Source: Octopus vulgaris (Eukaryota). Taken from it: DNA of 64,000 bases. Each line of letters starts with the position of its first letter. Position 1 is the stretch's first letter. Below the pieces are notes generated by a model. The model did no database searches. It had not been told where the DNA came from and worked only from the letters and a program-made list of their open reading frames with translations. The stretch covers positions 39,060,001 to 39,124,000 of the forward strand of contig OX597828.1 of assembly GCA_951406725.2 (NCBI GenBank). The letters are read 5' to 3'. A program made the translations under genes and the position numbers. Shown one piece after another: positions 1-64,000 of the stretch.

Positions 1-1137
1 TAATCGTTAAAATCCTCCCTTGTTTATTTATTCCATTTTTACAGTTCACCAATTAATAATACCTGTACAACAACACGAAATGTACCCACATGCCTCTTCG
101 TTTATTTCGTTGTGTTTTTAATTTCATTTGATTAAATTTGGTTTTTATTTTTTAATGGAGATCAATTTTGTGTCGATTATTTTCACGATTCTTAGTAAGA
201 TTAAAAAAAAAAGTTTTAAGCAGTAATTGGAATTAATTATATTTTTGAAATATCACGGGGTAAAAATTAAATTTTCGACTAATTTAATGCATGCGTATAG
301 CTAATTAATTAATTAGGATTGTTTAATGTGTATATCTACTGTTGGCAAGTGGACAGTAATTTTGACATCAGGATGACAGTTAAAAAGGATAAAGCTAGCT
401 TGCTACCTTATTCACACACTTTATATAGTCCCGCTTACATTTTTCTTCTTGATTTCCTTTTTCCCCTCTTCCTTATTCTTTTATGAACTTTAGTGAGTCA
501 TTGTCCCCCCTCAGGGGGTTCTCGTTGGACAAAATGGCCCCAACTATCCTTTTCCCCTCTACCACGCTTAGCTAGCTTGCTTGCCTTTTAGATTGTCTTC
601 AAGCCAAGAGAATTTATTTTCTCATTATACATATATTTAGGCTGTCTTATTAGCATTTAATTATTGATTTGTGTATTTAAATGAAGGCTAAAATAGAAAA
701 TGAATATATTTGTTTGATAACATTGCTGATGTCGTTTAGCTCCTTTCCAGCCATGACCATCTCATTTTTTAAAAATTTCAGATAGTGTATTATTAGGATA
801 ACATTATAATCCAATGTGTTTTAAAACGGTAGGGAAAGAAATCTGGCTGTTATTTCTAGCATGTTGGACAATCATATAGAGGCTCGTTGTTATAATTACC
901 GTTTCGTTGTTTCCATTATCTATAAAAAAATATTGATAATTAATTACACGTTTATAACAACTAGACAATTCTAGTGAAAAATAAAAACAAAATCTATGTT
1001 AAAACCCAACAAGCTCAGTTGGTCGACTACCTTCAGCTGGTCTAAATTAAAACGAACATTCGGTCACTGACTCCCCACCAAGGAAACCCTTCCTTTATCT
1101 CATAACCGACGCCATCTATTAAAACACATACAACAGC

Positions 1138-2083
1138 AAGCTAGCGAGGGAGCCTCAACGCGGTCGCTCGACATTCTAGAGATAGCAGTCAAATCTCCAA
1201 CTCGCACCCTCCTGTTTTAAATATAGAAAAGACGCATTAGATAATGTAGTCCCATATTATCCTTAAAAAAGATAGGATGGCCATAATTGGAATACTTTCG
1301 TCAGAGTTCAGAATGGGAAAAATGTTTTATCAGCTGTCTTCCCGCATTCTCGGCCAGTGCTGACCAACAGCAACGTATACAGTGAGGTGCTTCTAATGTA
1401 GTTTCTCAACATGCTAGAAAGAAATAGCCAAATCTCCCTTAAATCACCCCCGTCTTAAATAAAGAACATATTGGATAATGTAGTCCTACATATAATCTCT
1501 AAAACGGCAAGATGTCACGGTTGGAATGTCTGTGATCATAGATCTCGATCTGGGCTGAACAATAAACACGTACAAGGGAGCTTCCACACGATCGCTTGAC
1601 CTGTAGAAATAGCAACCAACTTACCCTAAAACGTCATTCTGTCGTCTTGACTAAGAAAAGAACACATTGGATAATACAAGTTTCGACATAGCTCTAAAAT
1701 GTCATGCGATGATGATGGTCATGGCTGGAATCGCTTTGCTCATAGATAGGTCGGTCGTATCAGAGCTGACCGGGAATTAAATAACAGGACCGCGACGACT
1801 TAATCGTTCATGTCCTTATATATATATATATATATATTTTTTTTTTTTATGACATTAAAATACTAAGATTATAATTAAGTAAACACGTGTCGAGAGTGTC
1901 ACTACGTTGTCGTTCGACCTGTTAGAAACAACAGCCAAATGTCTCAAATTACGCCCTGCAATCTTGAAACAAAAATTGGTGGGGGACATACTGGAAAATG
2001 TCCGGGCTTTACAATACCTGGGGTGAGTGTGAGAATAGATACTTTGATCAGGGTTTGTTGACCTTGAGCTAAACAACTACAAC
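1138..2083 (+). mobile_element. Four head-to-tail copies of ~200-bp retroposon family E (non-tRNA head, (CAA)n tail)
   Basis: Copies at ~1138-1310, 1380-1565, 1572-1785 and 1890-2083 share GGTCGCTCGACCTGCTAGAAATAGCAGCCAAATCTCCC..GGATAATGTAGTC..GGCTGGAATGCCTTTGATC..GGGCTAAACAAC. Other copies include ~730-890(-), 3565-3725(-), 4020-4170, 6820-6980(-), 12140-12315, 18070-18270, 18560-18640, 24125-24340(-), 29520-29715, 34730-34905(-), 39865-40015(-), 45170-45610(-), 48540-48960(-) and 57380-57585. Confidence 0.8.
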
Positions 2084-2125
2084 ATATACTTTCAAGTATA
2101 TCCGAACATTATTATTATTATTAGT

Positions 2126-2570
2126 AAAGCGGCGAGCTGGCAGAATCGTTAGCACGCCGGACAAAATGCTTAGAGGCATTTCGTCCGTCTTCATGTTCTG
2201 AGTTCAAACTCCGCCGAGATCGAGTTTGCCTTTCATCCTTTAGGATCGATAAAATGAGAACCAGTTGAGCACTGGGTCGATGTAATTGACTTATCCCTTC
2301 CCCCTAACTTACTGGCCTTGTACCAAAATCTGAAAGCAATATTATTATTGTTAAGGCGGCGAGCTGGCACAGTCGTTAGCATGCCGGGCGTAATGCTTAG
2401 CTGCATTTCGTCCGTCCTTACGGTCTGAGTTCAAATAACGCCTGTACAATTTACTTTTTATCCTGTAGGTATCGATAAAATAAGTATCAGTTGAGCACTG
2501 GGGTCGATGTAATCGACTTGTCCTCCCGCCAAAAACTTTATGTCTTGTGCCTTTAGCAGAAAGGATTATT
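2126..2570 (+). mobile_element. Two tandem family-C SINEs in (TAT)n
   Basis: Head AAGGCGGCGAGCTGGCAGAATCGTTAGC..GAGTTCAAA (A/B boxes), central GCCTTTCATCCT..GTCGATAAAAT..GTACCAG, tail merging into ATT repeats. Confidence 0.85.
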
Positions 2571-2796
2571 ACTATTATTATTATTGTCTTTTCCATTTCA
2601 ATCATTTACTTGTTTATTGATTTTGTTTTCATACAGTTTCCCTCTCTCTTCTCATTTCATATTCCCAGGCTGTTTGCTTACCAACAAGGGGGTTTACATT
2701 GCATAGCTTTCACTCTGATCTATAAGCTCCCTTCTCTTCCACGTGGATAAAATATATCCAGGAAGAATTTTTATGCCTTATTATTCTCTCTTACAG

Positions 2797-2814
2797 GAGC
2801 ACACTTGATTTGGG
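2797..2814 (+). other. Candidate 18-nt microexon in the intron upstream of USP3 exon 2
   Basis: ctctcttacag|GAGCACACTTGATTTGGG|gtaagc; length divisible by 3 and open in the phase-1 frame needed to join exon 8572. Confidence 0.3.
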
Positions 2815-5800
2815 GTAAGCTTAAATTTTAATTTGCAATGTGATCAAATATGTCACATTTTCATCTTAGGAAGCCTCTCCACCAAAGTTCCTTCCTAACC
2901 AGCTTGTGTAAGATGTCATTTCAGTGAGTGCGACTAAGAGGAAAAGTATATATTACACTTTATTAAAATCAGAATAAGATTATTAACTTGCTCTTAAAAA
3001 TAATTTTAAACGCACCAAATACTTTATTATTGCACTGCACTGTATAACTGGCTCAATTTAAAAATAAATTAGTTATACTAGGAAATTTACATTTCCATCT
3101 CCTACTTTGTATGGAGTGCAAAAATTAATCAAAAATTTCCTGGAGGTGCAAACTGTAAAAAATGTTAGGAATCATTACACTATGCGGTTGCTCGACCTGT
3201 TTAAAATAGCTACCAAATCTGTCAGAAAGCACACCCTACGTTCTTAATAACGGAATGACACACACCTTGTAAGCTGACAGAAACTTTCAGGAAGTCTGCC
3301 ATGTGTATAACTAATAAACCCTTACTGAGCTTCAAAGTTCAATTCAAATAATGAAAATATTCTAAACACACTAAGGGAATGGATGTACACCATTTGAGTG
3401 TATTTAACCATTTGTCTGTGCAATCGGGCCTTAATATCAACAATTTGTTATCATTCTTATGGTTTATCTTGGAGTAGAATGGTTTGCCTCTTGAAATTTA
3501 GTCTTTTGAGAGTTTTTGTTCATTGTTATTCTTGTTGCTTGGTTTCTAAGATAAATTGTTTGGTTTCTTCAGCTCCGAGTCAGCCCTCATTGAGTTGATC
3601 CATAATCAAAGGCATTCCAACTTATAAATACTGGACCGCAATTTACAATGTGTCTCCCCCCCACACACACATTTTTTAAACATGGAGCGTAAATGAGGGC
3701 GATTTTGGCTGCTATCTAAAAACAGTTGGAGCTTGGTTTTTGTTGCTGACTGCCGAATTTTTATTGTTCTGGCCACGATGGTGGGAAATTTGGTATCATG
3801 AACTTACTTCAAGGTAGAGGAGAGAGAATGAGTAGGAAGATCCCCTAAAACTGTCAGTTATATTATTTGGACACTGGCCAAGCTGAAATTTAATCTGGAA
3901 GAGAAATCATTAGAGAAAGATAGCTAGTATCATTTTCTTCTTTTTTTTTTTTACATATTCTTTGCAGATCTTATTTCTTAATGGATGAATTGCTTGTCTG
4001 AAATACATTTATCCTTTACGGGCCAACGAGAAAGCCTCTACATGGCCGCTAGACATGCTAGAAACAACAGCCAAATCTCATTGCTGGATAATGTTTTCCT
4101 ATACTCACTTTCAAAAGGATGAGAGAGTGATAGGTGCAATGCCTTTGATCATAAATCTGTTCAATCAATGCCAATCAATGTTCTCAATCAGTACTTCTTC
4201 ATCTTAATGTAATTCAGTGCGACTTTCACTGGATGACGTAAAAAGAGATTGTTTTAATAAAACAGAACGTAATTTTGCGCAGTAGTTTGTTCATGTTCTT
4301 AATAATATCCAATCCAGCCTCTGGCTTCTTTTAGATATTTGTATGAACTTGTGTATCTGAGTTGATTTTTTTAATGGTAATTACTAAAGGCAAGGACTTA
4401 TATCTTTTATCTTTTACTTGTTTCAGTCATTAGACTGCGGCCATGCTGGAGCACCGTCTTGAAGAATTTTAGTCGAACGAATTGATCCCAGTACTTATTT
4501 TAAAGTTTGGTACTTATTCTATCAGTGACTTTCGTCGAACCGCTAAGTTACAGGGACGTAAACAAACCAACGCCGGTTGTCAAGCGATTGTGGGTACACG
4601 CGCGCGCGTGCACTTATATATATATATATATACATACACGACGGTCTCCTTTCAGTTTCCGTCTACCAAATCCACTCACAAGGCTTTGGTCGGCCCGAAC
4701 CTATAGCAGAAGACACTTTGGCTCAGCACCAGTCATGTTTTTTTTCTGTTCATTGATCTCAATGTCCTATTCGTAACGATTTAATTAAAAATAGAAATAG
4801 TGAATCTGAGTTAAATATTTTATTGCTAAAATCAGGCCATTCTCTAAACCCCCAAATCCCAATGTGATCACACAACGCCCTTCATAGGTGCTGCTTCTGC
4901 CCATGCCAAGGAACCTAGTCTAACAAATAACATTAATCTTTTAAGAAATCCTCTATTTTAAAACTTAACTAGGCCCTGTCACATCGATATTCTGTACTCG
5001 ATTGATTTATTTATTAACAGATCAAAACTGTACTAAATCCATCAGGGTTATACGATAATACTAGAAGAAAACGAAATAATTAAACGGACTTCTTAAATTT
5101 AAGGCTCACGATTTTTAGTAATCAAGGGAAATGATGTTAAAGCTGTCTGTTTCTATGTATATTATTGTCTTGTATATCTGTTCCAAGTAAATCTGGAAAA
5201 CTATATTATTTCAGCTGAATTAATGTAGACAGATAGGGAAATGTTGATCAGTTTTTAATTGATTTGTACTGTTGAGCATTGATGAATATATAAATACCTT
5301 TGAATAAATTATTATGGGATCAGAAAAGGCATCAACTTCTAGACGGATCATTCTCCTCCATTAAGATGTATTATTCATCACTTGTATTTTTCTTTGTCTA
5401 TATCTCTTTCATTTTGTGTCTTTCTACTCATCCAGCTTAGCTTCTTACTAAGTTGGTGATTTCATTTCAATATGAATTCACTCACGCTTAAAACAAGCAC
5501 ACACACACATATTTATTAAGACGTTTTAGTTTGCAGTAGACATGTAAGACAAAATTATGGAGTTGTGCTTGTTTGGAAAGGATGATAATGATGTTCAACA
5601 CACACACAGAGTCGTCTAAGAATCCATAAAATCATTAAAAATATGCACTTGTATATTTCTCAACAGAGTGGGTATATTAATAAAAGTATGCAGTACCATA
5701 GATCCATTTCAGCCGTTCTTGCCAACCGATTTCGCACTAGGTATTAAATAACTATGGTATATCTATAATCCTGTAGACTACACGTGTGTGTGTGTACATG

Positions 5801-7845
5801 TGTACATACATGCACGCAACGTGAACCTTCTTTAGCCAACCCAGAGCGCACTAGAGGTTTCATTGGACACTTTTGGATATAAACGTATGACTTCCTCTAA
5901 TGTTTTTGAATTCTTCCACATGGCACTGTATACAACCATTTATTAGATTTGATTTGCATCGTTGATGGATTTATTCTTAGTATCATTTAATGAAGTGAAA
6001 TATAGTTGATAAAGGCATTAGATTATTTAGTTTTGTTTCTCTACGTTTCTGAGTTCAATTACCGTCAAAGTCATTAAAATAACCATCTATTTAATTATTG
6101 GGGTCAATTCAGTTAAGTGAAAATAACTGTTCCCTCATGTATTTGTGATTTTGTGTTGATATTAAAAAATAATGTATCTGGTATTAAATATACTCTTGAT
6201 CTTTAATGATCCAAGCTTAAAAATCCTTTGAAGTTCTTCCGAGTGAAAGTTTATCGCAGTGTCGTTATTTAGTCGGTCTTAAGACCATTTTTGCTGACTG
6301 GGAAGGAATGTTAATGTTGCTTTTTTTTTTTTTTTAAATCAGCTCTGGGAAGTTGAAAAGCTGAGTCGATATCTACAAAGATTGAACATCAATGAAACAC
6401 TAATCTAGATACATTATAAAATATATATTATTGAACCAACAACAGAGGTTTTTTGCGCGTTGCTTGGCCTACTAAAAAGACTAGTTGAATCTGGTAGTCA
6501 AGATATACCTTACAAATAAATTAATTAATTAAATAAAAGGGTATTGTCAAGCTGGAATGCCTTTGGTTTTACTCTGCTGGATCAAGTCCGACTTGGATAG
6601 GATAAACATTTATATTAAACTATGGACCGCCATCCCTTTACTCACGAGCGACATTTATTATTCGTGAACGATAAAGTAGATTCATACCTTTATTTTCAAA
6701 ACGTCACCATCTCGTATTATGGCATTTCGTCCGGCATTGGTGCAAAGGGCAGGCGGGGGTGGTTGTGGGGGAAACTGTTCAGATATCAAACTTCATTGTG
6801 TTGTGTGCTGTCAATATTGTTTTTACTTAATTCCATGTCAGCCCTCATCGAGCAAACCTATGATCAAAGACATTCCAACCGTGGCCATGCCACCCCCACC
6901 TCCCAAATATAGTGTATCTAATGTCCTTTTCAAAGATGGTAGGGTATATGGTTTGAGGGGTATTTAACTTTTTTTTTCTAGTGAATTATGTAGAGGTATA
7001 AAATTACCAGCAATATATTGAATTTTATCAAAGCAAAGGCATTCCTTAAATAAAAGAATCTCTTGTTTAAGACGACCGTCTTTATTTAGAAGCGTGAAAA
7101 AACATACCATGTAACAGCATTCATCTTTTTTCTAAAGGCTTGTTTTATGTATAGTTTATTATGCATCATTCGTATTGAACATGTTTCTTTCATTCTAAAT
7201 GTTGAAAAGCATCACGTTTGAAACCTGATATAATACACTAACTAGATATGCAGTGTTGATCTTGCAGGATAGACTAGCTTTGAAAGAATTTATAAGCCAG
7301 GAATAAATATAAAAACACAAAGAAAAAACCCCCAAACTCTTGCTTCTTTTTATGATTGATTATATCTCAGATTTTCAATCCAAGCTGTTTATTATACTTC
7401 CTTAACCCTATTGCCATCATTACTTGATGCCACTCGAAATCCTAGACAACCCAACAAACACTACTAAAAGTTGAAAAGCAGGTTTTATTTTATTCCACCA
7501 AACATGATTTTCCTTTTTTTTTTTTTTCATTCCAAATATACTTTATGTAGCTTTTCTCTTTCTTTCTCTTACTGGAGTGATGGTGAATGGATTTTATTTC
7601 AACAGCATTTTCATATGATGCGTCGCCTGTCAGCACTATTGGTGTTTCATTTATAAAACTAGTGAAAAGGTTTAAGATGCTTTAATATTCTTTTATACTT
7701 CAGAGCTGGGTTGGTGTGATATTAGTGTTTAGTTCAATCAAGTTTTATAAAATATTGAACCACTGTCTTCAATGCTCTTTTTGTTAGTGATTTTAAGGAA
7801 TAGAACTCTATGACATTATATATTGAAGTCTTCTGGTGATTTTGC

Positions 7846-7876
<31 letters not shown>

Positions 7877-8571
7877 GTGTTATTTAGTTGGTTTTCCTGC
7901 TGTGTAGAAACTACTGTTGTTATTTGGAAATGTTCCAGTGTTTTTTCGGCTTCAATTGAATGTTTTATGTCTGAAACCGTAGCTTATCCCAATATTTCCT
8001 TAATAACTTGTATGTTTCCTTTCATAATAGCCTAGCCTTCTCGTCTTGTTCTGAGCAGAGAAATCGGCATTGTTTTTAAGCCGTGTTAGGTTGAGATTCT
8101 TGAGGCGAACGAAGGATTATTAAATTTTTTTTCTTCTTTCTCTTCCAATATCCATTAATAATGTACGTCACAAAGCTTCCGTTCTCTAATTTTTTAAAAA
8201 AACATTTTATGCCGAATTAACAAATTATAATTATCTTATATGCTTGAACAAGTAAAATGCTTGGAGCAAGAGACATCTTAAAGCAGTGAGTCGAGACAAA
8301 CGACGGCCTGGTTTCTCACTTCACTTTCACTGTTAATTTTCTTGGGAAAAGCATAAATGCCACAAATTCTAATTTCCCTTCCTCTCTAAATTACATCATG
8401 TTTCGTATTTAATATGTAAGGTCATTATGCCGTTATTGTTATGACTACTAGTGACGTAGCTGCTTTCAGTTCTCTGGTTTTGTTTCCTCCTCTCTGCAAT
8501 AAATGTATTTAACTTCGTTTCAATGTTTGTTATATCTCCAACTTAACATTTTTTGTTTATTTTGCTTTCAG

Positions 8572-8632
8572 TGTGTAAAACAGAAAAAAGTCCCTGGATT
8601 TGTTTATGTTGTGGAGTGGTAAATTGCGGCAG
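8572..8632 (+). CDS. USP3: Coding exon (61 nt, phase 1 to 2) of a USP3-like ubiquitin-specific protease, ZnF-UBP domain; equivalent to vertebrate exon 2
   Basis: Polypyrimidine tract ..ttttgctttcag acceptor and AG|gtaata donor. Translates (V)CKTEKSPWICLCCGVVNCG(R), matching the vertebrate USP3 segment VCRSNKSPWVCLTCSSVHCGR as recalled. Confidence 0.9.
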
Positions 8633-9100
8633 GTAATATTCTCTTATTTCACATCTTTTAAATTATTTTTGAGCAGTTGCGGTTCTAATTTTACAAGTCT
8701 TTATACTCAATTAAATCAAAATCTATATCATAACATCGGCGGTGGAACTGATTTATGGTTATGATTTTTTTTCTTTTTTTACAATATTATATTTTGCTGT
8801 AAGGTTACTGTAGCTGTCTTACATAGTCTGTACTTGGTTTCCAAGATGGATTTCTTTTGAGTTAATCATCAATACATAGGCGTTTTGTATACGGGCTTCT
8901 ACAGCTTCCACCTACCAAAATCATCTGCAAGGCATTGGGAGGCTAAAGTAGAAAACACTTGTCGCAAGGTGACAGGCAATGAGTCTAAACTCAAAAGCAC
9001 GTAACTGGAAAGCGAGCTTCTGAATTACACAACCGTGTCCATATTTTCAGTTCAAAACGGATTATCAGAAATGTTGATTTTAGTAAATGCATTTCCTATA

Positions 9101-9464
9101 TCTCTCTATATATAAACGGCAAAATGTCTGCGTGTGTGTCCTTTATACAAATCCACAATTTTTCAGTTAGAGGGCTCGCACTTTCTATGATCATTCAAAA
9201 CCGTCCAAGGGTGGTCGTGCACATCTTTACATTTCCCCAGTCACCCCGCAAAGCCATTAAAAACTCAATAGAAGTGATTTTTTGGTGAATTTTCTATCCA
9301 AAACCCAATCAAAATGCCCGAAACTTGATACACCAATTGAATGCCAGCTAGCTGTATGTGATTGGTCGGAGATTTGGACAGTACTCGCGTGTATGTGCGC
9401 ACGCACGCAGCTGTATATGCATGCACTAGCACTATGACCCAGCAACGCCGGGTCATAGTGCTAG
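9101..9464 (+). mobile_element. Non-autonomous Helitron
   Basis: Starts TC(TCTCTATATATAAA) after an A and ends CTAG before a T, with a subterminal GC-rich hairpin GACCCAGCAACGCCGGGTC; no TSD. Confidence 0.8.
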
Positions 9465-9469
9465 TATTA

Positions 9470-9665
9470 TATATTCGCCATGATAGATCGCTAGCTGCTA
9501 TACTTTTTTCTATTTTCTCTCCCTGTTTATTTTTGTGTTCCTTTCTTCGAAAAGCGTAGGCTCGAAACGTAAAAGACTCACTTCCCGAGCGTTAAACTAA
9601 TACATCAGTTTGTTGTTTACACACCCGTCTTTTGGGGTTTTTTTTTGTAAATTTTCACTATATAT
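9470..9665 (+). mobile_element. Penelope-like terminal-repeat fragment; second copy 58705-58890
   Basis: The two copies are homologous and share GAAGAGC(G/A)TAGGCTCGAAAC..AAAGAC-like sequence; both are embedded in TA runs. Confidence 0.5.
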
Positions 9666-10255
9666 ATGCGCACATATATATAGTGTTGGTGTCACGTATA
9701 AGCACTGAGTAAAGTGACGTTAGGAAGTGCATCTAGCCGTAGAAACCAAACCAAAACAGACTGTGAGACCTGGTGCGGCTCCTGGCCTTGCCGGCCCCTG
9801 TCAAGCTGTCCAATTCATGGAAAACGGGCGTTAAATGATAATGATGATGATACACACCTGCACGCACACTTATAATGGTGCTGAGTATATTGGAAATGAT
9901 CAGATAACCCAACGGTCCTCAACTTTTTCACTTCAAACCAGTTACATGCAACACAGTTTTTTCCACGGACAGTGGAATCATGCGCATGAACAAAATACAA
10001 TAATGTGCATAATATATAATTTAATTATTACGTATATAATACATAAAACATTCTGCAGGTAGCGATAATCAATAAAATAGGAATAAAATTTAAAAGATCA
10101 TTCCTCCTCTGCGGCCCGGTTATTAGGGACCCCTGGGATAATCTACCTACTTGCCCCTCCCACGCACCTGTCTCCCGAAATAACTCGCACCTCACACCAA
10201 TCATTTCTCTCGGCCTTTCTCCTTCATCAGTCACGCGTTACTCCTCGATATCTCG

Positions 10256-10488
10256 GGTACTAGTAGCGTAGACTGGACCCGGTTTGCGCAGACGCGCTAG
10301 CCAGACGTAGGCAGTCGATCCTACGAGCTGACTGGCGCATGCACGATATATACTTGTATCGATATATACGATTTATACTTGTATATATCGTGCATGTGCG
10401 CCAGTCAGCTCGTAGGATCGACTGCCTACGTCTGGCTAGGACGGACGCGCGTGTGCGCAAACCGGGTCCAGTCTACGCTACTAGTACC
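10256..10488. mobile_element. Palindromic CpG-rich MITE (Merlin- or MULE-like)
   Basis: Nearly the whole element is an inverted repeat (GGTACTAGTAGCGTAGACTGGACCCGGTTTGCGCA.. / ..TGCGCAAACCGGGTCCAGTCTACGCTACTAGTACC). 9-bp TSD GATATCTCG (10247-10255) / GACATCTCG (10489-10497); GG termini. Confidence 0.85.
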
Positions 10489-10936
10489 GACATCTCGTTC
10501 CCTGCGATCACCTCCTTTCTGTAACATTTGAACGTGTTCACTTCCCCTTGTCGTTACCTTACTTTATTCGTTACCACTATAAAGTTGACCGGTTAAGGCT
10601 GCGAGCTGCGCGTTCGTTACTGCATCAGACAAATTGCGTAGCAGCATTTCTTTCAACTCTTTGTGTTCTGAGTTTAAATGCCGCCGAGATCGGCTTTGCC
10701 TTTCATTTTTACAGCTTCGATAAAATAAGAAACAGTTAAGTACTGGGTTCAAATGTCCTCAACTAGCTCCTTTCGCCAAAATTTCAGCCCTTGTGCCTAA
10801 TGTAGGAAAATGTCTGTCGGTGTTTAACCCACGCAGGCAGCATTCGACCATGCCACTTTCGCGTATGATCGTAATGTTTAGTTAACACTTATTTTCATAT
10901 CTTGAAATCTTTAGAAAAGACGGAACTAGAAACTCT

Positions 10937-11561
10937 GGATCTTTTCCTTTTGAATGGCAGATGTCAACACAATTTCTAGTTAACTAAACACTTTTAAACT
11001 TCGTATACTGGTAGAATGTGTTTATAAAACATCATTTTCTCTTGGTTTTATTGAGAAAATTCTATAGTTTGTAAGATATTTCGTCTGAAAATCCGAGCAT
11101 TTCGGCAATTTTAACCAATCGATTACCTCCATTCAACTAAAATCATTTGCTGCGTCTAAAACTGAGACAACATCCTGTAACTAACCCTAAACCTCCCCCT
11201 AACCCTAATTTTATTTTCTTAATTGTTAAATTAATTTAATTCCATTGCTTTAGTTTTTTTTTACACGCGTAACAATTAAATTAATTTAACAATTAAGAAA
11301 AAAAAAAATTAGGGTTGGGGGGAGGTTTAGGGTTAGTGATAGGATGTTGTCTCAGTTTTAGACGCAGCAAATGATTTTAGCTCAAAAGAGAGCATAGGAT
11401 TGGTTAAAATTCGAAAAATTAAACTACGTTAAACAAACAAATTACAATTTTCTCAAAGCCAAGAGAAAAAAATGTTTTATTTTGACACATTCTACCAGTA
11501 TTCGAAGTTTTAAAGTGTTTAGTTAATTAGAAATTGTCTGCCGTTCAAAAAGAAAAGATCC
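10937..11561. mobile_element. Foldback MITE with ~300-bp arms (Merlin-like)
   Basis: Termini GGATCTTTTCCTTTTGAATGGCAGA / TCTGCCGTTCAAAAAGAAAAGATCC; perfect 8-bp TSD GAAACTCT (10929-10936, 11562-11569); internal TAACCCTAA/TTAGGGTT motifs. Confidence 0.88.
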
Positions 11562-12613
11562 GAAACTCTTTCATGCCAGAGGTTTCCAGAGTGTTTTTAT
11601 TGTTTCAAAATCACCGTTTTAACACTACGAAAAATTCACAACCTAAACTCACTATCTATGACGGGATATGATTAGTAAATTAATAAATTAACACATTTGT
11701 GTTTATTAATCTAAATGTGACGACGGGTGGATTATACAATCACTGTTGCATCATACTAACAAAATACCTTTGTAGTATTTGTTTACATCCCTTTGCCTTT
11801 CATAAGTACTGGGTCAACTGCATCCAATAAATGAATATTAATATTAGTTCTAGCAGTTAATTACAATTTACAAGACCGAGTTCAAAACTTATTTTATCGA
11901 TTGCGGAAGATTTGAACTCAAAACATAAAAATATGTAATGAAATGCCACTTTGTCTGACGTTCGACCGATTTGCCATTTTGCAACATTGATTTCTTTTTA
12001 AATAGTTAGAAGACTTTAGATTACAAGGGTTGGAAAAAGAACTGCGTCAGAGAATGGAAATGGCTGCTACCGGAAGCAGTCAATTTACTAAAATCTTGAA
12101 TACGGGTGTTTTACTATTAATAACGACAGCTCAGACTTACGAACCAACGAAACATCCTCCAAGTAATCGCTCGATCAGGCAGAAATAAATAATATTTAAA
12201 TCACACTCTGCCGTCTTAAAGAAGGATACAATGCAACTTTGTATTTAAAAAACAGAACAGATTGTTACGCCTCATAAATCTGCTGAGTCAAGATTGGCCT
12301 GAGGCCAATAACAACTCGGATCACGGCATTGCTTGCAAAACCGGTAACAAATTGTATTGAAAATTTCAATGTCCCAAACAGATTATTTAATGTATAATCT
12401 AGTTTAGAAATATATAAATTTTCATTTAACTTGATGCGCTAAAATTGTACTTAAACAGGATTATGAGCTTTTTAAAATAAATAATGCAAGAGTGATTTTA
12501 TAGTAGTATTTAATAGTTGGTGTGTGATATGAAGGTCATCAAGAAATTATTTCAGTGAAGTTAGATATGCCTGAAAATATTAAATCTACCGATATCAAAA
12601 CAAATGTAGCAGT

Positions 12614-12667
<54 letters not shown>

Positions 12668-14055
12668 CAAAAGGAATTTTCCTCATGCTTGTGTATGGTT
12701 TTGGCTTTTGTATTTCTATTATTCGCGTTAAATATTCGAGAGAAAAACATTTGTGCAACACACTTAGGAAATGTGAATTTATGAAAACATTATTTAGTAA
12801 ACGATTGCATTGTTTTTATTATGTGAAAGACCGAAAGATTCACAAAGATTTTTATGGCTTACTAGATCATTTTCTTGATATACGTTTAAAGATTAAAAAA
12901 AGAAGTTTTCTTAAATATGATATTCTTGGGTAAATATCTGGGAAAAGACAGTGCAGGAGAAATGGAATTGTCTGAAACTGCCCTTCTTTTACAAGGAAGG
13001 CTATAAATAATAAATTCTTGTTCAGTCGTGCCTGAATGAGCAAGTAAACCTATTACCAAAGGCTTTCCAACCAAGTTGGTTTCTTTCTTTTTTTAATATC
13101 TAAAATTACATTTTCCAATTTGGATAATTTGGTTGGTATTTCTTGCATGTCGAACGACCGCATTGACGCTCATTTCGTCAGCTCGCACTATGTCCAAAAA
13201 AAATAAGAACACGCCAAAAGACTTCCCGGTACATGAAATTTGTGGCCATGTGCCTAAGCTGGAAATTAAATAAACACATATCGTTTTCTGTTTCATACTT
13301 CTTTCTGTTGGTTATAATTATTCCTAAAATTACTTCCAGTGAGAAACATGTAAACATGGTGATTTTCATTAAAAGATTTTTATTTTGTTTCGTTTAGCTA
13401 CGTTTTTAACTGCTTCAAAAACACAAGTAATATTTAATCGAAAGAACTTCTGTTTGGTCGCTCGTAATAACAGCTAACTCTTCCTCAACATCAAATGTCT
13501 TTGATTCCCAAAAGCTAAAAAAAATAATGGTTGATCAAAGTAGGAACAGCTCCGTCATTGACCTGTTCGGTTAAGGCTGACTTGGAGCTAAATAAATATA
13601 CTGAGTTTTATTGATCGTTTTTTTTTAATGTCGATAGCATTACTAATTGGAATTAATTTTTGTTTTTGATTTGCATTTAGTTGAATTATTTACATTCAAT
13701 AATTATTTCATGCAGGTTCGTTTTTTTCTTCGGCTTATATAATTGAAAATATTATGAGAAATCGATTTTAATATATGAACGGTGATATAGGTATTCATTT
13801 TATTGAAAAATAGCAGACGAAATCACTCCCGGTAGATTTTTTTAACCCTTAACACTCTTACGCAATTTTCTGGCTTTGTTCTCGAGACGTCAGATTCTGT
13901 TGCAAGCCATATCTTTCTTGAGAGTGTCAAGATGTATATTTTGATCGATTTATTATATACCAAACGGAATATGTTCAGTTTCAAATAGCTTTTTTTCTGC
14001 TTTGATTTATATTGGAGCGGATTTGTTGCTTTTAAGATTATACTGTGAGCCTAGA

Positions 14056-14098
<43 letters not shown>

Positions 14099-14868
14099 TA
14101 CACTACGAGTCATCTGGGAAAGAACATGTAAAGGAAAATTTTATATGCACACACTCAAAACATGAAATAGAGAGGGGAACGGCGTAATTCGAGAACAGCG
14201 GTAATGGGGATTGCGAAAAACCGACGTGGCTCTTTCGAATTACCGAAACGGATATGTGATTGCCTCATAAGTATAAAAAAAAATCATTCATCTTTCCCTA
14301 AGCTAATTTTTTCCTTTAAAAATGGTGTTCGAATTTTCATGTTTTGAACATCATAGGTTCTGATTTTAAAGAAAAATTGTTTTACCTCCCTCCTTTTACT
14401 GATGAGTAAACAGATCATTTTTAATTTCTAAGGCTTAAATAAATTCGGGATGTAGTTCACAAAAATTATATTTAGTGATATAAACGTGTTTTTTTGTCTG
14501 GTAATAAATCCGACACTTTAATTGAAAAAAAAATTTTTTTTTAAGGTGAAGTGTTATATTTATTGTTAGCAGTGCAATGATAGAGAATGGCCAATAAATA
14601 ATAAATTAAAATATTTTTTTTAACAATCGGAATTTCCGATGGTCTAAAACAGAAATGGGAAAATAGTTTTTCTAAAAAAAAAGTCAGAAATAGATAAGGC
14701 ATTGATTTGCCCATTTTGAAACATGTCGAAGTTTAGAAACAAACTAGTTCGAACCCAATCCGGAACTACGTACACGTTAAAATATTGTAAATATACTCTA
14801 ATTATGAAGTTAGTAATCCTAAAATCATAACCATACGAAAAGCCTTTTAGACATACCCCCCCCCCCCA

Positions 14869-14962
14869 ACTTTGTTTCCTCATAACTTTCAGTAAAATGG
14901 ATTTTTTATGGAAGATTCTACAAATACTTTTCAGATTATGTACATTATGATTACATCATAAT

Positions 14963-14995
<33 letters not shown>

Positions 14996-15223
14996 ATGTA
15001 TTGGGGCGCGTACACATACATACTAGCATGCATCACATAAAAGACTTGAAATTTTGAAAACAGTTATGAGATGCTTATCAGTTTGTATGTGTGCACGCCC
15101 ACCAATCATTTTTTTTTCACTTAAATTCTTAAATAATCGTTACCTACACCGCTTAAAAGGTATTTATAGGAAATTTTCATAAAAAAACATATCCATTTTT
15201 TGAAAGTCATGAGGAAACAAAGT
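14869..15223. mobile_element. Inner inverted arms of an old foldback DNA element; outer ends unresolved
   Basis: ~65-bp imperfect inverted repeat 14869-14933 vs 15152-15223 (ACTTTGTTTCCTCATAACTTTCAG.. / ..GAAAGTCATGAGGAAACAAAGT), sharing the CATAACTTT..AAAATGGAT motif with the 16044 element. Confidence 0.55.
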
Positions 15224-16043
15224 CGAGTGAAGATACACTTGTAGGTACGCCAGCTTTTGTTTGCTTAATTTTTGAGATATTTTCATCGGTGTCGAACAAA
15301 ATATACACCTACCTCATACTGACGTTACTATGTATAATTATTTCCCTTTATATATATATATATATACTCTTTTACTTGTTTCAGTCATTTGACTGCGGCC
15401 ATGCTGGAGCACCGCCTTTAGTCGAGCAAATCGACCCCGGGACTTATTCTTTCGGTCACTTTTGCCGAACCGCTATATATATTTTTTTAATAATTGACAA
15501 ACACCCTCCTTAATTAGATTTTCGTTACTTTTAGTCGACAAATTTACTAAATTGAACCAAATTGTATTAAGACAAAACTGAAATTAAAATAAATGTCACA
15601 TTTGTTATTGAGTGTACGAAAAGGATTTCTCATTCTGCATCGATTGCTATCGAAATTCCTTACGATGGCTTTCATATACAGCAATAGCTGTTATCTTTTG
15701 AAATCTGTATGAACATCGTAATTCTCACCGGTGGTGGTTTGTTTACGTCCCCGTAGCTTAGCGATACAGCAAAAGAGCCCGATAGAATAAGTACGAGAAT
15801 TAAAAAAAAAAAAAGTATCGGGGTCAGTTCAGGCAAAACCCCTTAAAAGTAGTGCTCCAGTATGGTCGCAATCCAGTGACTGAAACGAGATAGATTTCAT
15901 CAAAGGGAAATAAATGTAACACATTATAAACACACCTATGCGAGGGAAGTAATTATTTCATTTTACGCGAACATTTCTTTTAAGTCATCAAATTATTAAA
16001 AGATGCTTTTATTTTATTTGAATTTTTTTAAAGAATATTTTTA

Positions 16044-16984
16044 GTTAATGTTTACTTTAGCACCCGGCCAACAAAACAAAAAGACAAGTGTAACAGGTGT
16101 AAAAAAAAATGTATTAAACGAATATGAAAAAAATTTGCGCCCACGAGCCGGGCGGAGGGTGGAGAGGACTTTCGGAAAATTCACAAGATGTGTTTTTTTT
16201 CCCTCATAACTTTTAGGAAAATGGATATCTTTTAATGAAATTTTATATAAATACCTTTTAGACGGCATATATTGCGATTATAAACAAATTCGTGGGGGAT
16301 AATTTTTTCCGAGGGGGTGAGGAGAGGACTTTCGAAGAGAAAAAAATTCATAAATTATTTTTTTGCTTGTAATGGAAGTAAGTTTGAAAAAAAAGTTTTA
16401 GATTCATTTATTTTTCGTTTCAATTGTAGAAAAAGATTTTTAAAAAAGATCCCATGTGTCGCGGTGAGAGAAACAAATTCATAAATACTGTGTTGAATAC
16501 GGATGGCTTCACTGTGGAAAAAAGTTAAGGACGATTTAGCTATTGTTTTTAGCACATATCCACCGTTGGGATCTTTTTTGAAACTTTTTTTTGTTACTCA
16601 AACGTAAAATGAATAAATCTAAATTTCAAAAAAATTTTTTTTTTCCAGTACACTCAAGCAAAAAAACAAACAAACAATTTATGGTTTTCTTTTTCTTCGA
16701 AAGTCCTCTCCCGTTCCCTCCAGGAAAAGTTTTCCCCACAAATTTCTTTGTAATAGTAATCTATGCCGTTTGAAAGATATGTATATAAAATTTCATTAAA
16801 AGATATCCATTTTCTTAAAAAGTTATGAGGGAAAATATCGGATCTTGTGAAATTTCCGAAAGTCCTCTCCCCACCTCCGATTCGTTGGCGCATATTTTTG
16901 TTTTCATATTCGTTTAATACACATTATTTTTTTTTTACCTATTTTACTTTTTTTTTCTTTTGATAGCCAGGTGTAAACATTAAC
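16044..16984. mobile_element. Large foldback MITE (~940 bp, ~410-bp imperfect arms)
   Basis: Termini GTTAATGTTTAC / GTAAACATTAAC; arms align throughout (e.g. GGAGAGGACTTTCG twice vs CGAAAGTCCTCTCC twice). TSD is unresolved in T-runs. Confidence 0.8.
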
Positions 16985-17044
16985 CATTTTTTAAAATAAA
17001 CTTTGCATATTTGCGGTAACTTTTGGCTTAATTAAATTTTTTAG

Positions 17045-17080
<36 letters not shown>

Positions 17081-17218
17081 CAGCGGTAGGACAGGTTAGT
17101 GGTGGATATTAAAATAGCCGAGGGGATAAGATATTCGGTGGTTCCCGTTAACTTTAGGGTTTGAAATAGATTTTCTTTTTCCTTCAAAAAAAAGTAAACA
17201 CTCAGATTCGTGTTTTTT

Positions 17219-17228
17219 GCGCATGCGC
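17219..17228. promoter_or_regulatory. Perfect NRF1/Ewg-type palindrome GCGCATGCGC
   Basis: Exact consensus motif near the downstream edge of the CpG-retaining domain; function unproven. Confidence 0.3.
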
Positions 17229-17515
17229 GTTAGCACATGCAGTAATCTTTAAATAGTACAGTGCATGATACGTAGTATTTTAGTATTTCGTATAGTGTTT
17301 ACGGTTGAAAAGCTGTAGTTGTGATAAAGTTTCTTTGTGCACGAGGGAAAATTTAGGGGTTCAAACCAAACTAGGGAAAAATTGAATTGTTTCAGACCGT
17401 AACGTACGAGATACCCGATATTGGATATCGGGTATCCATAGATCCATAGATGGAGTGATAATCCATTGCAGGTGTTTATTGTGTTTCTGCATTGGTTAAC
17501 CGCTTTGGTAAACTG

Positions 17516-17596
17516 AGGTAAATAATACGCACACCACCCGTTTTCGGTGTAATTAAAATCTTAACCCTAAACACTGGGTGTGCATATTCTTTACCT
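17516..17596. mobile_element. Short inverted-repeat element (mini-MITE remnant)
   Basis: AGGTAAATAATACGCACACC vs GGTGTGCATATTCTTTACCT with internal TAACCCTAA; no clean TSD. Confidence 0.45.
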
Positions 17597-18714
17597 TTGC
17601 CTTTTGGTGTATGGATAATTTACCTTGTTTTGTTTAGACCCTAATTAACCCTAATTGTATACATCTATGATTAATGGCATTCCAGCCTTGCCCATCCCGT
17701 CTTTATGGTTACCTAGGACGATATCGTCCAATGTGTTCTTCCTTTCTTAAAATGTTATGGTGTGGTTTTAGTAACTTTAAGCTGCTATTTCCAGCAGGTC
17801 TGTGCTACTCGGTGGTTAACTCGATCGTTTGTCTCCGAGTTTTCCAATTTTATTTTGGCTCGGAACCCTATTTTACGGACAACTACCACCCTAATTTTGA
17901 GAAGACATTAAATGAATAAAAAATTATTTTAGAATTTATTCTTGAAAAGGAAATTATTCTGAAAATAAATGTTCTTATTTAGATTAAAATCTTAGAATTT
18001 CATTATGTTACATGAATGGTAACTTAGGATTTTTATTGATCGAACACCAACGTGATTTTACAAATTTATAAACGAACCAATGACGGGCTCTACATGGGCT
18101 CTCAAAGGTTTTATAGATAGCGGTCACATATCTCTCAAACTTCACATAACTGTTTCTAAAAAGGAGCAAGACACCTTGAATAATTCAGTCTGAGGTAAAC
18201 TGTCTGAACCCCCACCCCAACCTCTCTAATGTCGTTGATCATTGGTCTTCTTGATCTGAGTCTAAACAACATCAATGTTATAACCACCACATAAAAAAAA
18301 AATGATCAATTAGTTGGTTAGATATTTAACCATTTGACTATCTATAAAGAAGTGGAATTGGACCTGTGTGTGTGTTTTATTAATTATTGGTGTAATGACT
18401 CTCCCAAGACACAAACAATATTTGTTTCAACACAAATTCACATCAAGAATCTTGCAAACCAAATTCAAAAACCAAGAATGATGTATATAGTCATGCAGGA
18501 ATGCCTTCAATCTTAGGATTGTTCAATCAAAGTTTAGTTGGCCTAAAAAACTATTTTCAGAGAACCTCTATGTGGTCGCCTGACCTGCTAGAAATAGTTG
18601 TCAAATACCTTCAAGTCACCCTATAAAGTCTTTGAAATAAATAGGTGGGGCACAATGTAATTGTATCATAAAAAAACAATAACAATCGGCCACTCCTACT
18701 TCACTTAGTTCCAG

Positions 18715-18940
18715 TGTTTGAATCAACTAGGTGACATTCTCCACATGCCTGACAATGACATTAATGAGCTCCTGGTTGTTGAATCAGCTGAGCTTCTAAC
18801 TGGGACAAATGGTTAGGTAGTATCTGACAATAAACATGAGGTGACAACAATTCACCTGAGTGTGAGATAGTATTGGTGTCACCCTTGAGACTAACTTCAA
18901 TGGTCAGAGATGCCCTCCTTTGTAGCCAGAATCGATCCTC
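18715..18940 (+). mobile_element. Possible highly decayed RTE LINE fragment
   Basis: QLGDILHMPDN resembles RTE QLRWxGHxxRMPD; weak match. Confidence 0.3.
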
Positions 18941-19092
18941 TGGTCACATATTGTCTTCTACCTCTCTCTAATTCTCTTTCTTTGGTCCTGGGTCAGTCTT
19001 TTTGTTTTTTTTATGGAATGCCCTGAATACTTGCAAAAGAGTGGACCCTGCTAAAGACACTCAACATGTCAAATGGAGGCATTGGTCTAGAC

Positions 19093-19332
19093 CAGTGATA
19101 CCTGTGGGGCCTGGGAAAATTGTAGTGGGAAGATGAATCCAATTTTTTTCTTTCTTAGTCAGTAATGTACTTTCATTCTTGTACTCAGTACTTAATAAAA
19201 AGAGTTACTGGCAGATTATTTTGTATTAAATAATTATAAAAAAAATATTAAAAATAAAGTTGGTTTTTTTCCAACCACCAGTGGGGCATGCATTTTTCTG
19301 GATAGTTATAGTGGGGCCTGGGGGAAACATTG
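19093..19332. mobile_element. Degenerate hAT (Charlie/Buster-like) MITE
   Basis: 8-bp direct repeats GTCTAGAC (19085-19092, 19333-19340), the NTCTAGAN target type; degenerate TIRs CAGTGATACC / GGAAACATTG. Confidence 0.55.
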
Positions 19333-20520
19333 GTCTAGACAGTGGATTAAGTCTACTGACCAAGTAGGCCATGGTGGAATTTGAACTCAGAATGCTAAGA
19401 GCCAGAACAAATAACATAGGCATTATCCATCACTAATGAATCTTAGAAGACCACATTATTCAATGTGTCCTTCATGTTTTTATGGAATGGCAGTGTGATT
19501 TGAGGAAGATTTGGCTACTAATTTTTATGTCAAGCAATTATATAGGAACTCTTGCATTGGCTCGTTGTTGCATGTCCTCGTGTTGGTTGTTGCTGTTGTA
19601 TTCATTGTATGATATTCTCCTGGGTTAAAACAGAAGCAATACCACCACTACTGCTGTTAACAACAGAGTATAGATGTGGGGCAGATGTACTATCCAGTAA
19701 ATATGTAATACAACTGTTACATAACTGGCAAGTTACTACCACGACTAGTTTCATGATTTTTTTTTTTCTTTTTGGCATGTTGCTACTGTTCATTAATTAC
19801 TTAATATTGATTTCTTATTGATTACACTCAAAGCCTATTTATTAAAGAGGAAGGGTGTAGAAATTGAATTGATGGGTTATTTTTCATTCGTTGTTGTTGT
19901 TATTGGTGGCAGAATTGTTAGCATGCCGGACAAAATGCTTAGCAGCATTTCATCTGTCTTTGCATCTAATCCTGCCAAGTTTGACTTTGCCTTTTAATGT
20001 TTCAGGTTTGATAAAATAAGTATCAGTTGAGTATTTGGGTCACTGTAATCAATTAGTACCCTGCCCCCCGAATTTCAAGCCTTGTACTTATAGTAGAAAG
20101 AATTATTATTATTATTATTTACGTTCTGAGTTCAACTTCCGCCCAGGTCAACTTTACCTTACATCCTTTCAGGGTCGATAAATTAGTACCAGTTGAATAT
20201 TGGGGATCAATATAATTGACTCATCCCCTCCCCCCAAATTGCTGCTCTTGTGGCAACATTTGAAACCATTATTGTTATTATTATTATTACTGTTATTAAA
20301 GCAGTAAGCTGATAGAAGTGTTAGTACACTGGACAAAATGGTCAGTGCCATTTTTTCCAGCTTTACATTCTGAGTTCAAATGCCATTGAGGTTACTTTGC
20401 CTGTCATCCTTCCAGGGCTGATAAAATAAGTACCAGCAGAGCACTGGAGTTGATGTAATCAACTTTCCCCCTCCCCCACACTTGCTGGCTTGGTGCCAAA
20501 ATTTGAAACCATTATTAGTA

Positions 20521-20884
20521 TTACCTCAACCCTAGTGAAGGCGGAGGTATTGTTTTCAGTCATGTTTGTTTGTCTGTGGACAAGATATCTCAAAAACTGC
20601 TGAATGGATTCGGATAAAACTTTTAGGGATGTTTGGCCCTGTGATTGGCATGAACTGATTAGATTTTGGAATTGATCTGGTACCAGACAAGGATTCTGGA
20701 TTATTTATCTTGTTTTTTTTTACTTAATTTTTGAGAGCAGTCGTGTTCATTTTTAATATTCTTGTTTGTGAGAGCAGTCAAGTTTATTTCAGATATTCTC
20801 ATTTTAAAGATCATCTCCAGCTAATTGTTGAGAGGATGTTGATGTTGCCTTGGTGGAGGTTTGCGCTCTCTGAGTGCCCTTGTT
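20521..20884 (+). mobile_element. Helentron-type non-autonomous element (HINE/DINE-1-like)
   Basis: 5' TTACCTC..GGCGGAGGT hairpin/subTIR, then a GTTT/GTCT microsatellite, 3' subTIR CCTTGGTGGAGGT and terminal stem GCGCTCTCTGAGTGC; inserted in a T-rich (TAT)n site. Confidence 0.75.
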
Positions 20885-21096
20885 ATTATTATTATTATTA
20901 TTTTTATTAGTCAGATTGGTAGATTGACGGAATTGTTAAAATTTATGTCAGTGTATTTTCCAGCTCTTTGCATTCTGTGATCAGATCTTACTGGGATCAA
21001 TTTTGCCTTCTAGCCTTCCAAACTCAATATAATACTATAACAGTTAAATACTTGGGTTGATGCAATTGACCAACCTCACTGTCTCCCGCCCTTCCC

Positions 21097-21422
21097 CAGG
21101 TAAAGGGGTAAAGACCTCCTTCGGTCATGATTGACCATGGGATTGCACTTAGAAAGTTACCCTCTCAGCCACAAGTTCAAGCAAGGTTGTTTATTGAAGA
21201 CCAGCTGTCGCCATGCATGCCGGCCTCCCCTCTTCATGCCACTGATGTTTGGACAAGGACAAGGCAAAGGGGCTGATACAGCTTGGCACCAGTGACATTG
21301 CAACTCATTTCTACAGCTGAGTGAACTGGAGCAACGTGAAATAAAGTGTTTTGCTCAAGAACACAATCACCACCTCATGATTGTAAGCCGACACTCTAAC
21401 CACTGAGTTATGCACCTTCACC
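21097..21422 (-). mobile_element. tRNA-derived SINE, family F
   Basis: Head GTGAAGGTGCATAACTCAGTGGTTAGAG and central TTGAGCAAAACACTTTATTTCAC..CACTCAGCTG. Related copies at 21865-22085, 25632-26095, 35845-36060(-) and 59150-59286(-). Confidence 0.75.
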
Positions 21423-22700
21423 AGCACCCCACTCCACTTCCAACATTCCAGGTCTTGTGCCTATGTTAGGAACAATTATTACTGACAGTGTCACATTGCT
21501 GAAGTCTACATCTTTGCATTCTGTCGACTTGTCCACCCTCAGGTCATAAGATTTGTTAAATACCCCCTCCCCACCCTCCTCTTCTGGCCTTCAACTGCAG
21601 TTAAACACCACAAGGTAAAAACAGGTTGTTTAATTTAATGCTAGAATATGAAAACATTTGTGAATGTGATGTGTCATTTCAAAAAGCCAAGTACCACACT
21701 ACAACTTCTTATTAACATTAAAAAGAGTAAAAGCAAAGGTGACAGGCAAACTTGACCTGTTTTGATATCAACTCAGAAAAAACAAAATGAAAAAAAAAAA
21801 CTTTCAATGAACACAGTATATTACTCATTTCTTCTATAATTAATAGCTTTGCTTAAATAATTTGGAGGTGATTGGCTTTGTGGTTAGGGTGATGGACTCA
21901 TGATGGTAATATTGTGGTTTCGATTCCTGGACTGGGCAATACCTAGTGTACTTGAGCCAAACACTTCATTCATTTTACATTGCTCCAGTCCACTCAGGTG
22001 GCAAAAATGAGTAACCATGTGACAATCTGGTGTTCCACATGTACACCAGAAAAGCTGGGAAACTGACCTTAACGGTCCTTATGGAATAATGTTGACTAAC
22101 CTCAAATAATCTCCCATCGTTTTGTTTAATTGAAATAAATAAAACATTGATGATTTATTATTAACTTTCTTATGATATGAGCAAAATAAATGAAATGTTT
22201 GGATCTTTTTAAAATTTTCCAAAGGTCCAAATACTATTTAGCTATTCACGAAAAGAGGATTATGAACTTCATTCACTAATAATTTGCTACCACCCTATTA
22301 TACACTTGTTATAGATTATATTATCATTATATCCAGTTAAAATTACTTTGAATGGAATATTTTCTGGTCTTCATACAAATTAAAATAAATAACTATGGTC
22401 ATTTGTTTATCATCTAACATCTTTATCTATATAATCAGTGCTATGTTGAACAGATCTTGACTGTCAGAATATAAATATTTTATTTATAAATGGGATTTCA
22501 GTTTTCAATATATTTTTATATCTTCTGCACTGGTGTGACAGAAAGAAGCCAGCTTGTACTTGTAATCTAACCAATTCTTAGATATGGAACATAGGTGTGT
22601 TAGACAATGGCCGAGAGACATTGAGAACAACAGTTCTGCAAGCATAGTAATGAATAACCTGGACAAATTAGCTGAAAGGGTCAGTGATCAGTATTTAGAT

Positions 22701-22939
22701 CACTTGTTCTCAGCCATTTTTTACCTATGGTCTCTTCTGATTCCTACTTTATTCCAGTAGACCCTCAGATGTTCAGTGATTAAAAAATCCTTTCATATTT
22801 TTATAGTTAAATCTCATTCAGAGTTGTTAAAATATTTTCTGTATTGCAGAATCATAGCCAATTTATTGGACACAAATTTTAATAACAAAAACTTAAATAG
22901 ACCTCCAAGGGTCATATGGGCCCCAGTTGAGAACCACTG
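22701..22939. mobile_element. hAT (Charlie/Buster-like) MITE
   Basis: TIRs CACTTGTTCTCAGC / GTTGAGAACCACTG; 8-bp TSD ATTTAGAT / ACTTAGAT. Confidence 0.7.
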
Positions 22940-25900
22940 ACTTAGATGGCCAGTAAATCACATACTGGAGGTAGAGGTATCTTAATAAACGACCGTCCAC
23001 TTTTCCTCACCAGGAATTGAGATATCTTAGACACTACATCATATTAAATGATCTACATGGCTATGTGATAAGAAGCTTGCTTCCCAACTACATGGTTCCA
23101 GGTTCAATCTTACTGCATGGCACCTTGAGCAAATGTCTTCTACTATAGCCTTGGGCTGACCAAAGCCTTGTGAGTGGATTTGGTAGATGGAAACTGGAAG
23201 AAGCCCATTGTATATTTATGTGTGGTTGTGGATAGGTATCTTTGTGTCTGTGTCTCCCACCACTTGACAACTGGTGCTGGTGTGCTTATGTCCCTGTAAC
23301 TTAGCAGTTCGGCAAAAGAGACCAATAAAATAAGCACCAGGCTCAAAAAAAAAAAAATCCTGGAGTCAGTTCATTTGAGTAAAACTTTTCAAGGTGGTGC
23401 CCCAGTATGGCCACTGACAAATGACTGAAACCAGTAAAAGGTAAACAGTGTTTAGTTTTTGTTCCTCTATGTCTCATGATCAAATTCTGCTGTAGCTAAC
23501 TTCATTTTATCCCTGGTCAATGTAGCAAATACCTGTTATGTGTTTAGGGTCAATTATATTGCACCGTAGAGATTATGGACATTGAGAGTAATCAGTGTAC
23601 TTTAGTACTTTGATTTCCAGCATAGGTTCAATACCACAGATATTTGGGCAGTGGGTAAAATCAATTATGCCAACCCTAGTCCTTCACTGCTTCTTATTTT
23701 GTCAACTATATAGTAGGATTTGAACTCAGAGCACAAACGGATGTAACAAAAGCATTTATATTTTAGCACGTTTGAACAAACTCTTTGTGTGTGTTTCTTC
23801 CAAGATAAATTTAAGTCTTATATAAAATTTTTTTGTCTTTTGTCAGAAATGTTTAATTACAATTTGATGTAATTCCTTTATTATGTTTATTAGGTGTTGA
23901 AGCCCATCCTGCAACAACAGCCCAAGGTTGTTTCCAATGGCTGCTGTTGAATTTAATCACACTTTCATTTATAGAGTGATAGTGGAAGGAAGGGAAATAA
24001 AACCAACAAAAATAGAAACCAAAGCCTCATTGACTGCATTTATTTTTCCACATAGTTACTAATGTAGTTAATAGTCAAGATAGTTGCAGTTTGGATTTCC
24101 TTATGCTCTATCTAATTCTATTGATTGTTTAGTACCAGGTCAGCCTGATAAGCAGATCTGTGATTAAAATCTAGCTATGGCCAGACATTCTTTCTAAGAC
24201 TGTAGCCTTCCTTTTTTGGTAGATAATGGGATTTGACTGCTATTTCTAGCAGGTTAAGTGATGACATGAAGGCTTCACTTGTTAGTTTGTTTGTCTATTG
24301 GTTGTTTAGTACCAGGTCAGCCTGATAAAGCAGGCTTATGTCTAGAGGTTCTCATCTCTCACTCTGAAATATCTTTTTTGGTTTGGAAAATTTTTTTTGA
24401 AATAACCCTACAATTACCTCTGTAGACTTGGGTGTGTGTATGTCACATGGGGTGTCAGGAATGAAGGCTCTTGTTGCCAGGAATGTGGCATAAGCAAATT
24501 TAAAGACATCTTCACAACTATTACTGATTAAGATGATGATTTGTGACTTAAGAACCAAGTACACAAATTTTCTAGGAAAAGAGCTCTGTGCTTGATTGGT
24601 CCTTATTGACCCATCAACACATTTCCACCGTCTCTTTTGTAAATTGAACAGCAAAGCCAGTTTCAAGTGTTTTAGAAATGGTTATTTTAATTAAATTCAT
24701 ATCCTAAAAACATGAGTTCATATTTCTTGTTCCAATGTCTGTGTGTAGCTAGAAGAATACTATCTGTGATAGACACTAATGTACCACGGATATGTCTCAC
24801 TAGTGCTGGCAAGGATATGTCTGTCTCTATCTACGAAATGTCCCTGATTGACAGCTGATAGACATAACCTTGCTTTATGAATTGTCATTCTTTTAATTTT
24901 TACCAAAATGTGAAGTGTGATTGGATTTGTTTGATACTTAGAGGAATCCAACTAGACACCCAGCTATTATCTTTGTAAATAATTTTTCAATTTTTCTCGT
25001 GACAAAGTGTCATAACAACAGAGAAAAGTGTGTGTTTTCTTTAAAATGAACATCAGAAATAAGTTTTTTTCGTGTCTTTCTTTCAGATTAAAGTCAAAAC
25101 TTAATTGCCATTATTTAAGATACTAATTTAATTATCTCTTGCAACAAGCTACATTGCGTCTGTTTGAACTTACGAGTTGTTGATAGAAATGACAGACTTG
25201 TTGAAATTAAACTTCTGAAAATAGTAACTAAATAATGTTTAACTTGTTCATGGAATCTATTTAAGAGTTTTTTTTTATTTTTGTTTTTTTTTTTTCTCAT
25301 TTCCATATAGTAGGATTAGTAGAACATCAGTCAAATGCTTTTTGGCTTTTGATTCTGTCCATTGACATTCTAAGCTCAGATCCTACTGACTCAGTTTTGC
25401 CTTTTGTCCCAGGGACAATAAAATAAGTACCAGTGTGTATGTATTAGGGATTGATCTATATTCAACTATACTCTTGTAGTCAGTACTTCAGCATGGGCTC
25501 TGTGCAATAACCGGAAAGAGTAAAAAAAATATCAAAACATCTCACCAGGTTTATTTATTTATTTTTTTTGTGGTTTAAAAATATTCTACAATCTTATTGA
25601 TGACTTATAAAATAACTTCTAATAGCAATGAGTGAAGGCACGTGGCTTAGTGGTTATAGCAGAAGACACTTGCCCAAGATGCCACGCAGTGGGACTGAAC
25701 CCAGAACCATGTGGTTGGTTAGCAAGCTACTTACCACACAGCCACTCCTGTGCCTTGTAACTAAAATTTGCAATGCTCTAATTTTCAAATGATTTTGCCA
25801 ATGTACATGATCATAAGGTCATAAGTTCAGTTCCTGGAAGCATCTTGTGTCCTTGAGCAAGACACTTTATTTCATACTGCTTCAGTCCACTCAGCTGGCA

Positions 25901-26713
25901 AAAATGTGCAGTACCTGTATTTCAAAGGGCCACTCTTGTCACACTCGGTATCACACTAAATCTCCCTGAGAAATACATTAAGGGTACATGTGGCCATGGA
26001 GTGCTCAGCCACATGCACATTAATCTCATGAGCAAACTGTTCTGTAGATCAGATCAACTAGAACTCTCATCATTGTAACTAACAAAGTGCCAGTTAATTG
26101 CAATGACTACTGTATTTATTAATGTTAAGGGAAACAGCTGGTTTGATATGTTTAAATCCAGTAGAGATATGACTTCTTTAATTAGCTGCACTGGTTAGTA
26201 GTTGTTGAATTAGTTTGTCAAGCAACTACAGCAGCTAGCTATAAACATTGTGCAAACTATGAGAACATATTCAAGCTACAAATAAAGCAAGCAAGTAGTT
26301 TGTTTTATATGAGATTGAATTCTTTGCTGCTCTTGTTTCTTGCTGAGAAATTTATAAAGATTATATAACATGTATTAAGCTGTACATTGGCAAAATCATT
26401 TGAAAATTAGAGCATTGCAAATTTTACTTATAACTCTTTACATTCTGAGTTCAAATCTGGTCGAAGTTAATTTTGCCTTTCATCCTTTCAGGGTCAGTAT
26501 AATCAATAGGGCCGAGCACCAAAAGGCTAAGCACTTGACTATTTATCTGATGTAGTGCATGAATAAATAAATAGTTGTAATAGTAGTAGAAGTTGTAATG
26601 ATGACGATGATGATGGTTTAAATTTTGGCATAAGGCCAACAGTTTTAGGGGGAAGGAGATAGTCAATGTCATTAACCTTAGTATTTGACTGGTACTTTAT
26701 TATTTCAATCCCC

Positions 26714-26978
26714 CATCATCATCATTTAGCGTCTGTTTTCCATGCTAGCATGGGTTGGACGGCTTAACTGGGGTCTGTGAAGCCGGAAGGCTTCATCAGG
26801 CCCAGTCAGATTTGGCAGTGTTTCTACGGCTGGATGCCCTTCCTAATGCCAACCACTCCGTGAGTGTAGTGGGTGCTTTTTACGTGCCACCTGCACAGGT
26901 GCCAGACAGAGCTGGCAAACGGCCACGAACGGATGGTGCTTTTACGTGCTACCGGCACGGGGGCCAGGCGAGGCTGGC
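26714..26978 (-). mobile_element. Family-D retroposon (RTE-type, (GAT)n tail)
   Basis: Minus strand carries GTTGGCATTAGGAAGGGCATCCAGCCGTAGAAAC..CATGGAAAACAGACGCTAAATGATGATG. Other copies at 9690-9852, 28428-28663, 30385-30565(-), 35310-35500(-) and 53620-53725(-). Confidence 0.75.
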
Positions 26979-26989
26979 AAATAATAATA

Positions 26990-28167
26990 ATTATTATTAT
27001 TTCAAATTTTTGCCACAAGGGCAGCTCGGAGGAGGTGGGGATGAGTCAGTTACCCGCATCCCCCACCCCTGGTGTTCCCTTGGCGGAATTTGAACTCAGA
27101 ACGTAGCGATGGGCAAAATACTGCTAAGCATTTTGTCTAATGATTCTCTGCACTAACAATTCTGCCAGCGCACCACCTTAATGATGATGATGATGATGAT
27201 AATTCCGCCGAGGTCGACTTTGCCTTTCATCCTTTCGGGGTTGATAAATTAAGTACCAGTTACGCACTGGGGTCGATGTAATCGACTTAATCCCTTTGTC
27301 TGTCCTTGTTTGTCCCCTCTATGTTTAGCCCCTTGTGGGTAATAAAGAAACAGATAATAATAATCTTTTCTACTATAGGCACAAGGCCTGGAATTTGTGG
27401 GGAGGGGCATAATAGATTACATTGACCGTAGTACTTGACTGGTACTTAATTTATCGACCCCGAAAGGATGAAAGACAAAGTCAACCTTGGCAGAATTTGA
27501 ACGCATTACATAGCAATGGGCAAAATACTCCTAAGCATTTTGTCCAGCGTGCTAACGATTCTGTTAGCTTGCCGCCTTTCATAATAATAATATTAATCTT
27601 TATAATTAGCACAAGGCCTGAATATTGGGGGAGGGAGGAAGGTTAATCAATTACATCAACCCCAGTGCTCAGCTGGTACTTAATTTATCGACCCCAAAAG
27701 GATGAAATGTGAAGCTGACCATGGCAGAATTTGAACTCAGAAGGTAAAGAGTGAGAAAACATGTTGTCCAACACACTAACCACTATAATAAAAATAATAA
27801 TAATAATAATCCTTTCTACTAAAGACACAAAGCCTGAAATTTAGGAGGAGGGGACTGGTTGATTACATTGACTCCAATATTTCACTGGTACTTAATTTAT
27901 CGACCCTGAAAGGATGAAATGCCGTTAAGCATTATCGCCTGGCATGCTAATTATTCTACATCATCATCATAATAATAATCCTTTCTACTATAGGCACAAG
28001 GCCTGAAATTTTTGGGGAGGAGGTTAGTTGATTACATCGACCCCCATGCAAACTGGTACCTATTTCATCAACCTTTAATAGGGTGAAAGGCAAAGCCAAC
28101 CTCGGTAGAATTTGAACTCAAAACATAAAGATGAACATTTCACCCAGCATGCTAATTATTCTAAATG

Positions 28168-28200
<33 letters not shown>

Positions 28201-28220
28201 GTAATAGTAATAATAACCTC
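26990..28220. mobile_element. Dense cluster of at least six family-C SINE copies or fragments separated by (AAT)n/(GAT)n
   Basis: Repeated GCACAAGGCCTGAA..GGTACTTAATTTATCGACCC..GGATGAAAG blocks on the minus strand plus one + copy at 27203-27352. Similar clusters at 19905-20512 and 53155-53880. Confidence 0.85.
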
Positions 28221-30588
28221 GTAGAGCATTTGATTAATTCATTCTCTGTAAGAACACATTTTTTTCTTTACTTTAAAATAATTCTAGCTTTTATAAAACT
28301 CTAAAGAAATATAGGTGTTTGATTACTCATTGATCTCAATTTCAACCAAGACAGTTTCATTCACCTTCAGTGCTGTCATAATCATGCATGTGCTCTTACT
28401 CAATGCATTTATATACATATAAATGCAGGTGGCATGTAAAAAGCACCATCTTTTTGTGGTCGATGCCAGCGCCACCTGACTGGCTCCTCTGCCAGTGGCA
28501 CATACAAAGCACCCGCTACACTCTCGGAGTTGTTGGCGTTAGTGAGAGCATCCAGCTGTAGAAACCTTGGAGCCTGTTGAGGCCTCCTGACTTGTCAGTC
28601 CCCAGTCAAACCATCCAACCCATACCAACATGGAAAATGGATGTTAAACGATGACGATGATGATATTTTATCTTCAATCATTTGAAGAAGTACACATGAC
28701 ATTTATAAGTAGATTCTCAATCTGCCAGAAATAGCAGCCAATATCCCTCAAAACACACTAACTATTTAAAGATGGAAGCACACATTGCTCAACGTGGTTC
28801 CAGATACAATATATTTTGAAAAAAGAAACTTGTATTGCTATCACTAGAATGCTTTGATAGTATGAATAACCTGGGGCTATGCAGTGAGGAATGGATTGAC
28901 TACTACATATTCAATAAATAAAATTTAGTAAGTATTAATAAGTTGTGTGTGCATCAGGTGGGCTGAAACAGAAGTTGTAAAGAGTTAGTTTGCTTATAAA
29001 AGAGCAGCTGACTTTGGAGAAAGAGTTGGGGGGAAAAAAAACTATGAGAAAACAAGTGTGTCTGTAGGTTCATGGTTATAATATGGTCTTTCAGTATATG
29101 TAAGCTGCACATGCATGAAGGGTTAGAAGACTCTGTAAGAAAATATTACCCTAATTTAAATAATGCAAGAAAGCTCTATACAGTTGGATCCTGTTGTATA
29201 AGTTTGAAGTTTTTATTTATTTAATAATTTCATGTATTATTATTATAAAGTATAATATCATAAATTATCTGTATTTAGATGCTTCCTTTTTCCATCTAAA
29301 GGTCATACTTATTTCTTTCACTTCTACTTTATAATTTTGTATTCCCCTTCTTCCTTAATTTTTAATCTAATTTTCAAACATTATTAATGAAATTAAGTTT
29401 CAACAAAATCAATATTTTGTTAATGAGACACAAGTTTATTGACATAACCAGAACATTATTCTAACTGCCTTGGTGTGTAAAAGTGTCTACTACTTTGCTG
29501 TATAACATATCTCTCGACAAGGCCAATGTAAGAATCTTTAGGTGGGCACTTGACCTGTTAGAAATAGCAGTCAAGTTCCCTGCAAATCACATTTAAAAAA
29601 AAAATTGGAAAGAAATGTTGTTTCCCAAGATGCATAATATCTGAAATAAGACAAAGGGGCCTGGGCAAGATCACCTTTGATAATGAAGTCTTTTCAATTA
29701 GGGTTGATTTGGAGTGTGAGACGCGAAGTTCACTTAATATCTCATCTATTGTTAATGCCCCTTATGGATGGATATGAACAGCATATCTTCCATTTCTTTA
29801 CCACTGAGAGGCCTTGTGCTTGTCTCAGAATCTGTAATGTTAGGTGATGTATATGATTTCTTTGTTGGCAGAAGCAGCAGCTTATCTAGAATTTCATCAA
29901 TACCAAATTAATACATTTGAAAATAACAAGGCCCAAGTCTCATTTTTTTCTCCTCTTTACCATACTCTCTCTCTATGTGTATGCCTCTTTCGGTTCTTAG
30001 TGCATTGACTTCCCTTGGAATATTATATGCAGCAGCCATTGCAAACGATGCTGCTGCTGCTGCTAGCAATTGTAAATGTGAACTGGTTTTAACTCTTTGA
30101 CAACAGGATCTATAGTTAGGAGCAGTCATAGGTAGGTAGTAGGCATTAGCTGCAGGCAACTGAATAATTGCCAATAAAATTTCACAGTTAGAATAGTTAT
30201 ATATCCTTTAGGCATTACATGTTCTATATAAAGTGCTAGATTATGAATGCTAGAGGGAATTAGTAACATTAACATTCATATTGCAAAGAGAATACACACA
30301 CACGGATGCACACACACACACACGGATGCACACACACACACACGGATGCACACACACACACACACATATAATGTATGTATATATATCATCATCATCACCA
30401 TCACCATCATTTAGCATCTGCATTCCATGCAGGTATGGGTTAGATAGTTTGACTGGAACTGACAAGCCAGAGAGCTGCACCAGGTTTCAGTCTGATTTGG
30501 ATGTCTTTCCCTAATGCCAACCTTTCTGAAAGTGTAAAGGGTGTTTTTCATGTGCCACCGGCACATTATACACATATGGTATTATATA

Positions 30589-31894
30589 CAGGGTGCAATG
30601 GGTAAATTGTTGCGAATTTATATTTTTAATTTTGTGAATACTCATTGTTTGTTTTTGATTTTGTCGACTACACAGTATAGTAGGGTCAGTTGGGCACTGT
30701 CTGTGAGAAAAACAGCACCATGATGCAATTTGCTTTGCCTCTAATTTGGAAACGACATGCTGTACTGCTTGGTATTCATCCCAGAAGCTCCAGTACAAAC
30801 ACTTTAGAATGTTTGGGTGTCAAATCTGAGGACAGTGCAAAGGATTCACAAAGAGTTGGAGAAGTCTAATGGTGACTACAAAGGTACAGCAGCTTGGAAA
30901 ACTCACTCTGATTGTTCTGATAAGAAAAGAACTCCTGAATTTGTTGGTGAGATCCAGGCCATAATTGACAACGATCTCGCCAAGTCAATCAGGTCCATCA
31001 CCAGGGACATAGGAGTGTCTGAGTTTCTTATCAAGCAGGTAGTGCATGAAGACATTTGATATTTCTCATACAAGGTGAGAAAGGGCCAATTTTTATCCCA
31101 AGCCATCAAAAACAAGAGGAAAGACCATGCCACAAAACTTTTGAACAAACTCAAGCATCCCCTCCAACCAAACATGCTTTGGTTTTTCTCAGATGAGAAA
31201 AGTTTCTGCCAGGATTAGATAGTGAACACACAGAACAACTGTTGGCTTGCTGTGTCTCTAAAACATGTACCAAGAGTAATAAAAATCAAACATCCAGTCA
31301 ACATCATGGTGTTTGGAGTGATCACTAGTGATGATGACATTATACCTCCATTCATCTTCCCACATGACCCCAGACTCAACATGGAGGCCTACATCAGGTA
31401 TCTGGAGGAGGTAGTGCTACCCTGGTTCAAGAGGGTGGCTGCTGGAAGGCCCTACGTCTAGCAACAGGACTCTGCACCATGTCACACAAGCAGGAGAACC
31501 CAATCATGGCTGTCAGATAATTTCTGTGACCACATCCGCCCTAACATCTGGCCACCTAATTCCCCAAACCGCAGCCCCATTTGATTATGGTGTGTGGGGT
31601 GCAGTTGAGTGAGAGGCCAACAAAACTCCTTGTAACACCAAAGACGAACTGAAGGCAAGGATTATTGCACTATTCACCAACATAAACAAGGAGACTGTCC
31701 AGAAGAGTGGCAGGAGATTCGGAAGTTGTCTAGAGACCGTGATTGAAGCCAATGGCGATTTTATTGAATAAACTTACTCTTTTGTATTTCAAGATATTTT
31801 TATGTGATTTTGGTAAATATATCTGCTAAAATGAGATGTTAGTGTTATTTTCATTTTTGCATAATTTAGACAACAGTTTATTCACTGCACCCTG
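30589..31894 (+). mobile_element. Full-length decayed Tc1/mariner element, DD37D (maT-type)
   Basis: TA target duplications; imperfect TIRs CAGGGTGCAATGGGTAAATTGTTG / CAACAGTTTATTCACTGCACCCTG; 1306 bp long with internal transposase remnants. Confidence 0.9.
30817..31770 (+). pseudogene. DD37D transposase pseudogene with stops and frameshifts
   Basis: Motifs WFFSDEK, HPVNIMVFGVITSD, QQDSAPCHTS and WPPNSP..(L)DY. There are 37 residues between the second and third Asp once a 1-nt frameshift near 31580 is corrected; in-frame TAG codons are present. Confidence 0.88.
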
Positions 31895-33917
31895 TAAATA
31901 TGTATATTTTATCTTTTATTATACACACACACACACACACATACATATATATATTATATACACACACACACACACAATGGGCTTCTTTCACTGGGACTTA
32001 ATCTAGAACCATGTGGTTGGGAAGCAAGCTTCTTACCACACAGCCATGACTACACACACACATGTATGTGTGTGTAAGAGTATACATACACACATACGTG
32101 CAGACAGACATATATTGATGTATATTTAGGTGTATATACATATATGTGTGTCTTTTTATAAAAGTGTTTATATTTTGTGCTTCATGTAAAGATGCATTAG
32201 ATAAATAAATGTTTGTTGACACACCCTGTCAACAAAATTGGCAAAGACAGTCAGAATAAGGATAAAATCTCTTGATAAACAGGTAAGAGTTTGTGACAGG
32301 AAGTGTATCTGGCTATAAACCAATGCTTTGTTAATATATATTTGTCCAACCCAAACTAGCATGTAAAAACAGACACAAAACAAACAAATGAATATTATAA
32401 TAAATATCTATTTTATGCAGAACACAGCATAAGTCAGAAGATATTACAAAACCTCACAGAGGGTGAAACGTACCCTTTCTATGCTATTGGTATAAAGAAT
32501 CAATGTGGTAGGGAGTCTCCTGACAGACTGTTTCATGATTTGTTGAGCACTCCACAGATAAGACATACTTTGCTTCCATCACATGTCAATACATGTTGGC
32601 TGCTGTATAATTCAGTTATGAATATGGCTAGCTCATTAGTGAATAGCCTAATTTGCATATTTGTGCTTATTTGAACTGCTTGTCATTAATTAAAAACTAT
32701 TTTATGCATAATATAGTATAAATTAGATCTGGAATAAATCTATATATTACAAAATCTTGTGAGTGAACTAAGAATGTAAACATTCTTTTTATGCTGTTGA
32801 TGTATGGAAAAAGAGTTGAGGAGTCTCTTGATGGACTGTTTCATAGTTTATTGGCCATTCTTCAGAGAATACATACTTGCCTTCTTTCTTTAGTCAATAA
32901 CACAGGTTAGTTGCCAAATAAAGCAGTTATAAATTAGGCTAGCACATTACTGGATAATAAATATTAAATGAAGTTTTAAAAAAAATGGAGAGTGATGTGG
33001 GATTAGTAATGATCCAGAGCCCTAGCAGGCAGTGGAAAATTTTATATATACATATATTTGATGGTAACAAAAAGAGTGATAGGTGGGTTATAAACGTATC
33101 TGTGCAGTTTTCTTTTGTCTTTGTTTCCAGTTTAAATGTTAGCTTTAAGAAAATATGTATTTTTACACATAGTATGATAAATTGCTTGTTAGCCACAATC
33201 AGATTAACAATAAATAACAATAACAAAGACAAATATCAACAATGTCAATAGACTTTGAAATGTCACTAAATCACTAAATATATAAACAAAACCAAATCAA
33301 ATATATAATGACTGCATCTATCCTTGTAAATTGTAAACCACAAACAAAGATATAATTTAAAAGCTTTTGCCTTTCCTGCAATGCTCAGCCAACATAATTT
33401 AAAAGACTGCCAAAATTTGTGGGTATTTCCAAATATACAATATAGGTAGTCCCTGCACCTGTAGTGTTCTGTAATATCTTGATGTGTGTGTGTATGTGTA
33501 ATTTTACTGACTTATGGCAACGGATTATTACAAAAGTGTAAAAGAAAGGGGGTGGGTTATGTTTTACTTATTCAGTCATTAGACTATGGTCATGCTGGGG
33601 CACCATCTTGAAGAATTTTTAGTCAAATGAATCAACCTCAGTACTTATCTAAAGCCTGATACTTTATTCTATCAGTTTCTATTACTAAACTACTAAGTTA
33701 CAGGGACATAAACACACCAACACCAGTTGTCAAGTGGTGCTGGGGTACATAGACACACACACACACACATAGATATAGATATATGTATGATGGGTTTCAT
33801 TCAGTTTCCATTGACCAAATCCACTTACAAAGCTTTGCTCAAGTCTGGTGGTTATGAAACAAGCTTCTTATCACAGTCATACCTATGCCCAAAATTTTAA
33901 GAAACACTAGTCTAGAA

Positions 33918-34263
33918 TAGGGGCCTCCAACCACCAAGTCATAGATCATTTGATACTGGGTCAACATTGGTGGCATGGAAAGGGAAGATTGGTATGCATG
34001 GATGACTGCCGGTCTTCTATAAAAAAAAAATTTTAAAAACCTTGCTTGGACTTGTGCCTTTGAGAGGAACTTTCTAGATGCAGTCCCATGGTCATTTGTG
34101 ACTGAAGCGGGGTCTTTATCATTTTTTTACACAGAAAGAATAGATTTTAAAATTTTATTTCTGTTTTATTGACTATCACAGTCTCTAAGGTGATATCCCA
34201 GTTTATGGGAAAATTGTCTTGCGTGAAACTGGTTCATAATATGAAAAAGGCTGGAGAATGCTG
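33918..34263 (+). mobile_element. MER1/Charlie-like hAT MITE with a nested SINE fragment (~33965-34120)
   Basis: Ends TAGGGGCCTCCAACC.. and ..GAAACTGGTTC..AAAAAGGCTGGAGAATGCTG; TSD-like GTCTAGAA / GCTTAGAG. The interior matches the reverse complement of the 21100-21250 SINE tail. Confidence 0.55.
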
Positions 34264-36084
34264 GCTTAGAGAACTGAGCATTTGATCAAATACTTTACTG
34301 TATCCTAATATCTACACCATACCATTCTGAGTTCAAGTTTTTCTACTGATGGTAAAAGAAATGCCAGTAATTAGCTAGTGTTACTTCAATCAGCTTCATG
34401 CATGTTACAAACTTGGCCTTTTATTCTGCCAGAAGAAAATAAATACTTATTAAAAGAAGTTTGATTATCATTCCTGGTGATGATTAAAATAGATTTCCAA
34501 AAATTTCTTTGAAGTTAAAACTTTAATTAGAATGTGATTAAGAATGAAAAACAAGCAAATGAAATAAATTAGAATTTTACATTTATATATAATAGATATA
34601 TATGAAAATATGTTCTTTGGAATTTAGTTTCAAATTCAATAATTAATTTAAATATAACTGTAATAAAATCCATTTTTCTCGTATTTTCAAGCTTTATGAT
34701 ATAACAACAAACATTGATAGTAGTGGTAGTTTAGCTCCAGGTCAACTTAGATCAATCAGACTTGTGATAAAGATATTCCAGCCATGCCCATCACATTTTT
34801 TCCTAGGCACTCTGCACTATGACCACATTATGCACTGTGTTTTCCTCTTCTAAAATGATAACTACTATTTCTGGCATGTGAAGCAACTGCACAGAGGTGC
34901 CCTTGAAACCAGTTACGTTGCTAAGTGAAAAATTCAATTTTACGTCATCATTTTAACATCCATAGTTGCATGGGTTAATAAGCATGGAGAAAGTGGGTGT
35001 TAAAATGAACTATTCTTAAAAAATAATAAAAACATACAACATCTTTATTGATTTCTTATTTAGTCTCAATATTAATTATTGAAACGAAGGAGTGTACGGG
35101 ATTGAATGTGATGACTCCAATGTATTTCTAGAACTTATTTTTATTGACGCAAGAAGAAAGGAAGTGTAGTGTTTACACTTAAGCAACATTTCAATATGGA
35201 GCCGAGAGAGAGAGAGAGAAATAAATGTTATTAAATGTTGTTGTTTTATTTCTCTGTTGACTCAGTCGTCTTCATCACTTCAACCAGAAAATTAGTGAGT
35301 AAAATGACTTCATCATCACCATCATCATCATTGCTATTTAATGTCCATTTTCCATGCTGGCATGGGTTGAATGGTTTGACAGGGTCTGGCAAACCAGAGG
35401 ACAGCACCCAGCTCTACTGCCTGCTTTGGCATGGTTTTTTTTATGACTGTATTCCCTTCCTAACACCAACAACTTTACAGAGTGGACTGGGTGCTTTTAT
35501 GTGGAAACTAGGATCAAGTTACCACCTGGCCACTAAATAACTTGGAAGACAAGACATATTCAGCTGAGGGAAGGAGTAGAATTGAGGGAGGTGGTTTTGT
35601 GCTAGGTGATGAGAGGTTGGAGTATGAACAGTAGGACAGAAATAGGTGTCTTGCAAATAGAGAAGTATGGCTGGCCCAGTTGGAAAAGTAGAAGGGTGAG
35701 AGAGAGAAAGAGTTGTGGCTGTTCTTTTACATCTTAGCTTGAAATTTGAAGTCAGTGTTGATGGTATTGGAGGTAAAAAAATGTAATTAAATACTACACG
35801 GTATTTGTTGCTCATCATCTTGGTTAATCTTCATTACTCTATAAGGAGCATAGATAGGGCTGGTGTCTCTGGAGTGTACATTCCTCTATGGATGGAACCT
35901 CAGTCCATTACAGGATTACTCATTTTTACCAGTGGAGTGGATTGGAGCAACACGAGATGAAGTATTTTGCTCAAGAACACAACACATCACCTGGTCCAGG
36001 AATGAAAACCACAATCATTGAATCATGAGTCCAACACCCTAACCACTAACCTAACCACTGTTCATAACTTTACTATTTCAATAA

Positions 36085-36455
36085 TGTGGAGGCGCAATGA
36101 CTCAATGGTTAGGGCAGCGGACTCGCGGTTATAGGATCACAGTGTTGATTCCCAGGCTGGGTGTTGTGAGTGTTTATTGAGCAAAAACACCTAAAGCTCC
36201 ACAAGGCTCCGGCAGGAAGTGGTGGTGAATCCTGCAGTATTCTTCCACCACAACTTTCTCTCACTCTTTCTTCCTGTTTCTGTTGTACCTGTATTTCAAA
36301 GGGGCAGCCTTGTCACACTCTGTGTCATGCTGAATCTCCCCAAGAACTACGTTAAGGGTACACGTGTCTGTGGAGTGCTCAGTCACTTGCATGTTAATTT
36401 CATGAGCAGGGTGTTCCGTTGATTGGATCAACTTGAACCCTCGTCATCGTAACTG
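36085..36455 (+). mobile_element. Family-B SINE, older copy
   Basis: Homologous to the 41451 and 46532 copies with CpG decay. Confidence 0.85.
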
Positions 36456-36836
36456 TCTCTATTTCCAGTTATAATTCCATTCACATTTAGAATACTTTAT
36501 AACAATATGAAATTGATTCTAGTACTTGATTGATACTTTATTTTCTCATTAACCCCGGGAAGACAAATAACAAAATTGATGTGAGCATGATGGAACTTAA
36601 AATGAAAAGACTATAACAAACTGCTACAGGTCCTTTGTATCTACCGACTATTGATTTTTAGCATTGAGGTAAGCCCAAAATTTTGTATGGAAGGCACAGG
36701 TAAATTGACCCTTAAGCTTTTGACTGGGTAACTCTATTTTATTGACTCCAGAAAAATGAAAGTCCAGAGCAACTTCGGCAGGGTTTGTGCAGAGAGCAAA
36801 TCATTGAGATAGTTTGACAATGAGCTTAAGCCATAA

Positions 36837-37043
36837 CCCTTTAGTATTCATATTCCCCTGTCAATTGTAATGCTAATTTATTCACATTTTCTTGAAATAG
36901 TCATGCACTATCTCATAGCTTCAAAATTTTGATGATGTGATTGTTTATTTTTAGGGTAGGTGTAAGAGGCTGTATCTGGCCAGTTTGAACATAAAGCAGG
37001 CCAAATATTTGGGCTGGATATTGTTGGCTTAAATGCTAAAGGC
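36837..37043 (+). mobile_element. piggyBac-like TTAA MITE; second copy ~44922-45133
   Basis: (A)TAA-CCCTTTAGTATT..AATGCTAAAGGC-TTAA; interior is homologous to 44922-45133. Confidence 0.6.
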
Positions 37044-37585
37044 TTAACATTTTGGTGCTGCATTTTATAATATAATAAAAGGCTTTTCACCTTTCTATGG
37101 TTGATAAATAAGTACTTGTAATATACAGGTGTCAGTCCAGTAATTTATTCGTCTCCTCTCTTACAAGAAATTGGTTCCATGACAAAGTGGAGATGAAGGA
37201 AATTGTAAATACTGTCCATTGTTATTTATCACAGGTCAGTCTTGATTGAGTAGCTCTATATTCAAAAGTACTTTAGCAGCGATCATCTTGTCTTTTTGTT
37301 CAAGCATTGTGAATTGGAAACTATGATATCAAAAGGGTTCTTTTTTTTCCATAGATACTATAATGTTGTTTGAAATATCTTTCATCTTGTAGTTGTTTCA
37401 GTCATTTGACTGCAGCCATACTGGAGCACCGCCTTGAAGAATTTCAGTTGAACAAATCAACCCCAGTACCTTTTATTTTCAAGTCTGGTACTTATTATAT
37501 TGGTCTCTTTTTGCCAAACCACTTAGTTACAGAGATGTAAACACACAAACACTGGTTGTCAAAGTGTGGGTGGGACAAACACATA

Positions 37586-37621
<36 letters not shown>

Positions 37622-37776
37622 TACACATAAACACACATATGATTATATATATATATACATACAGCAAGCTTCTTTCAGTTTCCATCTACCAAATCCAAGT
37701 GTCAATTATAGTTTTCCTTTTTGGTAATACATTGCACACAGCTGTCTATGTTAATTGTATGTGAGTATGTGTATGT

Positions 37777-37818
<42 letters not shown>

Positions 37819-38076
37819 CTATTATGTGAAATTGCGAAGGTTTAAAAAATTTTTTTTTTTACAGAAAACGAAAAAATAGCTTCACCATTCTATAGCAAAA
37901 CCATTGTACTACACTTTGACAATTTTCATATCTTGGCGCCTGAAGCAGCTGGAGATACGGTAGTTTGACCAAAAGAACTGGTTATTGCAAGCGAAAATAA
38001 ATATTTAAAAAAATGCATTTGGCCAAATTTGACAGTTTAACATAATAGTAATGATATGTGTATATTTGTGTGTGTG

Positions 38077-38128
<52 letters not shown>

Positions 38129-38609
38129 CCACTTTCAGTGACTGGTCTGTCTGTGTTGGAACATCACTTTCAGGATTAGTAGATAAGATCTAAGCTAGTA
38201 CTTATTTTGTCAACTGTTAATTTACTCAACATAGATACAAAGCTAGTTTTAACTGACGTAAGCATAAACACAAACACCCTCCATGTATGTGTGTTTGTAT
38301 TCATGTACATACATAGCTTGTAATGCAGATAAACACAATTAGGATTGACATATATATATATATATGTGTATATACACACACACACACATACACATAAACA
38401 CATATCTACATATATACAGAAAGATAAACTCATATACACACGCACACATAATGTATGTATGAATTTATCTTTCTGGATGTATGTATCAGTCTTTTTCTCT
38501 GTGTGTGTGTGTGTGTGTGTGTGAAGCTTAATTGTGTTTATCTGCATTACTATCACCATAGCAGCTTGTCTTGGATTTCTCTTGTAGCCACTCTTGATGC
38601 CGTGGACAT

Positions 38610-38816
38610 ACTCTTTTACTTGTTTCAGTCATTTGACTGCGGCCATGCTGGAGCACCGCCTTTAGTCGAGCAAATCGACCCCGGGACTTATTCTTTGTAA
38701 GCCCAGTACTTATTCTATCGGTCTCTTTTGCTGAACCGCTAAGTGACGGGGACGTAAACACACCAGCATCGGTTGTCAAACAATGCTAGGGGGGACAAAC
38801 ACAGACACACAAACAC

Positions 38817-38857
<41 letters not shown>

Positions 38858-38976
38858 TACGACAGGCTTCTTTCAGTTTCCGTCTACCAAATCCACTCAC
38901 AAGGCATTGGTCGGCCCGGGGCTATAGCAGAAGACACTTGCCCAAGGTGCCACGCAGTGGGACTGAACCCGGAACT
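38610..38976 (-). mobile_element. Young family-A SINE, 5'-truncated
   Basis: Near-identical reverse complement of 43545-43908. Confidence 0.9.
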
Positions 38977-41014
38977 GGAGTTTAAAAGTTCAAATTCACT
39001 TGAGCACTACTACTATATGTTTTCCATACTGAGCACATCTAGTTCTCACCTATATAATGTATCTATGATGGGTTTACATAGGTTCCTTCTATCATTGTGT
39101 CTTGAGGAAGGAGCAGAGCTAAAGGCCTTTACAGGTCCCCTTGTCAGTCAGTCTATTTCTTTCTCTCTCTGTGTCCCTTTCTGTGTTTTTCTTCCCTCCC
39201 TTTATCTCCCATTTCTTGCTTTTTTCCTCTGCTCTTCCCCTCCCTCTTTTACCCCTTACCTTTTGCCTCCCACTTGCTGTTTCTTGGCTCTCTGTTCTTC
39301 CCTGCCTTTCTCACACACTATGCTTTATCTGTAATTGTCTGACACACACACACACACTCTCTCTCTCTCTCTCATATTCCTCTTCTTGTCTTCTCCCTCC
39401 CCACACACACTCCATTACTGTTTGACTATTCTATCCTGCTCCTACCTCTCCCACATTCCATGCCTTGCCCTAATCTACTCTGCTTTTACCCTGGCAGTAA
39501 TTACAGACAACTGATTGATAAGCACCTGCATATTTATCAGTCTGTAGATCTGGTAATTCCTGTTTCCTTGGCTCTGACCATATGCTGCTGCCTGCTTCTT
39601 ATTGATAGGATAATGATTGATTACCAACAGCCTGTTCAGAGTGGCTGGAGGGAGAGAGGAAGAGAAGGAGGGCAGTTTTTGTAAATACAACAGTTTTTAA
39701 CATTTTGGCCATCAAATCAAGTTGCAGGAAAGAAGCAGTTAAAAATACATTTAAATACTTTTAGATGTCTTTTTGTTTTGTGTTTTGATTTTGTTTTTGT
39801 TTTTCATTTTCTACGTTTGTTCATGTGTGTGTGTGTGTGTGTCTATCTGTGTCTGTATGTGTGTGTTGTTGCTTGGCCCCCAGGTCAAGCGTTGTCAAGC
39901 AAACCTTTTATGAAAAACATTCCTGCCATGACCATCCATCTTTAATACGTCAGTGGGGTAAAATTTGAGGGAGATTCTGCTGCTATTTTTAATAGGTTGA
40001 GCAACTGTGTAGACGCTTGAGTAGAGAATGTGGTGTACAACAGGCATTCAGGAGCAGAAGTATGGAAAAGAATACTTGAAATGTGGTTGATATACTTAGT
40101 TGTCAACACAGCATTGCTGAATGGCTAAGGAGTTCACTTTGCAATTAGCAAGGTCCTGGGTTCAATGCCACTGCACAGCATGACCCAAATTTTATTGGAA
40201 AGATGGAAACTGTGGAAGGCCATAGGATGGGGTGTAGATGTAATTCAAAGATCCAGCTTCTTTCTCTCTCTCCCCCCTCTCTTACTTTTTCTTTCTCCCC
40301 CCTCTCTCTCTCTTGCTTTTTCTTTCTCCCCCCTCTCTCTCTCTTGCTTTCTCTCTCTCTCTCTCACATTGTGCCATGCCAATTCTGCTTACAGATTACA
40401 TTAAGGGTACATGTGTCTGTGGAATACTCAAGCACTTACATGCTGGTTCAGTTGGAAAGTAGCTCAGTTGATCAAACAAGCATTTATCATCAACCTCCCA
40501 CATCTGATAGAAATCCATTTACGACCACCACCACTGTCACTGCTGTTACTACCACCACCACCAATACTACTACCACCATCACTATCCCCATCCCACTACT
40601 ACTACGACTATCACCACAACCATCCCCACTACCACTACTACCACCACTACTACTTGTAGTAGTCTTCACCAGTTTGCCTGGTTTAACACCACCATCTGGT
40701 TGGTCCTTGACCATTTTTATTAGAATTCACTCTGTTGCAGGTCTTCAGACCATGTTTCGAGGTCAGAGGAAAACTCAGTGTCAACATGGTAACATGTTGC
40801 TGCTTTTTTTACTTGCAGCAATTCCACTGTGGAGTCATAGTCTCTTTCTTCCTTCCTTCCTTCCCCACTCTCCTCTTCCTTCCCCTCAGTTGCCCACAAA
40901 CCCTTCAAAAGGGTCCTGGGTGAGGACGGCCCTCTCTCTTCTGACTTAGCTATAAAAAAATATTGTAAAACCTATACTATCACTGCGACCACCACCACCA
41001 CCACCACCACTACT

Positions 41015-41059
<45 letters not shown>

Positions 41060-41450
41060 TTGTGGCTCAACAGTCATCATTTATCACCAGGTCAAATTGT
41101 TGCAAGCTGACCCCCCTTCCCATCTCCAACCATGTGTGCCAGTATGGAGAATTAATGATATGTTTTAAAAAGTTGTTTTACACCCATTCAGTTTTTATTT
41201 TCAAGATACACAGATACATGTATACTCGTGTGTATGTGTGTGTGTCTGTGTGTTTATGCATGTACATTCATTACACATATGCATGCTAACAGTAAGTTTG
41301 TTGTAGTTGTTGTTTCATTCCGGGTCAACTCTGATGAGTAAACTCCTGATCAAAAGTTACCTCTTCCTCCATTCCAAACTGACAATTCCATTTTTCAGAT
41401 ATAGTTTTTTTTTTTCCAACATTGTTTTAAATTCATCATCATCATTTAAT

Positions 41451-41840
41451 TGGATTGGAAGCACTCCGTCGGTTACGACGACGAGGGTTCCGGTTGATCC
41501 GATCAACGGAACAGCCTGCTCGTGAAATTAACGTGTAAGTGGCTGAGCACTCCACAGATACGTGTACCCTTAACGTAGTTCTAGGGAATATTCAGCGTGA
41601 CACAGAGAGTGATAAGGCCGGCCCTTTGAAATACAAGTACAACAGAAACAGGAAGTAAGAGTGAGAGAAAGTTGTGGTGAAAGAGTACAGCAGGGATCAC
41701 CACCATCCCTGCCGGAGCCTCGTGGAGCTTTTAGGTGTTTTCGCTCAATAAACACTCACAATGCCCGGTCTGGGAATCGAAACCGCGATCCTATGACCGC
41801 GAATCCGCTGCCCTAACCACTGGGCCATTGCGCCTCCACA
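41451..41840 (-). mobile_element. Young family-B SINE
   Basis: Near-identical to the 46532 copy; 13-bp TSD ATCATCATTTAAT (41438-41450, 41841-41853); inserted in the (CAT)n tail of a family-D element. Confidence 0.9.
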
Positions 41841-42867
41841 ATCATCATTTAATATCCGCTTTCGATGCTGGCATTCATTGGATACTATTCCTAGCGCCAA
41901 CCACTCCAAGAGTGTAATATGTTGCTTTTACATGCCACTGGCACAGGTGCTGGTTACATGACACCCAATATTATATTTGGATTCAAATACCACCACTAAG
42001 ATCAATTTTGCTTTTCATCTTTTTAGGTAGATAAGATAAAGTACCAGTCAAGTACTGGGGATGATTTAATTGACTTCCTCTCCATTTAAAATTGCTACCC
42101 TTGTGCCAAAATTTGAAATATTATACTATATTGTATTATGTTATATCATAAGGTGGCAAGCTGGTAGAATCATTAGTTTCTTCCAGTTTCCATCTACCAA
42201 ATCCACTAACAAGGCTTTCGTCAGATCAAGGCTATAGTAGAAGATGCTTGCTCAAGGTGCCATGCAGTGGGACTGAACCCAGAACCATGTGGTTGGGAAG
42301 CAAACTTCTTACCACACGGCCACGCCTCCACCAAAATAAAAAAATAGAGGAAATAATTGTCTTAGCTGCCTGCACTGTGATTGAATATTTCAATGTGGAA
42401 TGTTTAATGAAAAGATAGAATGTATATGGTAGAGAATAGCTGTGTATGATAGGGCACAAGGGAGATTCTGCTGTTATTTCTAGCAGGTTGGCTGAACATA
42501 TAGAGGATCCTTCATTGGCTTGTACAGGCAAGGTATATATTAATGTCTATGTGGTTAATTCACAAAACGTCTGTAGAGAAACCAGAACTTGACCTCCCTT
42601 GAGCTTAGCTGCATATATTTTATCACTTTGCACACTGGTGACAGCCTTTTTGACTTCTTCATATCTGTCAACATCTCTACTCCTGCTCCCAGTGTGTGTT
42701 TACAAACTGCCTTCCCATTGCTTTGTGTGGGGATGGAGGCAGGGTTGATGGTTGATTTCCACCATCACCATCACAACTATTGAATTTGATTTTTCATTGC
42801 CATTACTACTGCTTCTCCTCTGCCTACTACTACTACTACTACCACCACCACCACTACTACTACTACT

Positions 42868-43036
42868 ACTACCACCACCACCCACTGTCACACCACTAAC
42901 AACCACCCACACTTAAATGCTCCCTTCCCTTCCTTACACTACTACCACTACTACTACTACTACTACCACCACCACTGTCACACCACTAACAACCACCCAC
43001 ACTTAAATGCTCCCTTCCCTTCCTTACACTACTACT
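42868..43036 (+). repeat. Local 90-bp tandem duplication in a (CAC/CTA)n tract
   Basis: CACTGTCACACCACTAACAACCACCCACACTTAAATGCTCCCTTCCCTTCCTTACACTACTA at 42883 and 42973. Confidence 0.9.
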
Positions 43037-43500
43037 ATTACAACAATTACTATTTTGGGAGAGCTTCCACAGTTGCTTCAATATGTAAATTTGATATAGA
43101 ATATATATTATAGGTGCAGGAGTGGCTGTCTGGTAAGAAACTTGCTTCCCAACATCATGGTGCTGGATTCAGTCCCCTTGGGCAAGTGTTTTCTACTATA
43201 GCTTTGGGCTGACCAAAGCCTTGTGTGTAGATTTGATAGACGGAAACTTAAAGAAGCCTGTCATATATACATATGTATATATGTGTGTATATTATCTGTG
43301 TGTATTTTTGTATCTGGTGTTTGCCCTCCACCACTTCTTGAAAATCAGTGTTGGTGTGTTTACATCCCTGTAACTTAGCAGTTAGACAAAAGATACTGAT
43401 AGAATAAGTACCAGGGTCAATTCGATTAACTAAAATCCTTGGCTGCAATCTAATGGCTAAAACTAGTAAAAGAAAGAAAAAAAACAACAAAAGAATATAT

Positions 43501-43910
43501 AGGCGCAGGAGTGGCTGTGTGGTAAGTAGCTTGCTAACCAACCACATGGTTCCGGGTTCAGTCCCACTGCGTGGCATCTTGGGCAAGTGTCTTCTGCTAT
43601 AGCCCCGGGCCGACCAATGCCTTGTGAGTGGATTTGGTAGACGGATACTGAAAGAAGCCTGTCGTATATATGTATATATATATATATATGTATGTGTGTG
43701 TATGTGTTTGTGTGTCTGTGTTTGTCCCCCTAGCATTGCTTGACAACCGGTGCTGGTGTGTTTACGTCCCCGTCACTTAGCGGTTCGGCAAAAGTGACCG
43801 ATAGAATAAGTACTGGGCTTACAAAGAATAAGTCCCGGGTTCGATTTGCTCGACTAAAGGCGGTGCTCCAGCATGGCCGCAGTCAAAATGACTGAAACAA
43901 GTAAAAGAAT
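43501..43910 (+). mobile_element. Young full-length tRNA-derived SINE, family A, with internal (TA)n(TG)n
   Basis: tRNA-like head with A box TGGCTGTGTGG and B box GGTTCAGTCCC; CpGs retained; 12-bp direct repeat AAAAGAATATAT (43489-43500, 43903-43914). Sits in the tail of an older copy at 43110-43475, ~80 bp upstream of the exon acceptor. Confidence 0.9.
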
Positions 43911-43994
43911 ATATGTCTGATACTGCTGTTTGTCTTCTTTTTCTTCTTTATTTGTATATTTTCCTCATTTTCGTCTTGTGTTTTTTCTTCTCAG

Positions 43995-44087
43995 ATATGT
44001 TAATGGTCATGCAAGGAAGCACCAAGAAGAAGACAATGCACGTGCACATTCAGTATGCATGGACTGTGATAGTTATTCGGCCTTTTG
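43995..44087 (+). CDS. USP3: Coding exon (93 nt, phase 2 to 2) of USP3-like gene, second half of ZnF-UBP; equivalent to vertebrate exon 3
   Basis: ttttttcttctcag acceptor and TG|gtaagt donor. In frame with exon 8572-8632 it gives (R)YVNGHARKHQEEDNARAHSVCMDCDSYSAF(C); compare USP3 YVNGHAKKH..HTVCMDCSSYSTYC. Confidence 0.92.
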
Positions 44088-46531
44088 GTAAGTGCACTAA
44101 TCTTATACATCTTTCGTGATGGTATTTAATTTTGTTTTCACTTTTATTTTAGAATATTATTATTTTATCTTTTTTACTGGTTTCAGTCCATGGACTGTGG
44201 CCATCCTGGGGTACTGCTTCAAAGGTTTGTGGTCAATTGTATAAATTCCAATTCTTTGTCTGGTAGTTATTTCATTGTTCTTGTAAGATACTGTAATATG
44301 GGGAACTGCAATATGAGGAACAAAGTGCGATTCACTTTCCTCTCTGGTTACCCTTTGGTGTCAACTGTCCAACTGGGTTAAATCCAAGAAGCACCCTATT
44401 CATCCAACTTGTTGCTGGGACCTATGGCAATAAAGAAATAAGGATACAAAGTATCAACCCAACCACTTAGCTCATTGTTCAATATTCTGTAGACACAACC
44501 ATCTGCTCCCTCAACGGGCTCAGACAAGGCATCTGGAATACAACTAATAATGTGTGTGTGTGTGTGAATGTGTTTATATGGCAGTTGATTTATTTTCCAT
44601 TGTCACATTCAATTGCATGCAATTCATGTGTCTTCCACTTTGAACCAATGAGAGTCAAATGTATACATGTTAGTTCTAGAAAATTCCTGTACCAATGACT
44701 CTATAAGAAACTGAATTTGGTGCTTTGTTTCAGAGAGAGTTGTTATTGCATTATTTCTTTATTGCCCACAAGGGGTTAAACATAGAGGGGACAAACAAGG
44801 ACAGACAAAGGGATTAAGTCGATTACATTGACCCCCAGTAACGCAACTGGTACTTAATTTATGATACTTTGTATCCTGTACCTGATTATGATTAGTATGT
44901 CCTTGACCAGCAGACATTATACTCATTAGTATTCAAATTATTGTCAATGCATGTTTATTCAAATTGTTTTGAATTAATCATGCATTATTTCATAGCTTCA
45001 AGATTTTGTTAATATGATTGTTTACTTTTTAGAATGACATTGTGGGGTAGGTACCAAAGGCTAGAAATGACCGGTTTAAATATAAAACAAGTAGAATATT
45101 TGAGCTGCATATGGCTAGTTTAAATGCTAAAGCATTAATTCCCTGCGTCTAATTCTATGTAGTGTGAAGTGTTTCTGTAGTTTAATCCCCAATCACATTT
45201 GATTGAGCAGAAGAGTGAGGAAAAGCAGACGTTCTAGTGGTGACCATTGCATCTGCCATTCTGGTATATGTCTTGGTTTGATTTATTTAATGTGTCCTCC
45301 TCTTTCTTTTCTTTTTTTAAGATGATAGGGTGTGGTTTGAAGGAGATTTTAGCTGCTGTTTCTACTAAGTTGAACAACTACATTGAGACTACTTTTTTAA
45401 TCATAAGCTGTTGTTGTTTAGTCCCAATTCAACTCTGATTGACCAAACTAATGGTCAGCAGTGCTCTACCCCTGACCATCCATTCTTTTTGTACACCTAG
45501 AACTACATTGTCTAATGTGTCTTTTAAAAAAATGGTAGCATGTGATTTGAAGGAAGTTTGGCTGCTACTTTTAGCATGTTGAGCGACTACATAATGGCTT
45601 CCTCATTGACTTGATTGGTTCTAAATAAGTACCATGGGTGGGAGAGTTTACAGCTGTAAAGAATTGGGAGCACTAAAGAGTAGATGAATAATCCATTGGC
45701 TTCCACTGTTGAGTTCATTTCTTCTTGTGAGGTGTGTGTGTGTGTTGTGGGGTGGGATCTCTTTTTTATAGTACAGCTGACTATCTTGAAGGAATTTGTT
45801 TCTCATGTTTAATGCCACAAAAATCAAGAAATGAATAAGGTGGTTCCTTAGATCATTGTGATTTAGAAAAAAGAATTAAAGAATTAGGATTCTTCAAACA
45901 CATGTTGTTTCCCTAGTGGTCACAGCTATTATGAGGGAGATAATCATTTCTTCATGATATTTGGCCCAGTTAGAATTTTGAATTTGCAATTAAGAAATTA
46001 TAAGGAAAAACTTACATAGAATTTACATACCATTTATAGTTTTTTTCTTTACTTATGAAGTTCTTAAAATTTCTAGCCAGATGTAATCACATACAGCACT
46101 ATTTCATTCTTTTTTAGAAATCATCAGCATAATGTAGCCCACGACATGTTATTTAAACACTTTATGAAGTGAGACATTTTATTAAAAGATGGAAATTATT
46201 ACAGTCTAGAGGAAACCCATAGGATGTGTTTTTTTTAATTCTATTTCTCTTTTTTTCATCATAGAACATTAGTAGTTTAGGAATCAAGCTTGTGATACAA
46301 TTTTATTATATTCCTAATCTCTCACTCTCTACTGCTAACAGTAAGCTGTATCTCCTGCCTGCTGCTTGTTTACAGCCATGTAAACTGAAACTGAAACCAT
46401 TGGTCCTTTCATTATCATATTTCTGTTGCTTTGGTTATGAAAACAATGAAGAATTCAGTAAAACCGCTGTCATTATGAAACTGGTGTTTGGTTATTAATT
46501 AACGTAAAATTTTGGTGGACAATTTTAATTT

Positions 46532-46923
46532 GATGGATGGAAGCACTCCGTCGGTTACGACGACGAGGGTTCCGGTTGATCCGAATCAACGGAACAGCCT
46601 GCTCGTGAAATTAACATGTAAGTGGCTGAGCACTCCACAGACACTTGCACCCTTAACGTAGTTCTCGGGGATATTCAGCGTGACACAGAGAGTGACAAGG
46701 CCAGCCCCTTGAAATACAGGTACAACAGAAACAGGAAGTAAGAGTGAGAGAAAGTTGTGGTGAAAGAGTACAGCAGGGATCACCACCATCCCCTGCCGGA
46801 GCATCGTGGAGCTTTTAGGTGTTTTCGCTCAATAAACACTCACAACGCCCGGTCTGGGAATCGAAACCGCGATCCTATGACCGCGAGTCCGCTGCCCTAA
46901 CCACTGGGCCATTGCGCCTCCAC
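46532..46923 (-). mobile_element. Young tRNA(Arg-like)-derived SINE, family B
   Basis: Head GTGGAGGCGCAATGGCCCAGTGGTTAGGGCAGCGGACTCGCGG..GTTTCGATTCCC; perfect 13-bp TSD ACAATTTTAATTT (46519-46531, 46924-46936). Inserted in an older TTAA-type element ending at ~47012. Confidence 0.9.
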
Positions 46924-47603
46924 ACAATTTTAATTTAGATCACTTTGAAATGAGAAGCTTGTGTCACAGAACCAGGGACAGTCTCAGGTCGGTTTGGGAT
47001 CAAAAGGGTTAAGAATCAAGTTGGATAGGCCTCAAACTCATAACACTGTTAATGACTACTGGTAATATTTGAAGCATTCCACTTTATCAACCCTGCTAGT
47101 TATAACTCACTTCTTTTATTTATTATTTTAATGATTTCAGCCGTTTGGAATATGGTCAAACTGGATGAAGCAGCCAGCATATTATTGTCTTCATTTTATT
47201 TTATTATTTTATTTTATTTTTTATTTATTTATTATATTTATTTATTTTACAATTTTTTATTTATTACTAAAAAAGAAAATTAAACACTTCTACTGCTTCA
47301 TTATAGGAGTCTGAAAAAGAGATTTGCACAAAATTATAATGAGTTTCCTTTTGCAGTACATGTACTAAATTTAGAAAGATATAAAGATATAATTAATTTA
47401 AAATAAACTGTGGAAATCATGAATAATTAGTTCAGCTGTAAAGATTCCAAGTTCTATTAAAATTCCAATTATTTATCTGTTTAATTTTAAAATACTTTGA
47501 AATATTTCTGCATGCATATGTATGTGCACGTGTGTGTGTGTGTATGTGCGGCTGCATGTGTGTGTGTGTAGTGTGTTTGTTCCCCCTCCACTGCTTGGAC
47601 AAC

Positions 47604-48048
47604 CAGGGCTGTGGAGTTGTAACAAAAAACTTCGACTCCGACTCCTCTACTATTGGCACCTCTGACACCAACTCCTCTATGTGATTAAGTGATAGTGATC
47701 TATTTTACCGACTCCAACTCCAACTACCCCTTAATTGTTTCCAACACCAACTCTGACTCCATGACTCCAACTCTGACCACCCCTTAATTGTTTCCAACAC
47801 CGACTCTGACTCCACGACTCCAACTCCAACTACCCCTTATTTGTTTCCAACACCGACTCTGACTCCACGACTCCAACTCCGACTACCCCTTAATTGTTTC
47901 CAACACCGACTCTGACTCTACGACTCCAACTCCGACTACCCCTTAATTGTTTCCAACACCGACTCTGACTCCACGACTCCAACTCCGACTACCCCTTAAT
48001 TGTTTCCAACACCGACTCTGACTCCACGACTCCAACTCCGCAGCCCTG
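47604..48048. mobile_element. hAT-like MITE carrying an internal 53-bp tandem array, inserted into a family-A SINE
   Basis: TIRs CAGGGCTGTGGAGT / ACTCCGCAGCCCTG. Flanks TGGACAAC / TTAACAAC duplicate the SINE's TTGACAAC site (8-bp TSD). Confidence 0.8.
47708..48040 (+). repeat. Minisatellite, 53-bp unit, ~6.3 copies
   Basis: CCCCTTAATTGTTTCCAACACC core recurs at 47727, 47780, 47833, 47886, 47939 and 47992 (period 53). Confidence 0.95.
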
Positions 48049-50413
48049 TTAACAACCATTGTTGATTTGACTACATCCCCATAACTTAGCATTTCAGCAA
48101 GAGAGACCTATAAAATAAGTTCCAGGTTTAAAAAAAAAACAAGTCCTGGTGTTGATTTGTTTGACTAAAAAAACCCTTCAAGGCAGTGCCCTAGCATGGC
48201 TGTTGTCCAGTACAAGTGAAAGATGAAAAAGATACACATTTGCTCTTCTTCCTACAAGAATTCTTCCACTGTCATTACAAGGGGCTAATTTTTTTTTTTT
48301 AACTCAGTAGTCTTAACATTCATTCACATGACATGTCTATACTCATACAGCTGGTCTCTCGTACATATATTGACTGATATTGTTAATAATCAGTGGCTTG
48401 AGCAGCTTTGTACTCCAAACATTGAAAAAAAAAGTGCGTGGTCAACATTTTAAAGATGGTGGGAAAGTTGTTGAGAATATTTGGCTTGGTATTCAACTGG
48501 TCAAACAACTTTGAAACTGTCATTAACTCAAAAATAATAGCAGTTGTAGTTGATTGAGTAGACTTCTAATTAAAAGCATACTAACTGCAACCATCCTGTA
48601 TTTTTTTTATTTTTTTTATTATATTGGACGATTAGTTATTTCTAGTAGATTGGAATGCACTTGTAGAGACTCCCTCATTACTTCAAATAGTACCATAATA
48701 TAATATACTCGAATCCTTTCACTATATTCTCAAAATAAAAATCATTCACTCATTTTAGAAGTACCTATGACTGTTATATCTAGTATCTCCTCTATTTAAA
48801 ATAACTGTATTTGAGGAAGATTTGGCTGTTATTTCTAGTACTTGAAGTGACCACATCAGGGTGATCCTCATCAGCCAAGCATACGTATTGTTCTTTAGCA
48901 CCTGGTTATCTCTGACCCCAGCAGGCCTGTGAACAAAGGTATTCTAGTTTTGACCTGGTGTAAATCCATCCAGTCATCCATCAGAAGAGTTGTCTTTTAT
49001 TTCTAGCAAATTAAGTTATTTTTTTTCACTTAAACTATATAACTTTCTGAAGGTTTTAGGCTTTTTTAATTTTTTTTTTTTTTTTTTTGGTTTTGTTTTT
49101 AAGGAATCTGTACTTACTCCCTTAATTTCTTACGTTCTTTTACTTTCTTTTTCGGTTATGCAAAATTATAACATTTTTTTCTTCTTTAAAATTGAAACAT
49201 GCTATCTCTACTCCTACTGCTGCTGCTACTACTACTACTTCTAATTTTGGCACAAGGCCAGGAATATTTTAGGGGAAGGGATAAGTCTATTACCTCAAGC
49301 CAGTGTTCAACTGGTGCTTATTTTATCAACCCCCAAAAGGATAAAAGGCCAAGTTAGCCTCAGCAGAGTTTGAACTCAGAACGTAAAGACATGAAATATT
49401 GCAGAGCATTTTGTTCCACATGCTAACGCTTCAGCTTCTAGCTTTACTCGTTTTTAGATCTACATTTAGCTTTACATTCCATTTATAAAACTCTTCCCTA
49501 TTTTTATCATGTAAATGAATCCAAATCCCGATAGCACTTAAAACCTAAAGTTATATAAAATTTCATTCCTTTCCCATCAATTCTTCCTTTCCTTTTACCC
49601 TCTTCCCTCCTCTCCTCTTTTCCATTGGTTTCCTTCTTCCTTTCTATCTCATTCACTCTAACAACCCTTCCCTTTTACTAATACATTTTTCTGTACCTGT
49701 TTTCAAATAAATATGTTTAATTTGATAATAGTTTTATAAATATTTTAATCCATAAATTCACTCCTTGCTCCCTTTTCTGTTGTATATTATTTTTGCTGTA
49801 TTTGGGAATCCACTAGATTTTAATGACCTTTATTATGATCCTAAGATTATTATCTCATTCTTGATTATTTTTTTAAAATTTTTTCCCCCCAGTTTGTTAC
49901 TTTAGTGTTTATCTTCACTTAATTATAATCCTAACCAGTTTGTTTTTTATTAAAGGTTTTATTTCCGTGCTTAAACTTTCTGTTGATTATGTAACAGCTT
50001 AAGTTTTATGTACAACTTTTGTGTGGATAAGACTTACTTTATCTTTTATTTTTTACTTACTTCAGTCATTAGACTGTGGCCATGCTGGAGCACCACCTTC
50101 AAGAAATTTTAGTTGGATGAATCGATCCCAGTACTTTTTTTTTTGTCTAATACTTATTCTGTCAGTCTCTATTGCCAAATTACTAAGTTACAGTTATGTA
50201 AACCCACCAGTACCAGTTGTCAAGCAGAGGACAAACGCACACACACACACATACATGTCAGGCTTCTTTTGGTTTCCGTCTCCCAAATCTTCTCATAAGG
50301 CCTTGGTTGGCCCACTACTTTAGTGGAAGACACTTGCCCAATGTGCCATAAAGTGGGACTGAACCCTAGTTGGGAAGCAAACATTTTACTACACAGCCAT
50401 GCTTGAGTATGTG

Positions 50414-50444
<31 letters not shown>

Positions 50445-50446
50445 AG

Positions 50447-50749
50447 GTGTGTTCCTTCTCGAGCCACACCTGGCTCATAAGGGCTGGTTTCCCGGGTTTC
50501 CTTGGTGTATAGGTTCCCCACCTGGACAGGACGCCGGTTCGTCGCAGGTGAGCTGCAAGATGCAGGAGGAAAGAGTGAGAGTAAGTTGTGGTGAAAGAGT
50601 CAGCAGAAGTTCGCCATTACCTTCTGCCGGAGCCCCGTGGAGCTTAGGTGTTTCACTCATAAACACACACATCACCCAGTCTGAGATTCGAACCCGTAAT
50701 CCCTCAACCACAAGTCTGCTGCTCTAACCACTAGGCCATGTGCCTCCAC
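50447..50749 (-). mobile_element. SINE with family-B head and body but a different 3' module (V-domain-like)
   Basis: Shares head and body with B up to CACTCTTTC, then continues CCTGCGACGAACCGGCGTCCTGTCCAGG..GGGAAACCAGCCCTTATGAGCC. Confidence 0.75.
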
Positions 50750-51837
50750 ACACTAACACACACTCACACACATACAGAGATATTTTCATATCTAACATCC
50801 TAATTCACCTTCACCTGATTTTGTACCTTTGACTTTCTCCTTCACTTTTGCACCAGAGTATTCTTATCTGTTTATGAGTACATGACCTCTTGTTTTATGA
50901 ATGGGATCTGTTTTATCAAAATACAATTATATATGTGCAGGCATGGTTGTGTAGTAAGTAGTTTGCTTCCCAGCCACATGGTTCTGGGTTCAGTCCTACT
51001 GTGTGACACCTTGGGCAAGTGTTTTTTACTATAGCCTCAAGCTGACCAAGGCCTTGTAAGTGGATTTGGTAGATGGAAACTGAAAGAAGCCTATTTGTTT
51101 GTGTATGTGTGTGTGTTTGTCTCCCACCACTAATTGACAGACAGTGTTGGTGTGTTTATGGCCCCATATCTTAACGATTTGACAAAAGAGACCAGTAGAA
51201 TAAGTACTGGGATTCATTCATTTGACTAAGTTCATTCATCTCTCTAAGTTGGTGCCCCAACATGGCCACAGACTAATGAAATGTAAAACATAAAAAGATC
51301 TTCAAAAGTAGAAAGGAACAAAAGAAAATTTATGCAAAATGAGGACCAAATACATATTACTTTTTACTTTTGTATATATTTATATACAACATTATATACA
51401 TGCTTCTGAACCTGGATCTTGTTCCCAAGAAATAGGCCTTCACCCCCACTGATATATCATTTAATTAAATTATTCAGCTCATGGGCCTCTCAAGCCTTGC
51501 TGATGCAGCATCTGTAGCACCTGTCATAAGATGTAATTTGTTGTGATATGCAGTGTCTCTTGGGCATCTATCAAAACCTGGTGGAGCCCATTCCTCTGAC
51601 CACAGCCACTTCTTTAAGAGAAGGAGAGAGAGAGAGAGAGGTGGAGGTGAGAAGTTTTGACTTATACTTTATATTATTTATCTATCTTGATGGGCTTCAA
51701 GGGCAAAGTCGAACTCAGTGGGATTTCAACTCGGCATGCTGAGGGCCACAATGAATACCAGAAGGTTTTATACCATATTATAAATTAGATACTGCAATGA
51801 CTGTCAATTTGTGTACACACACACACACGTATGTATG

Positions 51838-51995
<158 letters not shown>

Positions 51996-52099
51996 GAGAG
52001 ATAACTGTTCATTGAATGATAGAAGACAGTCTACAGGATCAAATATTTAGTTACAATAGCGTCTATATATATATATATAATAGCGTCAATATATATATA

Positions 52100-52395
52100 T
52101 ATATATTAGAAGAAATGAGGTAATCAGAAGATCGGATGGTTTATATTTACAGATATTTATTTATATATTACATTTTTTACATATATATCATATCACTTAG
52201 ATCATTAGCGCTTTCTCCCATTCTAGTGGGGTTTTCAAATCAAAATAATTCCCACAAAGGAATTATTTTGATTTGAAAACCCCACTAGAATGATCTAAGT
52301 GATATGATATATATGTAAAAAATGTAATATATAAATAAATATCTGTAAATATAAACCATCCGATCTTCTGATTACCTCATTTCTTCTAATATATA
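52100..52395. mobile_element. Near-perfect inverted duplication, probably an inverted Penelope-like terminal repeat in (TA)n
   Basis: Arms 52100-52252 and 52259-52395 are reverse complements apart from one 16-nt indel; 6-nt loop; flanked by (TA)n on both sides. Confidence 0.6.
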
Positions 52396-52420
52396 ATACC
52401 TGTACATCATCTCCAAACCT

Positions 52421-52474
<54 letters not shown>

Positions 52475-54913
52475 TATGTGTAAGGTAGATAGTTCCAGTG
52501 TTTATTATAAGCATATTATATTATTATCATAGTGAATATTTATTATAGTATTTTTTTTTCTCCTGCATATATACACTTAAAATATGTATTTTGTTTTGTA
52601 CTTATTCCTTCATCACCTTTTATATTTTTTTAGTACAATGCTGATTTCCTTCCAAGTAAATATTCCTTCCTTCCTTGTGTTATACATTATTGCTCAACCC
52701 TCTCTTCAGTTTATCTTATAACTTTTCCTAGATATAAACTCTATTATCTGTAAATATTCTCTCATACTTCACTAATTTAAGTTTATTCAGCTGAGTTGTT
52801 GGCATTTACATTTTATCTTTACACGTTTTTGTTTTACTTTTATGTTTTCACTTTTTGGTATTTTTACTTGCTGGTTTAACACTTTTTTCAATATTTTGTT
52901 CCTTTAAATTGCGTAGATAAACTCTGCTAACCCAAAAAACTTTGTTACATTATATCAAACCTCTCCAATGAAACTGATTCTTGTATCTCTCTATGTGTCT
53001 GTTTACCTCACTCTATCCCTTCCTTTCGTAAAGATCAGTGGCCTTATGGTTAGGCTGTTGGACTTACAATCATTGTGGGTTCAGATCTTAGACCAGGCAG
53101 CATGTTGGTCTGTGAGCAAAGTTCTTCATATCATGTTGCTGTCATCTCAACTAATAACGGTTTCAAATTTTGACACAAGGCCAACATGTTTGGGGAGAGG
53201 GTCTAGTTGGTTACATCAACCCCAGTGTGTAACTGGTACTTATTTTATCAACCCTGAAAGGATAGAAGGCAAAGTTGGTCTCTGCAGAATTCGAGCTCAA
53301 AACATAAAGACAAATAAAATACCGCTAAGCATTTTGTCTATCTCCACTAATAATAATAATAATAATAATCCTTTCTTCTATAGGCACAAGGCATGAAATT
53401 TGGGAGGAGGGGGGAGGCCAGTCGATTAGATTGACCCCAGTACACAACTGGTACTAAATTTATTAACTCCAAAAGGACGACAGGCAAAGTCGACCTTCAC
53501 AGAATTTGAACTCAGAATGTAAAGACTATGAAATGCTGCTAAGCATTTTGCTCAGTTTGCTAATGATTCTGCCAGCTTGTCACCTTGCTACTACTAATAA
53601 TAATAACCCTTTCAACTAATCATCATCATCGTTTAATGTCCGCTTTCCATGCTGGTATGGGTTGGACGGTTTGATTGAGGACTGGCGAGCCAGAGGCTGC
53701 ACCAGGCTCTATCTGATCTGGCATTGATGATGATGAACTAAAAGCACAAAACCTGAAATTGGGGTTGGGGTAGCTAGTAGAATACATTGACCCCAGAGTT
53801 TCACTGGTAATTAACTTATCGACCCCGAAAGGATGAAAGGCAAAGTTAACCTCAGCAAAATTTGAACTCAGTAATAATAATGATAATTTTGATAAATAAC
53901 TGATGGACTTTTTAACCAATTTACTCCTTCCCCCCCTCTATTTTTTCTTCCTCCTTCCCCTTTCTGTCTATCATAGTGTAAAAAATATTTGGTTTCCCTG
54001 CATTTAATTTGTGTGCATTTAGCTTTGGTTTGGAGATCTTTGTTGATTAATTGAAACCTTTCTCTTGCAACATCTTCGGCTTCTGGCATTAAAAAATTTC
54101 CTTTTAAAAAAAAATCATTTTTTTTTTCTAACCTTTTAAGGTTTTTAAATAGAGTCAATACAGCAAATACAGCTTGGGGAATAATGAACAGATGTTGTTA
54201 GCATGAATGTGGTGGCACTAGTGAATAAGACCCAGCTCAGTTGATTGTAGACATCTTATAGATGTATGGATTAGCTAATGCCTTTTTTTTTTTTTTTCTT
54301 CAGATAAACTGTGTTATTGTTTATTTGTCAGTTCCTCTGCCCCTTCCCTTATGTCCACGTATCTGTCTGCCTGTCTGTTTGCCTGTAAGTCCTTATGTGA
54401 AGCCGTGTCCATATGTGTATATATTTGCATTTGAGGCATTTTTCTATATGTGTTTGTGTGTGTGTGTGTGTGTGACTGATGTCTGTGTCAGTGTGTGGTG
54501 TATCTGCATATAGACGAATAATGTTGTAAGTATTCTTTCCTCCTTCGGCACTCACATCCAAACATCTAGACAAACACACACACTCACACATGCACAGTAT
54601 AATAGTAGATTACTTGGACAGTTATCTCTTCAATTATCTCTGTAGCTTTAATCAAACAATTCATCCAAATTACTCTCTAGAGTTTTTTAAAAATTCAAAT
54701 ATTCCCACCACCTAACTAGTTTAAGAATCAATAACTATATTTAGTCGTCAGTTTTAATATTGCCCTTAGTCAAATATATTTGGTAGTTATTGATTGTAAT
54801 GATTAAAGCCTCCAATTTACTTCTCAGTTCTCAGTTGTTAAGCAGTATTCAATAATTTGTTTGTACTTTGATGTTTCCCCCCCCCTCCCCACCACCTTTT
54901 TCTTTTATGATTA

Positions 54914-55039
54914 CAGTAATGCCTTGATATACGAGTTAATCCATTCCTGGAGAATGCTTGTAAAGTGGAAACTCGTAAACAGAAAATAAAACTTGTAAAA
55001 ACTCGTAAACCTGGGGTCTCCTAAAGTGAGATATTACTG
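54914..55039. mobile_element. pogo/Tigger-like MITE
   Basis: TA TSDs; TIRs CAGTAATGCCTTG.. / ..GTGAGATATTACTG. Confidence 0.65.
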
Positions 55040-55204
55040 TATGTTTATGAAAACTTATGAATTTCCTTTCTTGTTTTCCAAGTTCAGAATTCTTCTGGAG
55101 TTGATTTTAATTCTTTTTTAATTTATTTTTTATACCTTCTGCTTTTTTTTTTCCTAATTTGATAAAATAAATACCAGTCGCTGGAGTGGCTGTGTGATAA
55201 ATAC

Positions 55205-55594
55205 CAGGCACAGGTGTGGCTGTGTGGTAAGTAGCTTGCTTACCAACCACATGGTTCCGGGTTCAGTCCCACTGCGTGGCATCTTAGGCAAGTGTCTTCT
55301 ACTATGGCCTCGGGCTGACCAAAGCCTTCTGAGTGGATTTGGTAGATGGTAACTGAAAGAAGCCCGTCGTATATATGTATATATACATGTGTGTCTGTGT
55401 TTGTCCCCCTAGCATTGCTTGACAACCGATGCTGGTGTGTTTATGTCTCAGTCATTTAGCGGTTCGGCTAAAGAGACCGATAGAATAAGTACTAGGCTTA
55501 CAAAGAATAAGTTCCGGGGTCGATTTGCTCGACTAAAGGCAGTGCTCCAGCATGGCCACAATCAAATGACTGAAACAATTAAAAGAGTAAAGAG
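55205..55594 (+). mobile_element. Family-A SINE
   Basis: Homologous to the 43501 copy. Further copies at ~4404-4725(-), 8891-9040(-), 15368-15473(-), 15725-15890, 23053-23441, 33560-33890(-), 37380-37700(-), 42176-42330(-), 47520-48232, 50040-50403(-) and 50935-51298. Confidence 0.85.
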
Positions 55595-56093
55595 TCAAAA
55601 ACTGGGATTAATTTCTGAATTATGATCCCCTTCTTTGTGACCATTCATCACTCAGAGACACAAAAAGTGGTATTTCTTTTAAATTATATGATTAGTGAGT
55701 GCCAGTATCCATTGGGTTGATGCAGCCCCTATAAAGACTTAGCCTGTACATCTAGGGCACATTGTGCTGGAGTAACCTCTCTCCAAGTTATAGCCCCAGA
55801 GCAAAATCATTGCCGTTAGCTCTATTTATAGAATGTCATTTCGATGACATTGTCTCTTGTGAAAAGGGTGGGTGTGTGAATGCTTACATTTTGTGCATAA
55901 CTTGGGGGGGGGGGCACTGAATTACAAATGGTGAAGTTTGATGTCATTCATTGCAAGCAAATTGTCTGCAAGCTCTGCTTTCAAAGACATGGGATAAAAA
56001 TCCCTTTTTTTGAAAAAGAAGTAATGGTTAGTGACAGAAAGGGTATCCAGCTGTAAAACAATGTCTCAGTAATATGTATTTGTAAATATGTAA

Positions 56094-56324
56094 AAGGCAG
56101 CGAGCTGGCAGAAACGTTAGCACCCCGGGCGAAGTGCTTAGCGGTATTTCGTCTGCCGTTATGTTCTGAGTTCAAATTCCGCCAAGGTCAACTTTGCCTT
56201 TCATCCTTTCAGGGTCGATAAATTAAACACCAGTTACGCACTGGGATCGACGTAATCAACTTAATCCCTTTGTCTGTCCTTGTTTGTCCCCTCTATGTTT
56301 AGCCCCTTATGGGCAATAAAGAAA
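56094..56324 (+). mobile_element. Young family-C SINE (tail variant 2), nested in a family-D element
   Basis: 14-bp direct repeat TAATATGTATTTGT (56070-56083, 56325-56338). Minus-strand sister copy 59333-59565 has TSD TGCA(C/T)AATTCTT. Confidence 0.85.
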
Positions 56325-56873
56325 TAATATGTATTTGTCTAACCCATGGTAGCATGGAAAAAGGTAGCTAAAACAAACACACACAGACACATACATGGAT
56401 TTATGCAGCTTAAAGTTGTTTCAACCAACTTAAAAGCTCTTTTTTCCCAATATGCCAATCACTACCAATTGTTATTGCTGTTAATGTACCAGTTGTTAGC
56501 AACATTATTATTGCTATTAACTGCCACAAATCATATATTCCTACTCTATACTTGTTTAAAACTACTCCTGTCCATTAGCAACCATTTCGTGTCCTTCTAG
56601 TCTTTTATTAATAGTATCCAATCGATTGGCTGATTGTCTGATCAGTACATGCTGTGGGAAGCCATTCCATAATATCATGACATTTTCAACTTCAATAGCT
56701 GCCTGGTTCTTCAGCATGGCAGATCTTCCAGCGGAAGACATCCAACTGTAATCTCTGACTGCCAGTAGGAAGGTCAATCAAGGGTGCATTGACTGGTTGG
56801 AGCTGAGATTGCTAACAATGTGACGTAGTTGTTTTCATGGAATTCAAATAGAATCAAGCAATCTTGCTTATTG

Positions 56874-56917
<44 letters not shown>

Positions 56918-57839
56918 TGTGTGTGTGTTGTCCATGTGTTTATGGATGAATATATCTACAATGTGAAAATGTGTGTGTATGTATATATGCATATGTGTAA
57001 TGGCTAAAGTTTTTTTAATAAAAAAAAAAGGATTAGAATAGATTGCAGTTATTTTCTTTCTTCTTTTTATATATAGTTATTTTGATAAGAATGAAGGACC
57101 TTTCTCTATACTTTACTTTTTGCCTAAAATTTCCATAATTCATATAAAGTTTGATTGAATTTATTTCTATAGGATGTATTTTTTTTGTGATTTCAAAACA
57201 CAATAGTCTCCAATCCATCTCACATGCACTTTACATTAAGGAAACATTAAATAAATATTTCCTTGTCTCATGATGACTTATTAAGCTGGAGCCCATCTCT
57301 AGTTTTTGTGGTTGTTTGAAGCAATTTGCAGAGTTTATTCCCAGATAGGAAACTAGGAAGGCTAGAAAAGTCAACTTGGGGACATCTTTGTAGTCACTTA
57401 GCCACCTAGAAATAACACCCAACCTTCCTTTAAATCACAACTATCATTATAAATAAGACACATATTGGATAATATGGTCAAGATATATTATGTCTGAAGA
57501 AAATATAGAATGGATGGTTGTGGCTGGAATACCTTTGCTCATAAGTCTGTTTGTTCAAGGCTGACTCAGAGCAAACTACAACAGTAACTAGGGAAGCTAT
57601 GTCAGGTTAAATTTCCAATTTGAAGAATCCTTATTTGTTAGTTATATAAAATGCTGCAAACATATTTAAGTGACTTAATTAGGAAGAAAAACAACTATAA
57701 AATAGAATATAAGAACACAACCCTGTCTACTGGGACATCATTATATAAACTCTGTAAATTTACAACTCATCTATTAGTAGTCATGGTTATGGTTATTTTC
57801 TCCAAGTCTGTTTATGTATTAATGCATCCGAGGCAGAGC

Positions 57840-58120
57840 GAAGGTGAGCTGGAAGAAGAAATGGGCATTAAAAAGTATTAATGCAAAAGTAAAGAGGAGA
57901 GTGAGAGAGGTGGGAGGCTGCACTGATATGGTCATGTGATGTGAGCAGACAGAGTGTGTGCTGAGTTGCAAAACAACTGTGTGCGTCTGTCAGTAGAAGG
58001 ATCCTTGTGGCAGAGAAATGTCAAGAAAATGTGTGTAAATGTGATATGGTCAGATTTTAGGTTGGGTTAAATAGACAAGAAGCTTACATGAGAAAATGGA
58101 TGTTATCTTAATGATGATGA
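57840..58120 (+). mobile_element. Decayed RTE-clade LINE 3' fragment
   Basis: Reads ELEEEMGIK..RLH*YGHVM, matching the RTE C-terminal RLRWYGHVMR motif; ends in a (GAT)n tail. Confidence 0.6.
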
Positions 58121-60313
58121 GGATGGTTGAGTTATAGTTACGACATATTCCATCATTTTTTTTTTTTTTGCTTCCTTAGACATTACATTATCCTCTGTGA
58201 TCTGAAGGAGATTTAGCTGCTATTTTTAGCCAGTCAAGTGAAGTCAGGTACCTTATGCATTATGTTATGTGGCATAATGAATTATTTTTCTGACTATGGA
58301 CTGGAAAATTGTGAGTTCAACTCTGGTTTGGGCTACCTGTTACATTGCTTCAATGTTGCTTTTGTTTATTAGCCTCAGATCAATGTTGACCATATGGACT
58401 TGTGATCTGATGTATTCCAGTCATGACCATCTCCCCACTCCTTTTTTTTTAGTATATCTTGAGACTACGTTATTTAATTTGTCTTTTTCTCTAAGATCAT
58501 GTAGCCTGATTCAAAGGAAATTCAATTTCTATTTCTTGAATGATCACACACAATCTATCTTCTTGGTTCTTTTGAGTTCACCCACAAAGCTTTCACCAGT
58601 TTCATGCTATAAAAGAAGACCCTCGCCCAAGCTGTTGTGCAGTGGGACTGAAACTCACCTGTGATTGGGAATCAAGCTTCTTAACCACATACCTGCTCAT
58701 TATATGTGTCATGACAGATTGCTAGCCACTACACATTCTTTATTTTCTTTCTGTGTTCCTTTCTGAGGAAGAGCATAGGCTCGAAACATTAAAGACTTTT
58801 TCACTTCCCAAGCGTTATACTAATACATCTGTTTGTTGTCTACACCACTTGTCTTCGTCTTTTGTTTTTTAGTGAATTCTCCCTATATATATATGTGTGT
58901 GTGTGTGTGTATTTATATGTGTGTGTGTATTTATATGTGTGTGTGTATTTATATATGTGTGTGTGTGTGTATTTATATATGTGTGTGTATGTATATATGT
59001 GTGTGTGTATATGTGTATGTATGTGTGTGTGTGTATAGCATTTTACCAAATGATCTGCACAAATGATTTGCTTATAGTGATCGAATGTTCATGCTGCACA
59101 TTAGTTCACTCTCTCCATTAAATTAATGTGGTCTGAACCATGTGTCAGTTGTTGAAGTGATCGCAGAGTGATGCGAGATGAAGTGTTTTGTTCAAGAACA
59201 CAATGCACCGCCCATTCTAGGAATTGAAATCACAATCACTAGATTATGAGTGCAACACCCTAACCACTAGACCATGTGCCCTCACTGTATATATGCTCAG
59301 ACACACACATAATGGTCTTCTGCACAATTCTTATTTCTTTATTGCCCACAAGGGGCTAAGCATAGAGGGGACAAACATGGACAGGCAAAGGGATTAAGTT
59401 GATTACATTGACTCCAGTGCGTAACTGGTACTTAATTTATTGACTCCGAAAAGATGAAAGGCAAAGTCGACCTCGGTGGAATTTGAACTCAGAACGTAGC
59501 GGCAGACGAAATACCGCTAAGCATTTTGCCCGGCGTGCTAACGTTTCTGCCAGCTAGCCGCCTTTTGCATAATTCTTGTCTGGCAAATTCCATTGACAAA
59601 GCCCCATGCTGTGAAACAAGGTATTCGCATAGGTTACTACATACACTGTGATTGCAAGTAAACTTCCTTTCTTTACACAGTCGTCATGTCTGTGTTCAGT
59701 TTTGGCTGTTATTTCTATCAGGCTGGACAATCATGTGGATAGCAGCTCCCTTGTTTGCTCACCATCCCCTGTTATTCACACTTGTGTTGCAACACTCCTG
59801 TGTTTTATTTGATTTCTTTATGATGATGATGATGATGACGATGATGACGTTGTGGTGGTGGTGGTGGTGGTGAATGCTGGTTCTGACTATTTGTCATCAG
59901 CTGCACCTCTAAGATATGTGGAATCACATTCTAAAGTCGCATTCCACCTCTTAAGATACATGGCTTTTTGTTGGCAGATAATGATAGATGGAAACCCCTT
60001 TATTTGTATTTGGAAACAGATGGGTCCTTTGCTCTATTGTTACTGTTATTATTCTTATTATTAGTACTACTAGGTGCTCTTTTTCTCTCTCTCTCTCCCT
60101 TCCTCCTCTCCCCCTTTCTCTCTCTCTCTCTCTCTCTCTCACACATGCACACACATGTGGGACTGATTGCTAATAAATATATATGCACACACAATATACA
60201 TTCCCGACATGCAGGATCTGTGATGCCAAAAAAAAAAAGGGAAAGAAAGAGGAACAGTCCAACTGCCATTCCACATGTATCGATAACAACAGAAAGTTAT
60301 CTGTAGAAGGCTC

Positions 60314-60344
<31 letters not shown>

Positions 60345-60649
60345 CTTATGTATCTGCGTATGTGCTTGTTTGTTAGACGTGGAGATGACAATTTTCTGAT
60401 GTAATATTTCTTTTCTCTAGCAGTGTCAGCATATGTGAAATGACATTTCCAGAAATCATTACTCATAACTCTTAGCTAAAAGAAGGAAATTTGATGTTTT
60501 ATTCATCAAGCTTTCCATTTTAGCTTTGTATTCTCATTCTCTCTCTTCCTCCTCCCTCCCTCCCTCTCCACCTCTTGCACCCACTCACTCCCTCTCTCTC
60601 ACACTTCACCTCTTACACCCTCTCTCTCTCATAAATGTGTGTGGGTATG

Positions 60650-61175
<526 letters not shown>

Positions 61176-61645
61176 TTCAGACAGAGACAGAGTGAGGGAG
61201 CAATCACTTTTCCTATTTTCTCATTCAAAATACCGAAGATAATGAATTTTTTTTCCTTTCTCATTTTCTTTCTTTTATTCTTTCCTTTTTCTTTCATCAT
61301 TGTCTCTATCACCTTTGAATATTGTTGCTGTTGTTGTTGTTTAAGCTGGCATTTTATTATTTCAGCCCCACCTTCCCCATCCGAAAAACTTCCCACCCCT
61401 ATCTTTCTGCAAAAGGAGGTATTTTTTTCCTCTCGCTCTTTGCTTCTCCTTCTTCTCCGTACCTTTCCTCATTTTTTTCACATTTTTCAAGCTTTTTCTT
61501 TGCTACTCTTTGTTTTATATACGCACAAACGCATATATATACATACACACCCATGTATATGTATGTATGTGTATATATATATAGACACACACACACACAC
61601 ACACATATATATACATACACATATATATATATATACACACACATG

Positions 61646-61678
<33 letters not shown>

Positions 61679-61889
61679 GTATGTATATAATGTGTGTGTG
61701 TATATATATGTCTATACATACATATGTATATATATATATGCACATATGTATATATTCGTTAAACGATGATGATGATACATGTATATGTATATACATGTGT
61801 GTGTGTGTATATATATATAATTTTCTTTTTCTTTAGAGAATATTTATCTACAATCAGCCTTGTGATTAGTTGCTCTCTATACTCAGCAT

Positions 61890-62095
61890 GACCACTTCCA
61901 CCACCACCACCACAATCAACACTACAAGTACTATCACTGCCAAAAACCACCACTGCCATCAACACCGCTATCACCACCACCACCATTGCCCCTCTCACCA
62001 CCATCACCACCATCACCACCACAACCACCACCACCACCATCACTGCCAACACTCCACCGCCGCCGTCACCCTTGTCACCCACTCATCATCACTCT
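61890..62095. repeat. (CAC/CAT)n low-complexity tract; similar tracts at 40520-40655 and 40985-41060
   Basis: Directly visible trinucleotide repeats. Confidence 0.92.
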
Positions 62096-62958
62096 TGCTA
62101 GCTCTACCCACGACCATCAACACCTAAGTGGAACTGAGTTGATTGATTCAAAAATGTATCTTGATTATTAAAACCTTTCTCTAGGTTTTCTTTTGTTTTT
62201 TTCTGCATATACTTCCAGCTTTTAGCAGTGTTTTTTACCCCCACCCCACCCTCACCCATCCCCCTTCTTTTCCATTCCATCTTTCCTTCAATTCTTCTTT
62301 CAACTCTGATGAAGGTTTTTTGCATTGTGTTGGGTCTCTCCCCCCCTCCCTCCCCATTTCATTTCATTTTTATACAATGCAAATTGCTGAATCTTTAATA
62401 CACAACATAATTAGAGGTGTGTGTGTGTGTATGCACCTCTGTTTGTATGTGTGTGGATGTGGGACGTGGTGAACAAACATGAAATAGGAAGACTCCACTC
62501 CCCCACAAGGCAAAACAAAAAAAAAACCCTTACATTTAGTGTAATTATTTGTTGTACTTGTCAATGTGAATTAAGTACATAAAGAATACACACACACACA
62601 CTCACACGCACACACATACACACTCATGTATGTAAGTATGCTTATAGGCATGGGAAAATATATATAGATAGATAGATAGATATACTTAAATTCATATACA
62701 TTTATGCATACTTATGTCCTTACATATATTTGCATATATATACACACACGTACACATTCATATGAGTAAGGAATTATTGCTTTAATCAATGCTGTCTTAA
62801 TGAAGCCATTGTTTTCTTGGATTTTTACATTAAAAAATTTTGTTTTCCCTTTTCTTTTGGTGGAAGTTTCATTATCACTTAGGAATTAACGAAGGACGAA
62901 GACTTGCAAATTAAAAGCATCAAGTGCTGCCTTGCAAAATATGGCACAAATATTCAAC

Positions 62959-62960
<2 letters not shown>

Positions 62961-63006
<46 letters not shown>

Positions 63007-63215
63007 TATAGTGTATGGCAATGAATATATATATATATGTGTATATATATATATATATTATATAGTGTATGGCAATGAATATATATATATGTGTATATAT
63101 ATATATATATATATTATATAGTGTATGGCAATGAATATATATATATGTGTATATATATATATACATATATTATATATAGTGTATGGCAATGAATATATAT
63201 ATGTGTGTATATACA
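62961..63215. repeat. (TA)n-derived minisatellite, four units of ~54-58 bp
   Basis: GTGTATGGCAATGAATA recurs at 63011, 63065, 63121 and 63179, separated by variable (TA)n. Confidence 0.92.
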
Positions 63216-63320
63216 CACACACACACACATATACACATATATACATGTATGTATTATATATAGTGTATGAATATGTATATGGATGTGTGTGTGTGTACAT
63301 CAATATGTAGAACATTAATG

Positions 63321-63816
63321 CAGTGGTTCTCAAACTGGGGTCTGCAATCCCCTAGGAGACCGCAAAGTGATTTTAGGGAAACTGCAAAGGGACACTGAAG
63401 TATCGTGAAAACAAGGGTGACTTGAGACAGTTAAGTTAAAAAATTTCAAGACTTTCAATTTTTAACATGCTATCAGCCTTTTTTGTTGTTGGCCTCAAAA
63501 CCCTACAACACTCCTACACACTCATTTGCTAGTCACACTTGTTGTACAAGTGTGATTGGTTTATAGAAAATATGTGGGCATAACGGTTGATTGTGTATGT
63601 GCTGTCGGTATTTTTCATTTTTCATTTGCTTTGTAACCAATTGATCAACGGATTCCCCATATTTTCATGTGCATTTATTGTATCGCAATGGGGGCATTGC
63701 CTGGATTAAGTTGTGGTTTTCAGGGTTGCAGGTCTTTTTATAGGGGACCATGAATCATCGAAAAAACTATAAGGGGACTGGTACGTAAACTTTTTTGAGA
63801 AGTTTGAGAACTGCTG
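63321..63816. mobile_element. hAT (Charlie/Buster-like) MITE
   Basis: TIRs CAGTGGTTCTCAAACT / AGTTTGAGAACTGCTG; 8-bp TSD CATTAATG / GATTAATG. Confidence 0.8.
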
Positions 63817-64000
63817 GATTAATGAGAAATGTTACTGGTTAACTACAGACTGAACTAATTAAATTTGGTAGAGTGAATAGATTGATGTAGTTAGGGGGTT
63901 AGTCCTGGAAAACTATTGTGGAGCCACATTGTTCCAGATCTAAAAATTGAATTTAGCAATGAAAAACTAGACTGAAAAAATAAAGTCATCTGGGGAGGCT

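Follow-up and report, generated by a model that had tools for sequence, protein, structure and literature searches.

The 64,000-nucleotide stretch of Octopus vulgaris DNA analysed here (the window) carries, near its start, a short repeat (family E) that a sequence-only reading had described as an abundant retroposon of about 25 copies, headed by an HDV-type self-cleaving ribozyme and mobilised by an RTE-type LINE. The questions raised by this locus are where the element begins, whether its 5' end could fold and act as a ribozyme, and which LINE machinery copied it.

Abundance and structure of family E

Family E is a real, ancient and very abundant short retroposon. Iterated profile searches recovered 26 heads in the window, one of them weak, and a 207-position full-length model gave 33 matches there, in keeping with the earlier estimate; profile searching of 1.18 Mb of fetched sequence gave 286 matches, of which 191 start within model positions 1-20, and none in a reversed control. 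Column counts of 134 copies agree with the consensus previously drawn by eye. Forty 10-kb samples taken at fixed genome positions held 49 matches amounting to 1.7% of the sampled bases, which scales to approximately 343,000 copies genome-wide (bootstrap 182,000-525,000), the genome size used for this scaling and for the motif counts below being 2.8 Gb. The density in the window is about four times that of the sample set. The family is clumped, with 20 of the 40 samples (L036-L055, L176-L195) empty and four containing 5-8 copies.

A copy is about 210 nt long and ends in a short stem-loop followed by the (CAA)n tail already reported. The intron setting assumed in the sequence-only reading gained no support, none of 40 ORFs tested having a Pfam match, and no strand bias was seen either in the window (14 plus, 19 minus) or among the neighbours (29 and 33). 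The target-duplication score of 44 full-length copies is 4.55, against a mean of 3.73 and a maximum of 4.21 in 200 permutations, and there is a tandem bias, with 9 of 93 copies directly behind a same-strand tail and one behind an opposite-strand end.

The reported copy occupies 1137-1375 on the plus strand, with a profile match to 1310 and then a decayed tail up to the next copy, its 3' limit being approximate. Two more head-to-tail copies follow at 1376-1781 (plus strand; profile matches 1385-1559 and 1573-1781), another lies at 1891-2074 (plus strand), and an opposite-strand copy is found at 743-885 (minus strand). Further copies include one with 8 of 9 core pairs kept (4020-4174, plus strand), a partial copy cited in the sequence-only reading (18559-18662, plus strand), a copy with the intact P4 hairpin that had been noted at 24237-24252 (24127-24285, minus strand), a head-to-tail pair (45180-45613, minus strand) of which 45416-45613 is the top-scoring copy of the window, and a full-length copy with a 14-nt target-site duplication containing 2 differences (57369-57573, plus strand).

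Other features of the window are a fall in CpG per 2 kb near 18,000, from 32-85 (1-18000) to mostly 10-40 (18000-64000), which suggests a methylation or gene-body boundary; a long imperfect inverted repeat of approximately 215 nt at 11151-11366, inside a larger repeat (10937-11561), which draws miRNA-model matches and is possibly MITE-like; and an ORF fragment (31219-31458) with a resemblance to Tc1/mariner-type transposases and no Pfam match at E 0.01.

The 5' boundary

Among 111 copies that reach the 5' end, the composition at position +1 is C46 T37 A20 G8 (binomial p 3e-6), the column pattern of a decaying CpG, and that at position -1 is A41 T38 G18 C14, equal to background. The element therefore starts with a C, at window position 1137, one base before the G that had been taken as its first nucleotide. 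The boundary coincides with the first base of P1, a C that pairs with the G closing that helix.

Upstream of the head, composition is at background and nothing tRNA- or 5S-like was found. The window has no tRNA gene, and no tRNA or 5S family of Rfam appears among the 150 of 188 window matches listed. The best A-box has 2 mismatches, and the best B-box has 1 mismatch and lies near the 3' end, in agreement with the earlier statement that Pol III boxes are lacking. In a tRNA- or 5S-headed SINE the 5' part derives from such an RNA and contains the A and B boxes; family E has no Pol III small-RNA head and has instead a sharp, LINE-type 5' end.

Predicted fold of the head

For the first 65 nt of family E an HDV-like ribozyme fold is predicted, and it starts exactly at the element boundary. 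In the majority head, P1 would comprise five Watson-Crick pairs with a C.C at the top, six positions that fall short of the canonical 7 pairs; it is followed by a 9-nt spacer with the P2 strand at its end, by P3 (G.U, C-G, C-G) with a 7-nt L3 whose G is kept, by a P1.1 of one U-A pair (TA in 84 of 130 copies), and by a 6-bp P4 capped by a GAAA loop, a J4/2 that reads C-A-A-A, and P2. The order P1, P2, P3, P1.1, P4, J4/2 is the one first proposed, while the G formerly assigned to P1.1 is the base that pairs with C1.

A descriptor of the HDV-like double pseudoknot, with tolerances from the R2 literature, fits the majority head once, from nucleotide 1. Among dinucleotide shuffles it fits none of 100,000, nor any of 20,000 when the L3 sequence is left free, and 911 kb searched on both strands gave one chance match. 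The shuffle figures overstate the surprise because this descriptor, like the looser one used below, was written after the consensus had been seen; the coincidence of boundary and P1 is unaffected, because it was found from the flanks alone. Ribozymes of L1Tc/ingi, too, are described as starting at C1 and as having a P1.1 of one pair (PMC4035085, PMC3185411). The range tolerated by R2 ribozymes includes a 6-position P1 with a top mismatch and an imperfect P2, and the same source links a P1 C-C mismatch to near-inactivity in another HDV-like RNA (PMC3774820).

Several results weigh on the other side. P2 has more than one register, as had been suspected, and an alternative non-HDV arrangement with a 7-bp P2 and a 2-bp P3 is just as stable, with a nested energy of -18.8 against -18.3 kcal/mol. 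No match to an HDV-family model of Rfam was found among the 150 of 188 window matches listed or among 57 matches on the four best loci, and RF02682 gave one sub-threshold, unrelated match from 62 scored candidates. Nor does covariation among family E copies rise above permutation. The outer P3 pairs from which conserved pairing had been read are present as stated (G.T at 1152/1164, G-C at 4034/4046, A-T in the copy at 18561); the series as a whole follows neutral decay, with the pair formed in 101 of 129 copies against a permuted 104.4 +- 2.2. Double changes do distinguish family E from LINE family B (below) in P1.1 and P2, a comparison of two lineages only.

The reported copy is itself a poor representative, with damage in P1, P1.1, P4 and P2. 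Its decayed head, placed by column counts, boundary analysis and predicted fold, spans 1137-1201 on the plus strand, with the P1 5' strand at 1137-1142 (six positions, partner 1165-1170, positions 2 and 6 unpaired), the P2 5' strand at 1146-1151 (partner 1196-1201, partly mutated), P3 and L3 at 1152-1164 (1152-1154 with 1162-1164, loop 1155-1161), the P1 3' strand followed by the A of the majority P1.1 pair, broken in this copy, at 1165-1171, and a damaged P4 hairpin at 1173-1188. J4/2 (C-A-A-A) lies at 1190-1193, and the spacing in common with family B points to the C at 1190 as the candidate catalytic cytosine. Tandem arrays of head pieces occur at L010:740-1700 and L149:6560-7000, and in the unit of the former one additional A makes P2 perfect, the outer P3 pair being A-U.

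Age and decay

Outside CpG, copies differ from the column majority by a median of 25% (n=208). A young subfamily was considered and rejected: the closest of the 208 copies is 12% diverged, three exact motifs have 15, 80 and 0 matches in 2.8 Gb, and none of 4,899 column pairs survives correction as a sign of subfamily linkage. A contig of another organism covers window positions 300-1938, from which it differs by 60 substitutions and 67 gap letters; the four whole copies located there therefore predate the split. Family E is extinct.

Since insertion, copies have been under no selection, fold included. Pair retention equals permutation for P1, P3, P4 and P2 (for P4, 989 of 1,303 against 991 +- 6), P1.1 retention is 144 of 181 against a permuted 140.6 +- 2.1, and the candidate catalytic C has survived no better than other C positions (67%, neutral 65 +- 6%). 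The looser descriptor, which has three chance matches in 2.35 Mb of strand sequence, fits one of 196 heads tested, that of the natural copy L002 at about 204,886,067 on the minus strand of G000:C1, which is not a random draw because it was picked up as a top similarity match. Under simulated neutral decay 35 of 60,000 heads still fit, corresponding to about 200 genome-wide.

LINE families with the same tail

Among 150 reverse transcriptase (RT) candidates scored of 56,077, the best-scoring loci are CR1 elements, which have ATT tails, and RTE elements, whose tails are of GA/GATA type; a second RTE family terminates in GAT repeats. Neither of these two RTE families, the ones with ends read, shares its 3' end with family E, the tails of RTE loci L139, L140 and L160 lying outside this comparison. 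A search for RNase H gave eight loci, seven of them non-LTR elements, and six read through to (CAA)n tails. These represent three families (A, B and C), all of which carry RNase H; the (CAA)n-tailed LINEs found here are Ingi-like and do not support the RTE partner proposed earlier.

The longest copy of family B, L242, encodes a 2A motif, three PHD fingers, RT and RNase H, and its best homolog carries endonuclease domains. It is a near full-length Ingi-like LINE with an HDV-like 5' end (L242:2808-7480, G000:C10 ~3,419,800-3,424,480), whose single ORF is inferred because the copy is frameshifted. Clades with 2A motifs other than Ingi are not known to carry RNase H. Ingi is among six clades in which 2A has been found (PMC3708506), and RNase H sets it apart from Vingi (PMC13708176); with 2A near its start, RT and RNase H, family B has the features that these sources give for Ingi, and may be called Ingi-like by domain content rather than by a tree with named Ingi elements. 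A head-like stretch approximately 100 nt upstream of the true start of L242 scored 0.7 bits with nhmmer (shuffle p 0.02) and was discarded. A scan for the 2A motif gave six matches. Two are from family B, one is a family A 5' end interrupted by an inversion, one is a 2A fragment on its own, and two are due to chance. The isolated motif (L305:1501-1523) has a hydrophobic lead-in and no LINE ORF downstream. Three Ingi-like 5' ends (L268, L269, L308) are inverted relative to their bodies, as twin priming predicts. The loci examined did not yield the 5' ends of families A and C.

The last seven bases and the tail of family B are identical to those of family E. At the 5' end, four family B copies are predicted to have P3 pairs A-U, C-G and C-G, a 7-nt L3, a C-G P1.1, C-G-A-A in J4/2 and a 6-bp P2, and the looser descriptor fits three of the four and 0 of 30,000 shuffles. 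The two heads have in common the 9-nt spacer, the 7-nt L3 and the J4/2-to-P2 spacing. They differ in P1.1 (U-A in E, C-G in B), in P1 and P4, which have different sequences and are paired in both, in three P2 pairs that differ on both sides, and in the outer P3 pair (wobble in E, A-U in B); P1 of family E is one base shorter on both strands. Likeness of head sequence is weak, with p 0.007-0.12 over the four copies, and the downstream parts show no significant likeness.

Family B was rejected as the parent of family E, since their bodies do not align. An autonomous LINE with both ends of family E was sought; the closest approach is the match of the last seven bases and tail to family B, and no LINE with more in common was encountered. 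No parent LINE was seen upstream of the 30 exact-motif tail matches examined out of 80, upstream of 28 tail-only family E matches, or among 50 RT loci fetched. Metagenome contigs contain 0 matches to a 21-nt head motif, and the fold is on the plus strand in 0 of 80 metagenomic LINE loci, most of them without 5' ends. Candidate likenesses of the family E body to the 3' end of family C and to the 5' UTR of family B, and a translated match to Ingi ORFs, were discarded as not significant.

Family B also has an internally deleted, bipartite derivative (seven loci, L265-L267 and L270-L273; 225-292 nt), cut just before the 2A motif and younger than family E. Its best copy has a C1-G pair and a 7-bp P1, and in all five copies with the region present the candidate catalytic C is replaced by A. 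This derivative shows two things: the route from LINE to bipartite element is available in this genome, and the candidate catalytic C is dispensable for the spread of such elements. One copy (L271) is located directly within a family E tail.

Origin and mobilisation

The account that best explains these observations is an extinct, Ingi-derived short retroposon whose head is predicted to cut before nucleotide 1; taken whole, it has an even chance of being right. Its parts differ in strength: an Ingi-type origin is held with good confidence, copying by an Ingi-clade partner, not RTE, is likely, and self-cleavage of the master copy is only slightly favoured. Family E would be an internally deleted Ingi-clade LINE. 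RNA of the master would have come either from an internal promoter or from Pol II reading through from host genes or from a copy upstream, and the ribozyme would have trimmed it to C1. An Ingi-type protein may then have bound the 3' end of the RNA and used target-primed reverse transcription to place it in new sites, frequently CAA-type repeats, the tails of earlier family E copies among them. Of the original proposal, there survives a non-tRNA retroposon of the target-primed type with an HDV-like 5' fold at its boundary; G1, the G of P1.1, covariation among copies and the RTE partner are not supported.

Possible, if doubtful, is that the origin was of Ingi type and the master head already a crippled ribozyme, with an internal promoter for Pol II, like Pr77 of L1Tc, defining the 5' end, or with the fold serving only to shield the RNA end. 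The short P1 with its C.C, the U-A P1.1 and the ambiguous P2 speak for such a history, the family B derivative multiplied after losing the candidate catalytic C, and the L1Tc hallmark is promoter and ribozyme both (PMC3383444). Against this, family E keeps the C at the catalytic position, the L3 G and every helix, and R2 ribozymes with such deviations exist (PMC3774820). Relative to family B, moreover, P1 was shortened on both strands together and P1.1 was changed on both sides, which is counted as unlikely to result from random damage.

Mobilisation of an HDV-like head by RTE or another LINE clade, as in the sequence-only reading, is improbable. RTE elements do carry 5' ribozymes and yield bipartite derivatives (PMC5786205), and the search for partners scored a small part of the RT candidates, with three RTE loci outside the tail comparison. 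The RTE and CR1 tails that were read are of other types, however, every (CAA)n-tailed LINE family found carries RNase H, and a C1 start is the ingi pattern (PMC4035085). An ordinary SINE with a head of other origin and a chance resemblance to HDV, to which the lack of covariation and of Rfam matches and the post hoc descriptor would be congenial, is very improbable given that no shuffle fits either descriptor, that the boundary coincides with P1, that this 5' architecture recurs in an independent LINE of the genome, and that covariation is not expected of dead copies.

Relation to known elements

Ribozyme-headed LINEs and their bipartite derivatives, Ingi included, are established (PMC5786205, PMC4035085, PMC3383444, PMC3185411, PMC3774820, PMC3708506, PMC13708176, PMC4758252, PMC6765202). 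Family E is of a known kind, that of NARTc/RIME/SIDER and R2-SIDE; what is new is the host, the far larger scale and the fold variant. Like the trypanosomatid L1Tc/ingi derivatives NARTc/RIME/SIDER, which carry the Pr77 ribozyme, it is short and non-coding, has a C1 that opens P1, a single-pair P1.1, GGT as the P3 3' strand and tandem copies, and would have had an Ingi-clade partner; it differs in its animal host, its abundance, a P1 of 6 rather than 7 positions, a (CAA)n rather than poly-A tail, and the putative status of its ribozyme. With the R2 ribozyme and R2-SIDE it has in common the HDV-like 5' fold, its 6-position P1 with top mismatch and its imperfect P2 being within the R2 consensus (PMC3774820); it belongs to another LINE clade, is not rDNA-specific, and encodes the whole of P1. 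The bipartite RTE/Vingi elements (RTE-N, Bov-A; Kojima 2018) likewise have no small-RNA head, LINE-type 5' and 3' ends and a microsatellite tail, whereas the tail of family E is of the type of the Ingi-like LINEs of its genome, and its LINE-derived halves are not demonstrated, the parent not having been found. Within that genome, family B and its derivative match family E in head-element spacing, last seven bases and tail; family B is younger and low-copy, with a 7-position P1, a C-G P1.1 and a different body. The CPEB3 ribozyme, a single conserved locus that starts with G, has a 7-nt L3, one P1.1 pair and C-N-A-A in J4/2. Family E shares these three features, as a neutrally decaying repeat that starts with C.

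In the literature as searched, Repbase and Dfam not included, no paper was found describing such a family in a cephalopod, and family E or animal Ingi ribozymes may already be recorded. If the master did not cleave, family E is a well-defined fossil repeat with its origin explained. In either case one genome offers a comparison set consisting of the LINE B head as carried by L269 or L264, the B derivative without the catalytic C as in L266, the family E majority head and copy L002. It is rather unlikely, though conceivable, that a ribozyme in place of a Pol III promoter took a short retroposon to the scale of a SINE (~340,000 copies, 1.7% of sampled DNA), and that on the order of 200 copies may to this day be able to fold and to cleave host transcripts, as raw material for CPEB3-like domestication. 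If the master cleaved, L1Tc/ingi-type C1 ribozymes would extend to an animal Ingi lineage, with a natural variant of the fold (6-position P1, U-A P1.1). Ribozyme-released short LINE derivatives are otherwise known from trypanosomes and rDNA, where their copy number is modest; if the master of family E cleaved itself, such derivatives can dominate a large animal genome without Pol III.
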